Origin: Planctomycetota bacterium
Lineage (GTDB): Bacteria > Planctomycetota > B15-G4 > SIAN01
DNA: 64,000 nucleotides
Direction: 5' to 3'
Assembly: GCA_031409275.1 (NCBI GenBank)
Contig: JANNXA010000030.1
Coordinates: 4,702-68,701 of the forward strand
Shown: positions 1-64,000 of the stretch, one piece after another
Position numbering within the stretch: the stretch's first letter is position 1
How the letters are laid out: the number at the start of each line of letters is the position of its first letter
Position numbers and translations under genes: made by a program
Notes under the pieces: generated by a model
What the model was told of the DNA's origin: nothing
The model's input: only the letters and a program-made list of their open reading frames with translations
Database searches by the model: none

Positions 1-699
1 CGGGTGCTTGGCGGCCTCTTCCCACAGCTGACGTGCCTCGAAGGCGGCCGCAAGCCCGGCGCCACGCGCCAGCAGCAACGTGGTCGCTTCGGCGGTCACG
101 AAGCTCGAAGCCGCGATCGCCGACTGCCACGCCGGAAGTCGCCGCTCGGCGTCTTGCAGCGCGCGCATCAGCTCGGCCTGCCATTCCAGGCGCCAGCGGC
201 CAAGCGAATGCGCCACCATGAGCGCGCCCGCCAGCGCAATGCCGCTGTACATGAGCACCGACACGTTGAAGTCGAACGGCGCGCCGATCGTCAACGTCGT
301 GCCGCAGTGGCGCGCGACCGGCGACTCCGCATCGTTCGTGATGGCGATCGTCACGCACTGGGCCGCGCGCGCCTTCTGCACCAGCTCGACCACCTCGACG
401 CTACGACCGCTGCGCGAAAGGAAGAGCAGCGTGCCGCGTGGCGGAAGCGGCGCGAAGTGGAGCAGTTCGCCGGCGTCGGCGTTGCGCGCCGGGCGTCCCG
501 CCGCATCGCACAGCGCCTGCAAGGCATGCCCGCCGTGGTAGCTCGAACCCATCCCCGCGAACCACGGGCAGGCGGCGGCGCGCAGGAGCTCGGCGCCGCT
601 CGCGATCGCGTCGGCCTGGGGCGGCCGCATCAGGTTCGCGAGGAGTTCCTGAAGGCGGCGCGGCTCGGCGAGGACGTCCTGCAGGTAGCGCGAACTCAT
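1..699 (-). CDS. SIS-domain sugar isomerase/aminotransferase-like protein (partial, runs off the window start)
   Basis: Not in the ORF track. Manual translation from ATG 699 gives MSSRYLQDVLAEPRRL...FAGMGSSYH...LFLSRSGRSVEVV...IAITNDAESPVA, which has the SIS motifs GxGSS, SxSGxS and ITN..SP. Its start overlaps the upstream stop (TGATG). Confidence 0.85.
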   Translation of the reverse strand, partial: MSSRYLQDVLAEPRRLQELLANLMRPPQADAIASGAELLRAAACPWFAGMGSSYHGGHALQALCDAAGRPARNADAGELLHFAPLPPRGTLLFLSRSGRSVEVVELVQKARAAQCVTIAITNDAESPVARHCGTTLTIGAPFDFNVSVLMYSGIALAGALMVAHSLGRWRLEWQAELMRALQDAERRLPAWQSAIAASSFVTAEATTLLLARGAGLAAAFEARQLWEEAAKHP

Positions 700-1901
700 C
701 ACGTCCCTTCGTCGGCGAGTGCTTCGCCGCGCACCCGCGTCACCTCGCGCGCGAGCGCCGCGCGAAACTCGCCGAGATCGAAGCCGAATGGCCCGGGCTC
801 CGAACGGTAGGCGACGTTGCCGTCGGCGTCGATCAGCACCAGACGATCGGGCCACGCCTCGTAGGCACGATCGGCATCGTCCTCGAGCGTGTCGATGACC
901 GCCGGGATCGCATCGAGCCCGAGCGCCTGCTTGCAGTGGCGAGCGTTGGCGCACCGCTCATCGAGGGTTTGCGGCTCTTCCATGATCGTTCCGTCCGGAG
1001 TCGCCATCGGCCAGCTCGAGTCGACCGCATGCGCCTCGCGCAGATAGACCAGCCAGAAATCGACCGCTCGACTCGCGACCCGTTCAAGGTCACTCAGCCG
1101 ACCGGCTGAGCGGCTGAACGGGCCTCAGGTGAAGCTGCCGAAGATCAGCGCCATCGGTTTGCCGCGGCGCAGCTCGCTCAACCGCACCGGCGCGAGATCC
1201 TCGAGGCGCAACGCGGGGAAGTCGGGCGCCGGCTCGCGCTGGCCGTGCTCGATCCAGCCGACCTGCAACGGCGCGAGGCCCGGCATCCGCTCGCGCAGTT
1301 CGAGCATGCCGTCGCCCTGCGCATCGCGGCGCTCGAGCCACTGCGCGATCTCGGTTCGCGAGAGCAGTCGATCGCGGTCGGCGTCCATGCCGGCCAGCAG
1401 CGTGCCGAACCCGTCGACTCCGGGCGGCGCACCGCGTGCCAGCACCTCGTTGAACTCGGCGACGTCGACGCGACCGTCGCCATCACGATCGAGGCCGGCG
1501 AGCGCGGCGATCAGCGGTTCGATCGGCACGGAGGCCGCCTTCGCCCCACCCGCGAATCGAACCAGCAGGAGCGGAATGCCGAAGTCGGGCGGCAGCGCGC
1601 CATCGAGCGCGAAGTCTGCTTCGGATACGGCGCCGTCGCGATCGCGGTCGAGCTGCCCGAAGGGAGCGTCGCCGCGCGGATACTCGCCGCGCTCGATGCG
1701 GCCATCCTGGTCGGCGTCGTAGCGCTTCGCGAGTTCCTGCCACGCCTCGTGTCGATGAAGTCGATGCTCGGCAAGCGGGTCGCGCGTCGGCTCGGTCGGC
1801 GCGGGCGCGGAAGGCGTGCTGCAACCCCATAGAGCGACGGTCACGAGCGCCATCCACGAGATCCTCGTGCGAGGCGCGATCGAGCGTCGTTCACCATCCA
1901 T
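699..1901 (-). CDS. EF-hand + iodothyronine deiodinase-like lipoprotein, putative selenoprotein (in-frame UGA at 1125-1127, ~400 aa)
   Basis: ORFs 1125-1943 and 699-1007 share a frame. Reading through UGA gives KPMALIFGSFT-U-GPF...FWLVYLREAH...AVIDTLEDDADRAYEAWPDRLVLID, the deiodinase/thioredoxin-fold motifs. Five DxDxDG-type EF-hand loops and a lipobox-like LWGC are present. Start codon uncertain. Confidence 0.85.
1092..1111 (-). promoter_or_regulatory. Putative bacterial SECIS element
   Basis: mRNA reads UGA, then 13-14 nt, then (G)CUCAGCC-GGUC-GGCUGAG(U): a perfect 7-bp stem with a G-first, GU-containing apical loop. Confidence 0.75.
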
Positions 1902-1976
1902 CGCCAGCTCTCCAGCGCGCGCCGGCGAAGCAAGGTGCGGCACGCGAGGAGGAATCGTAGCCCGGCCGCCGCGGCG

Positions 1977-4274
1977 TCAGTTCCGCGGCCGGAGGCGCAG
2001 CAATTCGCCTCCGACGACGGTCGGCGCTTCCACGAGCGGCGGGACCGGCCCGATGTCGGGCGTGCGATAGAAGGAGCCGTCGGGCAGCGTCAACGCGTCG
2101 GCTTGCGCCGGATCGAGACCGGGTGGAATCGACCCCGCCGGCAGCAGGAGCAGTTCGCGCTCGATCGTCTTCACCACGTAGCCGCTTCCGAGCGGCCCGA
2201 GAGCGACGCCGTCCGCGAGGCTGAAGATCGGCGCGTCGTGGTCGGGCTGGCCGTCGATGTCGGTGTCGACCGGCTGGTACGGGATGCCGAAGAGCTGGCC
2301 ATCGCCGCGGTACTCGAGCAGGAACTGGACGCCGTCGTAGGTGCTGTCGCCGTTGGCGTCATTCGCCGTCGAGTGCGTGTAGGGAAACTGCAACGGCGCA
2401 TCGAGGACGAGGGTGGCACCCGTCGAGTCGGTGAGGCCGAACCACCAGTTCCATTCGTTGGCGCCGGTCTCCCACACGTAGTAGGTGGCTGCGTCGAAGA
2501 TCTCCTCGTTGGTCTGCAACGAGGTGGTGTCGACCACCAGAGGTCCGCTGCGCATGCCTTTGACGAACGGGCCGCTGGCGGGAATTTCGCCATTGGCGAG
2601 GCCGACCGGCGAGAGCTGCTGGAAGGTGTCGAGCGTGCGCAGCGTCCGATCGGCGCGATCGAAGACGTAGGTGTACGGTGACCCCGGATTGTTCGCCGGC
2701 GGAAAGAAGACGTCGCCCGCTTCCGCTTCGAGCGCCGTGATCCCGGGCCGGAGCGCGTCGAGCAGCGCATAGAGGTTCAGCGTGCTCTGCGCTTTGAACA
2801 GCGAGTCGTCACCGCTCACGACTCGTTCGGTGTACCACGACAGGTCGGGCGAGCCGAGTCGCACCGCGCAGTTGCCGCCGAAGCGCTTCGAGCGCAGCCG
2901 CAGCACGAACCAGGCGTCGAGCGGCACCGCAAACGGCGAGATCGGCGTGAAGGCGCCGGCGACCGGATCGAAGATCTCGACGGCGATGAAGTCGACACCG
3001 TCGCAGACCAGGCGATACGTGACGGGCCCATTGCTCTGCGGGGTCCACGGTTCGTCCCATTCGAAGATCGTGCCGGCGAGCGTCGAGATCGGCGTCGTGT
3101 TGCGAGTCAGCTCGATCAGCCGGCCGGGCGCGACGCGCAGTTCGAGCGGCTTGGGGTCGAGCCCGCCGCCCGGCAGCTCTTCCTGCGCGAACTCGCCGTC
3201 CACGACGATCTCACCGTTCGGGCGGTGCAGTCCGTAGTAGTCGAGGAATGCCTGCGAGCCGCTTTCGAGGCGGATCGGCACGCCGGTCCGCAGTCGAACG
3301 CGCTCGCCGAGGGTCCCGAGACGCGCGTCATCGACGTAGAGGTTGTAGCGCAGGCTGCAACTGCCGAAGGCGTCGCGCTGCAGCGCAACGACGGGTCCCT
3401 GGTCCTCCTGCCGCACCAGCGTCGTCGCATCGAACGCCAGCCGGACCAGCTTGGGGACGACGCCGCTGTCGCCGTTGAAAGGGTCGTTGCGGCGTTCGAG
3501 ACGCGAGATGGCCGCGAAGCCGCTCGACTGGTCGACGGCAAGGTCGACGCGCACCTGCGTCAGCTCGTGGTGGTCGCCCACCAACGGCAGCTGGCCGAGA
3601 TCCCCGCGCAGGAAGAAGAGGTCGTAGCCGAATCGTCCAACGACCGGCGGCCGCGTCGCGATGAGCCCGCAGTACTGCGCGTCCTTCGGGTTGCCGTTCT
3701 GCGCCGTGCCGGCGAAGTTCATGTGGAAGGCGCCGAACGGATTCGAGGCCGTCGGAGCCGCGAAGACGTCGAGGCGCGAGAAGAGCGTCGTGGGCGGCAG
3801 CAGACCGCCGCCTTCTTCCTGCGTCGGAACCCAGAACTCGACGCGTTGCGGATCCTGGATCGTCGGACGCAAGCTCCGCACGATCCACTCTTCGAGCTGG
3901 CGCCCGCCGCCCGCCTGGTTCAACGGACCACCGCCGGTCGCGCACAAGCCCGGGTCGATCTGCGCGAGGTAGAGGCCGTCGTTGGTGAGCGCCTCGTAGC
4001 GCGACTGCGCCAGCAGGCAGAGGACCTCGTTCACTTTCTCGATCTGCTTCAGCGCCCCGTCGTAGACGAACTGGTGGACGCCGTCGGTGAAGTACTCGGC
4101 ATCCGCCGGGAACTGCGACACGCCAAGCGTATGGAGCGACGCCGCCACGAGGTCGGGATCGGCGGTCACGACCGAGACACTCGGTGGAGCGATGAGACCT
4201 TCGATGCTCCCGTTCGGATCGGTCGGTGCGCAGCCTGCCAGCGCGAGCAGCAGCCCGAGCACGAACGGGGTCAT
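1977..4274 (-). CDS. Large uncharacterised lipoprotein (~765 aa)
   Basis: Signal MTPFVLGLLLALAGC (lipobox) followed by a globular, beta-rich sequence. The ORF-track extension to 5378 is antisense to the porin gene. Confidence 0.7.
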   Translation of the reverse strand: MTPFVLGLLLALAGCAPTDPNGSIEGLIAPPSVSVVTADPDLVAASLHTLGVSQFPADAEYFTDGVHQFVYDGALKQIEKVNEVLCLLAQSRYEALTNDGLYLAQIDPGLCATGGGPLNQAGGGRQLEEWIVRSLRPTIQDPQRVEFWVPTQEEGGGLLPPTTLFSRLDVFAAPTASNPFGAFHMNFAGTAQNGNPKDAQYCGLIATRPPVVGRFGYDLFFLRGDLGQLPLVGDHHELTQVRVDLAVDQSSGFAAISRLERRNDPFNGDSGVVPKLVRLAFDATTLVRQEDQGPVVALQRDAFGSCSLRYNLYVDDARLGTLGERVRLRTGVPIRLESGSQAFLDYYGLHRPNGEIVVDGEFAQEELPGGGLDPKPLELRVAPGRLIELTRNTTPISTLAGTIFEWDEPWTPQSNGPVTYRLVCDGVDFIAVEIFDPVAGAFTPISPFAVPLDAWFVLRLRSKRFGGNCAVRLGSPDLSWYTERVVSGDDSLFKAQSTLNLYALLDALRPGITALEAEAGDVFFPPANNPGSPYTYVFDRADRTLRTLDTFQQLSPVGLANGEIPASGPFVKGMRSGPLVVDTTSLQTNEEIFDAATYYVWETGANEWNWWFGLTDSTGATLVLDAPLQFPYTHSTANDANGDSTYDGVQFLLEYRGDGQLFGIPYQPVDTDIDGQPDHDAPIFSLADGVALGPLGSGYVVKTIERELLLLPAGSIPPGLDPAQADALTLPDGSFYRTPDIGPVPPLVEAPTVVGGELLRLRPRN

Positions 4275-4457
4275 TAGACGAACGGCGAATCGCGCCCACG
4301 CGGCGACGGCGGCGCTGGCCTGCGGAGCTTCGGTCACGGCGTCTCTCCTCGGGCTTCCTGAAGCCCCGATCGACACCTGAAGCGCTCCTGGTTGAGTCTG
4401 AAGCGCAAGTTCTTCGCGATCCGCGTCGATATCGCGGAGGAGACCCAGGAGATGTGC

Positions 4458-5903
4458 ATGAGGATCGGATCGATCGCGCTCGCAGGAGCGTTGGTGGCGA
4501 CATCGGCTCGCGGGCAGTCCGCCGGCGATGCCGACGCCGTTCAACGCATCGAGCGGCGCATGCGCGAGCTCGAGCGCGCCTGGCGCCTCGAACCGGCGGC
4601 AGGTGCCACCATCGCGGAGCGTGCGCTCTTCGACTGGGGCGGGTCGATCGGCTTCTCGCTGTACGGCATCGACGACGCCGAGAGCAAATCGCACACGTTG
4701 CGTCAGACCGACGCGCGCGCCTGGACGAAGGTGGAACTCGACGGTCGCCATCGCTTCTTCGCTCGGCTCAAGCTGCGTTACGACGACTGGAACGCGGGCG
4801 ACGACTTCGACGGGCAGGGAGACGACCTGCGCGAGCCGATCGGTGAACGCTGGTGGTACGAGTTCGATGCTGCCGGCAGCGCCGCGGCGGCCGACGGGTG
4901 GAACCTGAACGCCCGCGTCGGCAAGCAGCACCTCGAGATCGGCAACGGCGTGGCGCTGTCGGCGACGCTCATCGGCGCGCGGGTCGAGCTGTCGCTCGGG
5001 AGCTTCGTGCTCGGCGTGCTGGCGGCGGACACCCCGGCCAACGACTTCGTCGACTTCGACGCCTCGCGCCCGAGCTTCGACACCAACACCAAGCGCCGCT
5101 TCCTCGCCGCGACGCTCGAACGGCGCGGTGGCGCGGTGACGCCATTCGCCCACGTGGTGCGTCAGATCGATCGCAACGATCGCGACTTCGCCACGTTCCA
5201 GGACGGGCTCGGTCAGCTCTACGACACTTCGTTCGACTACGACTCGACCTACTTCGGCGCCGGCGCGCGCGGGCCGCTCGGGGAGCAATCGACGTGGCGC
5301 GTCGAGCTCGACCTCGAGTCGGGCCGCGCGCTGTCGAGCCCGATCAGCGCCGCGGGCGCGCCGACCACGCAATCGCACGAGTCGATCGATGCGTTCGCGC
5401 TGGCCGGCGGTGCCTCGTGGATGTTCGGCGACGCGCGAGCGAGCCGCGTCGACCTCGACTTCGTCGTGGCTTCAGGCGACTCCGATCGACTCGACTCCGC
5501 CGACACCTTCGCCGGCAACGTCACCGGCAGCGTCGATCGCGCGTGGAACGGGTTCGGATTCCTGGACACCGGCATCGCGCTGGCGCCCGACCCGAGCAAC
5601 CTCGCGACGCTCGAACTCGCGCTCGAGACCTCGCCCTTCTCGGGCGACGAGAGCTGGCGGCGACTGCGTGCGCTGGCGAGCCTCTACCTCTTCGGGAAGC
5701 TCGATCCCGACGCGCCGATCAACCTGCCGACCGTAGACAAGCGCTTCGTCGGCGCCGAACTCGACATCGGCTGCGAATGGAACATCCGCTCCGACCTGAC
5801 CTTCTCGATGCGTTACGGCCTCTTCATGCCGGGCAGCGCGATGCCGCCGGGCGAGGACGGCTCGCGCCAGATCCTCTACGGAGGGGTGACCTATGCGTTT
5901 TGA
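4458..5903 (+). CDS. Outer-membrane beta-barrel protein (alginate-export/porin-like)
   Basis: AGGAG RBS at 4447-4451, signal peptide, alternating amphipathic strands, C-terminal GGVTYAF (terminal Phe). Confidence 0.7.
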   Translation: MRIGSIALAGALVATSARGQSAGDADAVQRIERRMRELERAWRLEPAAGATIAERALFDWGGSIGFSLYGIDDAESKSHTLRQTDARAWTKVELDGRHRFFARLKLRYDDWNAGDDFDGQGDDLREPIGERWWYEFDAAGSAAAADGWNLNARVGKQHLEIGNGVALSATLIGARVELSLGSFVLGVLAADTPANDFVDFDASRPSFDTNTKRRFLAATLERRGGAVTPFAHVVRQIDRNDRDFATFQDGLGQLYDTSFDYDSTYFGAGARGPLGEQSTWRVELDLESGRALSSPISAAGAPTTQSHESIDAFALAGGASWMFGDARASRVDLDFVVASGDSDRLDSADTFAGNVTGSVDRAWNGFGFLDTGIALAPDPSNLATLELALETSPFSGDESWRRLRALASLYLFGKLDPDAPINLPTVDKRFVGAELDIGCEWNIRSDLTFSMRYGLFMPGSAMPPGEDGSRQILYGGVTYAF

Positions 5904-6414
5904 AGTCGTGGCCGCCACGCTGCTGTTGACGTGGTGCGGCGCGGGCTGCGGCTCGCCGCCTCGTCTCGGTCGGACGCTGCTCGCGCAACCATCGATGGTC
6001 GCCGACGAGCTCGCGTTCTGGCAGGCGCTCGAGGGCGAAGCGCGCGTCACGAACGACGACGCGTTGCACGGGCTGCTGTTGCTGGCCGATGGCAGCGATG
6101 CGCATGCGAGCTTCGCGGCGCGCGTAGTCACCGCGCAGGCACGCGGGTGGATCGCGCCCGACGCGGCGCTCGATGCCGATGGCGTGGCGAGTGTCGGCAT
6201 GGTCAGCGTTGCCGTCTGTGATCTGCTGGCGCTGGAGGGCGGGGTGACGCGCCGATTCGCCCCGAAGTCGCCGCGCTACTGCACCCGCGAGCTCGTCTTT
6301 CGCGGGCTGCTGCCGGAGCGCACTGCGCAGCAGGGAATGCGTGGACTCGAACTCATCGACCTGGCCGGCCGCGTCGAGGACGCGCGCCTGGCGATGGCGG
6401 GAGAAAAGTCGTGA
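5893..6414 (+). CDS. Hypothetical lipoprotein
   Basis: Hydrophobic N-terminus with GAGC lipobox; overlaps both neighbours as in an operon. Confidence 0.65.
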   Translation: MRFEVVAATLLLTWCGAGCGSPPRLGRTLLAQPSMVADELAFWQALEGEARVTNDDALHGLLLLADGSDAHASFAARVVTAQARGWIAPDAALDADGVASVGMVSVAVCDLLALEGGVTRRFAPKSPRYCTRELVFRGLLPERTAQQGMRGLELIDLAGRVEDARLAMAGEKS

Positions 6415-7265
6415 TGGCCCTCCTCGCCACGCTCCTGACCGTGCTCGCGTCGCACAGCGCACAGGGCGCTCCGCCGACACCAGCACCAACGCCCACCACA
6501 CCGACCACGCCGGTCGTTGCACCGGTCGTTGCACCGCTTCCGCAAGGACCACCGCAGAAGCTGCAGGCTCTGGTGATCGACGTCGATGGCCGATCGGAGT
6601 GGCGCGCCGCCGGGGCTGAGAAGTGGAACGTCGCGGCGGTGAACGACCTCCTCGATGCCGGGTGCGAGATCCGGACCGGGCTGCGGTCGACGCTGGCCTT
6701 GCGCGTCGGCAAGAACGCGACGCTGCTGGTCGCGCGATCGAGCCGCATCGAGCTGCCGGTGATCGTGCAGGACGGCGAGGTGCTGCGCACGCGGGCCGCC
6801 GTCTATCGCGGCAAATGCGACTTCAAGGTCGAGGCGGTCGGCGTCACCAGCGACTTCCAGGTGTTGACGCCTTCCGCGACGCTGGCCGTACGCGGTACGG
6901 GCTTCTGCGTGGAATGGGGCGCGCTCGCCGGACTCGAAGTGACCGGCGTCGACACCAATCGCATTCGCGCGATCGAGGTGAGCTACGCCGAATCGCAGCA
7001 CGCCGTCTTCGTCTCCGGCGGCGGCAGCACCACGTCTCAGCTACCCGAACCGGTGCAGGTCGCGCTCTTCCACACCGTCTTCCCGCCGCCGAGCCCCGAT
7101 CGTCAAGTGCGGGACGATCGCCGCGACCCGAACGGTCGTCCGCCGCTGCCGCCGTTCCATCAGGACTTCCGACGCCAGCAACAGACTCACCATGGCGGCA
7201 GCGACATCGGGAAGGACGTCAACAGCGGCCAAGGCTCGCCCGGGATTCCACCCGTGCACGGGTAG
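6411..7265 (+). CDS. FecR-domain secreted protein
   Basis: Signal peptide, Pro/Thr linker, then EIRTGLRS...FQVLTPSATLAVRGTGF, the typical FecR TPxAxxxVRGTxF motif. Confidence 0.8.
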   Translation: MMALLATLLTVLASHSAQGAPPTPAPTPTTPTTPVVAPVVAPLPQGPPQKLQALVIDVDGRSEWRAAGAEKWNVAAVNDLLDAGCEIRTGLRSTLALRVGKNATLLVARSSRIELPVIVQDGEVLRTRAAVYRGKCDFKVEAVGVTSDFQVLTPSATLAVRGTGFCVEWGALAGLEVTGVDTNRIRAIEVSYAESQHAVFVSGGGSTTSQLPEPVQVALFHTVFPPPSPDRQVRDDRRDPNGRPPLPPFHQDFRRQQQTHHGGSDIGKDVNSGQGSPGIPPVHG

Positions 7266-7319
7266 TCGCCGGGGCGAGCGTCGCACGCTTGCCAGATGCT
7301 CCGCCGGCGTCGAACGCGT

Positions 7320-7787
7320 TCAGCGGAGGCACGACGAGCAGGCGACGTCGACCTGCGCGAGACGGATGTACTCGAGCGTCTCGATGAAGACCGAATACGA
7401 AGTGCCGCACGTCGGCTTGACGAACTCGTAGAGAACCGAGCCGGTGGTGGCGAAGCCAGCCGTCTGGGTCCAGGTGTTCTCGTGGTAGTAGGACAAGCAA
7501 GTACCGCCGAAGCCCAGCCGAACGGTGAACTTGCAAGCAGTGGCCGGGAGGCACGACATCAGGTCGCAAGTGCCGCTCTGCACCTGGGACAGTGTGATCG
7601 AAACGTCCGAGCTGCAGTTGGGCGCGCCACCGAACGAGTAAGGCGTCGACGACGCCGTGCAGCCGGTGCAATCGGCCGGCGCGATGGGCGCCACCGGCGC
7701 GAGCGGTGCCATCGGCGTCCTAGCCGGCAGTGCGAACGCGAACGCACTGGCCGCCAGCATCGAAGCGACGAAAACGGGGAGCTTCAT
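7320..7787 (-). CDS. Small secreted Cys-rich protein
   Basis: GAGGAG RBS, signal MKLPVFVASMLAASAFAFA, 10 Cys including CTGC and CSSC. Confidence 0.7.
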   Translation of the reverse strand: MKLPVFVASMLAASAFAFALPARTPMAPLAPVAPIAPADCTGCTASSTPYSFGGAPNCSSDVSITLSQVQSGTCDLMSCLPATACKFTVRLGFGGTCLSYYHENTWTQTAGFATTGSVLYEFVKPTCGTSYSVFIETLEYIRLAQVDVACSSCLR

Positions 7788-7828
7788 CTCGATCTCCTCA
7801 ACTTGGTCACGGGTCGAGGCCGGGGGGA

Positions 7829-8533
7829 TCAACGAGCACGGAGAGTGCTGAAGAAGTCCTTCACTTCGCCATCGAGTTCTTCCTCGATGGCGCGCTGGAT
7901 CTCGTAAGTGGCGTCGAGCTCGGGGTACTCGTCACGTTTGATCGTGTAGACGAGCGACTTGCCGTCGCGGCAGACGAGCCCGCTGACCAGCGTGTCGCCG
8001 AACGGACGAGCCGTTGCGACGGTTCCTTGCGGCAGCTCTTCGACATCGTTTCGCTCGAGCTTCGCGGCGCAGATGTCCTCTTGCAGGATCTCGCGAACGA
8101 CGAGCGCTTCGAGCAGGTCGTCGCGATGATCCTCGATCATCTCCGCCAATCGAGTCATCTGCTCCGGCGACAGGACGAGGCCATCGGGATTCATCCGCGG
8201 ACTGGCCACGATCGCGTCGGCGCCCGGAAGCGCTTCGCTCGGCCTCGATTGGAGCAGGACGCGCATCGTCCTCTCGCGTTGCGCGGGGTCGAACCGATCG
8301 GCGGCTGACGCCACCACGACGGCTCCCTGATCGGCTTTCTGCTGGGTCGACCCGGTTGCCGCCGCGTCGGCGTTCAAGACTGCGTCCACGGGCAGGGGCA
8401 TCGTGTTCGGCTCGACCACGGCTTCGGTCGAGGCCGCCGGCGGGGCCATCACGACGTTGCGCGAACCGCTGCCGACGAGGTAGCCGACCAAGAGCCCTGC
8501 GATCATCGAAAGGACGATGCCGAAGTTCTTCAT
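7829..8533 (-). CDS. Hypothetical N-terminally membrane-anchored protein
   Basis: N-terminal TM segment MKNFGIVLSMIAGLLVGYLVG, coding-like composition. Confidence 0.65.
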   Translation of the reverse strand: MKNFGIVLSMIAGLLVGYLVGSGSRNVVMAPPAASTEAVVEPNTMPLPVDAVLNADAAATGSTQQKADQGAVVVASAADRFDPAQRERTMRVLLQSRPSEALPGADAIVASPRMNPDGLVLSPEQMTRLAEMIEDHRDDLLEALVVREILQEDICAAKLERNDVEELPQGTVATARPFGDTLVSGLVCRDGKSLVYTIKRDEYPELDATYEIQRAIEEELDGEVKDFFSTLRAR

Positions 8534-8680
8534 GAGATCCGCCCGGCGAGTGTGAGGCCAACGGCCTTCCGCAACTGTCGCCAGTAACTAGCACGCGCCC
8601 GAACGACGCGATACCGCGACTTGTCGCACGCGTTAGCGGGATTCACCGACCTTCAACAGGGTTTTCACCGTTTGCGACGT

Positions 8681-9613
8681 TCATCGATCAGGCTTTTCCA
8701 GCGCAACGACGATCGCCGCACGGCGCGCTCCCGTCCGCAACGCGAGTTGCAGCGACTTGCGCGGCTCGAACACGATCGTCTCGACGAACACGTGCGTCGT
8801 CGCTTCGGCGACGTCGCTCCACGCGACGGTGCCCGCGCGATCGAAGGCGATGTCATGCACGATCAGTTCGCCGAAGCCGTTGTCGTCCGTCGGCGGCGTC
8901 TCCTGACCGACCAGCAACGCTTCGTGTTCCGCCAGCAGCACGTTGAAGCACTTCGGGCCTGCCTTCGGCGTCGCCGCGTACACCAACGTCGCCACCGGCG
9001 TGTGTTTGGCCAGCTCGAGTCGCTGCGCGAGCCACACCGACGGCAGCTTGAACCAGTCGACGGTCGCACCACTGACCTTCTTGCTGGCGCCCCCCACGAT
9101 CGTCAGCGGCACCGTCAAGCGGTCCGCGCCGAAGGTGACGGTGATGGCCAGCGCGCGCAGCTCCGGGTCGACCTGCTCGGTGGCCGGCCTGGCCGTGATC
9201 TCGAGCGCGCGGCTTGGCGGCTCGGCGCGAGTCAACGTCCCGAGCACCGCGAGGTGATCACCCCCCGCGGCGGCCCACCGGCCAGCGCCATCGAGCTGCA
9301 GCTGCAGTCGCTGCGCGTCGGGTCGCGCGATCCAGGCCCGGTAGTGGCCCGGCGCGATGACGCTCTCCTCGGTGATCAGCGGTGCCGACGTCTGCAGCGT
9401 CGTGATCGCCCCGCCCCCGAGTCGCCACGTCTCGCCGACGCGCAGCTCTTCGAGCGTGTGCTTGCCGGCGCTGACGACTCCGTAGTCGAGGAGCGCTGCG
9501 TGCCCCTGCCAGTCGACCTTCGCCTGCGCGCGCGACTCCATGCGCGCGGGCACGATCGCGAGCAGCGCCGCAAGCACGGCGACGGCCGCGCCCGTCGCGG
9601 CGTCGAGCCTCAC
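8681..9613 (-). CDS. DUF2911-like secreted protein
   Basis: GTG start overlaps the upstream stop (GTGA). LDYG...ETWRLGGGAITTL...IAPGHY resembles the DUF2911 WRxGANxAT/PGxY pattern. Confidence 0.55.
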   Translation of the reverse strand: MRLDAATGAAVAVLAALLAIVPARMESRAQAKVDWQGHAALLDYGVVSAGKHTLEELRVGETWRLGGGAITTLQTSAPLITEESVIAPGHYRAWIARPDAQRLQLQLDGAGRWAAAGGDHLAVLGTLTRAEPPSRALEITARPATEQVDPELRALAITVTFGADRLTVPLTIVGGASKKVSGATVDWFKLPSVWLAQRLELAKHTPVATLVYAATPKAGPKCFNVLLAEHEALLVGQETPPTDDNGFGELIVHDIAFDRAGTVAWSDVAEATTHVFVETIVFEPRKSLQLALRTGARRAAIVVALEKPDR

Positions 9614-11112
9614 GAGCCCGCCTTGTCGGCAGCCAGGAACTCGCGCAGCTCGCGCGCGAGCGTCCGGCGGCTCGGCTCGTTCACGTACATCATGTGGCCA
9701 GCCGGATAGGTGCGCAGCGTCACGCGAGCGCGGTCCATCGTGCTGCATTCGACATTGCGTTCCGCGGCGAAGAAGGTCGTCGCGACGTCATAGAGCCCGC
9801 TGCCGATGAAGACGCGCAGGTCTGGATTCTCGGCCATCGCGCGCGCGAGCGTGCCCGAAACGTCGACGTAGCCGCTGAAGGCGCTCGACGCGACGGCCGG
9901 GCGCTTCCACCGGTCGCCCGCATCCGCGCTCATCACGGCGTAGTCGCGATCGACTTCGACCCCGAGCTCCTTGCGCAGGTAGTCCATGAAGGTCGCCACG
10001 TACGCGCCGCTGATGCCGGCGCTCATCGGATCCCCGCTCGGAACCTCGCCGACGGCGTCCTCTTCGGCCCCGGTGTAGCGGGTATCGAGGCGCCCCACCA
10101 CGAGGCCGCGCTCGCGCAGCAGCTCGCGGCGGAAGCGGTCGGTCGACACCTTCAGGTTCGCGCGACGGATGAAGTCAGGCGACAGCCCCGTGTAGCGATG
10201 GAGCTTCCCGACCAGCGCCTCGCGACGCGCGTCGCTGATGGCACGGCCGGCGAACAGAGCTGGCACGTACTCGTCGCTGACGAAAGCGCGCACCTCCGCC
10301 AGGAACGGCTCGAGCTCCGCGGGCTTGGGTTTCAGCGCGTCGTGGTACCACGCCGTCGCCGCGAACGTCGGCAGGACGGTCGCATACGCCGCGTCGTTCT
10401 CCTGGCCGTCGACGACTTCCATGTCGAGTGCCGGCGAGATCAGCATCACGCCGTTGAACGCGACCGAGTTCATCCCGTTCTGCAGCGCGTGCACCACCAG
10501 CGGCGCACGGATGCCGCCGTAGCTTTCGCCGAGCAGGTACTTCGGCGAGGCCCAGCGCTCGTGGTCCGTGATCCAGCGCCGGATGAAGCGGGCGACGGAA
10601 ACCGCGTCCTCGTCGACCCCCCAGTGATCGGCGACATCGCCTTTGCCCACCACGCGGCTCAGTCCGGTGCCGATCGGATCGACCATCACCAGATCGCTGC
10701 TCGCCAGCAACGAGTCCGGGTTGTCCTTCAGCACATAGGGCGGCGCCCCCGCCGACTGCGCGTCGCTTGGCACTTGCACGACCTTCGGACCGAGCAGGCC
10801 AAGGTGGAGCCAGACGGACGACGAGCCGGGACCGCCGTTGAACGCGAACGTCACCGGGCGAGTCGCGGCTGGCTCGTCGAGCGCGAGGTAGGCCACCGCG
10901 AAGAACTCGGCGACCGGCTCGCCCTTGTCGTCACGCAACAGCGTCGTTTCGGCCAGCGCGTTGTAGTCGAGCGACTTCGTCGCGAGTGCGAGCGTGTGGC
11001 GGCTCTCGAAACGAAGCGCCACGGGCTCGGCGCCGACCGGCTTCGCTTCCTGCGCCGGCAACGACGCCACGAGCGGGAACGATGGGGCCAGGAGGAGCAG
11101 CGCAACGCGCAT
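9610..11112 (-). CDS. Serine carboxypeptidase, family S10
   Basis: FAFNGGPGSSS, DPIGTGLS, catalytic GESYGG, GLYD and YPAGHMMY motifs; signal peptide. Confidence 0.93.
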   Translation of the reverse strand: MRVALLLLAPSFPLVASLPAQEAKPVGAEPVALRFESRHTLALATKSLDYNALAETTLLRDDKGEPVAEFFAVAYLALDEPAATRPVTFAFNGGPGSSSVWLHLGLLGPKVVQVPSDAQSAGAPPYVLKDNPDSLLASSDLVMVDPIGTGLSRVVGKGDVADHWGVDEDAVSVARFIRRWITDHERWASPKYLLGESYGGIRAPLVVHALQNGMNSVAFNGVMLISPALDMEVVDGQENDAAYATVLPTFAATAWYHDALKPKPAELEPFLAEVRAFVSDEYVPALFAGRAISDARREALVGKLHRYTGLSPDFIRRANLKVSTDRFRRELLRERGLVVGRLDTRYTGAEEDAVGEVPSGDPMSAGISGAYVATFMDYLRKELGVEVDRDYAVMSADAGDRWKRPAVASSAFSGYVDVSGTLARAMAENPDLRVFIGSGLYDVATTFFAAERNVECSTMDRARVTLRTYPAGHMMYVNEPSRRTLARELREFLAADKAGS

Positions 11113-11205
11113 GGAAGGACCTCGCAAAAGGACAAGGGGTGGGCCCCGGATCGAATCGCGTCGCCGTCATACGACCTCGGCGCGCGAGCGGTGCCCGCCG
11201 ATCCC

Positions 11206-11826
11206 TCACCACTCCACCACGACGGGGGCGTGGCTCGGCCGATCGCGGGCATCGCAAGTCGAGGCGTTCACGAAGGTGGTGCCGTCGCGATCGATGCGCC
11301 CATGGCTCTCGTGGATGTGGCCGAACACATGGAGGCGCGGACGCACGCGCGCCACCGCCAGCGCGAGTTCCTCGCAACCCACCGGCTCGCCACGCCAGGT
11401 CGCGTCGAGCGTCCCTTTCGGCGGGCCATGGGTGACCAGGACGTCGATGCCGGCCGGGATCAGCTCCCACTTCGCGCGCAGCGGCGCACCGCGATCGAGG
11501 TTGAACGCCCAACGGAAGAAGCGCGGCTGCCAGGGGCTGCCCCAGACGCGCACTCCCTCGATCGTCGCCTCGCCATCCTCGAGGTAGGTCGCGTTCGTGA
11601 GCAACTCGCGCGCGAGCGCGGGCTCGCGCTCGAAGAGCCAGTCGTGGTTTCCGGCGATCACCACTTTGTGGCGATGAGGTTGGCGCCCGAGCCACGCGTT
11701 GAACTCGGTGATCTCTGACACCGTCCCCATGCTGGTCGAATCGCCCGCGTGGACGAGGAGGTCGCCATCGGGAAGCGTCAGGCGCCCGTGCCGGCAGTGC
11801 GTATCGCTGATCAGCACCAATCGCAC
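11206..11826 (-). CDS. Metallophosphoesterase (calcineurin-like, MPPED-type)
   Basis: ISDTH, HAGD, IAGNHD, THGPP and FGHIHE motifs. Confidence 0.93.
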   Translation of the reverse strand: MRLVLISDTHCRHGRLTLPDGDLLVHAGDSTSMGTVSEITEFNAWLGRQPHRHKVVIAGNHDWLFEREPALARELLTNATYLEDGEATIEGVRVWGSPWQPRFFRWAFNLDRGAPLRAKWELIPAGIDVLVTHGPPKGTLDATWRGEPVGCEELALAVARVRPRLHVFGHIHESHGRIDRDGTTFVNASTCDARDRPSHAPVVVEW

Positions 11827-11896
11827 GGGCGCCCGCCTCCTCTCAGAGCACGCGCAACGACGAACGCGTCGCGCAGAGACCGACCGAGAGAGGCTC

Positions 11897-12400
11897 TCAG
11901 GCGTTGCGGAACTGCGCGATGTCGCCCGGGCGGCGCAGCATCTTGTCGACCTCGCCTTGGTGCATCTCCTCGGTCATCAACATCTGCCGGCAATACTCCT
12001 CCAGCATCACCGACTTGCCCTCGACCAACGCCAGCAGCTTCTCATAGAGGACGAACGTCGCGCGCTCGTGGTCGAGCGACTCGCGCAGGATGTCGCTGAT
12101 CTCGTGCTGCTCCGTCTCGAGCAGGGGACCGATGCCGAGCGACGGGTGCGCGCCCAGATGGGTCACGTACTCGCCTGCCTGCTGCGCGTGAGTCATCGAT
12201 TCCTGCGCCTGCGCGCGCAGCCAACTGACGATCGGGATGCGGTGGAAGCCGTAGACCATCAGCGAGTAGTGCGTGTAACGAACAGCTCCGGCGAGCTCCA
12301 TCTCGAGGATGTGGTTCAACACCTCGACGACGGCCTTCACATCAAACGAGCTCTTCGTCGGTGCGCGGCTCGGGGCGCTGGCGGTACGGGGCTTGGCCAT
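11897..12400 (-). CDS. Ferritin-like protein / bacterioferritin
   Basis: Four-helix di-iron pattern: EMELAG..RY, ESMTHA, HE, EEMH. AGGAG RBS upstream. Confidence 0.8.
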   Translation of the reverse strand: MAKPRTASAPSRAPTKSSFDVKAVVEVLNHILEMELAGAVRYTHYSLMVYGFHRIPIVSWLRAQAQESMTHAQQAGEYVTHLGAHPSLGIGPLLETEQHEISDILRESLDHERATFVLYEKLLALVEGKSVMLEEYCRQMLMTEEMHQGEVDKMLRRPGDIAQFRNA

Positions 12401-12705
12401 GGCGATCGCTGATCTCCTGGGGGGCGGGAATGATCGGCGCAGGATAAGAGCGCCGAACAGAATCGACGCGTCGCGCCGAGACCGAGCGAGGCCGCCCAGG
12501 ACGAGGAGGCCGAAGCAGGCGACTCTGAAGATTCGCCGATGGAGGTCGACGAAGTCCTGGGGGGCCGCAGCCGGTCGAACGCAGCGGGCATTCTGTCAGG
12601 CGCTCGATGCAGTCGAACCATCGCAAACGCCAGCCGCGTGGCAGCGTACGCTGCTGCGCATCGATCGGCCGGGCTTCGAACGCCCAGGACAACGGAGGAT
12701 GCACG

Positions 12706-14016
12706 ATGCTCGCCTGGACCACGCTCTTGCTGCTCGGCAACGGCTCCGACCTGTTGCCACCCGTCCTACTTGAAGCGGACGGGAAGCCGATCGACGCCGA
12801 GCAGATCGGCCATGCCGCGCCGTTCTTCGGCGACTTCGACGACGACGGCATCAACGACCTGCTGGTCGGCCAGTTCGCCGGTGGCATCGTCCGCATCTAC
12901 AAGAACCTCGGCACCAACCAGGCGCCGAAGCTCGCAGCCGGCGTGACGTTCCAAGATGGCCGCCCTGAAGGCGTCGTCCCAACGGGCTGATGCGTCGGCT
13001 TTGGTCCCCAGTTGGTGGACCTCGATCACGACGGCAACCTCGATCTCCTCTCCGGCTCCTGGCCGGGCGAGCTCTTCTTCTTCGCGCGCCAGCCCGACCT
13101 CAGCTTTGCGCCGCCGGAGATGCTGAAGCACCACGACGGCGAGTTCATCTGCATCGGCGGCGGCGTCAGCGACAAGCCCGATCAGCTGTTGGTCACCGGC
13201 AACGCGGAGTTCGTCACCGAAGGGACCGGCATGGTCCTCAAGTACCACGGCAAGACGCTGCACCCGAAACCAGGGCAGTCGCTGGCCACCACCGGCACTG
13301 CGGCGTCGGTCTTCGCCGTCGACTGGGACGCGGATGGTGATCACGACCTGCTGGTCGGCGACATCGGCGGCAGCGTCTGGCTCGTGCGCAACAACGGAAC
13401 TCCGACGGCATGGAAGTTCTCCGAAGCGATCGCCGTGCACGCAGGCGGCGAGGCGCTCCGCGTGGAAGGCGATGCGGGGCCCCACTGCGCCGACTGGGAT
13501 GGCGACGGCGACTTCGACCTGCTCGTCGGCGATGGCTCCGGCAAGGTCTCGTGGTTCCGCAACGACGGCACCGCCAGCGAGCCGAAGCTGGCCGCGGCGC
13601 AGGAGCTGGTCGGCGAAGGCAACCCGGGCTACGGCGACGACGCGCCGACGACTCCCACCCGCGGCGGACGCGCCAAGGTCTGCACCGCCGACTGGAACGG
13701 CGACGGTCAGCTCGACCTGCTGCTCGGCGACTACGGCAACCTGAAACCGCCACCGCAACCCGTCACGCCGGAACAGGCGAAGCGCCACGCGGCGTTGCGC
13801 GAAGAACTCGCGACGCTCGAAACGGAGTTCAACCCGTTGGCCTACTCCCCGCCGCCCGCCAACGAGAGTGACGCCGCGAAGCAGCAGCGCGTGGCACGCA
13901 TCAGCGAGCTGCAGATTCGCGTCCTCGCCATCCGCAACCAGCTCCCTCGCGAAACCGAGTCGCACGGCTGGGTCTGGCTCTTCCTGCGCGCACCAAAGGC
14001 CGCCCGCGGCGAATGA
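12706..14016 (+). CDS. Secreted FG-GAP/VCBS repeat beta-propeller, putative selenoprotein (in-frame UGA at 12988-12990, ~436 aa)
   Basis: GGAGG RBS and hydrophobic N-terminus. ORFs 12607-12990 and 13012-14016 share a frame. Readthrough GVVPTG-U-CVGFGPQLVDLDHDG restores a regular FG-GAP repeat; five D[FWL][DN]xDG repeats in total. Confidence 0.8.
13003..13021 (+). promoter_or_regulatory. Putative bacterial SECIS element
   Basis: UGA, then 12 nt, then GGUCC-CCA-GU-UGG-U-GGACC: a hairpin with apical GU and a bulged U. Confidence 0.65.
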
Positions 14017-14020
14017 GCGG

Positions 14021-14995
14021 GTGATCCGCAGCCTCGGCCACCTCCTCGAAATCGGCGCGGCGGTCGCGGTGCTTTGCACTGCCGCCTGTCGTACCGAGCC
14101 GTCGCCGTCGCCGGCCCGGACGCCGGCCCCGCGCGCCCCGAGCGAATGGCTGCAGCGCGCGATCGAGCAACGAGTCGACTCGCTCGACGGGGTGGCGGGC
14201 TGCTTCGTGGCGCGCCTCGGTGACGGTGGCGTCATCGAGCCGATCGTCGCGCTTCGAGCCGACGAGCTCTTCCCGGCAGCGAGCCTGATCAAGGTCCCGA
14301 TCCTGATCGCGCTCTTCGAGCGGATCGAGCGCGGCGAGCTCGCCTTTCGCCAGCAACTGCGCTTCGACGCCACGCGCGCGACCGACGACGGCGACGATCT
14401 GCTCGCCCGCTTCGCGGACGGCGAGACGATCGACGTCGCGCACCTCGTCGCGCTGATGTGCACCTTCAGCGACAACTCGGCGAGCCTCTGGCTGCAGGAG
14501 CTGGCCGGCGGCGGAATGGCCATCAACGGCTGGCTGGCGACGCACGGCTTCGAGCAGACCCGAGTCAACTCGCGCACCGCGGGCCGCGAAGCGGAACAGC
14601 AGGAGTGGGGCTGGGGACAGACGACCCCGCGCGAGGTGGCGCGACTCCTCGCCTGCATCCGCGCGCGCCGCGCCGTTTCCATGGCGGCGGACCTCGAGAT
14701 GGAGCGCGCCTTGTCGCGCAGCTTCTGGACGGGCGAGGCGCTCTCCGTATTGCCGCCGCAGGTGCACGCACTATCGAAGCAGGGCGCCGTGAACCGCTCG
14801 CGCTCCGAGGTGCTCCTCGTCGACGCGCGAAGCGGCCCCTACCTCTTCTGCGCGATCACCAAGGCGCAGGCCGACACGAGCTGGACGCACGAGAACGCCG
14901 GTTTCGAGCTGTTGCGCGACCTTTCAGCGCTGACGTGGCGCTGGTTCGAACCCGACACGCCGCAAGTCCCGGTCGGCGATCGACGATTCGAGTAG
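14021..14995 (+). CDS. Class A beta-lactamase-like serine hydrolase (lipoprotein)
   Basis: ASLIK (SxxK), SDN, TTPRE and KQG motifs; TAAC lipobox. Confidence 0.85.
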   Translation: MIRSLGHLLEIGAAVAVLCTAACRTEPSPSPARTPAPRAPSEWLQRAIEQRVDSLDGVAGCFVARLGDGGVIEPIVALRADELFPAASLIKVPILIALFERIERGELAFRQQLRFDATRATDDGDDLLARFADGETIDVAHLVALMCTFSDNSASLWLQELAGGGMAINGWLATHGFEQTRVNSRTAGREAEQQEWGWGQTTPREVARLLACIRARRAVSMAADLEMERALSRSFWTGEALSVLPPQVHALSKQGAVNRSRSEVLLVDARSGPYLFCAITKAQADTSWTHENAGFELLRDLSALTWRWFEPDTPQVPVGDRRFE

Positions 14996-15028
14996 GCCGA
15001 GCCGCCGCGGCGCGCGTGGCGGCGCCGC

Positions 15029-15949
15029 CTACTCGTCGTCTTCGTCTTCGCTGTCGGCGAACAGCGGCCCGAGCGCGATGGCCGCGGCGACGATGGCGGC
15101 GGAGCGGTAGACCGGCTCGAGCGCGGCGGTCAACGAATCGCTGCCGCGCCAGAACGGGAACGGACCGAGGCGACGCAGCAGCGCGCCCGGCTGCGACGGG
15201 ATCGCGTTGGCGCCGCCGGGAAGCGGCGGCAGCTCGGCGCCCAGCCAATAGGCGGCGGGATCACTCGCCGGGACGGGATGGTTCTCCGGCGGTGGTGGCG
15301 GCGGCAATGGCGCGGGGGCCTCGCCGCGCGCCGCTTCACCCGCTGCACCCAGCCGCGTGATCAGCTCCTTGCGCGCCATTCCGCGCAACGCCAGCAGCAG
15401 CAGCGGATCGCGCTCGAGCTCGGCGGCGAAGACGCAGCAGGTGGCCGCGGCGTGACGGCACGGCTGCTCCGGCTCGTCGCAATCGCACTGCACCGTCCAC
15501 TCGCTGCGCTCTTCCGGCAGCAGCACGGCACCGACGGCAGCGAAGGCGTTCTCGAACTCGCCCGGCAGCTCGCCCGCCAGCAGCTTCGCGGCGACGAACG
15601 TCGGTTGCACCAGGCTCGCCAGCGCGGCGTCGATCTTCGCCGGCGCGATCGGCTCGACCGTGATCACGACATCGTGCGTCGCCTTCACGATTCCCTGGAC
15701 CGACGCGATCAGCTTGCCGGTCTCGACATCGAGCGTGCGCACGAGGCCGTGGCGCGCATCGCCGCGGCCGCGCGCCAGGCGCAGCCCGAAGCCGAAATGC
15801 TCCACCACTTCGAGGAAGCGGCGCGCCCACTCGCTGCGCGCCGAACGGGCGGTGCGAACTTCGGACTTGAGCCCGCCGGCGGCCGCGCGCGGTCGCGCGC
15901 CGCGGAAGCCGCTTGGGTCGGGGTCGCGATACCAGCGTCCGCGCTTCAT
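15029..15949 (-). CDS. SWIM zinc-finger protein
   Basis: RLARGR, CDC...PCRHAAA and DPLLLLALRG motifs; ATGA-coupled to the SNF2 gene. Confidence 0.88.
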   Translation of the reverse strand: MKRGRWYRDPDPSGFRGARPRAAAGGLKSEVRTARSARSEWARRFLEVVEHFGFGLRLARGRGDARHGLVRTLDVETGKLIASVQGIVKATHDVVITVEPIAPAKIDAALASLVQPTFVAAKLLAGELPGEFENAFAAVGAVLLPEERSEWTVQCDCDEPEQPCRHAAATCCVFAAELERDPLLLLALRGMARKELITRLGAAGEAARGEAPAPLPPPPPPENHPVPASDPAAYWLGAELPPLPGGANAIPSQPGALLRRLGPFPFWRGSDSLTAALEPVYRSAAIVAAAIALGPLFADSEDEDDE

Positions 15950-18900
15950 TCGGCCACCGCCTCTTCGTCGAGCATGACCAGCTCGCGCAGCTGCTCGGTC
16001 GACAGCTCGGTGAGCCACTGCTCGCCGCTGCCGACCACGCGCTCCGCGACCTCTTTCTTGCGCGCCAGCAGCGTGTCGATGCGCTCCTCGAGCGTGCCGG
16101 CGCAAACCAGCAAGTGGACCTGCAGCTGGCGGGTCTGGCCGATGCGATGGGCGCGGTCGGTCGCCTGCGCCTCGACCGCCGGGTTCCACCAGCGATCGAA
16201 GTGGAAGACGTGCGAAGCGCGCGTCAGGTTCAACCCGGTGCCGCCCGCCTTCAGCGACAGGACGAAGATCGGCGGACCGTCGGGCGCTTCCTGGAAACGG
16301 TCGACCAGCTCCTGACGTTGGGCGCGCGGCGTGCCGCCATGGAGGAAGGCGACTTCGCGACCGAGCTCGTAGGCGAAGTGGCGCTGCAGCAGATCGCCCA
16401 TCTCGCGGTACTGCGTGAAGACGAGCGCGCGGTCGCCGACTTCGACGATCTCGGCCAGCATCTCGGTGGCGCGGTCGAGCTTGCCGCTGCGGCCCGGAAG
16501 CGGCGTTCCGTCGCCGAGCAGATGGGCCGGATGGTTGCACACCTGCTTCAGCTTGGTGAGGCCGGCCAGGATGAAGCCGCGCCGCTCGATGCCGACGGCT
16601 CCGCGCAGCCGTTCGGTCATCTCGTTGACGACCGCGGCGTAGAGCGTCGCCTGCTCGCGCGTGAGGTTGCAGATGACCTTGTGCTCGAGCTTGCTCGGCA
16701 GGTCGGGCAGGATCGCCGGATCGCTCTTCAGGCGGCGCAGGATGAACGGTCCGGTGCGTCGCTTGAGCCGCGCCAGCGCCGATTCGTCGCGACCGACGCG
16801 GATCGGCATCAGGAACTCGCGATGGAACTGCTCGCGCGCCGGCAGCAGCTCCGGGCTCAGGAACTGGAAGAGCGACCAGAGGTCGCCGACGTGGTTCTCG
16901 ACCGGCGTGCCGGTCATCACGATGCGCCAATCGGACGGCAGCCGGCGTGCGGCGCGCGCCTGCTTGGTGTCGGGGTTCTTGATGTTCTGCGCTTCGTCGA
17001 GGATCACGCCGGCCCAGGGCACCGCGGCCAGCGCCTCGCCGTCGCGCGACAGCAGCGAATACGTGGTGACCACCAGCGCGTGCTGCTGCGCCGAACGGGT
17101 GAACTCGGCGTCACGCTGGCGCTCGAGACCGTGGTGCACCATCACGGTGAGGCCCGGCGTGAAGCGCGACGCCTCGCGCTGCCAGTTGCCGACCAGCGAG
17201 GTCGGGCAGACCAGCAGCACCGGCCGCTTCTCGCCCGAGTTGCGCTCGTCCGCCAGCAGCGCCAGCGCCTGGATCGTCTTGCCCAAGCCCATGTCGTCGG
17301 CGAGGCAGGCCGGCAGCCCGAAGCGCCGCAGGAACTTGAGCCACGACCAGCCGCGGCGCTGATAGGGACGCAACTCGCCGACGAAGCCGACCGGCTCCGG
17401 CAGCTCGGCGAAGCTCTCCTTGCCGCGCAGCCCATCGAACAGCTCGCCGAACAGGCCGCCGCCTTCGATGGCCGCCACGGGCAGCGGCGCGTTCTCGCCG
17501 CTGTCGATGCCGAGCGAAAGATGGATCAGGTCCTTCACCTTCGCCGTGGTCGAACTCTGCTTCTTCCAGCGATCGAGCGCGTTCTGCAGCTGCGTCGGGT
17601 CGAGCTCGACCCACTGCCCGCGCAACTTCACCAGGGGCTGCTTCAACTTCGCGAGCGCCTGCAGTTCGGCCGGCGAGAAGGCCTGGTCGCCCAGCGCGAT
17701 CTCCCAGTCGACGGTCACCACGTCGTTGAGCGTCAACGCGCCGCTGCTGGCGCCGAACCCCGCGCGCAACTTGCCGCGCGCCACGAGCGGCTGCTTGCCG
17801 ACGCGGCGCAACCACCACGCGGGGAGCAGTACCGCGAAGCCCGCCTGCTCCAGTGCGAGCGCGTCGCGCGTCAGGAACAGGTGCGCCTGATCGAGGGTCA
17901 GCGGCAGCTCGCCGCGCGGATCGGCGCCCACGGCTGACGAGAGGATCGGGGAGACGCTCGCCGCCTGGCCGAGCCCGACCAGCGCCAGCTCGCGCAAGGC
18001 GACGCCGCCGCGCCGCAGCGCCGCGCCACCGCGCCCGGCCAGCGCTTCGCCGAGCGGCACCAACAAGCTCGGATCCTCGGTCGCGCGCAACAGGCAGCAG
18101 AGCTTCCAGGTCGGGCCGTCGCCCTCCGGCTCCTCGAGTCGGAAGACCACCCGCACCGGCGCGTCACTCGACAATTGCAGCGGCCGCTGCCAGCCAGCGA
18201 CTTCCTGCACGAGCGGATCGCCGTCGTCGCGCAGGACCTTCACCAGCGGCTCGAATCCCAGCAACGCGCGAATCCAGGCGTCGTGCTGCGAGCGGACCGC
18301 GCGAGTGGGGCCGAAGCCTAGCTGGCGCGCCTCGTTGGCGCCCATCCGGACCAGCGTGTCGAGCGCCTCGGCGACGAAACGCTTGGTCAGCGCGCGCGTG
18401 TCGCCGCGCGGCGCTTCCTTTTCGTCGGAGGGCGCCAGTGCGCGCGCAACGGAGGGCATCGCCGCGGCCAGCGCGGCGACCAGCGCGTGCTCTTCATCGC
18501 GCAGCACGGGCTGCCAGCGCGATTTCACGGTCGCCTCATCGCCTTCGGCGCCGGGCACGAAGCGTCCATCGAGCACCAATCGCGCGACGAAGCGCAGGGC
18601 GTGCGCGAAGAAGCGGACGTCGGCCGACATGCCGCTCGCTGCCGGATCCTCGTCTTCGCTGCGATCGAGTTCGGCGGCGATCTTCGCCAGCAATTCGACG
18701 GCAGCCCGCCATCCCAGCGCCAGTACCGGAACCGTGTGGGGTTGGAGCGTGAGTTCGTGGTGCTCGCCCGAAAGGCGAAGCCGGGCACGTTCGGCGAGCA
18801 GCGGCCCATCGGGCCCGGTCGGCAACCAGAGCGTCGCCTCAGCGGCAGTGGCTCGTTCGGCCGCTTTTCCTGGGAGCAACGCCGTCAGCCCTGCACGCAG

Positions 18901-19026
18901 CGCATCGTGGTCCACGGGAGCGAACTGCGCCGTCGATTTGCCACCCTGTGCGGTCGTAGTGCCGGGAGTGGAAGCCTCGCCCCACCAAGCGAGTCCGTCG
19001 TTCAAGAAGGCGATATGGTGCGGCAT
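15946..19026 (-). CDS. SNF2-family (SF2) helicase
   Basis: LRPYQ, LADDMGLGKT, DEAQ, TGTPVENH, SLKAGGTGLNLT and QATDRAHRIGQ motifs. Confidence 0.95.
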   Translation of the reverse strand: MPHHIAFLNDGLAWWGEASTPGTTTAQGGKSTAQFAPVDHDALRAGLTALLPGKAAERATAAEATLWLPTGPDGPLLAERARLRLSGEHHELTLQPHTVPVLALGWRAAVELLAKIAAELDRSEDEDPAASGMSADVRFFAHALRFVARLVLDGRFVPGAEGDEATVKSRWQPVLRDEEHALVAALAAAMPSVARALAPSDEKEAPRGDTRALTKRFVAEALDTLVRMGANEARQLGFGPTRAVRSQHDAWIRALLGFEPLVKVLRDDGDPLVQEVAGWQRPLQLSSDAPVRVVFRLEEPEGDGPTWKLCCLLRATEDPSLLVPLGEALAGRGGAALRRGGVALRELALVGLGQAASVSPILSSAVGADPRGELPLTLDQAHLFLTRDALALEQAGFAVLLPAWWLRRVGKQPLVARGKLRAGFGASSGALTLNDVVTVDWEIALGDQAFSPAELQALAKLKQPLVKLRGQWVELDPTQLQNALDRWKKQSSTTAKVKDLIHLSLGIDSGENAPLPVAAIEGGGLFGELFDGLRGKESFAELPEPVGFVGELRPYQRRGWSWLKFLRRFGLPACLADDMGLGKTIQALALLADERNSGEKRPVLLVCPTSLVGNWQREASRFTPGLTVMVHHGLERQRDAEFTRSAQQHALVVTTYSLLSRDGEALAAVPWAGVILDEAQNIKNPDTKQARAARRLPSDWRIVMTGTPVENHVGDLWSLFQFLSPELLPAREQFHREFLMPIRVGRDESALARLKRRTGPFILRRLKSDPAILPDLPSKLEHKVICNLTREQATLYAAVVNEMTERLRGAVGIERRGFILAGLTKLKQVCNHPAHLLGDGTPLPGRSGKLDRATEMLAEIVEVGDRALVFTQYREMGDLLQRHFAYELGREVAFLHGGTPRAQRQELVDRFQEAPDGPPIFVLSLKAGGTGLNLTRASHVFHFDRWWNPAVEAQATDRAHRIGQTRQLQVHLLVCAGTLEERIDTLLARKKEVAERVVGSGEQWLTELSTEQLRELVMLDEEAVAE

Positions 19027-19231
19027 CCGTACCCGATATGTTCGGAAAAGGCTCTCAACACCCCCGGGGGAACGGCGCATTGTCGTCGCTTGTTGCTTGC
19101 GGCTCAAGCAGCGAGTCGAGTTCCCGGGGAGAAGCGCCTCAAATCGGGGTCGCCAGAGGCGAGGTGCAACGGCTAAAGCGGCGGCGAGCTTCGAACTTCA
19201 GTGCCGTTCTCCGATGGGAGCCCTCCTCGTG

Positions 19232-19699
19232 ATGCCGAGCCGATTCACTCCGATGGTGTGCGCCACCCTTTTTGCGGCCGGCGGTTGTCACGCTCCCGAC
19301 CGCGCGCCGGCGACCGCGGTCGCAGCCGCCCCGACCGTCGCTTCGCAGCTGTTCCGGATGGCCGACACGAAGACCACGACGCTGCCCGTCGCGACGCTGC
19401 ACTTCGCTCTGGAGAACGCGGCGACCCGCAGCCTGCGCGACCTGCTCGTTGGCTCCGTCGTGCTGCAGCCTGGCCAGCAACTGCACCCGCCGCATCAGCA
19501 TGCGGAGGAGGAGTTCCTCTACCTTGTTTCGGGCAGCGGTCGCTGGAGCCTCGAAGGGCGCGAGTTCCCAGCTCAGACCGGAGACCTGCTCTATCTCGAG
19601 CCATGGGCCATGCACGGCATCACCAACACGGGCAGCGAGCCGCTCACCTTCTTCGTCCTCAAGTGGAACGGCAACGGGCAGGAGGTGCCGACCCATTGA
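19232..19699 (+). CDS. Cupin-domain (lipo)protein
   Basis: PHQHAEEEFLY...GDLLY...HGITNTG motif; AGGC lipobox. Start uncertain (19214 or 19232). Confidence 0.85.
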   Translation: MPSRFTPMVCATLFAAGGCHAPDRAPATAVAAAPTVASQLFRMADTKTTTLPVATLHFALENAATRSLRDLLVGSVVLQPGQQLHPPHQHAEEEFLYLVSGSGRWSLEGREFPAQTGDLLYLEPWAMHGITNTGSEPLTFFVLKWNGNGQEVPTH

Positions 19700-20418
19700 T
19701 CGAAGGCGGCTCCCGCTCCCGCTTCCCCTCCACCTGCTGGACGGTGATTCGCGACGCTCAGGCAGGCGCCGCCGCGGAACGAGCCGCGGCCCTCGAGCGC
19801 CTGCTGTCGGTCTATTGGCGTCCGATCTACTGGACGCTGCGGCTCGACTGGAACGAAGCGCCCGACGAAGCGCGCGACCTGACGCAGAGCTACTGCGCCT
19901 CGTTCCTCGAACGCGACCTGCTGCACGACGTCGCCGCCGAGCGCGGCCGCTTCCGCAGCTTCGTCAAGGCGACCCTCAAGCACTGGATGCTCGCCCATCG
20001 ACGCGACGCCGCGGCGCGCAAGCGCGGAGGCGGAGTGCGCATCGTGGCGTTGGCCGACCTCGACCCGATTGAAGCCGACCCGCCCGACTCCGACCAGTCG
20101 CCCGAGCAGCGCTTCGAGCGCCAGCTGATGCGGGCGATCCTCGAGCAAGCGCTCGCCGAACTGCGCACCGCCTGCGATCGCGACGGCAAGCTCGACCACT
20201 TCGAGCTCTTCCACCGCTTCTACGTGCTCGAAGCCAGCGGTCATGCGCCGAGCTACGCCGACCTCGCGTTGCACTTCGCCCTGTCCACCCACGACGTGAA
20301 GAACCGGCTCTCCGCGTTGCGCAGCCGCTTTCGAAATCTCGTGCTCACCTACCTGCGCGACGGGTTGAGCAGCGACGACGACTTGATGAGCGAAGTGCGG
20401 GCGGTCTTCTCGACATGA
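19696..20418 (+). CDS. ECF sigma-70 factor (kinase-associated type)
   Basis: FPSTCWTVI, YWRPIY, ARDLTQ and RGRFRSF motifs plus a C-terminal region-4 HTH; TTG start overlaps the cupin stop. Confidence 0.85.
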   Translation: MIEGGSRSRFPSTCWTVIRDAQAGAAAERAAALERLLSVYWRPIYWTLRLDWNEAPDEARDLTQSYCASFLERDLLHDVAAERGRFRSFVKATLKHWMLAHRRDAAARKRGGGVRIVALADLDPIEADPPDSDQSPEQRFERQLMRAILEQALAELRTACDRDGKLDHFELFHRFYVLEASGHAPSYADLALHFALSTHDVKNRLSALRSRFRNLVLTYLRDGLSSDDDLMSEVRAVFST

Positions 20419-20428
20419 GCCGACCACG

Positions 20429-23400
20429 ATGAAGCGCCCCGACGAACGCGATCGCCCCGCTTCGGACGATCGGCCGCGCGAGCCGTCGCCGGCGCGGCTG
20501 GCCGACGCGCTGCGCGGTGCCTTCCTCGACGAGGTCGGTCTGCGCGACGCGGCGGCGGGCGGGCGGACGATCGGCCCCTACCTGCTGCTTTCCCCGCTCG
20601 GCCGCGGCGCGAGCGGCACCGTCTGGCGCGCGCTGCATCGCGAGCTGCTGCACGAAGTGGCGATCAAGCTGCTCGACATGCGCGGCGATGAGGCGGGTGC
20701 AGGCGAGCGGCTCGAACGGTTCCGACGCGAGGCGGCCACCGCCGCGAGGCTGCGCCATCCCGGCATCGTCACCGTCCACGACTTCGGTCACGACGAGTCG
20801 AGCTGGTACCTCGTGATGGACCTCGTCGAGGGGCTGCCGCTCGATCGCTGGTTCGAACAGGAGCGCCCGACCGTCGCCCGCCGACTCGCCGTCGTCGAGC
20901 AGGTGGCGCGCGCCGCCGACCACGCGCACCGCCACGGCGTCGTCCACCGCGACCTCAAGCCAAGCAACATCATGGTGCGCCACGGCGACGAAGCGGTGCT
21001 GGTCGACTTCGGCGTCGCACGCGACCGCTCCGATCGCTCGCTCACCAAGGTGGGCGGCGTGGTCGGCACCTTCGCCTTCATGGCGCCGGAGCAGCTCGAC
21101 GGCGCGCGCGAGCCCGACGCGCGTTCGGACCTCTTCTCGCTCGGCGTGCTGCTGCAGTTCGTCGTGACGGGCCGTCCCGTCTTCGTCCACGCCGCGTCTC
21201 CCGCCGATGCGCTGGCCGCGCGCAAGACACCGCGTCTGCTGCCGTCGCAATTTGCCCCTTCACTGACGCCGGAGTTCGACTCGCTGGTCGCGCGCTGCCT
21301 CGAACCCGACCCGGCGCGCCGACTCGGCGATGCGGGCGTGCTGGCCGACGAGCTGGCGCGGCTGCGTCGCGAGGCCGTGCCGGCGGCGAAGTCGACCCGG
21401 CTGCAGCGATGGCGAAGCGTGGTTACGAGCTTCGCCGTGCTCGCGGTTCTGGTCGCGGGCGTTCTTGCCGCAGAGCACCTCCTCGAGCAACGCCGCTCGC
21501 TCACGTCGCACGCGCGGGCGCTCGCCATCGAGTCGGCCTTGCTCGAGCTGTCACCGCAGTTGCGCCGGCCGCTCGCCCGCGCTGAAGCGGCCCGCTACAC
21601 GCCGCTCCCGGAATCGGAGAACCTGCGACTCAGCGCCGAGATCGAAGCGATCCTCGCGGCCAGCGGCGACACGACCGGCGTCGCGGCGGCCTACCACGCA
21701 TGGAGCGAGTTCCTGCTGGCGCCCGACCAGGCGGCGGACGCCTTCGCTCGCGCCAAGCGCCGCCATCCCGACAATCCGTTCGTCTGGCTCCTCTCCGCGC
21801 GCCGCCAGCTGCGCCGCGCCGCCGACTCGCCGGCCTGGTCCACGGCGCTTCCGATTTCGTACGAGCTGCTGATCGAGCCGCTCGCCGCACCGGGCACGTT
21901 GCATCAGCAGCCGGCGATGCGCACGATCCTCGCAGACGCACGCGACGATCTCGAACAGGCGCGCCGCACCGCCGTGGTCGAAGCGCTGCCGGGGCTCGAG
22001 TGGATCGTGCGCCTGTGCGAGGGGCTCGAACGCTTCTCCGCCGGCGATCCGGAAGGCGTGGTCGAACGGCTCGATCCGCTCTGTGCCCATGGCGACATCG
22101 ACTTCGAGGCGACGCTCTTCCTCTGCCTCGCCCGCTTCGACCAGCGCCGCGTCTCCGAAGCGCTCGACCGGGCGCGCGCGCTGCACCAGCAGCATCCGGG
22201 TGTCAAACCGGCCACCAAGCTCCTCGCGCTCTGCCTGCAAGTCGAAGCGCGCGACCAGCTCGACGTCGGCAAGAGCCCGCTGCAGCTCCTCGAGGAAGCG
22301 AAGGTGCTGCTGGCGCAGGCCGGCTCCGAGTCGCTCGTCGACGCGATCCTCGTGGCGCAGCTCGACTTCGATCTCGAATGTGCGCGCCTCTACGCCGGCA
22401 TCACCAGCGAGACTGCGTGGCGAGCGATCGTCGCGCAGTGGATCGCGCTGCGAGCGCGAATCCTCGCGCAGGAATCGGTCGAGGAGAGCGCGCGCGGCGC
22501 CGCGCATGCGCGCGTCGGCTGGGCGCGCAACAACCTCGCGTTGGCGACGCTGCATGGGCAGGCTGCGATCGATGAGCAGCAGCGCGCTGCGGACGACTAT
22601 CGCGAAGCAGCGCGGCTCGCTCGCAAGCAGGCGTTGGTGCGCGTGCAGGAGGTGCAGGCGCGACTGATGGTCGCGGAGCTGCGCGCCCGCTGGGGAGCGC
22701 CGATCGACCCCACCGAGGTCGACTCGTTGAAAGTCTCGATCGCCGAGCTGCGGCAGCTCGCTGCACCCGACGAATCGCATCCGAAGGGCAATCCGTGGGC
22801 GCTCGCGCAGGCGGAGATCGCGGAGGCCCAGCTGACGCTCTGCGAGGTCGCGACGACGCCGCAGGTCGACGCCGCATTCGGTTCGCGCTGTCGCGAGGCC
22901 GCCGCGCAGGCCCGGCACGCGCGCGCGTTGGCTCCGCAGATCGGCACCACGACCTTCTACGAGTTCGACGCCGAGCTGTGGGCGCGCGTCGCCGAAGCGC
23001 AGCCAGCGGCCGCCATCGCCGCCTTCACGCGCCAGTTGCCCTTCGAGAGCCTCGGTGACGGCCCGCAGTGGTCGCGCTGGATCGAGCCGCTCTTCGTTCT
23101 GGCCAACGATGTCCGCTGCGACAACCGTCTCGCGCTGCTCGATGCGGCGGACGCGGCGATCGCGCGCATGCAGCGAGCCGTCCCCGATTCGTCGGTGTTC
23201 CCAGTCGCGGCGGTCGAGGCGCTGCTGCGCCGTCGATGGCTCGATCCGACGAACGCGATCGCCCCCATCGAGGCCGCGCTCGCCCATGCATCGGCGGCGC
23301 TCGACCGCGATCCGACTGCTCGCACCTTCGCCGAGGCGAAGGCGTTCGCGCTGCTGATGCTCGCCGAGCTCGGCGGCAGCGTGGCACGCGACTACGACGA

Positions 23401-23665
23401 GTGCTTGGCGCAGGCGGAGCAGGCGCTCGCCGTCGCGTGCCGCGAGCAGGTCTCCGTGCGCGCGCAGCTGCTGCGCGCGCGACTCGCGGTCGAGCGCGGC
23501 GATGCGGCGGCGGCCGCCGAGGCGAAGGCGCAGCTCGATGTCGCAATCGCGCGCGACCTCGAATCGGCCTACGCCGCGCGCTCGTGGGTCGACGTGATCC
23601 AGCCGCGCCTCGACCACGCCGACGATCAAGCGCTCGCCGCCGTCTGGCGCTCGCTCCTCCCGTAA
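20429..23665 (+). CDS. Hanks-type Ser/Thr protein kinase with TM segment and long helical (TPR-like) C-terminus
   Basis: LGRGASGTV, VAIK, HRDLKPSN, DFG and GTFAFMAPE motifs; TM segment FAVLAVLVAGVLA. Confidence 0.93.
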   Translation: MKRPDERDRPASDDRPREPSPARLADALRGAFLDEVGLRDAAAGGRTIGPYLLLSPLGRGASGTVWRALHRELLHEVAIKLLDMRGDEAGAGERLERFRREAATAARLRHPGIVTVHDFGHDESSWYLVMDLVEGLPLDRWFEQERPTVARRLAVVEQVARAADHAHRHGVVHRDLKPSNIMVRHGDEAVLVDFGVARDRSDRSLTKVGGVVGTFAFMAPEQLDGAREPDARSDLFSLGVLLQFVVTGRPVFVHAASPADALAARKTPRLLPSQFAPSLTPEFDSLVARCLEPDPARRLGDAGVLADELARLRREAVPAAKSTRLQRWRSVVTSFAVLAVLVAGVLAAEHLLEQRRSLTSHARALAIESALLELSPQLRRPLARAEAARYTPLPESENLRLSAEIEAILAASGDTTGVAAAYHAWSEFLLAPDQAADAFARAKRRHPDNPFVWLLSARRQLRRAADSPAWSTALPISYELLIEPLAAPGTLHQQPAMRTILADARDDLEQARRTAVVEALPGLEWIVRLCEGLERFSAGDPEGVVERLDPLCAHGDIDFEATLFLCLARFDQRRVSEALDRARALHQQHPGVKPATKLLALCLQVEARDQLDVGKSPLQLLEEAKVLLAQAGSESLVDAILVAQLDFDLECARLYAGITSETAWRAIVAQWIALRARILAQESVEESARGAAHARVGWARNNLALATLHGQAAIDEQQRAADDYREAARLARKQALVRVQEVQARLMVAELRARWGAPIDPTEVDSLKVSIAELRQLAAPDESHPKGNPWALAQAEIAEAQLTLCEVATTPQVDAAFGSRCREAAAQARHARALAPQIGTTTFYEFDAELWARVAEAQPAAAIAAFTRQLPFESLGDGPQWSRWIEPLFVLANDVRCDNRLALLDAADAAIARMQRAVPDSSVFPVAAVEALLRRRWLDPTNAIAPIEAALAHASAALDRDPTARTFAEAKAFALLMLAELGGSVARDYDECLAQAEQALAVACREQVSVRAQLLRARLAVERGDAAAAAEAKAQLDVAIARDLESAYAARSWVDVIQPRLDHADDQALAAVWRSLLP

Positions 23666-23669
23666 CCAC

Positions 23670-23822
23670 CGGTGGCGGGGATCTTTCCTCCGCCGCATCC
23701 GCACCATCGCGCCCGGGGGAGCCGCCCGATCACCCCGTTTGCGCGGGCGGAGTTCCTCGCGGTCCCGGGGACGGACGCAACGAAGGAGTGCGAAATCGGC
23801 GGAGGAAAGATCCCCGCCACCG
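23670..23822. repeat. 26-bp perfect inverted repeat with 101-bp spacer
   Basis: CGGTGGCGGGGATCTTTCCTCCGCCG (23670-23695) is the exact reverse complement of CGGCGGAGGAAAGATCCCCGCCACCG (23797-23822). Confidence 0.9.
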
Positions 23823-23905
23823 ATGCTGCCACCGATGCGGTTTCTAGAAGCGGCGACGCGAAGCGCTCTCCAGGGAGGGGGTCCCTCTCTGCTGGAGCTT
23901 TCGCC

Positions 23906-26900
23906 ATGAATCGTCGTTTGGTCGCCGCGGGGGTCGCACTCGCCACCGTCGCACGGATCGCCAGCGCGCAGACCGCCGGCACGCAGAATCGCGACGGTAC
24001 CTACGTCAACTTCGAAGAGGCGCCGATCCACCCGGTCGAGCTGGTGGAGAAGCACGCCGAACTCTGGGTGGCCAACGTCGCCGCCGGCACGGTCAGCATC
24101 TTCCAAGTCCCGGGTCTCGTGCTGCAGGACGAGCTGCCCGTCGGCCTCGGCCCGGTCACGATCCGCCAGCGTCCCGGCACCGACGAGATGTGGGTCGCCT
24201 GCGCCTCCTCGGGCGCGCTCTTCATCGTCGATCGCGCCACGCGGCAAGTGATCGACAGCTTCATGCCGGGCGCGCCCGTGCAAGGCCTCGAGATCCCGGC
24301 GGAACCGGCCGACCTCGTCTTCAGCAGCGACGGCAACCACGCCTACTGCTCGCTGTCGATGGTCAATCAGCTCGTCGAGATCGACACGGCGTCGCGCAAG
24401 GTGGCACGTCGCTTCGAGTTCGGCACCCCTTTTCCGCAACCGACGGCGCCGCTCGTCCACGCCGAGGAGCCGCGCGCGCTGCTGCTCGACGGCCAGACGC
24501 TCTACGCGCTCGCCTTCGAAAGCGGCAACGGCACGACCGCGCAGGCCAACCTGCTCGGCTCGACGATGGTCGACATGTGGGATCTGCACCTGAACCAGGG
24601 CCTGCCGCCGCCGCCCGATCGCGACCTCCTTCAGTTCGACCTGAGCAGCGGCGCACCCGTCGGTGCCACCACGCTGTGGCGCATGGGCACGCTCGACTTC
24701 GATGTCGTGCGGCTCGCCGACGGCGACTTCGTGGTGTCGAACCTCGACGCCAACAACCTGCTGCACGGCGAGTTCAACTTCCCGATCAGCGGCATCGCAC
24801 GCCATCGCGTGAGCCGCGCCGCTCCCGCAGTCCTCGGCGCCCCCCTGCCGCAGCCCACCGTCCACATCGATCTGAACGACCCGGCGATGCGCGATCCGCT
24901 GTTGCCGACCGCCGTGCGCTTCGCGATCCCCAACGAACTCGAATCCCTCGGTCGCTCCGGGCTGCTGCTGGTCTGCTGCTACGACACCGCCAACAGCGCC
25001 GTGATCGACCTCGCCACCAACACGGTCATCGCCGCGCTCGACGCCAGCGGCTTCGGGCCGCGCGGGCTCGCCGTCGACGCCAATGGCGAGCACGCATGGG
25101 TCTTCAATCGCGCCGACGCCACGCTCGACGAGTTCGATCTGACGGCGCTCGTGAATGGCGCCGTGCTGGCGCCCACGGCCAGCGCTCCGGTCGGCTTCGA
25201 CCCGACGCCCGCCGCCGTGCGCAACGGTCGCCTCGTCCACATCGACGCCACGAACTCGAGCAACGGCGTGCAGAGCTGCAACACCTGCCACGTCGACGGC
25301 CACACCGATCGCATCGCGTGGCTGCTCGGTGACTTCACCGGATCGCTGCCGGACAACCCGGTTGCGCGCGACGACAAGCAGGTGAAGACGACGCAGTCGC
25401 TGCGCGGCATCGAGGAGATCGCGCCCTACCACTGGCGCGGCGATCGGGCCGACCTCGACGCCTTCCAGCCCGCTTTCGAGGGGTTGCTCGGCGGCGCGAA
25501 GCCCTCGGGCACGGCCTTCCGCAACTTCCAGTCGTACGTCTTCTCGCTGACGATGCCGGCCAACCCGCGCCAACTGCCAACGCGGTCGCTGTCGAACAGC
25601 GTCACCGGGCTCGGCGCCCAGCGCGGCAAGCAGGCGTTCGAGCAGCTGCCGATCCTGCGCGTGGCGCATGACACGATCGCGCCCCACTCGGACCGCCGGC
25701 TCACCTGCAGCGAGTGCCATTCGCTGGAGGGCTTCGCCGGAACGCTGAACCAGATCGTGAACGACGTCACCTTCCCGATCTTCGCGGACCATCCGGCCCA
25801 CCTGACCGGCCTGTTCGACAAGACCAGCGACAACGTCGACTACGGCGCGGCCTTCCCGGTCAACCTGAATCAACTGAACCGGCTGCCCGCCACCGGCTTC
25901 GGCCTGGCCAACAACGGCTTCGCCGACGCGCTCGAGAACTTCGTCCCCGAACTCTTCAACGGCCCGCCCACTGCCGAGGCGGGGATCACGCAGTTCCTGA
26001 TCGAGTTCGACTCGGGCACCGCCATCGCCGCGATGTGGAGCTTCACGCTGACGACCGCGAAAGCGGGCGCGCCGGCGACTTCGCCGATCGCGCAGTACCT
26101 GATGCCACAGGCGACCACGGGCAACTGCGACCTCGCCGTCAAGGCGACGGTCCCAGGCGGCGGCGCGAACCGCGTCGGCTTCCTGTTCGACCCGGCCTCG
26201 CAGCGCTTCCTGGCCGATCGCATCGGCGTCGCGCCGCAGACGCTCGCGCAGCTCGATCAGCTGGCGCAGGCCGGTGGTGTGCTCACGTTCCTCGGTGTTC
26301 CGGTCGGCAGCGGCCGGCGGATCGGCATCGACCGCGACAGCGATGACCTTCCCGATGGCGACGAGCTCACCACCTCAACCGTCGATGCGGACAGCGACGA
26401 CGACAGCTTCCGCGACGGCTACGAAGTGCTGCACGGCTCGAATCCCGCCGATCCGCTCAGCCTGCCATCGAACCCCGTCGCTCCGGTCATCACGCAGGCG
26501 ACGTTGGCGTTCGAGAGTTCGGTGGTCGTGAAGTTCCGTTGGGAGACGAGCGGCGAAGCCAGCAGCCGCATCACGCTGCGCGATCCGACGACCAACGTCG
26601 CGATCGCGACCTTCATCGACCGCCGTCCTGATCGACGCCACGTGATGGTGGTGCGCGCGCTCGAGCCGGGCAGGAGCTACCTCGCCGAGATCGACGGCGC
26701 CGACGCCAACGGCAACTTCTCCGCGATCACGACCATCGCGTTCACGGCCACCGGCCACTTCTTCGAGTCGGTGCACAATGACGACGTCGTCCTGGCCTCG
26801 ACCGGCACCACCGGCGGCAACCAGGAGCTGCTGCAGGCGACGTTCACCGTGAAGGGCGAGAACGGCGTCGCCACCGACGGAGCCACCGTCAGCGGTCGCT

Positions 26901-27115
26901 TCATCGAGTGGGTGGCGGGCCAACCCGCCGTGAGCACGCTGTTCACCACGGCAGCGCCGACGATCGCCGGCGTCACGACGGCGAGCTACACCTCGCTGAA
27001 CCTGCACGGCTCCGGCGCCTTCGTCGAGGTGGTGGTCGACGCCATCACGACCGCAGCCGGCGAGATGCACTTCCACCCGCATGAAGTGACCTTCGCCGAT
27101 CGCGTGCAGTTGTGA
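23906..27115 (+). CDS. Secreted YVTN/YncE beta-propeller + diheme cytochrome c (peroxidase-like) + Ca-binding + FN3-like protein
   Basis: Signal peptide, propeller repeats (VGLGPV, GPRGLAV), CNTCH, TTQSLRG...PYHWRGD, CSECH, DxDxDD repeats. Confidence 0.8.
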   Translation: MNRRLVAAGVALATVARIASAQTAGTQNRDGTYVNFEEAPIHPVELVEKHAELWVANVAAGTVSIFQVPGLVLQDELPVGLGPVTIRQRPGTDEMWVACASSGALFIVDRATRQVIDSFMPGAPVQGLEIPAEPADLVFSSDGNHAYCSLSMVNQLVEIDTASRKVARRFEFGTPFPQPTAPLVHAEEPRALLLDGQTLYALAFESGNGTTAQANLLGSTMVDMWDLHLNQGLPPPPDRDLLQFDLSSGAPVGATTLWRMGTLDFDVVRLADGDFVVSNLDANNLLHGEFNFPISGIARHRVSRAAPAVLGAPLPQPTVHIDLNDPAMRDPLLPTAVRFAIPNELESLGRSGLLLVCCYDTANSAVIDLATNTVIAALDASGFGPRGLAVDANGEHAWVFNRADATLDEFDLTALVNGAVLAPTASAPVGFDPTPAAVRNGRLVHIDATNSSNGVQSCNTCHVDGHTDRIAWLLGDFTGSLPDNPVARDDKQVKTTQSLRGIEEIAPYHWRGDRADLDAFQPAFEGLLGGAKPSGTAFRNFQSYVFSLTMPANPRQLPTRSLSNSVTGLGAQRGKQAFEQLPILRVAHDTIAPHSDRRLTCSECHSLEGFAGTLNQIVNDVTFPIFADHPAHLTGLFDKTSDNVDYGAAFPVNLNQLNRLPATGFGLANNGFADALENFVPELFNGPPTAEAGITQFLIEFDSGTAIAAMWSFTLTTAKAGAPATSPIAQYLMPQATTGNCDLAVKATVPGGGANRVGFLFDPASQRFLADRIGVAPQTLAQLDQLAQAGGVLTFLGVPVGSGRRIGIDRDSDDLPDGDELTTSTVDADSDDDSFRDGYEVLHGSNPADPLSLPSNPVAPVITQATLAFESSVVVKFRWETSGEASSRITLRDPTTNVAIATFIDRRPDRRHVMVVRALEPGRSYLAEIDGADANGNFSAITTIAFTATGHFFESVHNDDVVLASTGTTGGNQELLQATFTVKGENGVATDGATVSGRFIEWVAGQPAVSTLFTTAAPTIAGVTTASYTSLNLHGSGAFVEVVVDAITTAAGEMHFHPHEVTFADRVQL

Positions 27116-27133
27116 CCGTCGCCTGAGCGTCTG

Positions 27134-27173
27134 GCCGCCGCGAAGCGCCACCCCCCGGGCGCTTCGCGGCGGC
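27134..27173. terminator. GC-rich hairpin after the diheme gene (terminator or RNA-stabilising)
   Basis: GCCGCCGCGAAGCGCC / GGCGCTTCGCGGCGGC form a 16-bp perfect stem with an 8-nt loop; no U-tract. Confidence 0.5.
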
Positions 27174-27228
27174 GGCGCCGTTCACGGGCGGGCTAAGCTC
27201 GCGCGCCTCATTCGAAGAGGCGACCACG

Positions 27229-28434
27229 ATGATCCGCGAGACCCTGACGATCGAAGGCGCGCTGCTGAACGGCGAGCGCCTCGCGCAACTGCTCGGCACG
27301 GTGGCCAACGCCGGCGCGCAGGGCACCGTCGAGGAGCTGCGCGGCGACGCGACGACCGCGCGCGCGCGTCTGGCCATCGAAGCCAGCGAACCGACGCTGG
27401 TTGATGCGGCGATGCTCGCGTTGCAGCGACTCGGCGTGGCGCTCCCACGCAGCGCGCTCACCGATGCACGCACCGCCCCCGCGGAGCGCGACGGCATCCT
27501 GCCCGATGAGTTCTACGCCACGTCGAACTTCGACACCTTCGTGCGGCTGGCCGGCCGCTGGCACGCCGCGCGCGCCCAGAAGATGGACTGCGCGCTGGTG
27601 GTGCGCGATGGCGTCCCGACCTGCGTCAAGCAGCGGCTGGTGAAACGGGGCGAAGCCGTGGTGCTGCTCGGCGCCGGCATCCGCGTCAGCGCTCCTGACT
27701 TGAAGGCGGCCGCGACGGCGTTCGGCTTCATGAGCAACGACGTCTCCTCCGAGGTGAACAAGGCGGCGATCGTGGCGCGGGTCGCCGCGCAGATGCGCGA
27801 GGCGCGGTCCGCCGGCGAGAAGATCGTCGTCGTCGCCGGACCGGCGATCGTCCACTCGGGCGGCGATCTCGCATTCGCGCGCCTGGTTCGCGCGGGCTGG
27901 ATCGACGTGCTGCTGGCCGGCAACGCCTTCGCTGCCCACGATCTCGAAAAGGCGCTGTTGGGCACGAGCCTCGGCATCTGCGCGATGAGCGGCAAGGCGC
28001 GCGACGGCGGCAGCCGCCACCACCTGTGGGCGATCAACGCGGTGAACCGCGCCGGCGGCATCACGCCGGCCGTCACGTCAGGACTCGTGAAGTCTGGCGT
28101 GATGGCGGAGTGCGTGAAGAAGGGGACGCGCTTCGTGCTGGCCGGCTCGATCCGCGATGACGGGCCGTTGCAGGACGTGATCCCCGACATCCGCGACGCG
28201 CAGGTCGCCTACCTCGATGCGCTGCAGGGCTGCGGCATGTGCCTCATGCTGGCCACCGGGCTCCACTCGATCGCGGTTGGCAACCTGCTTCCCGCGCGGG
28301 TTCGCACCGTCTGCGTCGACATGACCGAAGCGCTGCCCACCAAGCTCAGCAACCGCGGCACGCTGCAGGCGATCGGCGTCGTCACCGACGTCGGCTACTT
28401 CCTCGAGCGGCTCGCGAGCGAACTCGGCGCCTGA
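27229..28434 (+). CDS. TIGR00300 / LOR-SDH family protein (ArgZ C-terminal-like, putative ornithine cyclodeaminase)
   Basis: PDEFYATSN, MDC, FGFMSNDVSSE, GPAIVHSG, GNAFAAHDLE, LAGSIRDDGPL and LHSIAVGN motifs. Confidence 0.85.
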   Translation: MIRETLTIEGALLNGERLAQLLGTVANAGAQGTVEELRGDATTARARLAIEASEPTLVDAAMLALQRLGVALPRSALTDARTAPAERDGILPDEFYATSNFDTFVRLAGRWHAARAQKMDCALVVRDGVPTCVKQRLVKRGEAVVLLGAGIRVSAPDLKAAATAFGFMSNDVSSEVNKAAIVARVAAQMREARSAGEKIVVVAGPAIVHSGGDLAFARLVRAGWIDVLLAGNAFAAHDLEKALLGTSLGICAMSGKARDGGSRHHLWAINAVNRAGGITPAVTSGLVKSGVMAECVKKGTRFVLAGSIRDDGPLQDVIPDIRDAQVAYLDALQGCGMCLMLATGLHSIAVGNLLPARVRTVCVDMTEALPTKLSNRGTLQAIGVVTDVGYFLERLASELGA

Positions 28435-28444
28435 TCGCCGCCGC

Positions 28445-31400
28445 CTATTGCCCGTCGTCGACTTCCGGCGCGCCGCCGTCGCTCTTGGGTCGCTCGACCG
28501 GCGGCAGTTCGCGCGGCGGGCGGCCATGGTCGCGAAACACCGTGACCCAGCGCTTGAAGTTCTCGTCGCCGAGGACGAAGAGGCCGCTCGGCATCTCCGA
28601 CTGCGCGCGCACGATGCCCGCGGAATCGATGAAGAAGAGCCAGCGCCGGCTGTTGGGAGCCTCGTCGCGACCGGGCTGGAACGGCTGCTCATGGAAGCGC
28701 AGTTCGACGCGATCGCCGAGGAGGCGCGTGATGAACTCGGCCAGGAACTTGCGCCCGCCGGCGTCGACCGCCGACGGCAATGCCACCACCAGATGCTGCG
28801 TCGGCTCGAGCCGTTCGACCAACGTGGCGAGTTCACGCAGATCCCACTGCAGCATCTGCGTGAAACCGGCGCGCGCCGCATCGTCGGCCAGCGGTTCGGC
28901 GGGCGGCGCCAACCACATCAACAGCGTCCCTTGGCTGCGCTTCTCGAGGCCGGCGCAGGTGCGGTTCAGCGTGCCCCACGGCGGCAGCGAGCGCGCGGTC
29001 GCCAGGTCGAACAGCATCGGCTCGAAGCTCGCGGCAGGCGCCAGTCGGCTGCGTTCGAGCCGCGTCACGCGCGCGTCTTCGACCTCGACCGCCCCCATGC
29101 TGGTCGCGAATCCGATCTGCCCTTCGATCGCGGCGCCGTCGACGGCGTGGTAGCGGCCGACGCGACGACCGTTGATCGAGACCTCGACCAGCGCGCCGTC
29201 GACCAGCAGCGTCAGCAGGAAACTCGACTGGCGCGATTCGAAGCCGAAGCCCCCTCCCGTCGTCGATCCCGGCAACCCGCCGTCGCGATCGCGCAACCCG
29301 GTGATCGACCAGCCCATGTCGTTGAACTCGGGCTCCTTCTGGCTCCTGCCGATGGCGTACATGAAGTCGCCGGCGCTGAACGAGAAGCGCAGGTTCTCCT
29401 CGCGATCGGCGTAGCCGAAGATGACCGCGCCATTCACGAACGAGGTGGTGAAGCGGATGCGCGCGTCGAGGCGCCACGTTCCCGGCAGCACCCATTCGGG
29501 CGCGAGCGCGAAGCAATGGAGCTGCGCGGCGCCGCGATCGACGGTGCCGGTGGCGTCGCGCGGCTTGTCGCGGCCGACGTGCAGGTCGCCATCTTCGTCG
29601 ACGTACCAGCGTCCCTTCGCGCGGCGCTCCTCGTAGTCGGTGAGGCCGAGTTCGATGAAACCGGCTGCGCCGAGCGGCCGCGCCGGCGGATCGAAGCCGG
29701 CGAGCGCCTTGCTGGTGTCGACCGGCGCGATCGTCTCCGCCGCCGCGAGGCCGAACCAGCTGCCGACGCGATCACGATCGGCCCGAAACGCCGCCGACGT
29801 GAGCGGTCGGCTGGCGGCCAGCGCGGTGATCGCGGCGGACTGCAGCGCGTCGGCGAGGGCGCGCACTTTGCCGAGCGAGCTCGCGAATGGCGGTGCGCCG
29901 ACGCGCGCACCGGCCGGGAACTCGAGCGTCTGCTTCAGCACCCACGCGGCGTCGCGGCGCGACTCGCTCTCCAGCGCGCCGGCCAGCAGCGCCTCGTCAG
30001 TCGGCCGTCGTCCATCGACCGCCAGCGCGAAGAGGAACGCGGCGATCGCATCCTGCTTCTTGCCTGCGGCTAGCAACAGCCGACCCGCCAGCGCCGCCTG
30101 CTCCTGCCCGAAACGCGGCTCGGCGCGGTGGCGCGACCAGACCCACGTCGGCTCGTCCATGATCGGCAACGAGGCGATGCCGCCGACCTCCTCGGTGTAC
30201 TCACCGACCCATGGCTTGCGATCCTGCCAGTAGAAACCGGCGAGCCACGGCGCCCACGCCGCCACGAACTCGGCGAAATCCTTGGGCCGCCCTTCGCGAC
30301 CATCGCAGAAGCACTGGGCGAAGTGCTCCTTCCACTTCTTCACGGTGCGCGCTTCCTTCATGAACTTCTCGAGGCGCGCCTTGAAGAGCGGTTGGCCGTC
30401 GGCGCCCTTGCGCGTGTTCAGGTAGACGTAGAGCGCGAAGCCGGCGACGTAGTTGTCGCGATAGTCGTCGATCGTCCCTTCGATCAGCTTGGTCAGGCTG
30501 TTGCCATCGCCGTAGCCCTTGATGAAGGCGGCTTCGATGGTGCCGATCGACGCGTAGTTGGCGACGAAGCGCTCCGACGCCGAGCTGCCGAATGCACCTC
30601 CCGTCCACACCGCGCGCCCTTCCAGCAGCCAGGCCGGCATGCCGGGGTAGATCGCGCCATCGAAGCGATGGGTGAGTTCGTGCGTGAGGCCGTGGCCGAA
30701 CGACTCGATGTCGCTGCAGCTGAAGCGCAGCGTCGTGACGTCCCCGCTCTGGAAACCGCCGGCCCACCAGAACGGCGCGTTCTCCGACTCGAGCCCCGCC
30801 GCTTCCGGCACGACGCGACACAGGCCGGGCCGACCGATGAACGGGTCCTGTCCGTACCACCCGACCAATCGCTGATGGTGCAGCTCGATCGTCTCCGCGA
30901 CGCCGAGCAGCGTGTTGAAGCCGCAGTCCGTCTCGATGCGGTACCACCCTTGCGGACTGACCGCGACGCCGGGATTGGCGAAGCTGTCGTGCGCGCGCGT
31001 GAACGCCTCGGCCTGATCACCATCGAGCTGCAGCAGCTCGTCGATCGTCCACGGCTTGTCGCTCTTGCCGGTGAGTTGCGTGCGCGCCTTGGCGAGGATC
31101 GCGTTCGCGCGTTCGCGCAGGTCGCCGATGCCGGACGGCCGCTCGCCCTGCAGGTCCTTGCCGAACGCGAGCTGCGTCCCGAGCCCGGCCAGGATGCGTC
31201 CCGCCTTGATCGCGTCGGCCGTGCGGCCGTTGCCGAGCGCGCTGGCCGCGAAGGCGTCGAGCGACTTCACGACCTTCGCCGGAAGCGCTCCTGGCAGCGG
31301 CAGCCGCGCGCTGAACTCGCCGGCGCGGCCCGCTCGCAGCTCTGGCGACTCGCGCACGAGGTCGAGCGCGAAGCGGCGCGCCCACCACGCCACCAGCAGC

Positions 31401-31849
31401 GAGTCGACCTTGCTCGCCGCCTCACGCTCCTTCGCGCTGGCGAGCTTGAGCAGCTCGTCGACTGCTGCCGCGCGCGCCGTCGCCAGCGCCAACGGCCGCG
31501 CCTCGTCCGCCGGCACCCGCTTGCGCGCGTCGCCATCGAGCGCGAGACGGCCATCGGGCGCCACCGCGGCGGTGGCGAGTCCATGCAGCGCGAGCTCGCG
31601 CGCATCGAGATCCTCCGCGCACGCCTCGACCAACAGCGACCAGAGCTCCGGCGAATCGGGCGCGAAATCGAGCGCCCGATGGAAGTGGCCGGCCGCTTCG
31701 ACGCGCTGCCCCGCCGCCAACGCCTTCTTGCCTGCCGCGAGGGGCGCGGCGACGTCGTCATGGCGAGTCGGAGCGGGTGGCGCCGGCGGCGGCGGCAGCT
31801 GCCGCGCGAAACCGGTCGCGGCCGCAAGGAACAAGAGTGCTGCGATCAC
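28445..31849 (-). CDS. Large secreted TPR + gluzincin (HExxH) metallopeptidase-like multidomain protein
   Basis: Signal peptide; THELTHRF...PAWLLEG (HExxH plus downstream E); C-terminal beta-sandwich. Start uncertain (31849 or 31897). Confidence 0.65.
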   Translation of the reverse strand: MIAALLFLAAATGFARQLPPPPAPPAPTRHDDVAAPLAAGKKALAAGQRVEAAGHFHRALDFAPDSPELWSLLVEACAEDLDARELALHGLATAAVAPDGRLALDGDARKRVPADEARPLALATARAAAVDELLKLASAKEREAASKVDSLLVAWWARRFALDLVRESPELRAGRAGEFSARLPLPGALPAKVVKSLDAFAASALGNGRTADAIKAGRILAGLGTQLAFGKDLQGERPSGIGDLRERANAILAKARTQLTGKSDKPWTIDELLQLDGDQAEAFTRAHDSFANPGVAVSPQGWYRIETDCGFNTLLGVAETIELHHQRLVGWYGQDPFIGRPGLCRVVPEAAGLESENAPFWWAGGFQSGDVTTLRFSCSDIESFGHGLTHELTHRFDGAIYPGMPAWLLEGRAVWTGGAFGSSASERFVANYASIGTIEAAFIKGYGDGNSLTKLIEGTIDDYRDNYVAGFALYVYLNTRKGADGQPLFKARLEKFMKEARTVKKWKEHFAQCFCDGREGRPKDFAEFVAAWAPWLAGFYWQDRKPWVGEYTEEVGGIASLPIMDEPTWVWSRHRAEPRFGQEQAALAGRLLLAAGKKQDAIAAFLFALAVDGRRPTDEALLAGALESESRRDAAWVLKQTLEFPAGARVGAPPFASSLGKVRALADALQSAAITALAASRPLTSAAFRADRDRVGSWFGLAAAETIAPVDTSKALAGFDPPARPLGAAGFIELGLTDYEERRAKGRWYVDEDGDLHVGRDKPRDATGTVDRGAAQLHCFALAPEWVLPGTWRLDARIRFTTSFVNGAVIFGYADREENLRFSFSAGDFMYAIGRSQKEPEFNDMGWSITGLRDRDGGLPGSTTGGGFGFESRQSSFLLTLLVDGALVEVSINGRRVGRYHAVDGAAIEGQIGFATSMGAVEVEDARVTRLERSRLAPAASFEPMLFDLATARSLPPWGTLNRTCAGLEKRSQGTLLMWLAPPAEPLADDAARAGFTQMLQWDLRELATLVERLEPTQHLVVALPSAVDAGGRKFLAEFITRLLGDRVELRFHEQPFQPGRDEAPNSRRWLFFIDSAGIVRAQSEMPSGLFVLGDENFKRWVTVFRDHGRPPRELPPVERPKSDGGAPEVDDGQ

Positions 31850-31949
31850 CGATCCAACCTCGCTGATGGAGAAGTGGCGGGCGGGCGGCACGATCATGCC
31901 GAGCGCGCCCCATCCCGGGGTCGCGGGAGTCGCGCGTCGAGGAGTGAGG

Positions 31950-34900
31950 ATGGTCGTGCAAGGCGGACGCGACGTCGTGGCGAGGTTGCTGCTGACACTC
32001 CTCGCGACGGCATCGATCAGGTTTCCCGAAGAGAGCGACCAAGCGGGCGCGCTCCGGCTCGCGCCACCCCTGCGCCGCGTCCTCTTCCTCGCCGGCGCCG
32101 ACGACTCCCATCCGCCTGGCACGCACGAGTACGCGGCGGCGGCGATCGTCCTGGCCGACGCGCTCGCGCGCAGCGACGTCGGATCGCAGGTCGAGTGCGA
32201 GGTGCACCACGGTGGTTGGCCGGCCGACGAGGCGGCGATCGCGCGCGCCGACGCGATCGTGCTGATTGCGGCGGGCGCCGACCAGCGGCGCGAAGACCAC
32301 CCGTTCCTGCTGGGCGAGCGGATGGCGGTGGTCGAGCGCGCGATGGCGCGCGGCTGCGGCCTCGTCGTGATCCACTGGGGGCTCTTCGTGCCGGGCGACG
32401 ACCCGACGCTCGAGCCGGAGATTCTCGACGCCTCGCCGGCCGGGCGCTTCCTCTCGTGGATCGGCGGCTTCTTCGATTACGAGCGCGGTCCTCCGCCCAA
32501 CGGCTGGAAGTCGCGGATCGTCAACCGCAGCCATGCCGTCGTCGCGGTCGACGTCGACTTCCCCGAACCACGCCATCCAGTGCTGAACGGCTTCGACTAC
32601 ACCCTGCTGATCGACGACGAGTTCTACGACCACCTCTCGTTCCCGCTCCCCGAGCGGCGCAAGGCGCTGCACTTCACTCCGCTACTGGCGCGGCGCGATT
32701 CGACAGGTGGCAACGGCAGCGCCTACGATCCCAATCCTTCGACGCTCGGCGACTTGATCGCCTTCGCCGTCGAGCGCCCCGACGGCGGTCGCGGCGTCGG
32801 CTTCAGCGGCGGCCACTCGCTGGAGAACTACCAGCCCGGCCGCTTTCAGCCCTTCCTGCTCAACGCGATCGCGTGGACGGCGCGGCTCGTGATTCCACCG
32901 AAGGGGATCGCGCCGCCGCGCGACGTCCCGATCCGTGTGAAGATCCTCACCGGCCACGACCATCCCGCGCACGACTGGCGCGGCGTCGCCGCGACGATGC
33001 ACGAGCTGCTGGAACGCGACCCGCGTTTCGAAGTGACCCTCGCGACGTCGATCGCCTCCTCGCAGATCCAGATTCGCAACGCGGACGACTCGCCCTACGT
33101 CGACGCCGTCGTGCTGGCCTGCAACCACTGGGATCAGCCGGCCGAGTCGATGGGCTTCACCCCGTTCTGGCAGCGGGCGCTGCTCGACTACGTGAGCGAT
33201 GGCGGCGGCCTGGTGCTGCCGCACTTCGCCGGCAGCGCGTTCCAAGCGGCGCTGCCCGCCGGCCCCGCCTCCGATTGGCCCGCGTTCCGCGAACTCCTCT
33301 CCGCCCGCTGGTGGCGCTACGACGCGCCGGCGAGCGGCCATCCTGCAAGCGGCCACGACGACTTCGGACCGTTCCGCGTTGAGCTCACCGCCGAACGCCA
33401 TCCGATCACCGCCGGCGCGACCGCGTGGCTCGCGCAGGACGAGCTCTACCACTCGCAGGCGGGCACGCTGTCGATCGCTCCGCTGATCACCGCGAAGTCG
33501 AAGCAGAGCGGTCGCTACGAACCGCTCGCATGGGCGCGCGAAGTCGGGCGCGGCCGCGTCTTCCAATCACTGCTCGGCCACGCGCCCGAGTCGTACCGCT
33601 CGACCGGCTCGGCGCGCCTCTTCGTGCGCGGCGTCACGTGGGCGGCCGGCGTGCCGCTGCTCGAGCTACCGGGGCTCGAGATGCGCCGCGAAGCGGACGC
33701 GGGAGAGTCGAAGGTGCGCAGCGGCGCGGGGCGCGACGGCGCGGCGCTCGACGCCCGGCTCGGCCACGTCGAGACGTTGGGCTCCGACGAGTTCGCCGCG
33801 CGACCGGGCCGCTCATTCACGGTCGAGTGTGCCGCGCGCCTCTTCTCCACGACGAACTACAACGTGCTGGTGACCCATCAGCCGCACGCTTCGGCGGGCC
33901 ACTTCGACCTCGACTCGCGCATCGGCGACGGCGTGTTCAAGGCCTACCTCCCCGGCTGGGAACCGAGCGAGCTCCCGTCGCCGCGCGCGATCGTCGACGG
34001 CGAGTGGCATCGCATCGCCATGCAGTTCGACGCGACGGCGAGCGGCCGCTTCGACTCGCCGCCGATCGCGACGGTCGTCCTCTTCGTCGACGGTGCCGAG
34101 GTGCTGCGCGCGACCACGCGCTGGCGCGGGCGGAGCGACTTCGTTGCCGGTCCGCTGGTGGTGGGCGCCTCGTACGAGGGAACGACGCCGCGCTGCGGCA
34201 GCGATGCGCTGCTGGACGAGATCGCGGTGCGCCGCGGGCTCGTGGCGCCAACGCCACGTGAACAGGTGCCGACGCGCGACGCGGCCACGCTCCTCCTCGA
34301 GACGTTCGACGAGCCGGTGCCGGTCGCCAGCGCGTCCCCCGCCGTGAAGGCGGCCGACCTCCCTTGGACGCCGCCGCCGGCGAGCGGGCCCGACGCGCCA
34401 CCGTGGGAGAAGGAGAGCGACGCCGATTGGCGCGACGACCGCTTCGCCGCAATGGAGTACGGCCGCTTCCTGGCATCGACCGTCCGCACGCCGCCGAGCA
34501 CCGGGCGCGAGCGCGTGGCGAAGGGGCTCACCGTGAAGCTCGGCTCCGCCAACGAGGTGTCGTGGCTGTTCGACACGGAGCGTTGCGAGTTCGTCGCTGC
34601 GTGGGACGGCGCACTCCAGTTCGAGCCCGCGCGCTTCGGCTTGCTGTCGGCGCCGACGATTCCGGTGGCGCCGCTGCTCTTCGCTGCTGCGGGCTACGAC
34701 ACGGCGCGCGCCGCGGCCGACCGTCCCGTCGCCGCGCCGCGCTACCGCGGCCGCCATCGCCACGGCGAGCGAGTCGTCTTGGAGTACGAGCTCGCCGGCG
34801 CGCAGCTCCTCGAATCACCAAGCGTCGTGCTGCCGAGCGAGAGCGGCCTTGCGCGTCCGTTGCTGGTGCGCGAGCTCGAAGTGGGGCCGAACGCCGAGCC

Positions 34901-36791
34901 GGTGGAACTCCTGCTCCATTCGTTCGCGTCGATCGAGCGACGCGGTGAGCGGGAGTGGCAGGAGGAGATTCGCGGCAAGCCAGGCTCTTTCCTGCGAGTT
35001 CACGAGACCATCGGGCACGGCGCGTTATCCGGCGACAAGCTCGAGGGCGGCGAGGTGATCGTCGCCAGTCGATCGGTGCGCTGGATCGAGGACGCTGGCG
35101 CTGCAGCCGACGCCGCCGCGGCCCCCGCGACCGGCGCCGTCGCTGACAGCGACACGGCGCTCGCAACGACGCAGTTGCGACCAAGAGGCGGACCGTCATC
35201 GGATGTCGCGCTGCTCGAATCGATGGCGCTCCACCTCGCGCCGTCCCCCCGCCCGCGCACCCTCCGGCTCTTCCAGTACCGAGGCCCCGAAAGCGACCTC
35301 GCGAAGCTCGAGGCGTACGTCGCGGCCCGCTCGCTCGACGCGGAGCCGCTCGATCTCGCGGCGCTGTCGAAGCCGGGTCCGGCGCGCTGGGGCGAGCCGC
35401 TCGTCACGCGCGGCACCGTCGCGCCCGATGACGCGGCCTACGTGGTCGACTCGCTCGAGCCGCCGTTCGAAAACCCGTGGCACGCGCTGCTCTACTTCAG
35501 CGGCATCGACTTCCTGCCCGACGGACGGGCGGCGGTCTGCAGCGCGCACGGTGACGTCTGGCTGGTCGGCGGGATCGACGCGAGCCTGCAGCGCGTGACG
35601 TGGCAGCGCTTCGCGACCGGGCTTCACCAGCCGCTCGGATTGAAGGTGGTGGACGGGCGCGTGCTGATCGTCGGTCGCGACGGCCTCACGCGCCTGCACG
35701 ACCTGAACGGCGATGGCGAAGCCGACTGGTACGAAGCGTTCCAGCGCGACGTGGTCGAGACCGGTGGCGATCACCTCTTCGCGATGAACCTGGAGCAACT
35801 GCCGGATGGCAGCCTCCTCTTCGTGAAGAGCGGCGATCGCGGCACGGAGCACGGCGGTGCGCTGCTGCGGGCGAGCGCCGATGGTGCGACTCTCTCGCGC
35901 TTCGCCACCGGCTGGCGCCACGGCAACGGGCTCGCGATCAGCTCCACCGGCGAGATCGTCACGAGCGACAACCAGGGCAACTGGGTGCCGAGCACGCGGC
36001 TCGACGTCGTGCGCGAAGGAGGCTTCCACGGCTACGTGCCGGCGTGGCGCGGCCGCGTCGAGATCGCGACGCACGCGGATGGAACGCCCGACGCCACGCC
36101 GACGACGTTCGATCCGCCGCTCTGCTGGATCCCCCACGAGGTCGACAACTCGGCTGGTTCGCCGATCCATTGCGAACGGCGCGACTTCGGGCCGCTTTCC
36201 CATCAATTGCTGCACCTGTCGTTTGGCAAGGCGCGTCTCTACGCGGTGCTGCGCGATGAACACGCCGCCGGCGTCGTCCCGCTGCCAGTCGACTTCCTCT
36301 CGGGGGCGATGCGCGGCGAGTTCAGCGCGAGTGACGGCGCGCTCTACGTGGTCGGCTGCGACGGCTGGCAGACAGCGGCGGTGCGCGACGGCTGCCTGCA
36401 GCGCGTCCGCTACACCGGCCTCCCCTTCCATCTGCCGAGCGAGCTGCACGTGCGGCGCGGCTGGATCTCGCTCGACTTCCCCGAACCGCTCGAGCGCGAG
36501 TCCGCCACGCGCCTCGATCGCTTCACGCTGACGCGCTGGAACTACCGCTGGAGCGGCGAGTACGGCAGCGCGAAGTACCGGCCGAGCATCGGCGACGGCC
36601 GCAGCGAGGTGGGCGAGGAAGCACTGCCGATCACGCGCGTCGAGCTCGCCCCGGACGCTCGCCGCCTCTTCCTCTTCGTCGACGACCTGCAACCGGTCGA
36701 CCAGATGCGCCTCACCTTCGACCTGCAAGCCGACGACGGCGCCATCGTGCGGGGCGCGGTCTACCCGACGGTGCATTCGATCGGGGAGTGA
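31950..36791 (+). CDS. Multidomain protein: 2x ThuA-like + LamG-like + DUF6797-like + sugar-dehydrogenase-like beta-propeller (~1613 aa)
   Basis: HPPGTHEY/GRGVGFSGGH and LTGHDHPAHDW/DELY/GRVFQSLLGH (ThuA-like); DGEWHRIA (LamG-like); FATGLHQPLGL and SDNQGNWVP (propeller). Confidence 0.8.
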   Translation: MVVQGGRDVVARLLLTLLATASIRFPEESDQAGALRLAPPLRRVLFLAGADDSHPPGTHEYAAAAIVLADALARSDVGSQVECEVHHGGWPADEAAIARADAIVLIAAGADQRREDHPFLLGERMAVVERAMARGCGLVVIHWGLFVPGDDPTLEPEILDASPAGRFLSWIGGFFDYERGPPPNGWKSRIVNRSHAVVAVDVDFPEPRHPVLNGFDYTLLIDDEFYDHLSFPLPERRKALHFTPLLARRDSTGGNGSAYDPNPSTLGDLIAFAVERPDGGRGVGFSGGHSLENYQPGRFQPFLLNAIAWTARLVIPPKGIAPPRDVPIRVKILTGHDHPAHDWRGVAATMHELLERDPRFEVTLATSIASSQIQIRNADDSPYVDAVVLACNHWDQPAESMGFTPFWQRALLDYVSDGGGLVLPHFAGSAFQAALPAGPASDWPAFRELLSARWWRYDAPASGHPASGHDDFGPFRVELTAERHPITAGATAWLAQDELYHSQAGTLSIAPLITAKSKQSGRYEPLAWAREVGRGRVFQSLLGHAPESYRSTGSARLFVRGVTWAAGVPLLELPGLEMRREADAGESKVRSGAGRDGAALDARLGHVETLGSDEFAARPGRSFTVECAARLFSTTNYNVLVTHQPHASAGHFDLDSRIGDGVFKAYLPGWEPSELPSPRAIVDGEWHRIAMQFDATASGRFDSPPIATVVLFVDGAEVLRATTRWRGRSDFVAGPLVVGASYEGTTPRCGSDALLDEIAVRRGLVAPTPREQVPTRDAATLLLETFDEPVPVASASPAVKAADLPWTPPPASGPDAPPWEKESDADWRDDRFAAMEYGRFLASTVRTPPSTGRERVAKGLTVKLGSANEVSWLFDTERCEFVAAWDGALQFEPARFGLLSAPTIPVAPLLFAAAGYDTARAAADRPVAAPRYRGRHRHGERVVLEYELAGAQLLESPSVVLPSESGLARPLLVRELEVGPNAEPVELLLHSFASIERRGEREWQEEIRGKPGSFLRVHETIGHGALSGDKLEGGEVIVASRSVRWIEDAGAAADAAAAPATGAVADSDTALATTQLRPRGGPSSDVALLESMALHLAPSPRPRTLRLFQYRGPESDLAKLEAYVAARSLDAEPLDLAALSKPGPARWGEPLVTRGTVAPDDAAYVVDSLEPPFENPWHALLYFSGIDFLPDGRAAVCSAHGDVWLVGGIDASLQRVTWQRFATGLHQPLGLKVVDGRVLIVGRDGLTRLHDLNGDGEADWYEAFQRDVVETGGDHLFAMNLEQLPDGSLLFVKSGDRGTEHGGALLRASADGATLSRFATGWRHGNGLAISSTGEIVTSDNQGNWVPSTRLDVVREGGFHGYVPAWRGRVEIATHADGTPDATPTTFDPPLCWIPHEVDNSAGSPIHCERRDFGPLSHQLLHLSFGKARLYAVLRDEHAAGVVPLPVDFLSGAMRGEFSASDGALYVVGCDGWQTAAVRDGCLQRVRYTGLPFHLPSELHVRRGWISLDFPEPLERESATRLDRFTLTRWNYRWSGEYGSAKYRPSIGDGRSEVGEEALPITRVELAPDARRLFLFVDDLQPVDQMRLTFDLQADDGAIVRGAVYPTVHSIGE

Positions 36792-37495
36792 GGGGCGCGC
36801 TGATCGGGGCATTCGGCCGCACGCATCCCCCTGCGGTTCCTGCCTCGGCCGCTCCGGTCCCCGACGTCGAGCTGCACGGGACCAGCAAGTTCTCGCGGCT
36901 CGAAGGTCGACGTTGGCCGCATCGACGGCAGCTCCGACCACGTAGTGAGCGGCGTCGGACACACGGTCGGTTCGCCCGCGTTCGAAGGCGCGATCGACGA
37001 CACCGTGCGTGCCCTGGAGGCGTGATCGACGCCACCCAGTTCGAGAATCCGTTCGGCTTCGTCACCGCGAGTTGCGATTGGAACCGCGACGGCGTCGACG
37101 ACCTCGCCGTCACGATCCTCTCCTGGTGGAACTACGCGCCGTCGCCGATCAACCCGGGCGCTGTCCGCATCTACCTCGGCTGCCCGGCCACGGCCGCGAG
37201 CTACGGCACAGGCTGGTTCGGCACGCAGCGCACGCCGACGCTCGGCCTGCTGCTGGTCGGCGTGGCCGACGCGAGCGTGCCGCTGAAGAGCGGCGCGACG
37301 CTGCTGGTCGCCGCCCCGTCCACGATCCCGATCACGATTCCCGCGACCGGGTGGAGCGACACCGACACCGTCCCGAACGACCCCGTGCTCTGCTTCCTCG
37401 ACCTCTACTTGCAGGTCGTCGAGCTCGACGCCGGAGCGGTCGGCCGCCTCTCGTTCACCAACGGCCTGCAGCTGCGGATCGGCTTCGACCTCTGA
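36788..37495 (+). pseudogene. Truncated/frameshifted FG-GAP protein remnant retaining its C-terminal domain
   Basis: One repeat (DWNRDGVDDLAV...GAVRIYLG), no signal peptide, coding-like sequence switches frame around 36900-37020, and the C-terminal domain looks internally deleted. Confidence 0.5.
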
Positions 37496-37521
37496 GCGCG
37501 GCGCGAGCCTATCGTCGCGGG

Positions 37522-38934
37522 ATGGACACCCTCCTCGCATCGATCGTGCTCGCGTTCCAGGCGGCCGCGGATGGCCCCGCGCACCCCACGCGCCCCGGCT
37601 TCGCGATCGTCGCGCCTGCGGCATGGCGAGACGCGCTCGCGCCGTTCGCGCAAGCGCGCGCGGAGCAGTGGCGTGTCGAGCTGCTTTCGATCGAGGAGGT
37701 GCTGGCGGCCGGAGCCGCGGCAAACGACGCAGCGGTCGGAGCCGATGCTCCCGAGCGGCTCAAGCGCTGGCTCTACGACGGTTGGCGCGAACGCGGGCTC
37801 ACTCACGTGCTGCTGGTCGGCGACTGCGACGTGCTGCCGGTGCGTTTCATGGTGCTCGATCGCGGCACGCCGGCGGCGGCGGATCGCGCCTTCTACGCGT
37901 GCGACCTCTATTACGCCGACGTCGCGCGCGACGACGGCAGCTTCGATGACTGGAATGGCGCCGATCTGGCCGCCGGCGGCGATCCGCGCTACTTCGGCGA
38001 AGTGCGGGGCGAGACGGAGAAGAGCTCGCCGATCAACTTCGACCGCATCTCCTACATCCCCGAACTCGCCGTCGGACGGTGGCCGGTCAGCGAGCTCGCC
38101 GCGCTGAACGCGGTGGTCGCGAAGACGCTCGCGTGGCGACCGAGCGAGCCGGCGCCGCGTGCGCTGGCGGTGCACGCCGGCGGCTGGATCGACGCGCGCG
38201 GCCCCGTGCAGGCAATGCTCGAAACGCTCGCCAGCAGCGGCTTCGCGACGTCGCATCAGCTCTTCGGCGATGAGGGTGGCGTGCCGACTCCGGCCAGCGT
38301 GAGCAGCGCGGTCGGCGGCGGCCTCGATCTCCTCTTCCACCTCGGGCACGGTTTCCCCGAAGGGTTCGATCGCTGCTTCGGCCCCGCCGAAGTCGATGCC
38401 TCGCGCAGCGCCCATCCCGCCGTCTGGTTCTCGGTGGGCTGCAACACCGCGTCGTTCTGCACCGAGCCGCCCTACCAGCCCTACGTCGACAGCGACGGGG
38501 TCGCGCATCGCGGCACGAACGCCGGCGAGCAGTTCACCGCGCCGCCCCCGCCACCCGCCTGCCTGTAACCCGGCTCGCTGAACTCGACCGGCGTCGGCGA
38601 AAGGCTGCTGCGCCTGCCCACCGGCGGCGCCATCGCCTACCTTGGCTGCAACACCGGCGCGCAACCGTGCGCCGTGACGCTGATGGAGGGGTTCGTGCAA
38701 GCGCTCGCGGCGCCGCCAGATGCGCCGGCGGGCGGCGTTGCCGCGGCCGCGGCCGGCGCCGCTCGCGCTGTCGGGCCCACCATCGGCGCGGCGTGGCGCG
38801 CCGCGCTCCACCACTACTTCGAGGCGCAGCAGCTCGCGACGCTGCAGCCGAACGCCGACTGGTATCCGCCGAGCATCTTCTTCCAGGGCATGAAGTTCAT
38901 GCTGTTCGGCGATCCGACGCTGCGGCTGCGTTGA
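37522..38934 (+). pseudogene. Peptidase C25 (gingipain-like) interrupted by in-frame TAA at 38566-38568
   Basis: VLLVGD, DLYYAD, ELAVGRWP, catalytic HLGHG and VGCNT. The frame continues after TAA with PGSLNSTGVGERLL...GAIAYLGC...FMLFGDPTL. Confidence 0.75.
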
Positions 38935-38943
38935 GCGTTTCGT

Positions 38944-41667
38944 TCAGCCTCGCGCCTCGCATGCGCGACGCGCTTCGTCGATCGAGATGCGAACGGTGTC
39001 GGCAGGGAGGCCGAACCACGCGTCGGGATCGCAGGTGAAGACGATCAGCTGCAGCGACTCGGCGGCGCGCGCGAGGATCGGCAGCAGCTTGCCGCGGCGG
39101 CCGGGATCGCAGTTCACCAGCGGATCGTCGAGCAGCAGCGCGTGGCGGCCATGCTGCGCCGCCCACAGCTCGCCGAGCGCGATGCGCGTCAGCAACGCCA
39201 CCTGATCCTGCGTGCCGGCGGAGAGGCGCTCGGTCTCGATCGGCGCGCGTTCGCCGCGGGCAAGCTGTTCTGGCAAGAGCCGCTCGCCGAAGAGCACCTC
39301 GCTCTTCGCGCCCAGCAGCGGTGTCAACATGCGCGACACCTTGTTCGCCAACGGCCGCACCAGCAGCTCGAGCTGGCCTTGCTGCGCGGCGTCGAGGCGA
39401 GTGCGCAGCAGGTCGGTCGCGGCGGCGTCGAGCTCGGCACGCGCGAGCGCCTCGGCGTTGGCCGCTCGACGCGCTTCGAGCTCGCCCTGCTGCTGCCACA
39501 GCGCGTCGCGCTGCAGCTGCTCGAGACGGCCGCGCAGCCGCGCCTGCTCGTCGCGCTCGGTCGCTCGTTGAGTGTCGAGGTCGGTCAGCGCCTGCTCCGC
39601 GGCGTTCGCTTCCGCATCGGCATCGCCGAGCCGTTCGCGCTCATCGGTGAGCGCCTTCGTCGCGGCGCGACGGTCGAGGAGCCGTCGCTGCGCCTGCTCC
39701 GCGGCGGTGGCGCGCGCGCCGTCGTCGAGGCCATCCGCCAGCAGCCGCTCGAGTTCACGCTCGATCGAAGCGAGCGTCGCCTGCGCCACTGCCTGCGCCT
39801 GGGCCGATTTCGCCTCGCGCTCGCGCTCGCTCTCCCGTTGCGCGATGGCGCGCTGGTGAGCCGTACGCGCGGCCAGCAGCGTCAGGTCGAGCTGACGACG
39901 CCGATCGGCCAGCGCATCGCGTTGCGCCGCCAGCGTGGCTTCGCTCGGCGGCGCGCTGCTCCATTGCGGATGGAGTTCGATCAGCCGCTGGGCGATGGCC
40001 TGCTCGCGCACGCGCTGCTCGCTCGCGGCGCGGCGAGCGGTGTCGTCGACGAAGCGCTCGGCGCGCGCCTTCGCCAACTGCGCCAGCTCCGCTTCGATCG
40101 CCTGCCGTTCCTGCGCCAGCTCTTCGAGCGCCTCGGGATCGCTGGTCGCGAAGGGGCGCGCCGCGGCGTCGAGCTCGATCGTCAACGCGCGTTGCCGCTG
40201 CTCGAGCAGCGCGCGCTCCGCGACCTCGGGCCCGCGCACCACCATGCGACCGATGCCGGCGAGCTCGAACGCGAGCGGATCTCCGCCGCGCAGTTCGAAC
40301 GTCGCGCCGGTCGCGACCGCGGTCGGCCCCTCCGGCGCACGCAGTTCGAGATCGCGCTCGGCGGTCAGCGTCACGCGCAGCTCGAACGCCGCGAGACGGC
40401 GCGCAAGATCGGCGCGCTCGTCGACCAGCTTGCGCACGCGCTTCACGTCGTCGCGACGCGGACGCGCACGCTCGGCGAGGCGACCCTCCTGCGCCACCTG
40501 CTGCACCGCGAGTTCGCGATCCTGGGTCAGCCGCGAGTCGAGCTGGGCGATGGCCACTCGCGCGCGTTGCAGCTCGATCCCGTCGCGTTGCTGCGCCTCG
40601 TCGACCTCGAGTGATTGGCGCTGGCGCTCGACTTCGGATTCGGCCGCTCGCGCCTGTTCGATCTCCTTCACCGACCAGGCGAGCGCATCGCGATGTCGCT
40701 TGAGCTCCACCTCCGCTTCCGCCTTGGCGTTGGCGGCCTGCGTTCGCGCGAGGCGATTCGTCGCGACCGCGCCGAGGGAGCGCGCGGCCTGCTCCGCCGA
40801 CTGGATGGCCGCCTGCTCGAGTTCACCGGCCGCGGCCAGCTGCTGGTCGAGCGTGCGGGCACGATCGCGAGCGTGGCGCGCCGCCGCACGCCGTCGCTCG
40901 AACTCGATGCGTCGTTGCGCGAGCTGCGCCGCGCGCACCGGATCGGGCGTGAGGCCTTGCTCGATGCGGTGCACCTCGGCGAGGCGTTGATCGAGGAGGA
41001 GCGCCGATTCGCTCAGCGCCGCGGCTTCGCGCCTCGCGACGTCGAGCGGCGAACCCTTCTTCTCGCCGCGTCCCTTGTCGGTGAAGAGCTCCGACCAGCG
41101 CTTGCGCACGCGCGCGAGCAGTTCGTGCGTGCCGCTGGTCGTGAGGACGCCGCCCATCAGCGGGAGCAGCTGCTCGCGCGTGCGCTCTCCCAACGCGGCG
41201 CCGAAGCGCAGCCGCCCTTGCGGCACCAGCAGGATCTCCGCGATGCCGCGCAGTTCGGGGCCGCCGAGCCCGCGTCCGGCGTACGCGAAGTCGAGTCGCT
41301 GGCGCAGCGCGTCGTCGGCCGCTTCGCCGTCCGCGATCGGCTCGAACCGCTCGCCGCGCCATTCCGCGAGCTCCGCGCTCGGCTTGCTGACGAACTGCTT
41401 GCGCAGCCGAAGTCGCCGTCCGCCCGTTTCGAGCTCGATCTCGACGCGCGGCGCGACGGCGGCGCCACGCGGGACGATCGCCGCCTCGACTTCCGCGCCT
41501 CCGGTGCGATGGCGCTGGAAGAGGGCGTGCTCGATCGCGGCCAGCAGTGTCGACTTGCCCGCTTCGTTGGGACCGTGGATCAGCGTGATGCGCGCGCCGA
41601 ACGTGGAGATCAGCGCGCCAGGGTTGAGTCCGGCGAAACGCTCGACGAGGAGGCGATGCAGGATCAT
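38944..41667 (-). CDS. SbcC/Rad50/YhaN-like ABC-type ATPase with long coiled coil
   Basis: Walker A GPNEAGKST, signature LSAGTQDQ, Walker B LLLDD; ATGA-coupled to the nuclease. Confidence 0.88.
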   Translation of the reverse strand: MILHRLLVERFAGLNPGALISTFGARITLIHGPNEAGKSTLLAAIEHALFQRHRTGGAEVEAAIVPRGAAVAPRVEIELETGGRRLRLRKQFVSKPSAELAEWRGERFEPIADGEAADDALRQRLDFAYAGRGLGGPELRGIAEILLVPQGRLRFGAALGERTREQLLPLMGGVLTTSGTHELLARVRKRWSELFTDKGRGEKKGSPLDVARREAAALSESALLLDQRLAEVHRIEQGLTPDPVRAAQLAQRRIEFERRRAAARHARDRARTLDQQLAAAGELEQAAIQSAEQAARSLGAVATNRLARTQAANAKAEAEVELKRHRDALAWSVKEIEQARAAESEVERQRQSLEVDEAQQRDGIELQRARVAIAQLDSRLTQDRELAVQQVAQEGRLAERARPRRDDVKRVRKLVDERADLARRLAAFELRVTLTAERDLELRAPEGPTAVATGATFELRGGDPLAFELAGIGRMVVRGPEVAERALLEQRQRALTIELDAAARPFATSDPEALEELAQERQAIEAELAQLAKARAERFVDDTARRAASEQRVREQAIAQRLIELHPQWSSAPPSEATLAAQRDALADRRRQLDLTLLAARTAHQRAIAQRESEREREAKSAQAQAVAQATLASIERELERLLADGLDDGARATAAEQAQRRLLDRRAATKALTDERERLGDADAEANAAEQALTDLDTQRATERDEQARLRGRLEQLQRDALWQQQGELEARRAANAEALARAELDAAATDLLRTRLDAAQQGQLELLVRPLANKVSRMLTPLLGAKSEVLFGERLLPEQLARGERAPIETERLSAGTQDQVALLTRIALGELWAAQHGRHALLLDDPLVNCDPGRRGKLLPILARAAESLQLIVFTCDPDAWFGLPADTVRISIDEARRACEARG

Positions 41668-42845
41668 CGGGGCGCCTCGCCGCGCGCTTGCGCGTGAAGC
41701 TCGAACAGGAGATCGAGCGCGCGCTGCGCCACGGCAGCGGCGTGCGCGTCGGCGCCGAGCGACGTCGCCTCGATTAGCAACGTGCGCGCGGCGGTCTGCG
41801 GCGCACCGGCCGGAAGCTGCTCGATCCAGTCCGCGCCATCGGGCCTCGTGACGAGGCCCTCGGTCCGCAAGCGCGCGTGGAGGAAGCGACCGCTCGCCAG
41901 GACGCGCAGTGCCTCGACCGCGGCGCGCTCCGCGGTGGTGAGCGCACCTTCGAGCCGCAGATCGAGCAGCACGCTGTCGCGCGAAGCGGCCGGCTCCGCG
42001 TCGAGCTCGCGGCGCAAGGCCTCGATCGCGGCAGCGTCCGCCAGTCGGCGCGCGGCGGGCTGGCGCCACTCGAGCTTCGCGGTCCGCAGCGCCTCGATCT
42101 GCGGTGGAGCACCGGGTGTCGTCAACGTCACCAGCAGGCACTCGCCGCTCTCGCCTTGCTCGTTGCGCTCGCCAAACGCCGTCGGCTCATGCGCGCTGCA
42201 ATAGGCCGCGCGCACGACCCCGTCGACCGCGTAACGCGACGGACGATGCCAGTGGCCGAGCGCCAGCCAATCGAGGCCAGCGCGTGTGACGTGGCGCAGG
42301 TCGAGCGGGAAGTCGCCGGCGATCTCGTCATCGGGTGCCGCCGCGCCGCGCACGGAACCATGGGCGACGCCGATGCGAAAGCGCTCGCGAGGCGAACCGG
42401 ACGGCGGTGCATCGGGGAGCGTGGCGAGCGGATCGTCGGTCGATTTGCGCGTGCGCAGCGGGCAGGCGAAGAGATCGGCGTGCCCGACCGCGTAGGGACC
42501 CGGCTCGCGCAACACGGTGACCTTCGCCCCGGCGTCGCGCCACGCCGGGTGGTCGAACAGCCCGCCCGGCACGAGGGGATCGTGGTTGGCGGGCAGGACG
42601 AAGACGGGCGCCGCGCTGACGCGCAGGAGGTCGACGACCTCCTGCACCAGCGCTGGGGCAACCGTGGTGTGCTCGAAGGTGTCGCCGGCGAGGATCAGCG
42701 CGTCGACGCCGCGCTCGTTCGCCAACGCGACGACGCGGCGTGCCGATTCGAGCCGCGCTGCCTGGATCCGCGCCGCCACGGGGCCGGCGTGGGCCGCCTT
42801 CATCCCCATCTGCCAGTCGGCCGTGTGCAGGAGCCGGAAGGTCAT
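41664..42845 (-). CDS. SbcD/Mre11/YhaO-like DNA repair nuclease
   Basis: LHTADWQMG, AGDTFE, PANHD, AHGS and ALGHWH motifs. Confidence 0.9.
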   Translation of the reverse strand: MTFRLLHTADWQMGMKAAHAGPVAARIQAARLESARRVVALANERGVDALILAGDTFEHTTVAPALVQEVVDLLRVSAAPVFVLPANHDPLVPGGLFDHPAWRDAGAKVTVLREPGPYAVGHADLFACPLRTRKSTDDPLATLPDAPPSGSPRERFRIGVAHGSVRGAAAPDDEIAGDFPLDLRHVTRAGLDWLALGHWHRPSRYAVDGVVRAAYCSAHEPTAFGERNEQGESGECLLVTLTTPGAPPQIEALRTAKLEWRQPAARRLADAAAIEALRRELDAEPAASRDSVLLDLRLEGALTTAERAAVEALRVLASGRFLHARLRTEGLVTRPDGADWIEQLPAGAPQTAARTLLIEATSLGADAHAAAVAQRALDLLFELHAQARGEAPR

Positions 42846-42888
42846 GGCGACAGAGGTTATAGAAGCGCGCCACCTGCGGAGCTGCGCC

Positions 42889-44514
42889 GTGAACCCATCG
42901 ATCGTCTGCGCACGTTTCGTCGCCGCCTGGCTGATGGTCGGCGCCCTCGCGCACGCGCAACTCGGCCCGCCGCCGGCACCGCCCGAGAACCCGATCACGG
43001 CGGAGAAGGCGCTCCTCGGCAAGATCCTCTTCTGGGACGAGCAGCTGTCGAGCGACCGAACGATGGCGTGCGGCAGCTGTCACCAGCCACGAGTCGGCGG
43101 CTCCGATCCGGCCACCTTTCGCAGCGCCGGGTACGACGGACAGCTCTTCACGCGTGACGATCGATTCGGCTCGCCGGGCGTTCGTCTCGCGGACGCAAGC
43201 GGTGCCTACCTTCGCTCTGGCGTGGGCTTCGAGCGGCAGGTGACCGACCGGCTCGCGCCCGAGTTCATGACGGCCGCCTTCTTCGACGAGCTCTTCTGGG
43301 ATGGCCGCGCAAAGGGCCGCTTCGTCGATCCGGCCACCGGCAAGCAGGCGATCGCCAGCGGCGGCGCACTCGAGAGCCAGCTGGTCGGACCGCCGGTCTC
43401 CGCCGTCGAAATGGGCCACGCCGGCCGCGCCTGGAGCGACATCGAACTCCTCCTCGCCGACGTCTCGCCGCTGGCTCTCGCGAGCGATTGGCCGAGCGAC
43501 GTCGCCGCCGCGCTCGCCCGTGATCCCACCTATCCCGACCTCTTTCGCAGCGCCTTCGGCGACCCCGCGATCAGCACCACGCGGATCGCCTTCGCCATCG
43601 CCACCTACGAGCGCACCTTGGCGCCGCGCAAGACGCCGTGGGATCTATGGACCGCCGGCAGTCCGCTCGCGTTGAGCGCGGCGCAGCAGCGCGGCCTGAC
43701 CGTGTTCCAGGGCAAGGGGCGCTGCGCCATGTGCCACACGCCGCCGCTCTTCTCCGACGACAACTTCCATCAGATCGGCAGCTCGCCGTGGCAGGACGAT
43801 GCCGGCCGCGCGAAGGTCACCGGCCGCTTCGCCGATCGCGGCCGCTTCAAGACGCCGACGCTGCGCAACGCGGGCCTGCGGCCGCGCTTCCTGCACGACG
43901 GCCGCTTCCAGACGCTGCAGCAGGTGATCGACTTCTACGTGCGCGGCGGCGACTTCCGCGACAACCTCGACGTGCTGATGCTGCCGGTCGCACTGACCGT
44001 CGACGAGCAGCTCGACCTGCTCGATTTCCTGGCGAACGGCCTCACCGATCCCGACGTCGCCAGCGAGAGCGGCCTCTACTCACGGCCAGCGCTGCATGCC
44101 GAGCGAGCGCCCAATCCGTCGCTCTACGGCGAAGGCAGCGCGGGCAGCGGCGGGATCGAGCCACGCCTGATCGCGCAGACGCCGCCACAGCTCGGCCATG
44201 AGACGTTTCGGCTGGCGATCGTCGACGGGCTCGGCGGGGCGGCGGCGCTGCTGGCGCTGGCGAGCGAGGAGGCGCCGGCCGGCAGCGACTGGAACGGCAT
44301 CCCGCTCCACGTCGCCTGCGATCCGCTGCCCTATCTCGTCCCGCTGGTGCTGTCGGGAAACGGGGCGGGCACCGGCGATGCCACCTTCGTGCTGCCGCTC
44401 GCGGATGACCCCGCGCTCCTGGGCGCGGAGTGGTATGCGCAGGCGTTCGTCGAGGATTCGAATGCGATCGGCGGCTGGTCGGCGACGTCGGGAGCGAAGT
44501 GCGTCTTCGAGTAG
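42889..44514 (+). CDS. Diheme cytochrome c peroxidase (bCcP/MauG superfamily) with extra C-terminal domain
   Basis: ENPIT..KALLGKILFWD, CGSCH, FWDGRA, CAMCH, FKTPTLRN and HDG motifs. Confidence 0.9.
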   Translation: MNPSIVCARFVAAWLMVGALAHAQLGPPPAPPENPITAEKALLGKILFWDEQLSSDRTMACGSCHQPRVGGSDPATFRSAGYDGQLFTRDDRFGSPGVRLADASGAYLRSGVGFERQVTDRLAPEFMTAAFFDELFWDGRAKGRFVDPATGKQAIASGGALESQLVGPPVSAVEMGHAGRAWSDIELLLADVSPLALASDWPSDVAAALARDPTYPDLFRSAFGDPAISTTRIAFAIATYERTLAPRKTPWDLWTAGSPLALSAAQQRGLTVFQGKGRCAMCHTPPLFSDDNFHQIGSSPWQDDAGRAKVTGRFADRGRFKTPTLRNAGLRPRFLHDGRFQTLQQVIDFYVRGGDFRDNLDVLMLPVALTVDEQLDLLDFLANGLTDPDVASESGLYSRPALHAERAPNPSLYGEGSAGSGGIEPRLIAQTPPQLGHETFRLAIVDGLGGAAALLALASEEAPAGSDWNGIPLHVACDPLPYLVPLVLSGNGAGTGDATFVLPLADDPALLGAEWYAQAFVEDSNAIGGWSATSGAKCVFE

Positions 44515-44538
44515 GCGACGCTCACGAAGGCGACAAGC

Positions 44539-47500
44539 TCACGGCTGCAGCAGGCCGTAGTGGACGAGGTATCGCCACACGAAGTCGTTCAGGATCGGAT
44601 CGCTCGCCATGCTTTGGTAGGTCGGCTCCGCCATGCTGCGGTTCATCTCGACACCGTAGCTGTAGGCGGTCTCGCTCGCCTTCCACTCGAGCAGCAGGTT
44701 GATGATGCTCTGGTTGGCGTAAGCGCTCGTGCTGGGCTCATCGATGTAGTAACCGGGCGGTGCGCAAGAAGGCGGGTTGGGGTTGCCCCCGTCGCCTGCG
44801 AAGACATCGGTGATGTAGTAATCGCCGGTGTCGCGGTTGTGGTCATCGAGGATGCCGCGCCGCGCATAGTGATAGAGGTCGGGAGCGCGCTGGAGCAGGT
44901 TCGTCACGAGCGGGTCGCCGGGCGCGTGGTGATCGCGGTAGTGGATGAAGCGATGGAATGCCTGCGCATTGCCGCGCAGGTCGGTCCACTGCTGTGACAT
45001 GTACCCGTACAGCGCCTTGTCGGACGACTTGCCGGCAGCCCAGGTGATCATGTAGCCGTCGAGATTGGTCGCGCTGCCGACGGGGGTGCCGACCGGCGCC
45101 TGCCAACCGAGCATGCCGGTGTCGACCCCGAAGCCGTTCGGCTGCTTGAACACCACATTCGCCCATTGGTACATGATCGTGCGCAACCACGCCTCGAGCT
45201 CCGCGTTCGGAGCGAGGTCGAGCGCAGCCATCGCGGCGGTGGTGACAGCGCTGTAGGTGCCGAGCACGAAGTTGCCGTACGGCTGCACGTTGGGCGAGAT
45301 GGCGGGCGAGAGGATCGTCTCCGAGAGCGCCTTCGCCGAATCGAGGAGAGGAGTCTCTCCACGGGTGAACGCCCAGTCGGGCACGGCCTGGAAGAAGGTG
45401 TGCTTGCTGCCGTCGTACATGTCGGACTTGCGCGTGACCTGAGCATTCGCGTTGCGGACCTTCTGGCGATCCTCGAGCGCGCCGTCGTCGATGTTCCAAG
45501 CCATCTTGTCGGCTTTGTATTGCGCCTCGAAGAACGAGTGGAGGTAGGAGCCGCCGTGGCCCGTCCGTAGCCAGTGGTAGAAGCGGCGCGTCTCCTCCCA
45601 GTTGTTGTTGGCGCCGCCCGTCTCGCCGGCGAACCGAAAGACGGTTCGAATCGGGTCGGAAGCGTCGGGTTGGGTGGCGCGGATGCCAGCGAGGTTCTGG
45701 TAGGTCTTGAATTGCGCCTCGTCGACCAGCTTCCACGGCCAGACTTGGGACTGGTTGTAGGCGAACAGCGCGGCGCGCGCCGCGAGCGGGTAGTCGAACG
45801 TCGTCGCGACGGCGATCGGGTCGCTCGCCGGCGCCGACTCGAACGAGAGATAGAAGACCCGTGTCTCGGCGCTGGCGTAGGGCAGTGGATAGGAGTGCGG
45901 GTCAGAGGGGACCTTGCGAGGCAGGAGGCCCACCTCGATCGCGCCATCGCCGACGGCGGCGAGCCCGACCGGCCACGTGCGGCACGCATGCTCGATGCCG
46001 AAGAGGACTCCGCGACCGGACGCGGAAGAGGTGACCTCGAGGAACGACGGATCGGTCAGCTCGTTCTCCGCGGAGAACCAGCCGCTCGCGGCATCGCCGC
46101 AGTATTCGGTGCTGCCGATCCGTTCACGAACGCCCTCGATCGCGAAGAGGTCGACACCGTTGCGCTGGATGAAGCCGAAGTACGCGGTCGAGTTGGAATC
46201 GGTCTGGAGCCGGTAGTCGCTGCGCGAGACGTAGCCGAGCCGGAACTCGGCGTCCTGACCGCTGCCGATCGCGCCGCCGTTCAGCGTCGTCGAGTCCCCA
46301 CGCAGCGCGGGAGCGGGCATGCGGACGTCGAAGGGCCCCAGTTCGTTGAGCGTCGCCTGGTAGGTGAAACCGCGGAAGAGCAGGTGTTCGGGGAACTGCA
46401 GGCTCGTATCGCGCAACGACGCCGTGACTCGCAGCTCCGATTCGCCCTGGTTGGCCTCGACGTAGAAGCGCACGTAGATGCGGTCGGCGTCGGTCGGCGA
46501 TGCGGTGCGCGTGAAGGAACCGTCGATCTCGACCTCGGCGCGGACCGGCCCGTTGCGGCGCGTGGTCACTTTGCTCTTGTGCCACGTCCACTCGGCATCG
46601 GCCGCGTCCCAGAAGTGCGGGCGATTGCCTGCGGCGGTCGAGAGGAGGTCGAGGCCGCCTGCGCGGATCGACTGGAAGAGATCATCGACGGTGGAGTCGA
46701 TCGTGACCGTCATCGCGCCGGTGTCGATCGTGGTGAGCGTGCCGTCGGTGGACGCGATCCACGCACCGCCAAAACTCCCGGAGCCCTTGTCGACCTGGAC
46801 GGTGTTGTCCGTGGCGCCCGCCGCAAGGCTGGCGAGGTACTCGCACAAGACCCACTTGCAGCTGCCGTCGTCCCACCTGGCGAGCGTCGAGAACTGACCC
46901 GCGGTCGCGCCTCCCGTGAGCGTCAGGTTCGGCACGCCGAAGCCGTTCTCGAACACCTGGCCTGGAGGCAACGGAACGCCGACGCGAACCGGTTGCGCAA
47001 CCACGTCGATCCCGGCGCGGCCCGGCCGCAGCACCTCCTGCGTGGTCAGCGGAATCGGAAAGACGATCGAACTGGATGGCGGAGTGGTCAACGCCTCGTC
47101 GGGATGGCACTCGACCAGGGACGTGAGTCGACCACCGCGCGGCGTCGACAGGTAGCCCTGGATGTAGGTGATTCCGTTCCAGCGGCTGCCGTCGACGATG
47201 CCTTGGTACGTCGTGCCGCTGACGCTGATGATCTCGCACGAGTTGAGGTCGATGCCGAAGTAGCCCGGCGTCGTGGGATCGGGATGCGTCGCGACGACGA
47301 TTCGGTCGGAGAGGTAGAGCGTGACCTCGGTCGCGTCCGACGGAGCGTTCATGAACTCGACGGTGAACGACTGATCGTCGGCGAACTGATCGATCTCGAG
47401 GTACATCGGCCGCTCGCCATTGACGAACGAGCCCATTGAAACGGTCGACGGCGTGGTGCCGCCGCTGCCGCCCCCTCCCGAACCGCCACCCCCACCGCCG

Positions 47501-47610
47501 CCATCGCCGCAGTCGATGGGCGGCAGGACCCCGGTGGCGAGATCGCCCGCGGAACCACCGCCACCGCACGCGGGGACAAGCAAGGCAAGGAGGAAGAGGG
47601 GCGTCCGCAT
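44539..47610 (-). CDS. Large lipoprotein with Gly linker, beta-sandwich and helical barrel (possibly glycan-active)
   Basis: LVPAC lipobox and poly-Gly linker. PVRVGVPLP...ARWDDGSCKW, IDTG and GPVRAEV resemble exo-rhamnogalacturonan-lyase (PcRGLX)-like N-terminal domains. Function tentative. Confidence 0.6.
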   Translation of the reverse strand: MRTPLFLLALLVPACGGGGSAGDLATGVLPPIDCGDGGGGGGGSGGGGSGGTTPSTVSMGSFVNGERPMYLEIDQFADDQSFTVEFMNAPSDATEVTLYLSDRIVVATHPDPTTPGYFGIDLNSCEIISVSGTTYQGIVDGSRWNGITYIQGYLSTPRGGRLTSLVECHPDEALTTPPSSSIVFPIPLTTQEVLRPGRAGIDVVAQPVRVGVPLPPGQVFENGFGVPNLTLTGGATAGQFSTLARWDDGSCKWVLCEYLASLAAGATDNTVQVDKGSGSFGGAWIASTDGTLTTIDTGAMTVTIDSTVDDLFQSIRAGGLDLLSTAAGNRPHFWDAADAEWTWHKSKVTTRRNGPVRAEVEIDGSFTRTASPTDADRIYVRFYVEANQGESELRVTASLRDTSLQFPEHLLFRGFTYQATLNELGPFDVRMPAPALRGDSTTLNGGAIGSGQDAEFRLGYVSRSDYRLQTDSNSTAYFGFIQRNGVDLFAIEGVRERIGSTEYCGDAASGWFSAENELTDPSFLEVTSSASGRGVLFGIEHACRTWPVGLAAVGDGAIEVGLLPRKVPSDPHSYPLPYASAETRVFYLSFESAPASDPIAVATTFDYPLAARAALFAYNQSQVWPWKLVDEAQFKTYQNLAGIRATQPDASDPIRTVFRFAGETGGANNNWEETRRFYHWLRTGHGGSYLHSFFEAQYKADKMAWNIDDGALEDRQKVRNANAQVTRKSDMYDGSKHTFFQAVPDWAFTRGETPLLDSAKALSETILSPAISPNVQPYGNFVLGTYSAVTTAAMAALDLAPNAELEAWLRTIMYQWANVVFKQPNGFGVDTGMLGWQAPVGTPVGSATNLDGYMITWAAGKSSDKALYGYMSQQWTDLRGNAQAFHRFIHYRDHHAPGDPLVTNLLQRAPDLYHYARRGILDDHNRDTGDYYITDVFAGDGGNPNPPSCAPPGYYIDEPSTSAYANQSIINLLLEWKASETAYSYGVEMNRSMAEPTYQSMASDPILNDFVWRYLVHYGLLQP

Positions 47611-47734
47611 CAGCTCGAATCTAGCTCAAGTCCGCGCGTGGCGCCTGTCGCTCGACGTCGTTCCACGCGGCCAGGCCGCCTTTTTCGTGTGGAAACGATT
47701 GCGCTCGTCGCCGCCGCGGAGTCGGCGGCACGAG

Positions 47735-47861
47735 TCACTGCGGCCGTTTGGGGATCCGCAGCGCCTTCAAGCGCGAGGCGAGTGTGGTGGGCGGCATGCC
47801 GAGCAGCACCGCGGCGCCGCGCGGACCGAAGACGCCCCCGGTACCGGCAAGTCGGGCGATC
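47735..47861 (-). pseudogene. Remnant C-terminal HTH of an FhlA/HyfR-like sigma54 activator
   Basis: TGGVFGPRGAAVLLGMPPTTLASRLKALRI matches the GxxGAAxLLGxxPTTLxSRxKxLGI tail; no AAA+ domain upstream. Confidence 0.6.
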
Positions 47862-48146
47862 TGCCGCCGCGACCCGAACGCGCTCCGGCGTGGCGAAGCG
47901 CGCCGATCGATCGCTTGAAGGGGCTGAAGCTCACGCTCGCGATCGAGCAGTACGCGCAGGCGTACGCCGACGTCCTCGAGAAGGGAGTCGCCTCTCGCAC
48001 CCCTGGTGCTGGCCATCAGCTGCGAGCGCTGCGCGTCCTCGCGCAGCGCTCGCCAGCTGCATGGCCCGGGAGGACCGCCGCGCGCCGCGCGGTCGGTCCG
48101 GCACGCGCGTTCAGCTGCGGGCCTTGCGCCCGTCAGCTGCAACGCG

Positions 48147-49706
48147 TCAATCGACCGTTCGCCAACTGCGGCCATCGCGAGTCAACAACTCGTCCGCCTC
48201 CTTCGGCCCGGCGCTGCCCGCGGCGTAGTTCGGGAAGCTGCGCGGCGGCAGCGATTGCCAGACGTCGAGCATCGGCGCGACCACCTTCCACGCCGCCTCG
48301 ACCATGTCGGCACGCTGGAAGAGCGTCGCATCGCCAGCCATCGCGTCGTACAGCAGGCGCTCGTAGCCCGTCGACGGCGTCGAGCCGAAATGGTCGGCGT
48401 ACTTGAAGTCCATCTGCACGCTGCCGAGGCGCACGGTCGCGCCCGGCATCTTGGCGCCGAACACCAGCGAGATGCCCTCGTTGGGTTGCACCGTGATGAT
48501 CAGCTGGTTGGGCGTCAGCTTCTCGACCGGCGTATCGCGGAACAGCGTGAATGGCGGCCGCTTGAAGGTGATCGCGATCTCGGTGTAGCGCTTCGCCATC
48601 GCCTTGCCGACGCGCAAGTAGAACGGCACGTTGGTCCAGCGCCAGTTGTCGATGTTGAGCTTCATCGCCACGTAGGTCTCGGTGCGCGAATCGGGGCGCA
48701 CCTTGGGCGTCGAGCGGTAGGCGGGGATCTTCTTGCTGCCGCTCTGCCCTTCGCCGTATTGGCCGCGCACCGTGCGCGCCAGCACCTCTTCGGGCGACAT
48801 CGGCTGCATCGCGCGCAGCACCTTGGTCTGCTCGTCGCGAACCGCGTCCGCCTCGAAGCTGATCGGCGGCTCCATCGCCACCAGCGAGATCAGCTGGAAG
48901 ATGTGGTTCGGGACCATGTCGCGCAGCGCGCCGCTCTTGTCGTAGTAGTCGCCGCGCGTCTCGACGCCGACCGTCTCCGCCACCGTGATCTGGACGTGGT
49001 CGACGTAGCGACGATTCCAGATCGGCTCGAAGATCCCGTTCGCGAAGCGGAACATCATCAGGTTCTGGACCGTCTCTTTCCCGAGGTAGTGATCGATGCG
49101 GTAGATCTGCCGCTCGTCGAGCAGCCGACGCAGCTCCGCGTTCAGCGCGCGCGCCGATTCGTAGTCGCGGCCGAACGGCTTCTCCACGATCACGCGCCGC
49201 CAGCGGCCTTCGGTCTCCTGCGTCAGGCCGGCCGCGGAGAGCTTGGCGACCACCTCGCCGAAGAACTCCGGCGCGGTCGCCATGTAGAAGAGCGCGTTGC
49301 CGCGCGTGTTGCGTTCCTTCTCGACGCGCGCCAGCACCGCCGCCAGCTTCTGGAAGGCGTCGCCCTCGTTGAAGTCGGCCTGGCAGTAGTAGACGCGTTC
49401 CTTGAGCCAGCCCCACTGCTCGGGCGTGAGCTCGCTGGTCGCGAACTCGCGCATGTCCGCTTCGAGCTTGGTGCGGTAGCCCTCGTCGCCGATCGCCTGG
49501 CGGGCGAAGCCGATGACCGCGAAGTCATCGGACAGCAGCCGTTCGCGCACGAGGTTGTAGAGCGCCGGGATGAGCTTGCGCTTGGTGAGGTCGCCGCCGG
49601 CACCGAAGATCACCAGCGCGCATGGCCCGACCGGCTTGCCCGATGCGATCGGTTCCACGGCGTTCGTCCTCGCAGCAGTGCCCAAGGTCCCGATGGGATC
49701 CGTCAC
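48147..49706 (-). CDS. zwf: Glucose-6-phosphate 1-dehydrogenase
   Basis: [34 protein letters not shown] and YERLL motifs. Confidence 0.97.
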
Positions 49707-52591
49707 GAGAGCGCCTCCGTCACCGCGTCGGCCAGCTTCTTCAATCCGCTGGCCACATCGCTGCCGAGATGGACGCGCAACGCGCGTCGTCCTCGCTCGG
49801 CCAGCACTTCGAAGTCACCGCGCGCCTGCGCCGCCTTGACGATCCCGAAGCTGTACTTCGCCCCGGGCACCGCCGCGTCGCGCGCATCGTCGCAGGTGAT
49901 CTGCACGAAGACTCCCGAGTTCGGCCCGCCCTTGTAGGCCTGTCCAGTCGAGTGCAGGAAGCGCGGGCCGAAACCCATCACGGTGGCGACGCGCTTCGCG
50001 TTCCTCACCTCGTGGCGCATCCGCTGGATCAGCGACTCGTGGGTCGCGGTCATGTCGACGTAGGCGAGGAAGCCGGCGTAGTCGCCCGGCTGCAGGCGCG
50101 CAACGTGCGCGCGCAGGAGCTTGGCGAGCGTCGCGCCGCCGCCCGCGGCCTGCTGCAGCGCGGCCGCGTTCTTCGCGTCGGCGAAGAGCTTGATGCCATC
50201 GCCGTTCCAGAAAGGCGTCTCCGCGGGCAGCGCGCCGCTCTGCTCGAACGCCGAGGTGATCTTCTTGGTCGCGATCTTGCTCGCTTCGACGTCCGGCTGA
50301 TCGAACGGATGGATGCCGAGCACCGATCCCGCCACCGCCGTCGCGACTTCGAGCACGAACATCTCGCCGGCGAGGTCGTAGCGGTCCGCGAGCGGGATGC
50401 GGATCACCGGATGGCCCGCCGCCGCCAGCGCGGTCAGCGCTTCGCTCGTGCGTGGGTCGACCTGACCTGGCAGTTCGAAGCTGAGGAAGACCCGGTCGCT
50501 GCCGTACTTCTCGGGACCGCCGAGGCACTCGCGATCGACCGGGATCAGCCCCTTGCCGACCTTGCCGGTCGACTCGGCGACGAGCTGCTCGATCCAGGCG
50601 CCGAAGTCGGCGATGCCCTGCGAAGTGACGACCGTCAGCTTGTCGCGTCCGAACTTCGCCGCGGCGCCGAGGACGAGTCCGAGGTGGACGCCGGGGTTGT
50701 CGCGGATGGACGAAGCCATGCACGCCTGCTTCATCGCCGCGGCGCGCTCGAGCAGCTTGGCGACATCGAGGCCCATCGCCGCCGCCGGAACGAGGCCGAA
50801 GTCGGAGAGCGCCGAGTAGCGGCCGCCCACGCTCTTCACGCCGTGGAAGATGCGGCGGAAGCCGTCGGCCTGCGCGACCTTCTCCATGTTGGAACCGGGA
50901 TCGGTCACCGTGATGAAGCGGCGACCTGCTTCCTTCGCGCCGACGACCTGCTTCACGCGCTCGAAGAACCACGCCTTGAAGATGTTGGGCTCGAGCGTGC
51001 TGCCCGACTTGCTGGAGACGCAGAAGAGCGTGCGCGTCAGGTTGATGCGCCGTTCGGTCGCGTGGAGCTGCGCGGGGTCGGTGGAATCGAGCACGACCAT
51101 CTGCGGCATGCCCGGCTGCGGCCCGAACGTCTCGGCCCACACTTCCGGGCAAAGGCTCGAGCCGCCCATGCCGAGCAGGCAGACGTGGGTGAAGCCCGCT
51201 TCCTTCACGTCCTTCGCGAGGTCGGTGAACTTCGCGAGCTGCTTCCGCTGCTCGTCGACGATCGTCAGCCAGCCGGTCCAGCTCGCCTCGTCGCCGCCGC
51301 TCCAGAGCTTCGCATCGGAAGCCCACAGTCGCGCGACCTTGCCACCCGCGGTCCAGTCGGCCAGCAGCTTGGCGAACTCGCCCTCGATCGCGGCCGGCAG
51401 GCGCACCGAGACCAGCGCGCTGCTGCCGTTGCTCGGCTCGACCGGCGTGCCGCCGTGCTTCGCCACGGCAGCGAGCAGCTTGTCGAACGCGTCCTTGAAG
51501 ATCTTCACGCCATCGGCCAGCAGCGCGTCGGTCGCGCTCTTCAACGAGACGCCGCACTTGGCGAGTTCGGCAAGCGTGCGCGTGGCACCCTCGAGATCGG
51601 CGGTGAGCGTCGGCTGCACGACGCCGTGATCCTTGAACGCCTCGTAGGTCGCCGGCGGAATCGTCTCCACCGTCTCGACGCCGATCAGCCCCTCGACGTA
51701 GACGACGTCGCGGTACTTCGGGTTCTTGGTGCTCGTCGAGGCCCACAGCAGGCGCTGCGGCTGCGCGCCCTTCGCCGCCAAGGCAGCCCAGCGCGGCCCG
51801 CTCTTCAATGCGCGGTAGTGCTGATAGGCGAGCTTCGCGTTCGCGATCGCCACCTTGCCCAGCAGCGCTTCGATGCGCGCCTTCTCGGCGGGGGTCGCCG
51901 CCTTCTTCGCCAGCTCTTCGAGCTTGCCGTCGATCAGCGAATCGATGCGGCTGATGAAGAAGCTGGCCACCGACGCGACGCGGCCTGGATCGCCGCCCTT
52001 GGCGACGAACTGCTCGATCCCGGCGAGCCACGCGTCCGCGACCGCTTCGTAGGCGTCGACGCTGAACAGCAGCGTGATGTTGACGTTGATGCCTTCGGCC
52101 AGCAGCTCACGCACGGCCGGAATGCACGGCGGTGTCGCCGGCACCTTGATCATCAGGTTCGCGCGATCGACCGACCTCCACAGGCGACGCGCCTCGGCCA
52201 GCGTGCCGACGCGATCGAATGCGAGTTCGGGTGAGACCTCGAGGCTGACGTAGCCGTCGAGGCGCTTGGTGGCTTCGTACACCGGCTTCAGCAGGTCGCA
52301 TGCGGCCTGGATGTCGGCGATGGCGAGGCGCTCGAAGACCGCTTTCGGATCGCGCGCGCACTCGGCGCCCGCCGCCGCGAGGTCCTTGCTGTAGTCCTTC
52401 GAGCCCGCGATCGCCTTCTCGAAGATCGCCGGGTTGCTGGTCATCCCGCGCAGACCGTCGCTGGCGATCATTCGCGCGAGCGAGCCGTCCTCGAGCATGC
52501 TGCGCTGGATGAAGTCGAGCCACACCGACTGACCGGCCGCGTTCAACTGGGCGAGACGCGCGGACGTCGACGAAGAGGTGGTGGAGTTCAT
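49703..52591 (-). CDS. Bifunctional transaldolase/phosphoglucose isomerase
   Basis: Tal: [27 protein letters not shown]. Pgi: [34 protein letters not shown]. Confidence 0.95.
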
Positions 52592-52977
52592 CAAGCGGCT
52601 TCCTTGCTCGGGGCACGGCACGGCGCGCCGGACCGGACGACCCGGCGGCAACCGTTGCGGCAGTATCGGCGGCGATCGGAAAGAACTTCAGGTTCGCCGC
52701 CTCGGCGAGATGTGGCCGGGTCGGATGCCGGCGTCGCGATCGGCGTGTCAGAGGCCACCGATTCCCCCGTAGGTGCCCTGACGAGCCGGGGTGGAAAGCC
52801 CGAAGTGGGCTGGGCGTGGTTCCCGGCAAGTGCAGTCGGCGATGGATCGGAAAACGACCCCATGCTGGGGAACGAGCGAACGAAAACCGCACGGGCCCCT
52901 GCTTTGCCTTCCGCCCTCTGCCGCCGGCCTCGGACAGCGATCGAGCTGCCCGCCGCTGGATCTCGGAGGGAATCACG

Positions 52978-55900
52978 ATGACCGCTGTTCTTTCGCCCCT
53001 GCGGCCGGTTCTTCCCGGACGCCGCTCGCTGCTGCTGCTCTGCCTGATCGCGGCCGCCTGCGCCGGCGATGACGGCAAGGACGGAGTCGACGGCTCCACT
53101 CCAACGACGCCGCTCAGTCGCGTTCTGACCAAGTGGGAAGACGGGCCGGGCGTGAACCTCGAGATCACCGGGGTCTCCGGCGCGACAGGGCCCTCGAACA
53201 GCTTCGTTCCGGGCGACCGCATCGCGGTCACCTTCACCGCGAAGCGCAACGACGGCAGCAACTGGGGGCTCGACGAGCTCGACCACGGGCACATCCTCGT
53301 TTCGGGCCCGACCTTCAACTACCAGCCGGTGATCGCCGAGCAGACGGACCTCTTCACGGCATCGATCGACAACGGCGACGGCACCTACACCTACAAGTTC
53401 GCGACAGCGATCCCGTCGACCTATCTCGAGCCGGCCAACGACTCCTCCGCGTTCGGTCCCCTCGACGGCGAGCTGCAGGGCGATCCGCTGCTGGCCGGCA
53501 CCTACACGATCGGCATGTTCGGCCGCTGGGAGTACACGGTCGACGGCGCGACATTCAAGGAGGTCGGGCAGGCGACGCGCGACGTCTTGTTTGGCGGCGA
53601 GACGACCACCACCGCCCGCGAAGTGGTGAAGACCGACAACTGCAACCAGTGCCATGTCGCGCTGCAGGCCCACGACGGCGAGATCCGCAGCGCGCAGCTC
53701 TGCGTGCTTTGCCACACCTCGGGAGCCGAGGACACCAGCGGCAACGGTGTCTCGATCGATTTCCGCGTGATGATCCACAAGCTGCATGACGGCGCCCACC
53801 TGCCTTCGGTACTCGGTGTGGCAACCAACAGCGACGGCTCGCGCAACTACGCCGCGACCAAGGTCCCCTACGAGATCACCGACGACGAGGGCGAGGTTAC
53901 GGACTTCTCCGACGTCGCCTTCCCGGTCTGGCCGAACCTCAACACGCCGATGCCGCGCGACTTCGGCTATTCGGCCCGGTCGTCGACGGAGAAGACGCTC
54001 GAAGCGACGATGCTCCAGGGCGCGACGCAGTGCTCGAAGTGCCACGGCGATCCCGACGACTCGGGCCTGCTGACCGGTCCGCTGACGGCGCCGGCGCAGG
54101 GCGGCCTCGCCTTCTCGCAGCCCTCTCGACGTGCGTGCGGCAGCTGCCATGACGACATCGACTGGACGCTGCCCTACGTCGCGAACCAGTTGCAGATGGA
54201 TCCGCAAAGCGACGACTCGTCGTGCCTGCCGTGCCACGCGCCGAGCGGCGTTGCGGGCGTCGGCCTGCCTCTCTCGACCGCGGCCGCGCACCTCCATCCG
54301 CTGAACGACGCCACCATCAACCCGGGCGTGAACTTCACCATCACCAGCGTCAGCGGAGCGAGCGGACCGGGCGGGAACTTCGCCAACGGCGACAAGCCGC
54401 GCATCGAGTTCACCGTCACCGACGACGACGACAACGACGTGCCGCTGCAGACGCTCGATGGCACCAGCACGCTGCTGGTCGGCCCAACCGCCAACTACCA
54501 GCACGTCTTCCCGTTTGCGAGCCCCAACGGCGCTTCGAGCGCGCTGCCGGTCGACTTCGCCGGTCGCTTGCAATCGTCGAGCACCACGAACAAGGGGACG
54601 ATGAGCAAGCTCGTCGGCGCCACCGATTCCGAGACGCTCATCGTCCAGTTCACCCCGTCGTCGACGGCGTTCACCGTCACCGGCACCAACAGCGGCTTGC
54701 TCGGCAGCGGAACGCTCGCGGCCGCGACCAGCACCAACTCCGACAGGTCCTCGATCAGCAGCGTGGAGCTCGCGCCCGGCGCCGTGGCTGAGACGATCAC
54801 GGTGCTCTTCACCAACCCGACCGCCAGCAGCACGACGTTCGCGGTCACGGGCTCGGTCAGCGGCGCGATGGGCAGCGGGACGATGCCCGCGTTCATCAAC
54901 GCGTCGACCCTCTTCACCTCGAATGACGGCAAGGTGTCGTTCATCGTCTCGAGCGGCGCGAACGCGTTCGCGTCCAATCAGACGATCCACCTCACGATCT
55001 TCCGCGGTGGCGGCGCCAACCCGGTGCTCTTCGCCATCGTGGTCGGCCGCACTTCGTTCGCGATCAACGACCGCATTTACTACGACACGGTCGCGGATGA
55101 CTCGTCGTACGAGTTCGCGCTGCCGATGGATCTGCCCAACGAATTCCTCGGCGACGGCAACGGCAGCATCGGGCAGGTCCTGACCGCGGCCAACGTGCCG
55201 GTCTACTACGGACGCCAGGTGCTCTCGGAACGCATCGCGCTCGATGCTTCCGGGCCGACGACCCTGATCGCCGCTTCGACCGAGCGCGCCCGCTACGTCG
55301 ACGTCGCAGCAATCGACAGCGACCTTGCGAACGGCGACAACGTGGTGATCGACGACGGGATCGCCAGCTTCGAGGAGTACGCGCAGGTCGGCTACATCGA
55401 CAGCGCGAAGAAGCGCCTCTGGTTCCGCACTCCGCTGCGCTTCAGCCATGCCGCGACGACCGGCACCGTGCAGGAGGTGACGCTCAGCTTCCGGCAGGAG
55501 GGCGTGAACTACACGCTCGATCCGGCCACCGGCACCATCACGTCGCTCGCCGCCTTCACCACCGGCAACGCCATCGTGATGAACTACCGCACGGACGGAG
55601 CCTTCGGTTGGTATCGCCGCGCCGGCGACGCGCTGCAGGCGGTCTACGTCCCGCCCATCAACGACTCGCCCGACCTCGACTCGAGCTGGGGCGAATGGTC
55701 GGGGCTGACCTACCTGAGCGGCACCTACAGCGCCTCGATCTGGGGCCGCAAGAACAAGATCCTCGGCCTGCAGAACGAGGTGCAGACCTACAACGGCATC
55801 GGCGAAGCATCGGTCGCCTCGCTCCTCTACGGCAGCGCGGCCGCTGAAGAGCCGCACGCGCTGGTCTCGAGCGGCGCGAACTGCGAGAGCTGCCACACGA

Positions 55901-56406
55901 TGGTCGGGCCGTTCCACGGCGGCAACCGTCGCGATTTCAACACCTGTGTGCTCTGCCACGGCGTCGCGGGCAACGAGGACTGGCCGATCTACGGCACCAC
56001 CGTCGCGACCGCCGCCACCACCGGCACGACGATCGACTTCCGCGGAATGCTCCACAAGATCCACATGGGCGAGGAGCTGACGAACGCCGCGACCTACGAG
56101 GTCCTCGGCTTCAGCTCGAGCTCGAACAAGTACGGCGAGGTGGTCTTCCCCGCGCAAGCCGGCCACACCATGAACTGCACCAAGTGCCATGGAAGCTCCA
56201 GCAACTGGTACGCGCCGAGCGCCCGCCAACACCCCGCTCAGGCACTGCCGACGCGGGCGTGGCGATCGGCGTGCGGCGCCTGCCATGACTCCGACGCCGC
56301 CGGTGCGCACTTCGACGTCATGACCGCCGGCGGACTGGAATCGTGCGAGGTCTGCCACGGCCAGGGCACTGAGTTCTCGGTCGAAGTCGTGCACAAGGTT
56401 CGGTGA
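52978..56406 (+). CDS. Decaheme c-type cytochrome lipoprotein, OmcA/MtrC-like (~1142 aa)
   Basis: GGAGG RBS, AAAC lipobox, 10 CxxCH in two blocks of five, F..M[IL]HK[LI]H motifs, duplicated halves. Confidence 0.9.
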   Translation: MTAVLSPLRPVLPGRRSLLLLCLIAAACAGDDGKDGVDGSTPTTPLSRVLTKWEDGPGVNLEITGVSGATGPSNSFVPGDRIAVTFTAKRNDGSNWGLDELDHGHILVSGPTFNYQPVIAEQTDLFTASIDNGDGTYTYKFATAIPSTYLEPANDSSAFGPLDGELQGDPLLAGTYTIGMFGRWEYTVDGATFKEVGQATRDVLFGGETTTTAREVVKTDNCNQCHVALQAHDGEIRSAQLCVLCHTSGAEDTSGNGVSIDFRVMIHKLHDGAHLPSVLGVATNSDGSRNYAATKVPYEITDDEGEVTDFSDVAFPVWPNLNTPMPRDFGYSARSSTEKTLEATMLQGATQCSKCHGDPDDSGLLTGPLTAPAQGGLAFSQPSRRACGSCHDDIDWTLPYVANQLQMDPQSDDSSCLPCHAPSGVAGVGLPLSTAAAHLHPLNDATINPGVNFTITSVSGASGPGGNFANGDKPRIEFTVTDDDDNDVPLQTLDGTSTLLVGPTANYQHVFPFASPNGASSALPVDFAGRLQSSSTTNKGTMSKLVGATDSETLIVQFTPSSTAFTVTGTNSGLLGSGTLAAATSTNSDRSSISSVELAPGAVAETITVLFTNPTASSTTFAVTGSVSGAMGSGTMPAFINASTLFTSNDGKVSFIVSSGANAFASNQTIHLTIFRGGGANPVLFAIVVGRTSFAINDRIYYDTVADDSSYEFALPMDLPNEFLGDGNGSIGQVLTAANVPVYYGRQVLSERIALDASGPTTLIAASTERARYVDVAAIDSDLANGDNVVIDDGIASFEEYAQVGYIDSAKKRLWFRTPLRFSHAATTGTVQEVTLSFRQEGVNYTLDPATGTITSLAAFTTGNAIVMNYRTDGAFGWYRRAGDALQAVYVPPINDSPDLDSSWGEWSGLTYLSGTYSASIWGRKNKILGLQNEVQTYNGIGEASVASLLYGSAAAEEPHALVSSGANCESCHTMVGPFHGGNRRDFNTCVLCHGVAGNEDWPIYGTTVATAATTGTTIDFRGMLHKIHMGEELTNAATYEVLGFSSSSNKYGEVVFPAQAGHTMNCTKCHGSSSNWYAPSARQHPAQALPTRAWRSACGACHDSDAAGAHFDVMTAGGLESCEVCHGQGTEFSVEVVHKVR

Positions 56407-56468
56407 TGCGCACGCTCGCTTCGAGAGCACCGAGGCCACGGGAGATCGCTGCGATGGAGGCAACCGCG

Positions 56469-57878
56469 ATGACACTTCAGCGGTCCGCCCGCTCGATGCT
56501 GCTGCTGGCAACTGCCGCTCTGCCCGGTCGTGCCGTCGCGCAGGACGTCGGCACGACGCCCGCCGAGACACCCGCGGCGCCCGAAACCGCGGCCGCGCAA
56601 GAGACCGCGGTCGCGCTCCCTTCGCTCGCGCAGGGAGACGACGCACTCGACCTTTCGGGCTGGTTCTCGCTGCAGTACCGCTTGCGACGGACCAGCAGCA
56701 CCACCGACCAGGACCTCTTCGGACTGCTCGGTGCCGACTGGCGTGACGCCGAGCGCGATCCCCTCTCGCTCCACCTCGTGACGCGCAGCTCGTGGGACGT
56801 CGACGGTCGCCAGGACCGCAATGGCGGCTACGCCTTCGACAGCCTCGCCGACAGCTACGACCACGCCTTCGTCGCCCACCTCCTCGAAGGCTGGGCGGGC
56901 GGCCGCGTCGGCTCGATCGGCGATTGGCGCGCGGGCCGCTTCTATCTCGAGGACACGCCGGTCACGACCTACATGGACGGCGCTCGCCTGGCGACAGCGG
57001 CCGCGGGCCCGCTCAAGGCGCGCATCGGCGGCTACGGCGGCCTGCCGACGCATCTCTACGAATCGTCGGCGCGCGACGACCGCATCTACGGCGCCTTCGC
57101 CGAAGCGCGCGGATGGACCAAAGGACGCACGCGCTTCGACTGGATGCACGTCGACGACGAGCTGCGCGCGAGCGACCGCGAGGATGACCTGCTCGCGCTG
57201 TCGCAATGGCAGCAGCTCGGAGAACAGGTCGACCTGTTCGGGCGCTTCACCTGGATCGCCTCCGAAAGTCGCGACCTCACTCTGCGCGCCGGCTACCGCG
57301 ACGTCCCCACGGCGCTGCGCGTGCAGCTCGCCTGGTACGAGCTCTTCCATGAGCAGACCGACCTCTCCTACGAGTTCGACCCCTTCTCGGTCGTCGCGTT
57401 CGACTATCTGCCGTACCGACAGGCGTCGCTGGTGATCGGCAAGGGGCTCGGTGACCACTTCGACCTCGCTGCCGGCGTCGACGTGCGACGGCTCAACGAC
57501 GGCGACCTCGAGCGCGCGTTCAACCACGAGTTCGAGCGCTACTACGTCGTCCCCTCGGTCACCGGCTGGCCCAGCGAAGGCACTTCCGCCTCGGCCACCT
57601 TCGAGCTGTGGGACGCCGACACGGAGCGCTACCGGACCATCGGAGCCGACCTCGACCAGGAGATCGCGAAAGGGCTCTCCGTCGGCGCGTTCACCTCGTT
57701 CTCGCTCTACCGCTACGACCTCTACCAGGCGCGGGAGCTCGACCGCGTGCGGAGCTGGGGCACCCGCCTCGATTGGCACGCGACCAGCCGCCTGCGACTG
57801 CGTCTCGACTGGACGTTCGAGGACGATCGCTTCGACCGCTACCAGACTGCGAGGGTGCGAGCCACATGGAACTTCTGA
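56469..57878 (+). CDS. Outer-membrane beta-barrel (porin of a porin-cytochrome complex)
   Basis: GGAGG RBS, signal peptide, amphipathic strands, C-terminal RVRATWNF; lies between two multiheme genes. Confidence 0.75.
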   Translation: MTLQRSARSMLLLATAALPGRAVAQDVGTTPAETPAAPETAAAQETAVALPSLAQGDDALDLSGWFSLQYRLRRTSSTTDQDLFGLLGADWRDAERDPLSLHLVTRSSWDVDGRQDRNGGYAFDSLADSYDHAFVAHLLEGWAGGRVGSIGDWRAGRFYLEDTPVTTYMDGARLATAAAGPLKARIGGYGGLPTHLYESSARDDRIYGAFAEARGWTKGRTRFDWMHVDDELRASDREDDLLALSQWQQLGEQVDLFGRFTWIASESRDLTLRAGYRDVPTALRVQLAWYELFHEQTDLSYEFDPFSVVAFDYLPYRQASLVIGKGLGDHFDLAAGVDVRRLNDGDLERAFNHEFERYYVVPSVTGWPSEGTSASATFELWDADTERYRTIGADLDQEIAKGLSVGAFTSFSLYRYDLYQARELDRVRSWGTRLDWHATSRLRLRLDWTFEDDRFDRYQTARVRATWNF

Positions 57879-58894
57879 AACCGATCACGCGCGGCGCGCT
57901 GCTGCTGGTCCCGATCGGGATCGTCGGCTGCCTGATGTTCAACGGATTCGGCGGCCCCTCCGGCCCCGCGTTCCCCCATTCCAAGCACGGCGAGGAAGCG
58001 GGGCTCGAGTGCGCCTCGTGCCACCGCACCGCCGCCACCGGCGAAGCGGCGGGCATGCCGACCGAGAAGCAGTGCATGCTCTGCCACGAGGAGCTCGACC
58101 GGGACAAGCCGCTGGAGAAGCGGGCGAGCGCCTTCTTCGTCGACCATGTGCTGCAGGCGCGGCGCGGAAGCGAACTCGGCGACGAGGTGATCTTCTCGCA
58201 CGCTGCGCACGTGACCGGCAAGTCGATGGCGTGCGCCCAATGCCACTCCGGCGTCGAAGGGTCGGACGAACTGCCCGCCGATCTGCATCTCGCGATGATC
58301 GACTGCATGGGTTGCCACTCGCAGGCAAGCCTCAGCAACGATTGCGCGGTCTGCCACAAGACGATCCGCGCCGAAGTGCCCCCGCCCACCCACATCGGAG
58401 CGTGGAAGCGCGAGCACGGCCCGACCTGCCGCGCCGGCGGTGTCGGCGTCGGCAGCGACGGCGATGCAGAGGCCACCTGCATGTACTGCCACGGTCGCAA
58501 CGAATGCGAGTCGTGCCACCGCACCGAAGCGCCCGCCGACCACAACAACTGGTGGCGTCGCCGCGGCCACGGCCTCGCGATGGCGATCGACCGCGACCGC
58601 TGCAGCACCTGCCACCAGGCTGACTCGTGCGACCGCTGCCACCAGGAGAGCGCGCCCGTCAGCCACACCGCCGGTTTCGGTTCGCCGCGCGACCGCCACT
58701 GCGTCGGCTGCCACTTCCCGCTCGGCAACGACGAAGGGTGCGCGACCTGCCACCGCGGCACGCCGAGCCACCAGCTCGCTGCTCCGCTGCCGCCTGGCCA
58801 CACTCCCGGCATGAACTGCCGCCAGTGCCACGGGCTCACCGCGCCGCTCCCGCATCCCGACAAGGGCGACAACTGCAGCACCTGCCACCGTTGA
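57866..58894 (+). CDS. 13-heme periplasmic c-type cytochrome
   Basis: 13 CxxCH motifs in ~342 aa; FPHSKH and FSHAAH (c3-like) motifs; hydrophobic N-terminus. Confidence 0.9.
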   Translation: MELLKPITRGALLLVPIGIVGCLMFNGFGGPSGPAFPHSKHGEEAGLECASCHRTAATGEAAGMPTEKQCMLCHEELDRDKPLEKRASAFFVDHVLQARRGSELGDEVIFSHAAHVTGKSMACAQCHSGVEGSDELPADLHLAMIDCMGCHSQASLSNDCAVCHKTIRAEVPPPTHIGAWKREHGPTCRAGGVGVGSDGDAEATCMYCHGRNECESCHRTEAPADHNNWWRRRGHGLAMAIDRDRCSTCHQADSCDRCHQESAPVSHTAGFGSPRDRHCVGCHFPLGNDEGCATCHRGTPSHQLAAPLPPGHTPGMNCRQCHGLTAPLPHPDKGDNCSTCHR

Positions 58895-58905
58895 GGAGTC
58901 GACCG

Positions 58906-59637
58906 TTGAAGTGGTGCGGGCCGCCGGTGTTGCCGTTGCTGCTGGGCGTCGTCGCCGTCGGCGGCGCGTTCGGGGTGACGACGGCACTGCGGAGCGGCGA
59001 CCGTGCACAGCTCGATCGTTCCGCGCGCGATCCCGCCACGAACGTCGCGATCGCCGACGATGCGCAATGGGAGGCGGCGCGGCGTGAGCTGCTCGCGCCA
59101 CCGGCTCATGCGGGAGCGGCGGCCCCCGCCCGCGAACCGTCGCCCGAGACGCTCGAATCGTTCGCGGACGTGGCGCGCGCGCGACTGGTCGCGAAGGCGC
59201 CACTGGCCGAGAAGGCGGCATGGCTGCTCAAGGCGCGCGCGGTCTCACCGACGCTCTACGACGAGCTCTGCGCGATGGTCCTGGCGGGCGGCGAGCAGGT
59301 CGACACGCGGCTGCGCGAGACGATCGTGAGTCGGTTCAATGAGGAGGCGCCGCAATCGAGCCGCACCGCGCAGCGCTCGATCGACCAGGTCGTCTTCGAG
59401 TCGACGCTGCCGCTCTACCTGCGCCTCGGCGCCGCGCGCACGCTCTTCGAGCAGGCCGAGGCCCCGCTGCTGGACGAACTGGTCCCGCGCGTCGCACCGC
59501 TCGCCGACGCCTCTCTGCGCGACGCGATCCTCGCCGCGTTGGACGAGAACCCATCCGCTGCCGCAGGACCCGCGCGCCAGCAACTGATCCGTGCGCACGG
59601 CTGGACCGCCAAGGCGACGGCCGACACGAACGAGTGA
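58906..59637 (+). CDS. Membrane-anchored helical (HEAT-like) hypothetical protein
   Basis: GAGGAG RBS, TTG start, TM segment VLPLLLGVVAVGGAFGV, helical C-terminus. Confidence 0.6.
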   Translation: MKWCGPPVLPLLLGVVAVGGAFGVTTALRSGDRAQLDRSARDPATNVAIADDAQWEAARRELLAPPAHAGAAAPAREPSPETLESFADVARARLVAKAPLAEKAAWLLKARAVSPTLYDELCAMVLAGGEQVDTRLRETIVSRFNEEAPQSSRTAQRSIDQVVFESTLPLYLRLGAARTLFEQAEAPLLDELVPRVAPLADASLRDAILAALDENPSAAAGPARQQLIRAHGWTAKATADTNE

Positions 59638-59749
59638 CGCGGCTCACGGCGCCAGCGGCTCGACTCGACTCTTGAGCTCGATCGTCCCGGCGCGCCGCAG
59701 CTGCAACGCCTGCCCCGAAACGCGCGCGCGATTCGCCGCGATCGGCCGC

Positions 59750-60132
59750 GGCGTCGTCGGCGAGGATCAACTCCTCTTCGCGTGCGAGCTGATTGAACTG
59801 CTCGATCGGATCGCCAAGGGCGACGCCGGGTGTTCGGGAAGAGCTTCTCCAGGAGTCGCGCTCCCTCCGCGGCGTGGGGATCGGGCAGCGCGTCGATGGA
59901 CTGCAATGCCGCTCGCGACACCGCCTCGCGCAGCGTGAGGTCGCGATTCGTCTCGGCCCGCTCGCGCGTCACGCCGTCCCACGGGATCACCGCGTCGGGA
60001 GACGCGATCGTGCCGAGCTCCAAGGCGACGAGCGAGTTGGCGATCTTGAAGGTCGACGCCGGCGAAGCCGCTCGACAGCAGGAGCAACGCGACAGCTCCG
60101 CCACGAGTCATCTTCCGCAGCTCCATCGCCAT
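59750..60132 (-). pseudogene. Degraded class D (OXA-like) beta-lactamase/transpeptidase
   Basis: PASTFKIANSLVALELG...IPWDG...RDLTLREA present, but the signal peptide is in another frame and the SxV/YGN/KTG parts are missing. Confidence 0.7.
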
Positions 60133-60151
60133 CGCTCCGATCGTGCCCCGC

Positions 60152-62947
60152 TCAGCGCACTCCGCTTCCAGCCGTGAAAAACGCGGCGCGATAGAGATCC
60201 GTCCCCAGCACGACGCGCGCGGCGCCGCGCCGCACGACAGCAACTCGGCGCGCCGCGTAGAGCGGCACGATGCAGCCGTCGAGCAGGCTTTGGATCTGCG
60301 GCGCCAGCGCCTCCATCTTGGCCGGGTCGGTGCACGCCGCCGCCGCCTCGACCAGCGCGGCCAGCCGTGCCTGGTACGGATCGCCAGCGACCGGCGGCAG
60401 GAAGCGATGGAAGATCGAGAGCCACGGGTCGTAGGGCACGCCCCAGGTCGACTCGAGCTGGAACTCAAAGTCGCCCGCCGCGAGCGCCGCGTCGTAGTCG
60501 GCGCCGGCGAGCGCACGCACCGCGAGGCCGTACCCGCTCTTCGCAAGTTGCGCGTCGAGCACTTCGGCGATCGTCTGCTCGCGCGGCGATTCGGCGTGGA
60601 TCAGCAGCCGAAGGCCGAAAAGCGCATCGCCGGCTGCCTCGTCCTGCGGTCCGCTCCCGGCGATGAATCTCGCGCCGAGTTCACCGAGATTCGGCGGGAA
60701 CAGCGGCAGCAGACCGTGCCGCCGTTTCGTGGTCCACGCGGTGAGCGTTGGCGCGGCCCACTGCTGGCACGGGTCGGCCAGACCGCCCTCACACCGCTTG
60801 ATCAGCTCGGCACGATCGAGCGCGTGCAGCACCGAGTTGCACCAGTCGGGGTCGACTCCCGCTCGCGTTGCCAGGTACCAGACCGACGAACCGGGCGATT
60901 CGACGATCTCGAGATCGTCACGTCCGCGCAGCTCCGCGAGTCGCGCCCGCGGCACCAGCTCCTGCCAGCCGTCGGCGACGACGTCGACTTCGCCCGCCAG
61001 CAGTGCGTCGAGCGGCGACTCTTCGGCACCGAAGCGCACCAGATCGAGTCGTTCGACGCGTGACGCGGTGTCGCCCCGTATCGCGACGGCGGCCAGATCG
61101 GCTGCGCGGTCGCGCAGGTCGCAGCGCTCGAAGCGCAGCGTCCGCTCGTCCTCCGCGGTGCCGAGGCAGCGGTAGGGCCCGCTGCCGATCGGCGCGACGG
61201 CGTTGCCTTCGCCGTCCAGCGCGCCCGGGCCGCGAATCGCGCACGGGTTGATGGCGCAAAGGTCGACCAGCACGGCCGCGGGTTGCGCGAGATGGAGCGT
61301 CAGGTGGCGGGCGTCGTCCACGACGACGGCGGTCACGTGGCGCGCGTTGCGCAGCCAGGCGTGCTCGGGCAAACCGAGCCAACGTTTGAAGTGGAGCGCG
61401 ACGGCAGCGGCATCGACCGGCGTGCCGTCGTGGAAGCGCGCCCCCTCGCGCAGCTCCAACGTGATCGCCTTGCCGTCGGCTGCCACACGCCAGGACGAGG
61501 CGAGCGCAGGCGCGATCCGTCCCTGCTCATCGATCCGCACCAACGTCTCGTAGAGCGTCGTCTTCGCCTCGAATCCGCCGCGATAGGAGAGCGGCGAGAT
61601 CGCCTCGGTGGGGCCCGGCTTGCCACGGATGGCGACGCGCAGCGCGCCATCGGCCGCGCGCGGCGCGAGGGCGGAGTTCGACTTCGCGGGCGGCGGCACG
61701 CCGTTCTCCGGTCGCGGATTCACCGCGGCGCCGGGCAGACCGGTTCCGGGCGGGCGCGCGAGCAGGAAGATCCGCGATCCGTACCCCGAGCCCATCAGCT
61801 CGTCGGTCGCGTTGCGGCCATCGACCTCGACCGCCTCGAGCCAGTGGCCCTTGTCACGCTCCTCGAACAGTACCTCGACCTTCCACGCCGACTCGCCGGC
61901 GCGACGCGAGAGCAGTTCCACGCGCGCGCTGTAGCCGAAAACGGCGACTGTCTCGACGGCGGGATCGGGATCGAAGCGGCCGGCCGCGATGCCGCGTGGC
62001 CCTTGCGGTCCGGCGTAGATCACCTCGCGCGTCCACTCGCCCTCGACCGCTCCCTTCACTGCGAGGCGCAGCACGACGCCATCGTCGCGCGTGACGTAGA
62101 GCACCTCGCGTTCGCCCGGCGCCGATCGGCGGCGCGCGATGCGGCCGAAGCCCATCGGCTCCTTCAGCAGCTCGCGCACTTCGAGGCCGTCGTTGGCGGC
62201 GGCCCGCATCAGCAACACTTCACCGGTGCGGCAGATGCCGGCGATCCACGGCGCGGCAGCGGGCGCGGCGGCGGCGGGGCCGCTTGGCAGCAACAGCGCT
62301 TGGCGAACGCGTCCCGCCAATTGCGCGCGCTTCACCACGTCGAACTCGAAGCCGCCACTCCGCGCGCGCGGCTCGTAGACGTTGCCGAGATGAGTGAAGA
62401 CGAGGAGCTCACTGCCGGGTCGACTCAAGTCGAGGTCGCCGGCGACAGCGGTGTGGAGCTCCTCGGCCGGGAAGGCGGCGATGCGCGCGGTGTCCATCGT
62501 GCCATCGCGGTGGACGACGATCTGGTAGAGGTTGCCGCGCTTGCCGCCGGTGTAGATCTCGCGCTCGGGCCGACGCGGGTCGAGCTCCACCTGCGCGATG
62601 GCGCCGAGCCACTCGTGGTCCTCGACGGTTTGCCACGGCGTCCACTTGCCGCTGTACGAGCAGAGCAGGATGCAGCGCCCCTTGTCGTCGAGGCCGAACG
62701 CCTCGAGCGCGCCGTTCATCTCGAACGCGTCGAGCACGCCACAGGTCCAGATGCCGACGTCGTTGTCGTAGACGAGGCTCGCGTTCCAGCCCGCTTGCGC
62801 CGGCAGCGCGATCTCCTGCTTTGAGGCGTCCTGCCGGGGAGGAGTCGTTTGCGGCGCGAGCGTGGCGCTCATCATCACGGCGGCAAACGGAGCGCACGGC
62901 CATCGCCGCCAGCGATGGGGAACACTGCGAACGAACGACGAGACCAT
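60152..62947 (-). CDS. Beta-propeller fused to a family-5 ABC substrate-binding domain (NikA-like)
   Basis: YETLV...PALASSW...LREGARFHDGTPVDA, HAWL, PIGSGPY and TWGVPYDP motifs; N-terminal FG-GAP-like repeats (GDLD, GRFD). Confidence 0.8.
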   Translation of the reverse strand: MVSSFVRSVPHRWRRWPCAPFAAVMMSATLAPQTTPPRQDASKQEIALPAQAGWNASLVYDNDVGIWTCGVLDAFEMNGALEAFGLDDKGRCILLCSYSGKWTPWQTVEDHEWLGAIAQVELDPRRPEREIYTGGKRGNLYQIVVHRDGTMDTARIAAFPAEELHTAVAGDLDLSRPGSELLVFTHLGNVYEPRARSGGFEFDVVKRAQLAGRVRQALLLPSGPAAAAPAAAPWIAGICRTGEVLLMRAAANDGLEVRELLKEPMGFGRIARRRSAPGEREVLYVTRDDGVVLRLAVKGAVEGEWTREVIYAGPQGPRGIAAGRFDPDPAVETVAVFGYSARVELLSRRAGESAWKVEVLFEERDKGHWLEAVEVDGRNATDELMGSGYGSRIFLLARPPGTGLPGAAVNPRPENGVPPPAKSNSALAPRAADGALRVAIRGKPGPTEAISPLSYRGGFEAKTTLYETLVRIDEQGRIAPALASSWRVAADGKAITLELREGARFHDGTPVDAAAVALHFKRWLGLPEHAWLRNARHVTAVVVDDARHLTLHLAQPAAVLVDLCAINPCAIRGPGALDGEGNAVAPIGSGPYRCLGTAEDERTLRFERCDLRDRAADLAAVAIRGDTASRVERLDLVRFGAEESPLDALLAGEVDVVADGWQELVPRARLAELRGRDDLEIVESPGSSVWYLATRAGVDPDWCNSVLHALDRAELIKRCEGGLADPCQQWAAPTLTAWTTKRRHGLLPLFPPNLGELGARFIAGSGPQDEAAGDALFGLRLLIHAESPREQTIAEVLDAQLAKSGYGLAVRALAGADYDAALAAGDFEFQLESTWGVPYDPWLSIFHRFLPPVAGDPYQARLAALVEAAAACTDPAKMEALAPQIQSLLDGCIVPLYAARRVAVVRRGAARVVLGTDLYRAAFFTAGSGVR

Positions 62948-63228
62948 GAATTCGCTCCTCTTCGACCCGATGGGCGCCGAGCGGCGGCAGCGCCGCAACC
63001 CCGGTGCCGACGTTGCGGACCGGAGTGTTGCGAGGCTGGCTCGACACTCTCCCGGATCACCTTCGGGCGGTCGTCACCGCCGTGCCATGAAACGGCGAGG
63101 CGCCGGCGGCATCCGTTGCGGGCATGCCGGCCACCGAGGTGCGCCCCCTTCACCGCTCCCACTTCAGCACCGCTGGCCCGCTTGCGGCGGGCGAGCTAGC
63201 GTTCCGTTTCCCCAAGAGGCGGAACCTC

Positions 63229-63867
63229 ATGGCGAACGGTGCGAGCCGTCCGCAAATGGTCGGTCCATCGATGCCCGACGATCGCGAGCTGCTGAACGGC
63301 TTGCGCCGCGGCGATGCGGCCGCGTTCGAGCGGCTGGTGCGCGACCACTCTCCGCGCCTGCTCGCCACGATCCGCCACATCGTGCGGCATGACGAGGACG
63401 CGCACGAAGCGTTGCAGGACGCCTTCCTCTCGATCTGGAAGGCGATCGATCGCTTCGAGGGCGCCTCGGGGCTTTCCACCTGGCTGCACCGCGTGGCCGT
63501 CAACGCCGCGCTGATGAAGCTGCGCGCCAAGCGACGGCGCCCCGAACTGGCGCTCGACGACCTGCTGCCGAAGTTCACGGACGACGGCCACGCCGTCGAC
63601 TTGGCCGAGCCGTGGCAGGCCGATGGGGTCGAGCTGGCCTCGCGTACCGAGGTGCGCGCCATCGTGCGGGAGCTGATCGAACAGCTGCCCGACAACTACC
63701 GCGTCGTGCTGCTGCTGCGCGACCTCGAGGAGCTCTCGACCGATGAGGTCGCGCGGATGCTCGAGGTGACGCCCAACGCCGTGAAGATCCGTGTCCACCG
63801 CGCGCGCCAGGCGCTGCGCACGCTGCTCGATCGCCGCTTCTCCCGCCCCGAACTTCGCGAGACGTGA
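63229..63867 (+). CDS. ECF sigma-70 factor
   Basis: AFERLV, DAHEALQDAF, STWLHRVAVN, LP..YRVVLLLRD and VKIRVHRAR motifs. Confidence 0.93.
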   Translation: MANGASRPQMVGPSMPDDRELLNGLRRGDAAAFERLVRDHSPRLLATIRHIVRHDEDAHEALQDAFLSIWKAIDRFEGASGLSTWLHRVAVNAALMKLRAKRRRPELALDDLLPKFTDDGHAVDLAEPWQADGVELASRTEVRAIVRELIEQLPDNYRVVLLLRDLEELSTDEVARMLEVTPNAVKIRVHRARQALRTLLDRRFSRPELRET

Positions 63868-64000
63868 ACGCCGTGGACCCTTACCTCACCTGCCAGCAGT
63901 TGGCCGAGTTCCTTGGCGAGTACTACGACGGCACGCTCGCCGCGAAGGAGCGCCGCGAGTTCGAGCGCCATCTCGCCGTCTGCCCGCCCTGCATCCACTA
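63864..64000 (+). CDS. zf-HC2 anti-sigma factor (partial, runs off the window end)
   Basis: Manual translation MNAVDPYLTCQQLAEFLGEYYDGTL...FERHLAVCPPC has HxxxCxxC; GTGA overlap with the sigma stop. Confidence 0.85.
   Translation, partial: MNAVDPYLTCQQLAEFLGEYYDGTLAAKERREFERHLAVCPPCIH

Follow-up and report, generated by a model that had tools for sequence, protein, structure and literature searches.

The gene studied lies at nt 699–1901 on the minus strand of the window, the 64,000-nt stretch of Planctomycetota DNA that was analysed, and comprised 400 codons including one for selenocysteine (Sec). It began with ATG (nt 1899–1901), with GGAGAG just 5′ of it, and ended with TGA (nt 699–701); the alignment with 11 orthologs began at this same start. 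An in-frame TGA (nt 1125–1127, minus strand; residue 259, FGSFT-U-GPF) was located in the context ...ALIFGSFT-U-GPFSR... and was followed by 141 further open codons. These included YLREAH and AYEAWPDRLVLID, which had been described, like the TGA itself, in an earlier note on this DNA that claimed a hidden selenoprotein. The claim proved genuine: records of proteins of this type found in the homologous-protein search were N-terminal pieces only, of 242 and 262 aa, with no complete Cys-containing form among them, and gene callers cut the gene at the UGA. The region 699–1901 very probably encodes one exported, probably lipid-anchored, Sec-form deiodinase-like protein with an N-terminal EF-hand domain.

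The start of the downstream neighbour, a SIS-domain gene, shared a single base with the selenoprotein stop; the gene on the upstream side encoded a lipoprotein of 765 aa. Both neighbours recurred in close kin only. Across 80 loci no neighbour cluster was present in more than 6, and the neighbour genes supported no particular substrate.

Signal peptide and EF-hand region

Lipoboxes follow the pattern [LVI][ASTVI][GAS]-C. The N-terminus of the predicted protein, MDGERRSIAPRTRISWMALVTVALWG-C, resembled a lipoprotein signal, and the putative signal peptide (nt 1821–1901, minus strand) ended in the lipobox-like sequence A-L-W-G-C with Cys27. This is the lipobox proposed previously; the Trp at -2 of L-W-G-C, before the Gly, is unusual for such a motif. 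Several orthologs had I-G-C or A-G-C. The Cys was found at this column in 9 of the 11 aligned orthologs and was absent in 2, and some orthologs appeared to carry a signal peptidase I site in place of the lipobox. A Tat signal was also considered and rejected, as the R-R of the window protein was absent from the orthologs.

The EF-hand region (residues 62–204; nt 1290–1718, minus strand) contained the five 12-residue loops of calcium-binding type that had been noticed in the N-terminal half, beginning at residues 62, 85, 138, 173 and 193. Four of them fit D-x-[DNS]-x-[DNSG]-x6-[ED], the remaining loop having Gln at position 3, and the loop Asp/Glu residues were invariant in the ortholog alignment. 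The Pfam models EF-hand_1 (6.1e-12; 44.6 bits versus a cut-off of 25.4) and EF-hand_7 (37.3 versus 30 bits), as well as EF-hand_6 and EF-hand_5, scored above their cut-offs, and in a profile search of solved structures calmodulin chains matched the region at about 1e-9. Lanmodulin-type loops have Pro at position 2. Such a lanthanide site was rejected here (19.6 bits versus a cut-off of 135; no Pro at loop position 2), and a weak match to XopAW (34.3 versus 120 bits) reflected common EF-hand similarity and nothing more.

Decoding of the in-frame UGA

The same genome possessed the components for Sec decoding, i.e. a tRNA-Sec (76 bits; called by ARAGORN as SeC with anticodon tca), SelA (410.8 bits), a SelB wing domain (63.9 bits) and SelD (338.5 bits). 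In homologous copies, the codon at the Sec column was TGA in 79 of 81 and TGC in the other 2; this comparison covered 80 loci in records mostly titled Planctomycetota. Among 40 relatives together with the window's own genome, all 20 matches spanning the Sec column had one in-frame TGA and the same motif. A sample of the phylum gave one in-frame TGA in 47 of 48 matches, the deiodinase-like gene being present in 33 of 101 sampled genomes, with nearly all copies using Sec. A wider HMMER profile scan of representatives gave 5666 relatives at E ≤ 0.001, and in the library representatives the Sec column was occupied by Cys in 124 of 139. Trp was seen at this column in 4 of the 139, probably from a translation table that reads TGA as Trp.

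Downstream of the TGA by 14 nt, the hairpin described in the earlier note, with a perfect 7-bp stem and the loop GGUC, was confirmed on the minus strand. Its conserved core (nt 1093–1110), CUCAGCC-GGUC-GGCUGAG, encoded the peptide S-A-G-R-L. In the minimum free energy structure, an extended stem (nt 1077–1124, minus strand) surrounded the core in the window genome only; ortholog folds differed outside the core, and the outer helix was not kept in relatives. The folding energy of the 76-nt stretch was -42.5 kcal/mol versus -29.2 ± 2.8 for shuffles (z = -4.7). In an alignment of 78 sequences, 87.5% of the cells were paired, a score reached by none of 500 shuffles and far above that of slid-window controls, and 34 cells carried double changes versus 10.2 ± 2.5 in shuffles. 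With the 16 close orthologs alone, the signal did not exceed that of shuffled alignments, the observed pairing being reached by 130 of 500. In some lineages the peptide was altered (Arg to Gln, Ala to Val) and the base pair was kept. The Gly codon in the loop was GGT in 72 of the 78 sequences, as compared with 9.2% of the 446 Gly codons elsewhere in the same genes; the hairpin thus fixes a rare GGT codon. No Rfam family was found for the hairpin, the best match (E 0.77) being far below the gathering score. According to the accessible text of PMC1088965, a bacterial SECIS lies just 3′ of the UGA and has a small apical loop with G, features shared by this stem 14 nt past the UGA with its loop GGUC. 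These findings indicate that the hairpin is a SelB-type SECIS within the coding sequence.

From the sequence evidence, the UGA at nt 1125–1127 is taken to be decoded as selenocysteine. Reading by a near-cognate tRNA or under an altered genetic code, which would insert Trp or Cys instead, could draw on the four library representatives with Trp at the column, but is hardly conceivable beside the dedicated tRNA-Sec, SelA, SelB and SelD of the genome and a hairpin whose position and G-containing loop match the SECIS description in the accessible part of PMC1088965. Moreover, TGA terminates the window gene; among the 12 orthologs whose sequence extends to a stop, the window copy counted, it does so in 9, and is therefore a working stop in these genomes. 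In the remaining reading the TGA is an ordinary stop, so that the EF-hand lipoprotein would end after 258 residues and the part downstream would be either separate or dead (a split gene or pseudogene). This reading agrees with the gene calls, with the short database records and with the true terminator being likewise TGA, but is already contradicted, and has next to no likelihood, given a frame that stays open beyond the TGA with 36–71% identity in 10 orthologs, a Pfam deiodinase domain that would be split at its active site, the TGA or TGC in every copy at the column, the covarying hairpin and the Sec machinery.

Deiodinase-like domain and its relatives

The C-terminal part, about residues 223–385 (nt 747–1235, minus strand), encoded a deiodinase-like thioredoxin-fold domain. 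Searched as a readthrough product, the protein matched PF00837 (T4_deiodinase) across the UGA at 8.4e-23, with 81.3 bits versus a cut-off of 27, and in profile matches to solved structures mouse Dio3 (4tr3, 8.6e-25) and mouse Dio2 (9h48, 2.7e-22) were recovered. The AF2 model (pLDDT 83, pTM 0.79) gave the same two proteins as ranks 1 and 2 in Foldseek, 4tr3 with TM 0.81 (E 4.8e-13) and 9h48 with TM 0.79 (E 1.1e-10), followed by ResA/TlpA/Prx folds. These matches place the protein in PF00837, the deiodinase family with a thioredoxin fold. Neither of the two outcomes that the earlier note had named as fatal to its claim, a failure to align across the UGA or a genome lacking Sec machinery, was obtained.

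The motifs FGSxT-C/U-xPF and YIxEAH aligned with those of 4tr3 and 9h48 and were invariant in the orthologs; the second, Y-L-R-E-A-H in the window protein, was located at nt 1029–1046 (minus strand) and aligned with Tyr197, Glu200 and His202 of Dio3. Thus, besides the fold, the window protein retained Dio3 Ser167 (-3), Thr169 (-1), Sec170, Tyr197, Glu200 and His202. It had been remarked that the Sec motif lacks the proximal Cys and the Pro after U. The absence is real, but U-P, the arrangement of animal deiodinases, occurred in 72 of the 81 copies, U-G-P-F being clade-specific (8 of 81), and the Cys is also lacking in Dio2 (FGSAT-C-PPF in 9h48); the missing Pro is a clade-level substitution and the missing Cys a feature shared with Dio2, neither being a sign of new chemistry. 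A distal conserved Cys (Cys323; nt 933–935, minus strand), a candidate resolving cysteine, was present in 11 of 11 orthologs, in 80 of the 81 genomic copies and in 105 of 139 representatives; it lies 7 residues earlier than in the animal deiodinase, and Dio3 Cys239 was unaligned. Animal deiodinases carry an N-terminal transmembrane anchor, whereas the window protein has a signal peptide and an EF-hand domain there.

Dio3 Arg275 and His219 were replaced: at both positions the window protein, like the profile consensus, has Pro. Arg before G-P was found in only 1 of 11 domain sequences. In the accessible text of PMC12025243, the Dio3 substrate clamp consists of His202 and Arg275 and the proton relay of His219, Glu200 and Ser167, His202 holding the phenolic OH of the hormone and Arg275 binding the thyronine. 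Because these two residues are replaced by Pro, the substrate is predicted not to be a thyronine. The retained His202 counterpart is, as a separate observation, an argument for a phenolic substrate over a peroxide.

The next-best structural matches were ResA, TlpA/Etrx lipoproteins and Bcp/Tpx (TM about 0.75–0.83 on target), which share with the window protein an envelope location, predicted in its case, and a redox residue opening helix α1. Extracytoplasmic thioredoxin-fold reductases and peroxiredoxins carry a CxxC or PxxxTxxC motif, in place of which the window protein has a single Sec, and in its model, unlike in theirs, the second strand is followed by a deiodinase-type insertion (residues 287–312, lacking regular structure). 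With the Redoxin model PF08534 the window protein scored 21.1 bits, below the cut-off of 26.6. Among 138 family members scanned, AhpC-TSA was matched by 128 and Redoxin by 110 at E ≤ 0.001, and all 138 matched NF038285, an NCBIfam "deiodinase family protein" model of the hypothetical equivalog type. To this model the window protein scored 179.4 bits, below the cut-off of 250; its C-terminal 163 residues matched model positions 179–341 of 347, while the N-terminal half of the model was poorly matched. The window protein is thus a relative of NF038285 and not an equivalog.

Both the protein class and the EF-hand fusion are already in print, and the window gene is of a known kind. The first report of deiodinase-like selenoproteins in bacteria dates from 2005, according to the accessible text of PMC1088965, and an EF-hand fusion appeared in 2021 in a survey of the GOS metagenome (PMC9402790, Fig. 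2B). As described in the accessible portion of the latter, the fusion resembles the window protein in having a T4_deiodinase domain with Sec, a SECIS of bacterial type inside the coding sequence, an N-terminal EF-hand domain (PF13499-type) and an extra conserved Cys of undefined role; the likeness is one of description, and the two may or may not belong to one clade. In the accessible text of reviews, UxxC is given as the motif of the family, whereas the window protein has U-G-P-F and the wider clade U-P-P-F, and a 2026 review, in its accessible part, lists the bacterial family among selenoproteins known from bioinformatics alone. Added in the present analysis are the lipoprotein signal, the prevalence in Planctomycetota and the SECIS analysis.

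Possible reaction and substrate

In the proposed mechanism, the selenolate, placed where helix α1 begins, would attack a small substrate at an electrophilic atom to yield Se-OH or Se-X. Cys323, the conserved distal cysteine, or else a thiol from outside the protein would resolve this to Se-S; an envelope thiol system would then reduce this bond, completing a cycle of the peroxiredoxin/deiodinase type. A peroxiredoxin-like cycle is suggested by the presence of the distal Cys in nearly all genomic copies and by the AhpC-TSA and Redoxin matches of most members (128 and 110 of 138, as above). The EF-hand domain may be a calcium-loaded structural module or a substrate lid in a calcium-rich envelope rather than a switch. 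As to the substrate, a peroxide or another oxidant or thiol-redox compound is plausible, at somewhat less than an even chance; a compound of another kind is possible but doubtful, and an aryl halide, undergoing dehalogenation, is rather unlikely. The literature search yielded no experiment or activity report on any bacterial deiodinase-like member.

A more specific proposal, that of a calcium-switched, envelope-anchored reductive dehalogenase removing I or Br from halogenated phenolics, appears unlikely as a whole. In it, a halogen bond to Se would lead to a Se-X intermediate, followed by recycling with thiols, as in the deiodinases. It is favoured by the position of Dio3 and Dio2 as the nearest solved proteins by both sequence and fold, ahead of the Prx/TlpA folds, by the conserved Dio3 active-site residues, one of them the phenolic-OH-binding His, and by the retention of Dio3 Glu259 as Asp. 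Near-universal retention of Sec rather than Cys (79 of 81 copies; one in-frame TGA in 47 of 48 phylum matches) likewise fits a chemistry that needs selenium. On the other hand, Dio3 Arg275 and His219 are not retained, halogen-related neighbour genes were absent from the 80 loci, and the literature search found no activity data. The envelope does not normally run short of calcium, which makes a calcium switch unlikely.

For the window alone, the result is an annotation fix, correct but ordinary: automatic annotation still splits a common selenoprotein in two. The SECIS of the window is, in addition, a clean case in which an RNA structure dictates both a rare codon and a conserved peptide motif, S-A-G-R-L. 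With a likelihood that must be put lower still than that of the dehalogenase proposal, calcium-dependent envelope selenoenzymes of planctomycetes might strip I or Br from natural halogenated phenolics, such as algal bromophenols and iodotyrosine-type compounds, Sec being kept almost always because the reaction needs the selenium halogen bond; the halogen chemistry of animal deiodinases would then have been inherited from a widespread bacterial dehalogenase. Among bacterial proteins, the deiodinase-like family stands nearest to the thyroid-hormone deiodinases, and it bears on whether deiodinase chemistry predates animals.

Gene layout and decoding of the internal TGA

The selenoprotein gene was located on the minus strand and, when TGA was read as U, formed a single open frame across window positions 699-1943. 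As the earlier note had stated, a TGA lay in frame at 1125-1127, where minus-strand translation gave the motif ALIFGSFT-U-GPFSR; it was the only internal one, the terminator being a TGA at 699-701. The likely start was the ATG at 1899-1901, which was preceded by GGAGAG, was the point from which orthologs aligned, and gave 400 codons. The predicted protein consisted of a signal peptide with A-L-W-G-C as its last residues, EF-hand-type loops, and a C-terminal T4_deiodinase domain. All five loops that had been claimed were recovered (residues 62, 85, 138, 173, and 193), four canonical and the fifth with Gln at loop position 3, and Pfam EF-hand models scored above their cut-offs. The profile comparison proposed for the readthrough protein gave a match to Pfam T4_deiodinase (PF00837) that crossed the TGA, with 81.3 bits against a cut-off of 27; NF038285 (NCBIfam deiodinase family protein) scored 179.4 bits, below its 250-bit cut-off.

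The Sec machinery on which the earlier reading depended was found in the genome from which the window comes, an assembly of 5.59 Mb in 55 contigs with a completeness of 92.9%: tRNA-Sec (76 bits; ARAGORN call SeC, anticodon tca), SelA (410.8 bits), the SelB winged-helix domain (63.9 bits), and SelD (338.5 bits). SelD contained one in-frame TGA of its own and is thus probably also a selenoprotein; selD adjoined selA at G000:C40:252211-254324 (loci L009 and L011). At 5 of 80 loci, including L104:152-2284, the gene adjoining the deiodinase-like one encoded a SelB-like elongation factor (GTAGHIDHGKT...).

Exactly one in-frame TGA was present in all 20 column-spanning matches from 40 relatives and the window's own genome, and its translation fell in the same motif in every copy. 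Two of the 20 appeared damaged (L022 in genome G040 and L026 in G027), one ortholog having an extra in-frame TAG soon after the Sec codon and the other a domain frameshift; either gene decay or faulty assembly may account for them. When species-representative genomes were scanned, 80 loci were recovered, with titles mostly of Planctomycetota and two of Acidobacteria, and the Sec/Cys alignment that had been suggested showed TGA in 79 and TGC in 2 of their 81 domain copies; this set shares some genomes with the comparison of 40 relatives, and the two counts overlap to that extent. Among 101 genomes sampled evenly across the phylum, 33 matched PF00837 at E <= 1e-10, 47 of the 48 matches having one in-frame TGA, and no match was present in 14 control genomes. 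The selenoprotein gene itself ended in TGA, as did 9 of 12 orthologs in which a stop was reached; the codon therefore acts as an ordinary terminator elsewhere in these genomes.

The hairpin downstream of the TGA

The SECIS hairpin with loop GGUC described 14 nt 3′ of the TGA was confirmed as CUCAGCC-GGUC-GGCUGAG, and the local 76 nt around it folded at -42.5 kcal/mol (z = -4.7). Its core was nearly invariant in 16 close orthologs, in which covariation was not above shuffles (130 of 500 attained the observed pairing). Among 78 distinct sequences, 87.5% of cells were paired, both-sided changes occurred in 5 of the 7 pairs, and double-change cells numbered 34 versus 10.2 ± 2.5 in shuffles, a value attained by none of 500; slid controls were all far below the hairpin. 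The peptide encoded there, A-G-R-L, was invariant in orthologs, and some lineages altered the encoded peptide (CGG to CAG, GCC to GTC) along with the pairing base. The loop Gly codon was GGT in 72 of the 78 sequences, whereas in the rest of these genes GGT made up only 9.2% of the 446 Gly codons. Thus, the loop codon and the peptide changes tracking the pairs indicate that A-G-R-L is at least partly an RNA imprint. An Rfam search with the hairpin element returned no matching family.

Neighbouring genes and breadth of the family

The ATG of a SIS-domain gene (1-699, minus strand) shared one base with the selenoprotein stop. Upstream of the selenoprotein gene, 1980-4274 (minus strand) encoded a 765-aa predicted lipoprotein starting MTPFVLGLLLALAGC, which had no Pfam match at E <= 0.001 and was also upstream in three close relatives; beyond it lay genes for an alginate-export-like porin/outer-membrane protein (4392-5900, plus strand) and a FecR-domain protein (6411-7262, plus strand). 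The SIS-domain, lipoprotein, and porin neighbours recurred in close kin only, and no neighbour cluster was shared by more than 6 of the 80 loci.

When the domain profile was run with HMMER against 1.84 billion representatives, 5666 matched at E <= 0.001, of which 246 reached E <= 1e-30. The Sec column was covered by 139 of the best 150, the other 11 being fragments that started after it, and was occupied by Cys (124), Ser (7), Trp (4), Ala (2), Leu (1), or Asp (1). Of 138 sequences then scanned (the query and 137 of these 139, the remaining two being too long for a size limit), all matched T4_deiodinase and NF038285, 128 matched AhpC-TSA, 110 Redoxin, and 45 EF-hand_1. At least three EF-hand-like loops lay upstream in the same frame in 63 of the 81 genomic copies, 7 of the 81 being cut by the locus end. 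The motif after Sec was U-P in 72 copies, U-Q in 1, and U-G-P, the window's form, in only 8. Genome G003 carried two EF-hand/deiodinase-like selenoprotein genes in tandem (L015:50-1219 and L015:1480-2691); both had a TGA and a hairpin of their own, and no signal peptide was evident in the upstream one. A more distant Sec form with the motif IMSSYT-U-PPF (L028-L031; genomes G011, G020, G014, and G017) had open frames of about 580-640 aa and different sequence downstream of the UGA.

Fold, active site and probable function

A profile of 11 orthologs matched mouse Dio3 (4tr3, 8.6e-25) and Dio2 (9h48, 2.7e-22), followed by calmodulins for the N-terminal half. The AlphaFold model (pLDDT 83, pTM 0.79) was of low confidence in the signal peptide only, and its best Foldseek matches were 4tr3 (TM 0.81) and 9h48 (TM 0.79, both on target), then ResA, TlpA-like lipoproteins, and peroxiredoxins. 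When residue roles from the available part of PMC12025243 were combined with the profile alignment to Dio3, Ser167, Thr169, Sec170, Tyr197, Glu200, and His202 were present and Glu259, replaced by Asp, was counted as kept. In contrast, Cys168 was Phe (Ala in Dio2), His219 and Arg275 both aligned with Pro, and Cys239 lacked an aligned counterpart, Cys323 standing seven positions earlier. Cys323 was invariant in orthologs and occurred in 80 of the 81 genomic copies and 105 of the 139 library representatives.

Bacterial Sec and Cys deiodinase-like proteins were reported in 2005, with a redox function suggested (accessible portion of PMC1088965), and two reviews, in the parts available, give the family the motif UxxC and place it among selenoproteins identified only by bioinformatics (PMC9312934, PMC13188914). 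In the literature, supplements aside, no assay of any bacterial member and no paper tying the family to Planctomycetota was found.

Judged from the fold and conserved residues, the mechanism is most likely a cell-envelope reductase cycle based on a selenol, in which the oxidised selenium would be resolved by Cys323 or an outside thiol. For the substrate, a peroxide or other redox compound is rated slightly above an aryl halide, although the dehalogenase idea of the earlier note stays alive because His202 is kept and Sec is used almost exclusively; thyronine is unlikely. Calcium switching was the weakest part of that reading, and a structural, Ca-loaded EF-hand domain is the simpler assumption. 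The gene does belong to a selenoprotein family, one that is already known but uncharacterised.

Follow-up and report, generated by a model that had tools for sequence, protein, structure and literature searches.

In Shewanella, proteins of the OmcA/MtrC family act at the cell surface as terminal reductases, and MtrC-type structures from that genus share a conserved domain III disulfide of the form CX8-15C. The periplasmic cytochrome partner in the conduits of both Shewanella and Geobacter is a soluble protein. In the relevant passages of a 2014 analysis, the Geobacter-type Pcc (OmaB-OmbB-OmcB) is described as containing a barrel of 18-22 predicted strands, which always lies beside a periplasmic cytochrome of 5-14 hemes, co-varies with that cytochrome and is often accompanied by an outer lipoprotein cytochrome (Shi et al. 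2014, PMC4245776). The same passages describe a two-gene form in the anammox bacterium Ca. Kuenenia stuttgartiensis (kuste4024/4025), in which a porin-like protein is paired with a cytochrome of 338-344 aa and 12-14 hemes, with no outer cytochrome; this pair has been proposed, in the passages concerned, to function in anammox electrode respiration (PMC4245776; Shaw et al. 2020, PMC7188810; 10.1101/855817).

Main-text passages of subsequent MAG surveys report PCCs in Planctomycetota MAGs (Suarez 2023, PMC10732223; PMC13264449), and the latter, a ghost-rock study of 2026, records a group in which a large decaheme adjoins a porin of about 20 strands, as well as bc1 genes by some PCCs. A peat preprint of the same year describes, in its corresponding passages, sequence-divergent porin-cytochrome architectures in Verrucomicrobiota and Acidobacteriota (10.64898/2026.05.27.727921). 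Those passages of the three surveys do not set out how the planctomycete form is built, and mention neither an ActA-like head, a 13-heme lipoprotein, a strict pairing nor its frequency; their supplementary tables may list the genes.

The window analysed here is a stretch of 64,000 nucleotides from a Planctomycetota bacterium (GCA_031409275.1 JANNXA010000030.1:4702-68701), in which an ORF map places four plus-strand ORFs, g1 to g4, within positions 52978-59637. A preliminary description had claimed at this site a non-canonical porin-cytochrome conduit of four co-oriented genes, with 10 + 13 CxxCH motifs around a barrel of about 470 residues ending in Phe; genes and motifs were found where it had placed them, and the gene content agrees with a conduit of that make-up. 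The planctomycete host that it had suggested is borne out by Planctomycetota-lineage labels on 22 of 25 related loci. Sequencing runs that hold the window's DNA were exclusively freshwater sediment metagenomes of one study, possibly its source. The features of the locus are as follows.

52576..63358, no strand: segment of about 10.8 kb, variable within the genus, which the window shares with one same-genus genome and another lacks
52652..52977, no strand: intergenic region, presumed promoter, between g1 and a divergent transaldolase-PGI gene
52978..56406, plus: g1, lipoprotein of 1142 aa assigned to the OmcA/MtrC family of decaheme c-type cytochromes (TIGR03507, PF22113, MtrF 3pmq)
52978..53061, plus: g1 signal peptide and lipobox (LIAAAC, Cys28), followed by AGDDG (sequence; alignment to the MtrF N-terminus)
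53617..54255, plus: g1 pentaheme domain, hemes 1-5, MtrC domain II type (PF22113 stretch, residues 214-426)
54256..55857, plus: g1 middle region, enlarged, comprising domain III and an insert (hemes 5 and 6 lie 553 residues apart)
55858..56406, plus: g1 second pentaheme domain, hemes 6-10, MtrC domain IV type (second PF22113/TIGR03507 stretch)
56469..57878, plus: g2, 469 aa, a probable outer-membrane beta-barrel with some 20 strands (no match to a named family)
57866..58894, plus: g3, 13-heme c-type cytochrome, lipoprotein (IVGC, Cys22), 342 aa (13 CxxCH)
57866..58375, plus: g3 head, ActA/c7-like pentaheme module, hemes 1-5 (ActA alignments; two F-x-H-x-x-H motifs)
58376..58894, plus: g3 tail, eight hemes in 172 residues (motif spacing; partly repeated di-heme units)
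58906..59637, plus: g4, 243 aa, one N-terminal hydrophobic segment (genus-specific)

The four genes are closely packed: the g3 start overlaps the g2 end by 13 nt, alternative starts of g2 at 56403 and 56406 would produce an overlap with the g1 stop, and g4 begins 11 nt past the g3 stop. A GGAGG lies 9-13 nt upstream of the g1 ATG; a scan of 52400-60300 turned up no sigma-70-like site, so that the promoter of g1 is only a presumed one. The heme motifs of g1 and g3 are not a product of chance, because nearly all cysteines of both proteins sit within CxxCH (20 of the 20 outside the signal peptide in g1, and 26 of 28 in g3); among the other ORFs called in the window, just 2 of 25 carry CxxCH, with two motifs each. 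The gene block belongs to the segment that varies within the genus. One genome (G337, locus L004) is collinear with the window through g1-g4, a minus-strand gene and a sigma factor, and on a contig of another (G231, locus L054) window positions 48183-52575 join 63359-63802 directly, with the same flanking genes and the segment absent. Searches of the segment for tRNA genes and flanking repeats returned none. Since the whole stretch is absent from a same-genus genome, the trait is dispensable.

The preliminary description had called the conduit operon non-canonical. Profile searches assign g1 to the OmcA/MtrC family as a regular member, with 247.9 bits against TIGR03507 (curated cut-off 209.3), 149.6 bits against PF22113 (cut-off 30) in two separate stretches, and an alignment to MtrF (3pmq; E 5.5e-9) in which lipobox and heme motifs are in register; JGI already gives relatives this family name. 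The motifs lie at residues 222, 242, 352, 387 and 416 (hemes 1-5) and at 969, 990, 1067, 1099 and 1123 (hemes 6-10), and the lipobox context Cys-x-G-D-D-G recurs in relatives. The middle region opens with a repeat of domain I (54322-54368 versus 53146-53192), and it gave no match in Pfam or the PDB. The gap between hemes 5 and 6 spans 355-376 aa in 15 relatives and 544 aa in L010. Because every cysteine of g1 falls within either the signal peptide or a heme motif, the domain III disulfide is absent, and the CX8-15C element may mark the Shewanella clade alone.

All of the indirect evidence agrees that g2 is probably an outer-membrane beta-barrel. The protein has a signal peptide, about 445 mature residues, no cysteine and 13% aromatic residues; its hydrophobicity alternates as far as the C-terminal Phe of its final RATWNF, and that residue (F469) is nearly invariant among homologues. 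A crude scan, made with no dedicated predictor, counts about 20-28 short amphipathic segments. Comparison of g2 itself to Pfam and NCBIfam yielded no family match, and the weak Pfam matches among 92 family members fall almost exclusively on outer-membrane barrel families (Porin_4 in 9, BBP2_2 in 4, OMP_b-brl in 4 and MtrB_PioB in 2). Atlas models of the homologues P0008 and P0002 resemble clusters of outer-membrane proteins (TM 0.73-0.85); the Atlas neighbours of g2 homologues, which serve as leads only, come from Nitrospirota, Ignavibacteriota and Deferribacterota. That the barrel differs from MtrB, as initially proposed, was confirmed: PF11854 (MtrB/PioB) matched neither g2, at E up to 1, nor anything else in the genome, and an identity as MtrB was ruled out on that ground. 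The same model matches 2 of the 92 family members weakly (best E 0.0012).

The third gene had been described as unlike MtrA and c3-like, and this description holds. ActA chains of Alternative Complex III match the g3 family profile at E 8e-27 to 2e-22, as against just E 0.36 for the MtrA chain (6r2q_A), and no MtrA-type NCBIfam model matched g3 at E up to 1; an MtrA-like identity was ruled out on the 13 hemes and that value. Residues 14-165 of g3 align with the genome's own ActA-like protein at 34% identity (E 1e-22) with five motifs in register, and the QrcA model scores 61.9 bits, short of its cut-off of 180. On these alignments g3 is classed as a c7/c3/ActA-like cytochrome whose first five hemes copy ActA. 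Its tail carries one heme per 21.5 residues, and includes two invariant copies of CxxCH-x4-CxxCH-x4-P-x2-H. Across 25 sequences all 13 motifs, Cys22 and 12 further histidines are invariant, and H302 is nearly so; these 12 histidines together with H302 could supply the second ligands for all 13 hemes. The cytochrome is 335-347 aa long in 21 of 25 loci, and 349-366 aa, from less certain starts, in the others.

The earlier view of a distinct conduit was overstated, as the barrel/13-heme pair is no one-off among 401 sampled genomes of the phylum. The barrel occurs in 84 of these and the 13-heme cytochrome in 81, all of which are among the 84; no genome has the cytochrome alone, and the three with a barrel and no cytochrome show weak or partial barrel matches. 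The cytochrome lies directly downstream of the barrel in 80 genomes and at 86 of 95 barrel places (median gap 45 nt), and comparison of synteny across related loci, as envisaged in the preliminary description, found the two genes adjacent in 25 of 25 loci on genome contigs. The barrel gene and the 13-heme gene thus form an obligate pair, and the locus is one member of a family carried by roughly one in five of the planctomycete genomes sampled. Two of the related loci (L018 and L019) come from the OFTM MAG series of Suarez 2023 (PMC10732223). The family had already been noticed in anammox bacteria, and a two-gene form of it fits the Kuenenia Pcc as described in 2014 (PMC4245776). No biochemical study of any family member was found in the literature searched. 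Genes matching TIGR03507 are present in 44 of the 401 genomes, 36 of which also carry the barrel, and lie within 5 kb of it in 28 genomes and within 12 kb in 32; such a match is absent from 48 of the 84 barrel genomes, so the surface decaheme is optional. The cytochrome-barrel-cytochrome order is correct for the window but is not a trait of the system: the usual order is barrel, 13-heme, MtrC-like, and the arrangement seen here is a genus-level rearrangement.

Taken together, g1 to g3 are fairly probably a three-part conduit that carries electrons outward across the outer membrane. The g2 barrel would form a sheath in that membrane and g3 the wire, whose ActA-like five-heme head would accept electrons in the periplasm and whose slim eight-heme tail would thread the barrel; g1 would lie at the cell surface and pass electrons to insoluble or large acceptors, for which Fe(III) or Mn(IV) minerals, humic matter or an electrode are candidates. 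Six secretin genes in the genome could provide for export of g1. Given that g1 and g3 are both lipoproteins, and the periplasmic partner in Shewanella and Geobacter is soluble, the topology may differ from that of those systems. Quinol-oxidising genes are frequently linked to the pair. Among 20 related loci, the additional electron-transfer genes that neighbour it include NapC/NirT-type cytochromes and c554-type tetrahemes (8 each), cytochrome b/Rieske and ResB (2 each), and a molybdopterin-plus-NrfD module and a NiFe hydrogenase (1 each). The window itself contains no quinol-oxidising gene and no FeS or NrfD gene. Because no NapC/NirT match was found in its genome (completeness 92.9%), electrons would most likely exit the quinol pool via an Alternative-Complex-III-like module elsewhere in the genome; contig C16 holds a c554, ActA-like, molybdopterin and NrfD module, as in a related locus.

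The outward direction is the least sure step in this scheme, with a chance only a little better than even. The same three parts might instead work inward, delivering electrons from Fe(II), Mn(II), reduced humics or a cathode to periplasmic cytochromes and on to an oxidase or nitrogen oxide reductase, as with MtoAB/PioAB. Such conduits are, according to the relevant passages of PMC4245776, reversible in principle, as established for Mtr/Mto. The genome encodes two heme-copper oxidases, which makes inward flow to oxygen just as feasible, along with c554-type cytochromes, two of which are on contig C55, some 5 kb away from one of the oxidases; bc-type genes adjoin the pair in two related loci (L010 and L033), and the occurrence of the DNA only in freshwater sediment runs, of one study that may be its source, is also compatible with such flow. 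Against this, the known oxidising conduits MtoAB and PioAB have, in the same passages, no MtrC-type surface cytochrome (PMC4245776), and in 8 of the 20 loci NapC/NirT quinol dehydrogenases adjoin the pair, as in reducers; inward operation as a whole is judged unlikely.

More doubtful is an arrangement with no transmembrane wire at all, in which g2 would be an ordinary porin or export channel, the cytochromes would be periplasmic or membrane-anchored and act on soluble substrates, and barrel and cytochrome would be linked through co-regulation or assembly alone. The fold of g2 and its complex with g3 are themselves inferred, a lipid anchor with an ActA-like head is typical of cytoplasmic-membrane cytochromes, and the MtrC-type gene is missing from more than half of the barrel genomes. 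However, without a physical complex it is difficult to account for the strict pairing, the overlapping genes and the fixed cytochrome length; MtrC-family proteins are surface proteins, and the heme density of the g3 tail leaves a substrate site little space. Least probable of all is a four-part system with g4 as a working component, such as a cytoplasmic-membrane anchor or partner. Although g4 follows g3 closely on the same strand and is kept in same-genus L004 (49% identity), tblastn found it in that locus only, 1 of 28, as against 28 of 28 for g2 and g3; in most loci an MtrC-type gene occupies its position, and the protein has neither a heme motif nor a Pfam match above cut-off. It is a genuine ORF conserved within the genus but, contrary to the earlier supposition, probably lies outside the core of the system; its label of helical membrane protein is upheld only as far as the single hydrophobic stretch and an Ala-rich composition.

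The three-part conduit reading can be placed against four described systems. With Shewanella MtrCAB the locus shares its overall logic (surface cytochrome, barrel and periplasmic cytochrome), and g1 shares with MtrC, OmcA and MtrF its family, lipoprotein nature and 5+5 hemes, and may share the duplicated plan in which a non-heme domain (I or III) precedes each pentaheme domain. It differs in the size of the barrel, with g2 at about 445 mature residues versus 28 predicted strands for MtrB in the passages cited above (PMC4245776); in an inner cytochrome that is a 13-heme lipoprotein with no significant likeness to MtrA; and in g1, where about 553 residues separate hemes 5 and 6, versus about 175 in MtrF (as counted on the MtrF alignment), or roughly three times the length. 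The adjacent barrel and multiheme cytochrome, with a barrel size that would fit 18-22 strands and 13 hemes within the range of 5-14, recall the Geobacter Pcc as described in 2014; here the outer cytochrome is Mtr-type and not OmcB-type, and the inner one is lipid-anchored and ActA-headed.

Closest in plan to the Kuenenia Pcc is locus L031 (genome G132, 41% GC), where a barrel (25% identity to g2, E 1.6e-33) accompanies an ORF with 14 CxxCH motifs (359 aa from stop to stop; 33% identity to g3, E 4e-44) and no outer cytochrome is present. In the barrel tree this locus groups with two others, of which one carries a Ca. Brocadiia label (support 91/94), and to judge from the published description its pair would represent the kuste4024/4025 form. 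The window differs from that form in adding an MtrC-type decaheme, in having 13 hemes versus the 14 of L031, and in its low identity. Finally, hemes 1-5 of g3 align over the entire ActA module (PDB 6f0k, 6btm, 6lod and 8k9e), and g3 resembles ActA in being anchored at its N-terminus, by membrane segment or lipid, and in its two F-x-H-x-x-H motifs; in contrast to ActA and QrcA, it carries eight extra hemes and is encoded with a barrel rather than with ActB-F.

The operon at 52978-59637 is a rearranged-order member of a widespread planctomycete family of probable porin-cytochrome clusters (Pcc), rather than a one-off, in which a 13-heme lipoprotein with an ActA-type head and a small predicted barrel are often joined by an enlarged MtrC-type decaheme cytochrome. 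Its four genes (g1 to g4) are bounded on one side by a divergent gene for a fused transaldolase/glucose-6-phosphate isomerase, on the other by a convergent gene for a 948-aa protein, and the G+C content is 67-73% along the whole window.

Genes of the operon and other genes of the window
31017-36791, + strand: 1924-aa protein with ThuA and DUF6797 domains
42496-44514, + strand: 672-aa homologue of di-heme cytochrome c peroxidase (CCP_MauG)
48147-49706, - strand: glucose-6-phosphate dehydrogenase, adjoining the following gene as an ordinary pentose-phosphate pair
49703-52651, - strand: fused transaldolase/glucose-6-phosphate isomerase, 982 aa
52978-56406, + strand: g1, MtrC-type cytochrome, 1142 aa, 10 CxxCH, lipobox
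56469-57878, + strand: g2, predicted barrel, 469 aa, C-terminal ...RATWNF
57866-58894, + strand: g3, cytochrome, 342 aa, 13 CxxCH, lipobox
58906-59637, + strand: g4, 243 aa, single hydrophobic segment
60152-62998, - strand: 948-aa protein in which about 500 N-terminal residues free of any assigned domain precede an SBP_bac_5 solute-binding domain

The genes g2 and g3 share 13 nt, the stop of g3 precedes the start of g4 by 11 nt, and alternative starts of g2 at 56403 or 56406 would both overlap the stop of g1. The ORF map and motif counts bore out the preliminary description of four co-oriented genes carrying 10 and 13 CxxCH motifs around a protein that ends in Phe; those motifs are not due to chance, since every cysteine that g1 has outside its signal peptide, and 26 of the 28 in g3, belongs to a CxxCH. 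A scan of 52400-60300 found no sigma-70-like promoter, and no + strand terminator was found.

In a second genome of the same genus (G231; locus L054, contig C81), the sequence corresponding to window positions 48183-52575 runs straight into position 63359, and the transaldolase-isomerase gene adjoins an ECF sigma gene. The flanking genes are therefore contiguous in that genome, and members of the genus differ in whether they have the intervening segment of approximately 10.8 kb (52576-63358), which comprises g1 to g4 and the minus-strand gene for the 948-aa protein. A third genome (G337, locus L004) retains the same stretch in collinear form at 82-84% identity, including the SBP_bac_5 gene that lies within it along with the operon. 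Neither a tRNA nor flanking repeats were found at its edges. The window gene at 44539-47625 is likewise absent from G231, and same-genus genomes contain, at another place, a further transaldolase-like stretch of 47% identity.

Across 25 aligned members of the g3 family there is no variation in the 13 CxxCH motifs, the lipobox cysteine (Cys22) or 12 other histidines, and hardly any at a thirteenth (H302); judged from the sequences, this count of histidines would suffice for bis-His ligation of all hemes. Residues 14-165, which hold hemes 1-5, constitute an ActA-type module: the ActA chains of Alternative Complex III (ACIII) match the family profile at E values of 8e-27 to 2e-22, and the ActA-like pentaheme protein encoded on contig C16 of the same genome is 34% identical to the g3 head (E 1e-22), the five motifs of each lining up. 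The claim that the 13-heme protein does not look like MtrA was upheld, in that the MtrA chain (6r2q_A) reached only E 0.36 against the same profile. QrcA scored 61.9 bits against g3, well under the cut-off of 180. The remaining eight hemes are spaced at one per 21.5 residues, in part as repeated di-heme units.

The probable assignment of g2 as an outer-membrane barrel draws on indirect evidence, namely its sequence features, weak family matches and Atlas models of homologues. The protein itself found no match in Pfam or NCBIfam, and its family profile matched nothing significant among PDB sequences (the best, at E 0.064, being an unrelated phage protein). It carries a signal peptide, lacks cysteine, is 13% aromatic and has an acidic pI; its hydrophobicity alternates strictly as far as a nearly invariant terminal Phe, through roughly 20-28 amphipathic segments and a core almost without indels. 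Among 92 family members, weak Pfam matches fell to Porin_4 (9), BBP2_2 (4), OMP_b-brl (4), MtrB_PioB (2) and other outer-membrane barrels, and for two homologues, at 39% and 82% identity, the Atlas models superposed on clusters of outer-membrane proteins with TM scores of 0.73-0.85. The family is large (902 representatives after clustering at 50% identity, E up to 0.001), and in a null check its profile resembled that of the cytochrome in the signal peptide only.

The first gene encodes a recognizable member of the OmcA/MtrC family, passing the curated cut-off of TIGR03507 (247.9 bits against 209.3), containing two PF22113 MtrC/MtrF pentaheme domains, and matching MtrF (3pmq) at E 5.5e-9 with heme motifs and lipobox in register. 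The start of its first domain is repeated at the start of the middle region, as would be expected from a duplicated MtrC plan. The middle region is enlarged: the gap from heme 5 to heme 6 is 553 residues, against about 175 in MtrF, as counted from the alignment; in relatives it is 355-376 residues (n=15), and 544 at one locus (L010). The extra part of the middle region matched nothing in Pfam or the PDB. The long form is common to at least 60 clusters, many of them already labelled by JGI as OmcA/MtrC family decaheme cytochromes.

A pattern scan recovered 25 loci that encode a g2 relative; 22 bear Planctomycetota-lineage labels, and at all 25 an ORF with 13 CxxCH motifs starts at or just past the end of the barrel match. 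At one locus (L016:7338-10346) the two are joined in a single frame of 976-1002 aa (P0155); there the barrel match extends no further than residue 415 and an out-of-frame linker without likeness comes after it, so that a frameshift or assembly error is more probable than a true fusion, and the frame was left out of the evidence. Of 401 genomes sampled evenly from the phylum, the window's own included, 84 had the barrel and 81 the cytochrome (E up to 1e-40), all within those 84; in the three genomes with the barrel only, the barrel matches were weak or cut off. Of the 95 places with a barrel, 86 have the cytochrome directly downstream, at a median gap of 45 nt; these belong to 80 genomes. Matches to TIGR03507 occurred in 44 genomes (40 above cut-off), 36 of which also carry the barrel, and the distance between the barrel and an MtrC-type match is at most 5 kb in 28 genomes and at most 12 kb in 32. 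One family of the sample (f34) accounts for 15 positive genomes. A tblastn search over 28 loci found g2 and g3 at every locus, g1 at 18 and g4 at one.

The commonest order is barrel, 13-heme cytochrome, MtrC-type gene; the latter is placed first in the window and in the same-genus locus L004. While the cytochrome-barrel-cytochrome order previously described is present in the window, it is not the norm of the family, and is a recent rearrangement, since the barrel tree places these two loci beside one of the usual order (L005; support 100/100). At a further locus (L032, genome G376), MtrC-type decaheme genes at 1625-5560 (-) and 8089-12399 (+) flank a single barrel/13-heme pair, and another (L011) seemingly has one such gene on each side of the pair, an arrangement which suggests surface cytochrome paralogues sharing one conduit.

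Among 159 flanking ORFs at 20 loci (175 were called, and 13-heme ORFs and heme-free ORFs above 1000 aa were excluded), an MtrC-type gene with two PF22113 stretches was found near the pair at 14 loci, NapC/NirT-type and c554-type tetraheme cytochromes at 8 each, cytochrome b/Rieske and ResB at 2 each, and a NiFe hydrogenase at one. At one locus (L015:10351-16449), c554, ActA-like pentaheme, molybdopterin and NrfD genes follow the pair directly and in series. A scan of the window found no such electron-transfer genes beside the operon, and NapC/NirT had no match in the genome (completeness 92.9%). That genome encodes, on contig C16 (L049:1354-8297), an ACIII-like module of the same composition (c554-type tetraheme, ActA-like pentaheme, molybdopterin/FeS protein and NrfD protein), a candidate quinol-side partner. 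It also encodes six secretins, two heme-copper oxidases and, on contig C12 (L050:4556-7042, -), an 829-aa frame with nine CxxCH motifs, one PF22113 domain and a Big_9 bacterial Ig domain; this is possibly a second surface cytochrome, and no barrel gene lies beside it.

The reading of g1 to g3 as an electron conduit, drawn from a predicted barrel and a predicted complex, remains the best interpretation of the operon and is a reasonably probable one; the arrangement is not confined to this operon, the cytochrome directly following the barrel in 80 of the 401 genomes. Apart from its gene order, the operon is an ordinary member of its family. A far bolder scheme, which we regard as improbable, is that the 13-heme protein acts as an ActA-derived plug-in wire, whose head would dock on an ACIII-type quinol oxidase (encoded right behind the pair at L015, and on C16 of the window's genome) and whose tail would pass through the barrel to the MtrC-type decaheme, giving a continuous route from quinol to mineral. 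Were this true, parts of ACIII, Pcc and Mtr would be joined in a single wire. Planctomycetes are abundant in soils and sediments and are seldom counted among metal or humic respirers; on the same scheme the phylum, with the core pair in about one-fifth of its species, would be a large and overlooked player in the cycling of sediment iron, manganese and humics.

Shi et al. (2014; PMC4245776) defined the Pcc class by the invariable adjacency of a porin-like protein (18-22 predicted strands) and a periplasmic cytochrome of 5-14 hemes; in Ca. Kuenenia stuttgartiensis and Anaeromyxobacter they reported clusters of just two genes, whose cytochromes are 338-344 aa long and carry 12-14 hemes. Using transcript data, Shaw et al. 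(2020; PMC7188810) proposed that the Kuenenia pair performs the outer-membrane step when anammox bacteria respire on an electrode. One sampled genome (G132, locus L031, family f34; 41% GC) contains a barrel and an ORF with 14 CxxCH motifs, homologous to g2 and g3 and without an outer cytochrome, which fits the published two-gene description; from that fit, the pair would correspond to kuste4024/4025. In the barrel tree its barrel clusters (support 91/94) with those of two other loci, one of which bears the label Ca. Brocadiia, and a scan with a Brocadiia-type barrel recovered only that barrel and one relative. Surveys have flagged porin-cytochrome clusters in Planctomycetota MAGs (PMC10732223, PMC13264449), an mtrC gene is recorded in one such MAG (PMC10367259), and a 2026 preprint (10.64898/2026.05.27.727921) reports comparable architectures, likewise divergent, from Verrucomicrobiota and Acidobacteriota. 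The literature searched gave no account of how the planctomycete form is built, and the supplementary tables of the surveys may list such clusters. The anammox pair gains many relatives, some in cultivable lineages, within a family whose surface cytochrome is of the Mtr type, whose barrel is not, and whose putative wire has an ActA-like head; if these components form a working conduit, it would be missed by surveys seeking MtrAB next to MtrC, and the textbook Mtr and Pcc systems would be seen to swap parts.
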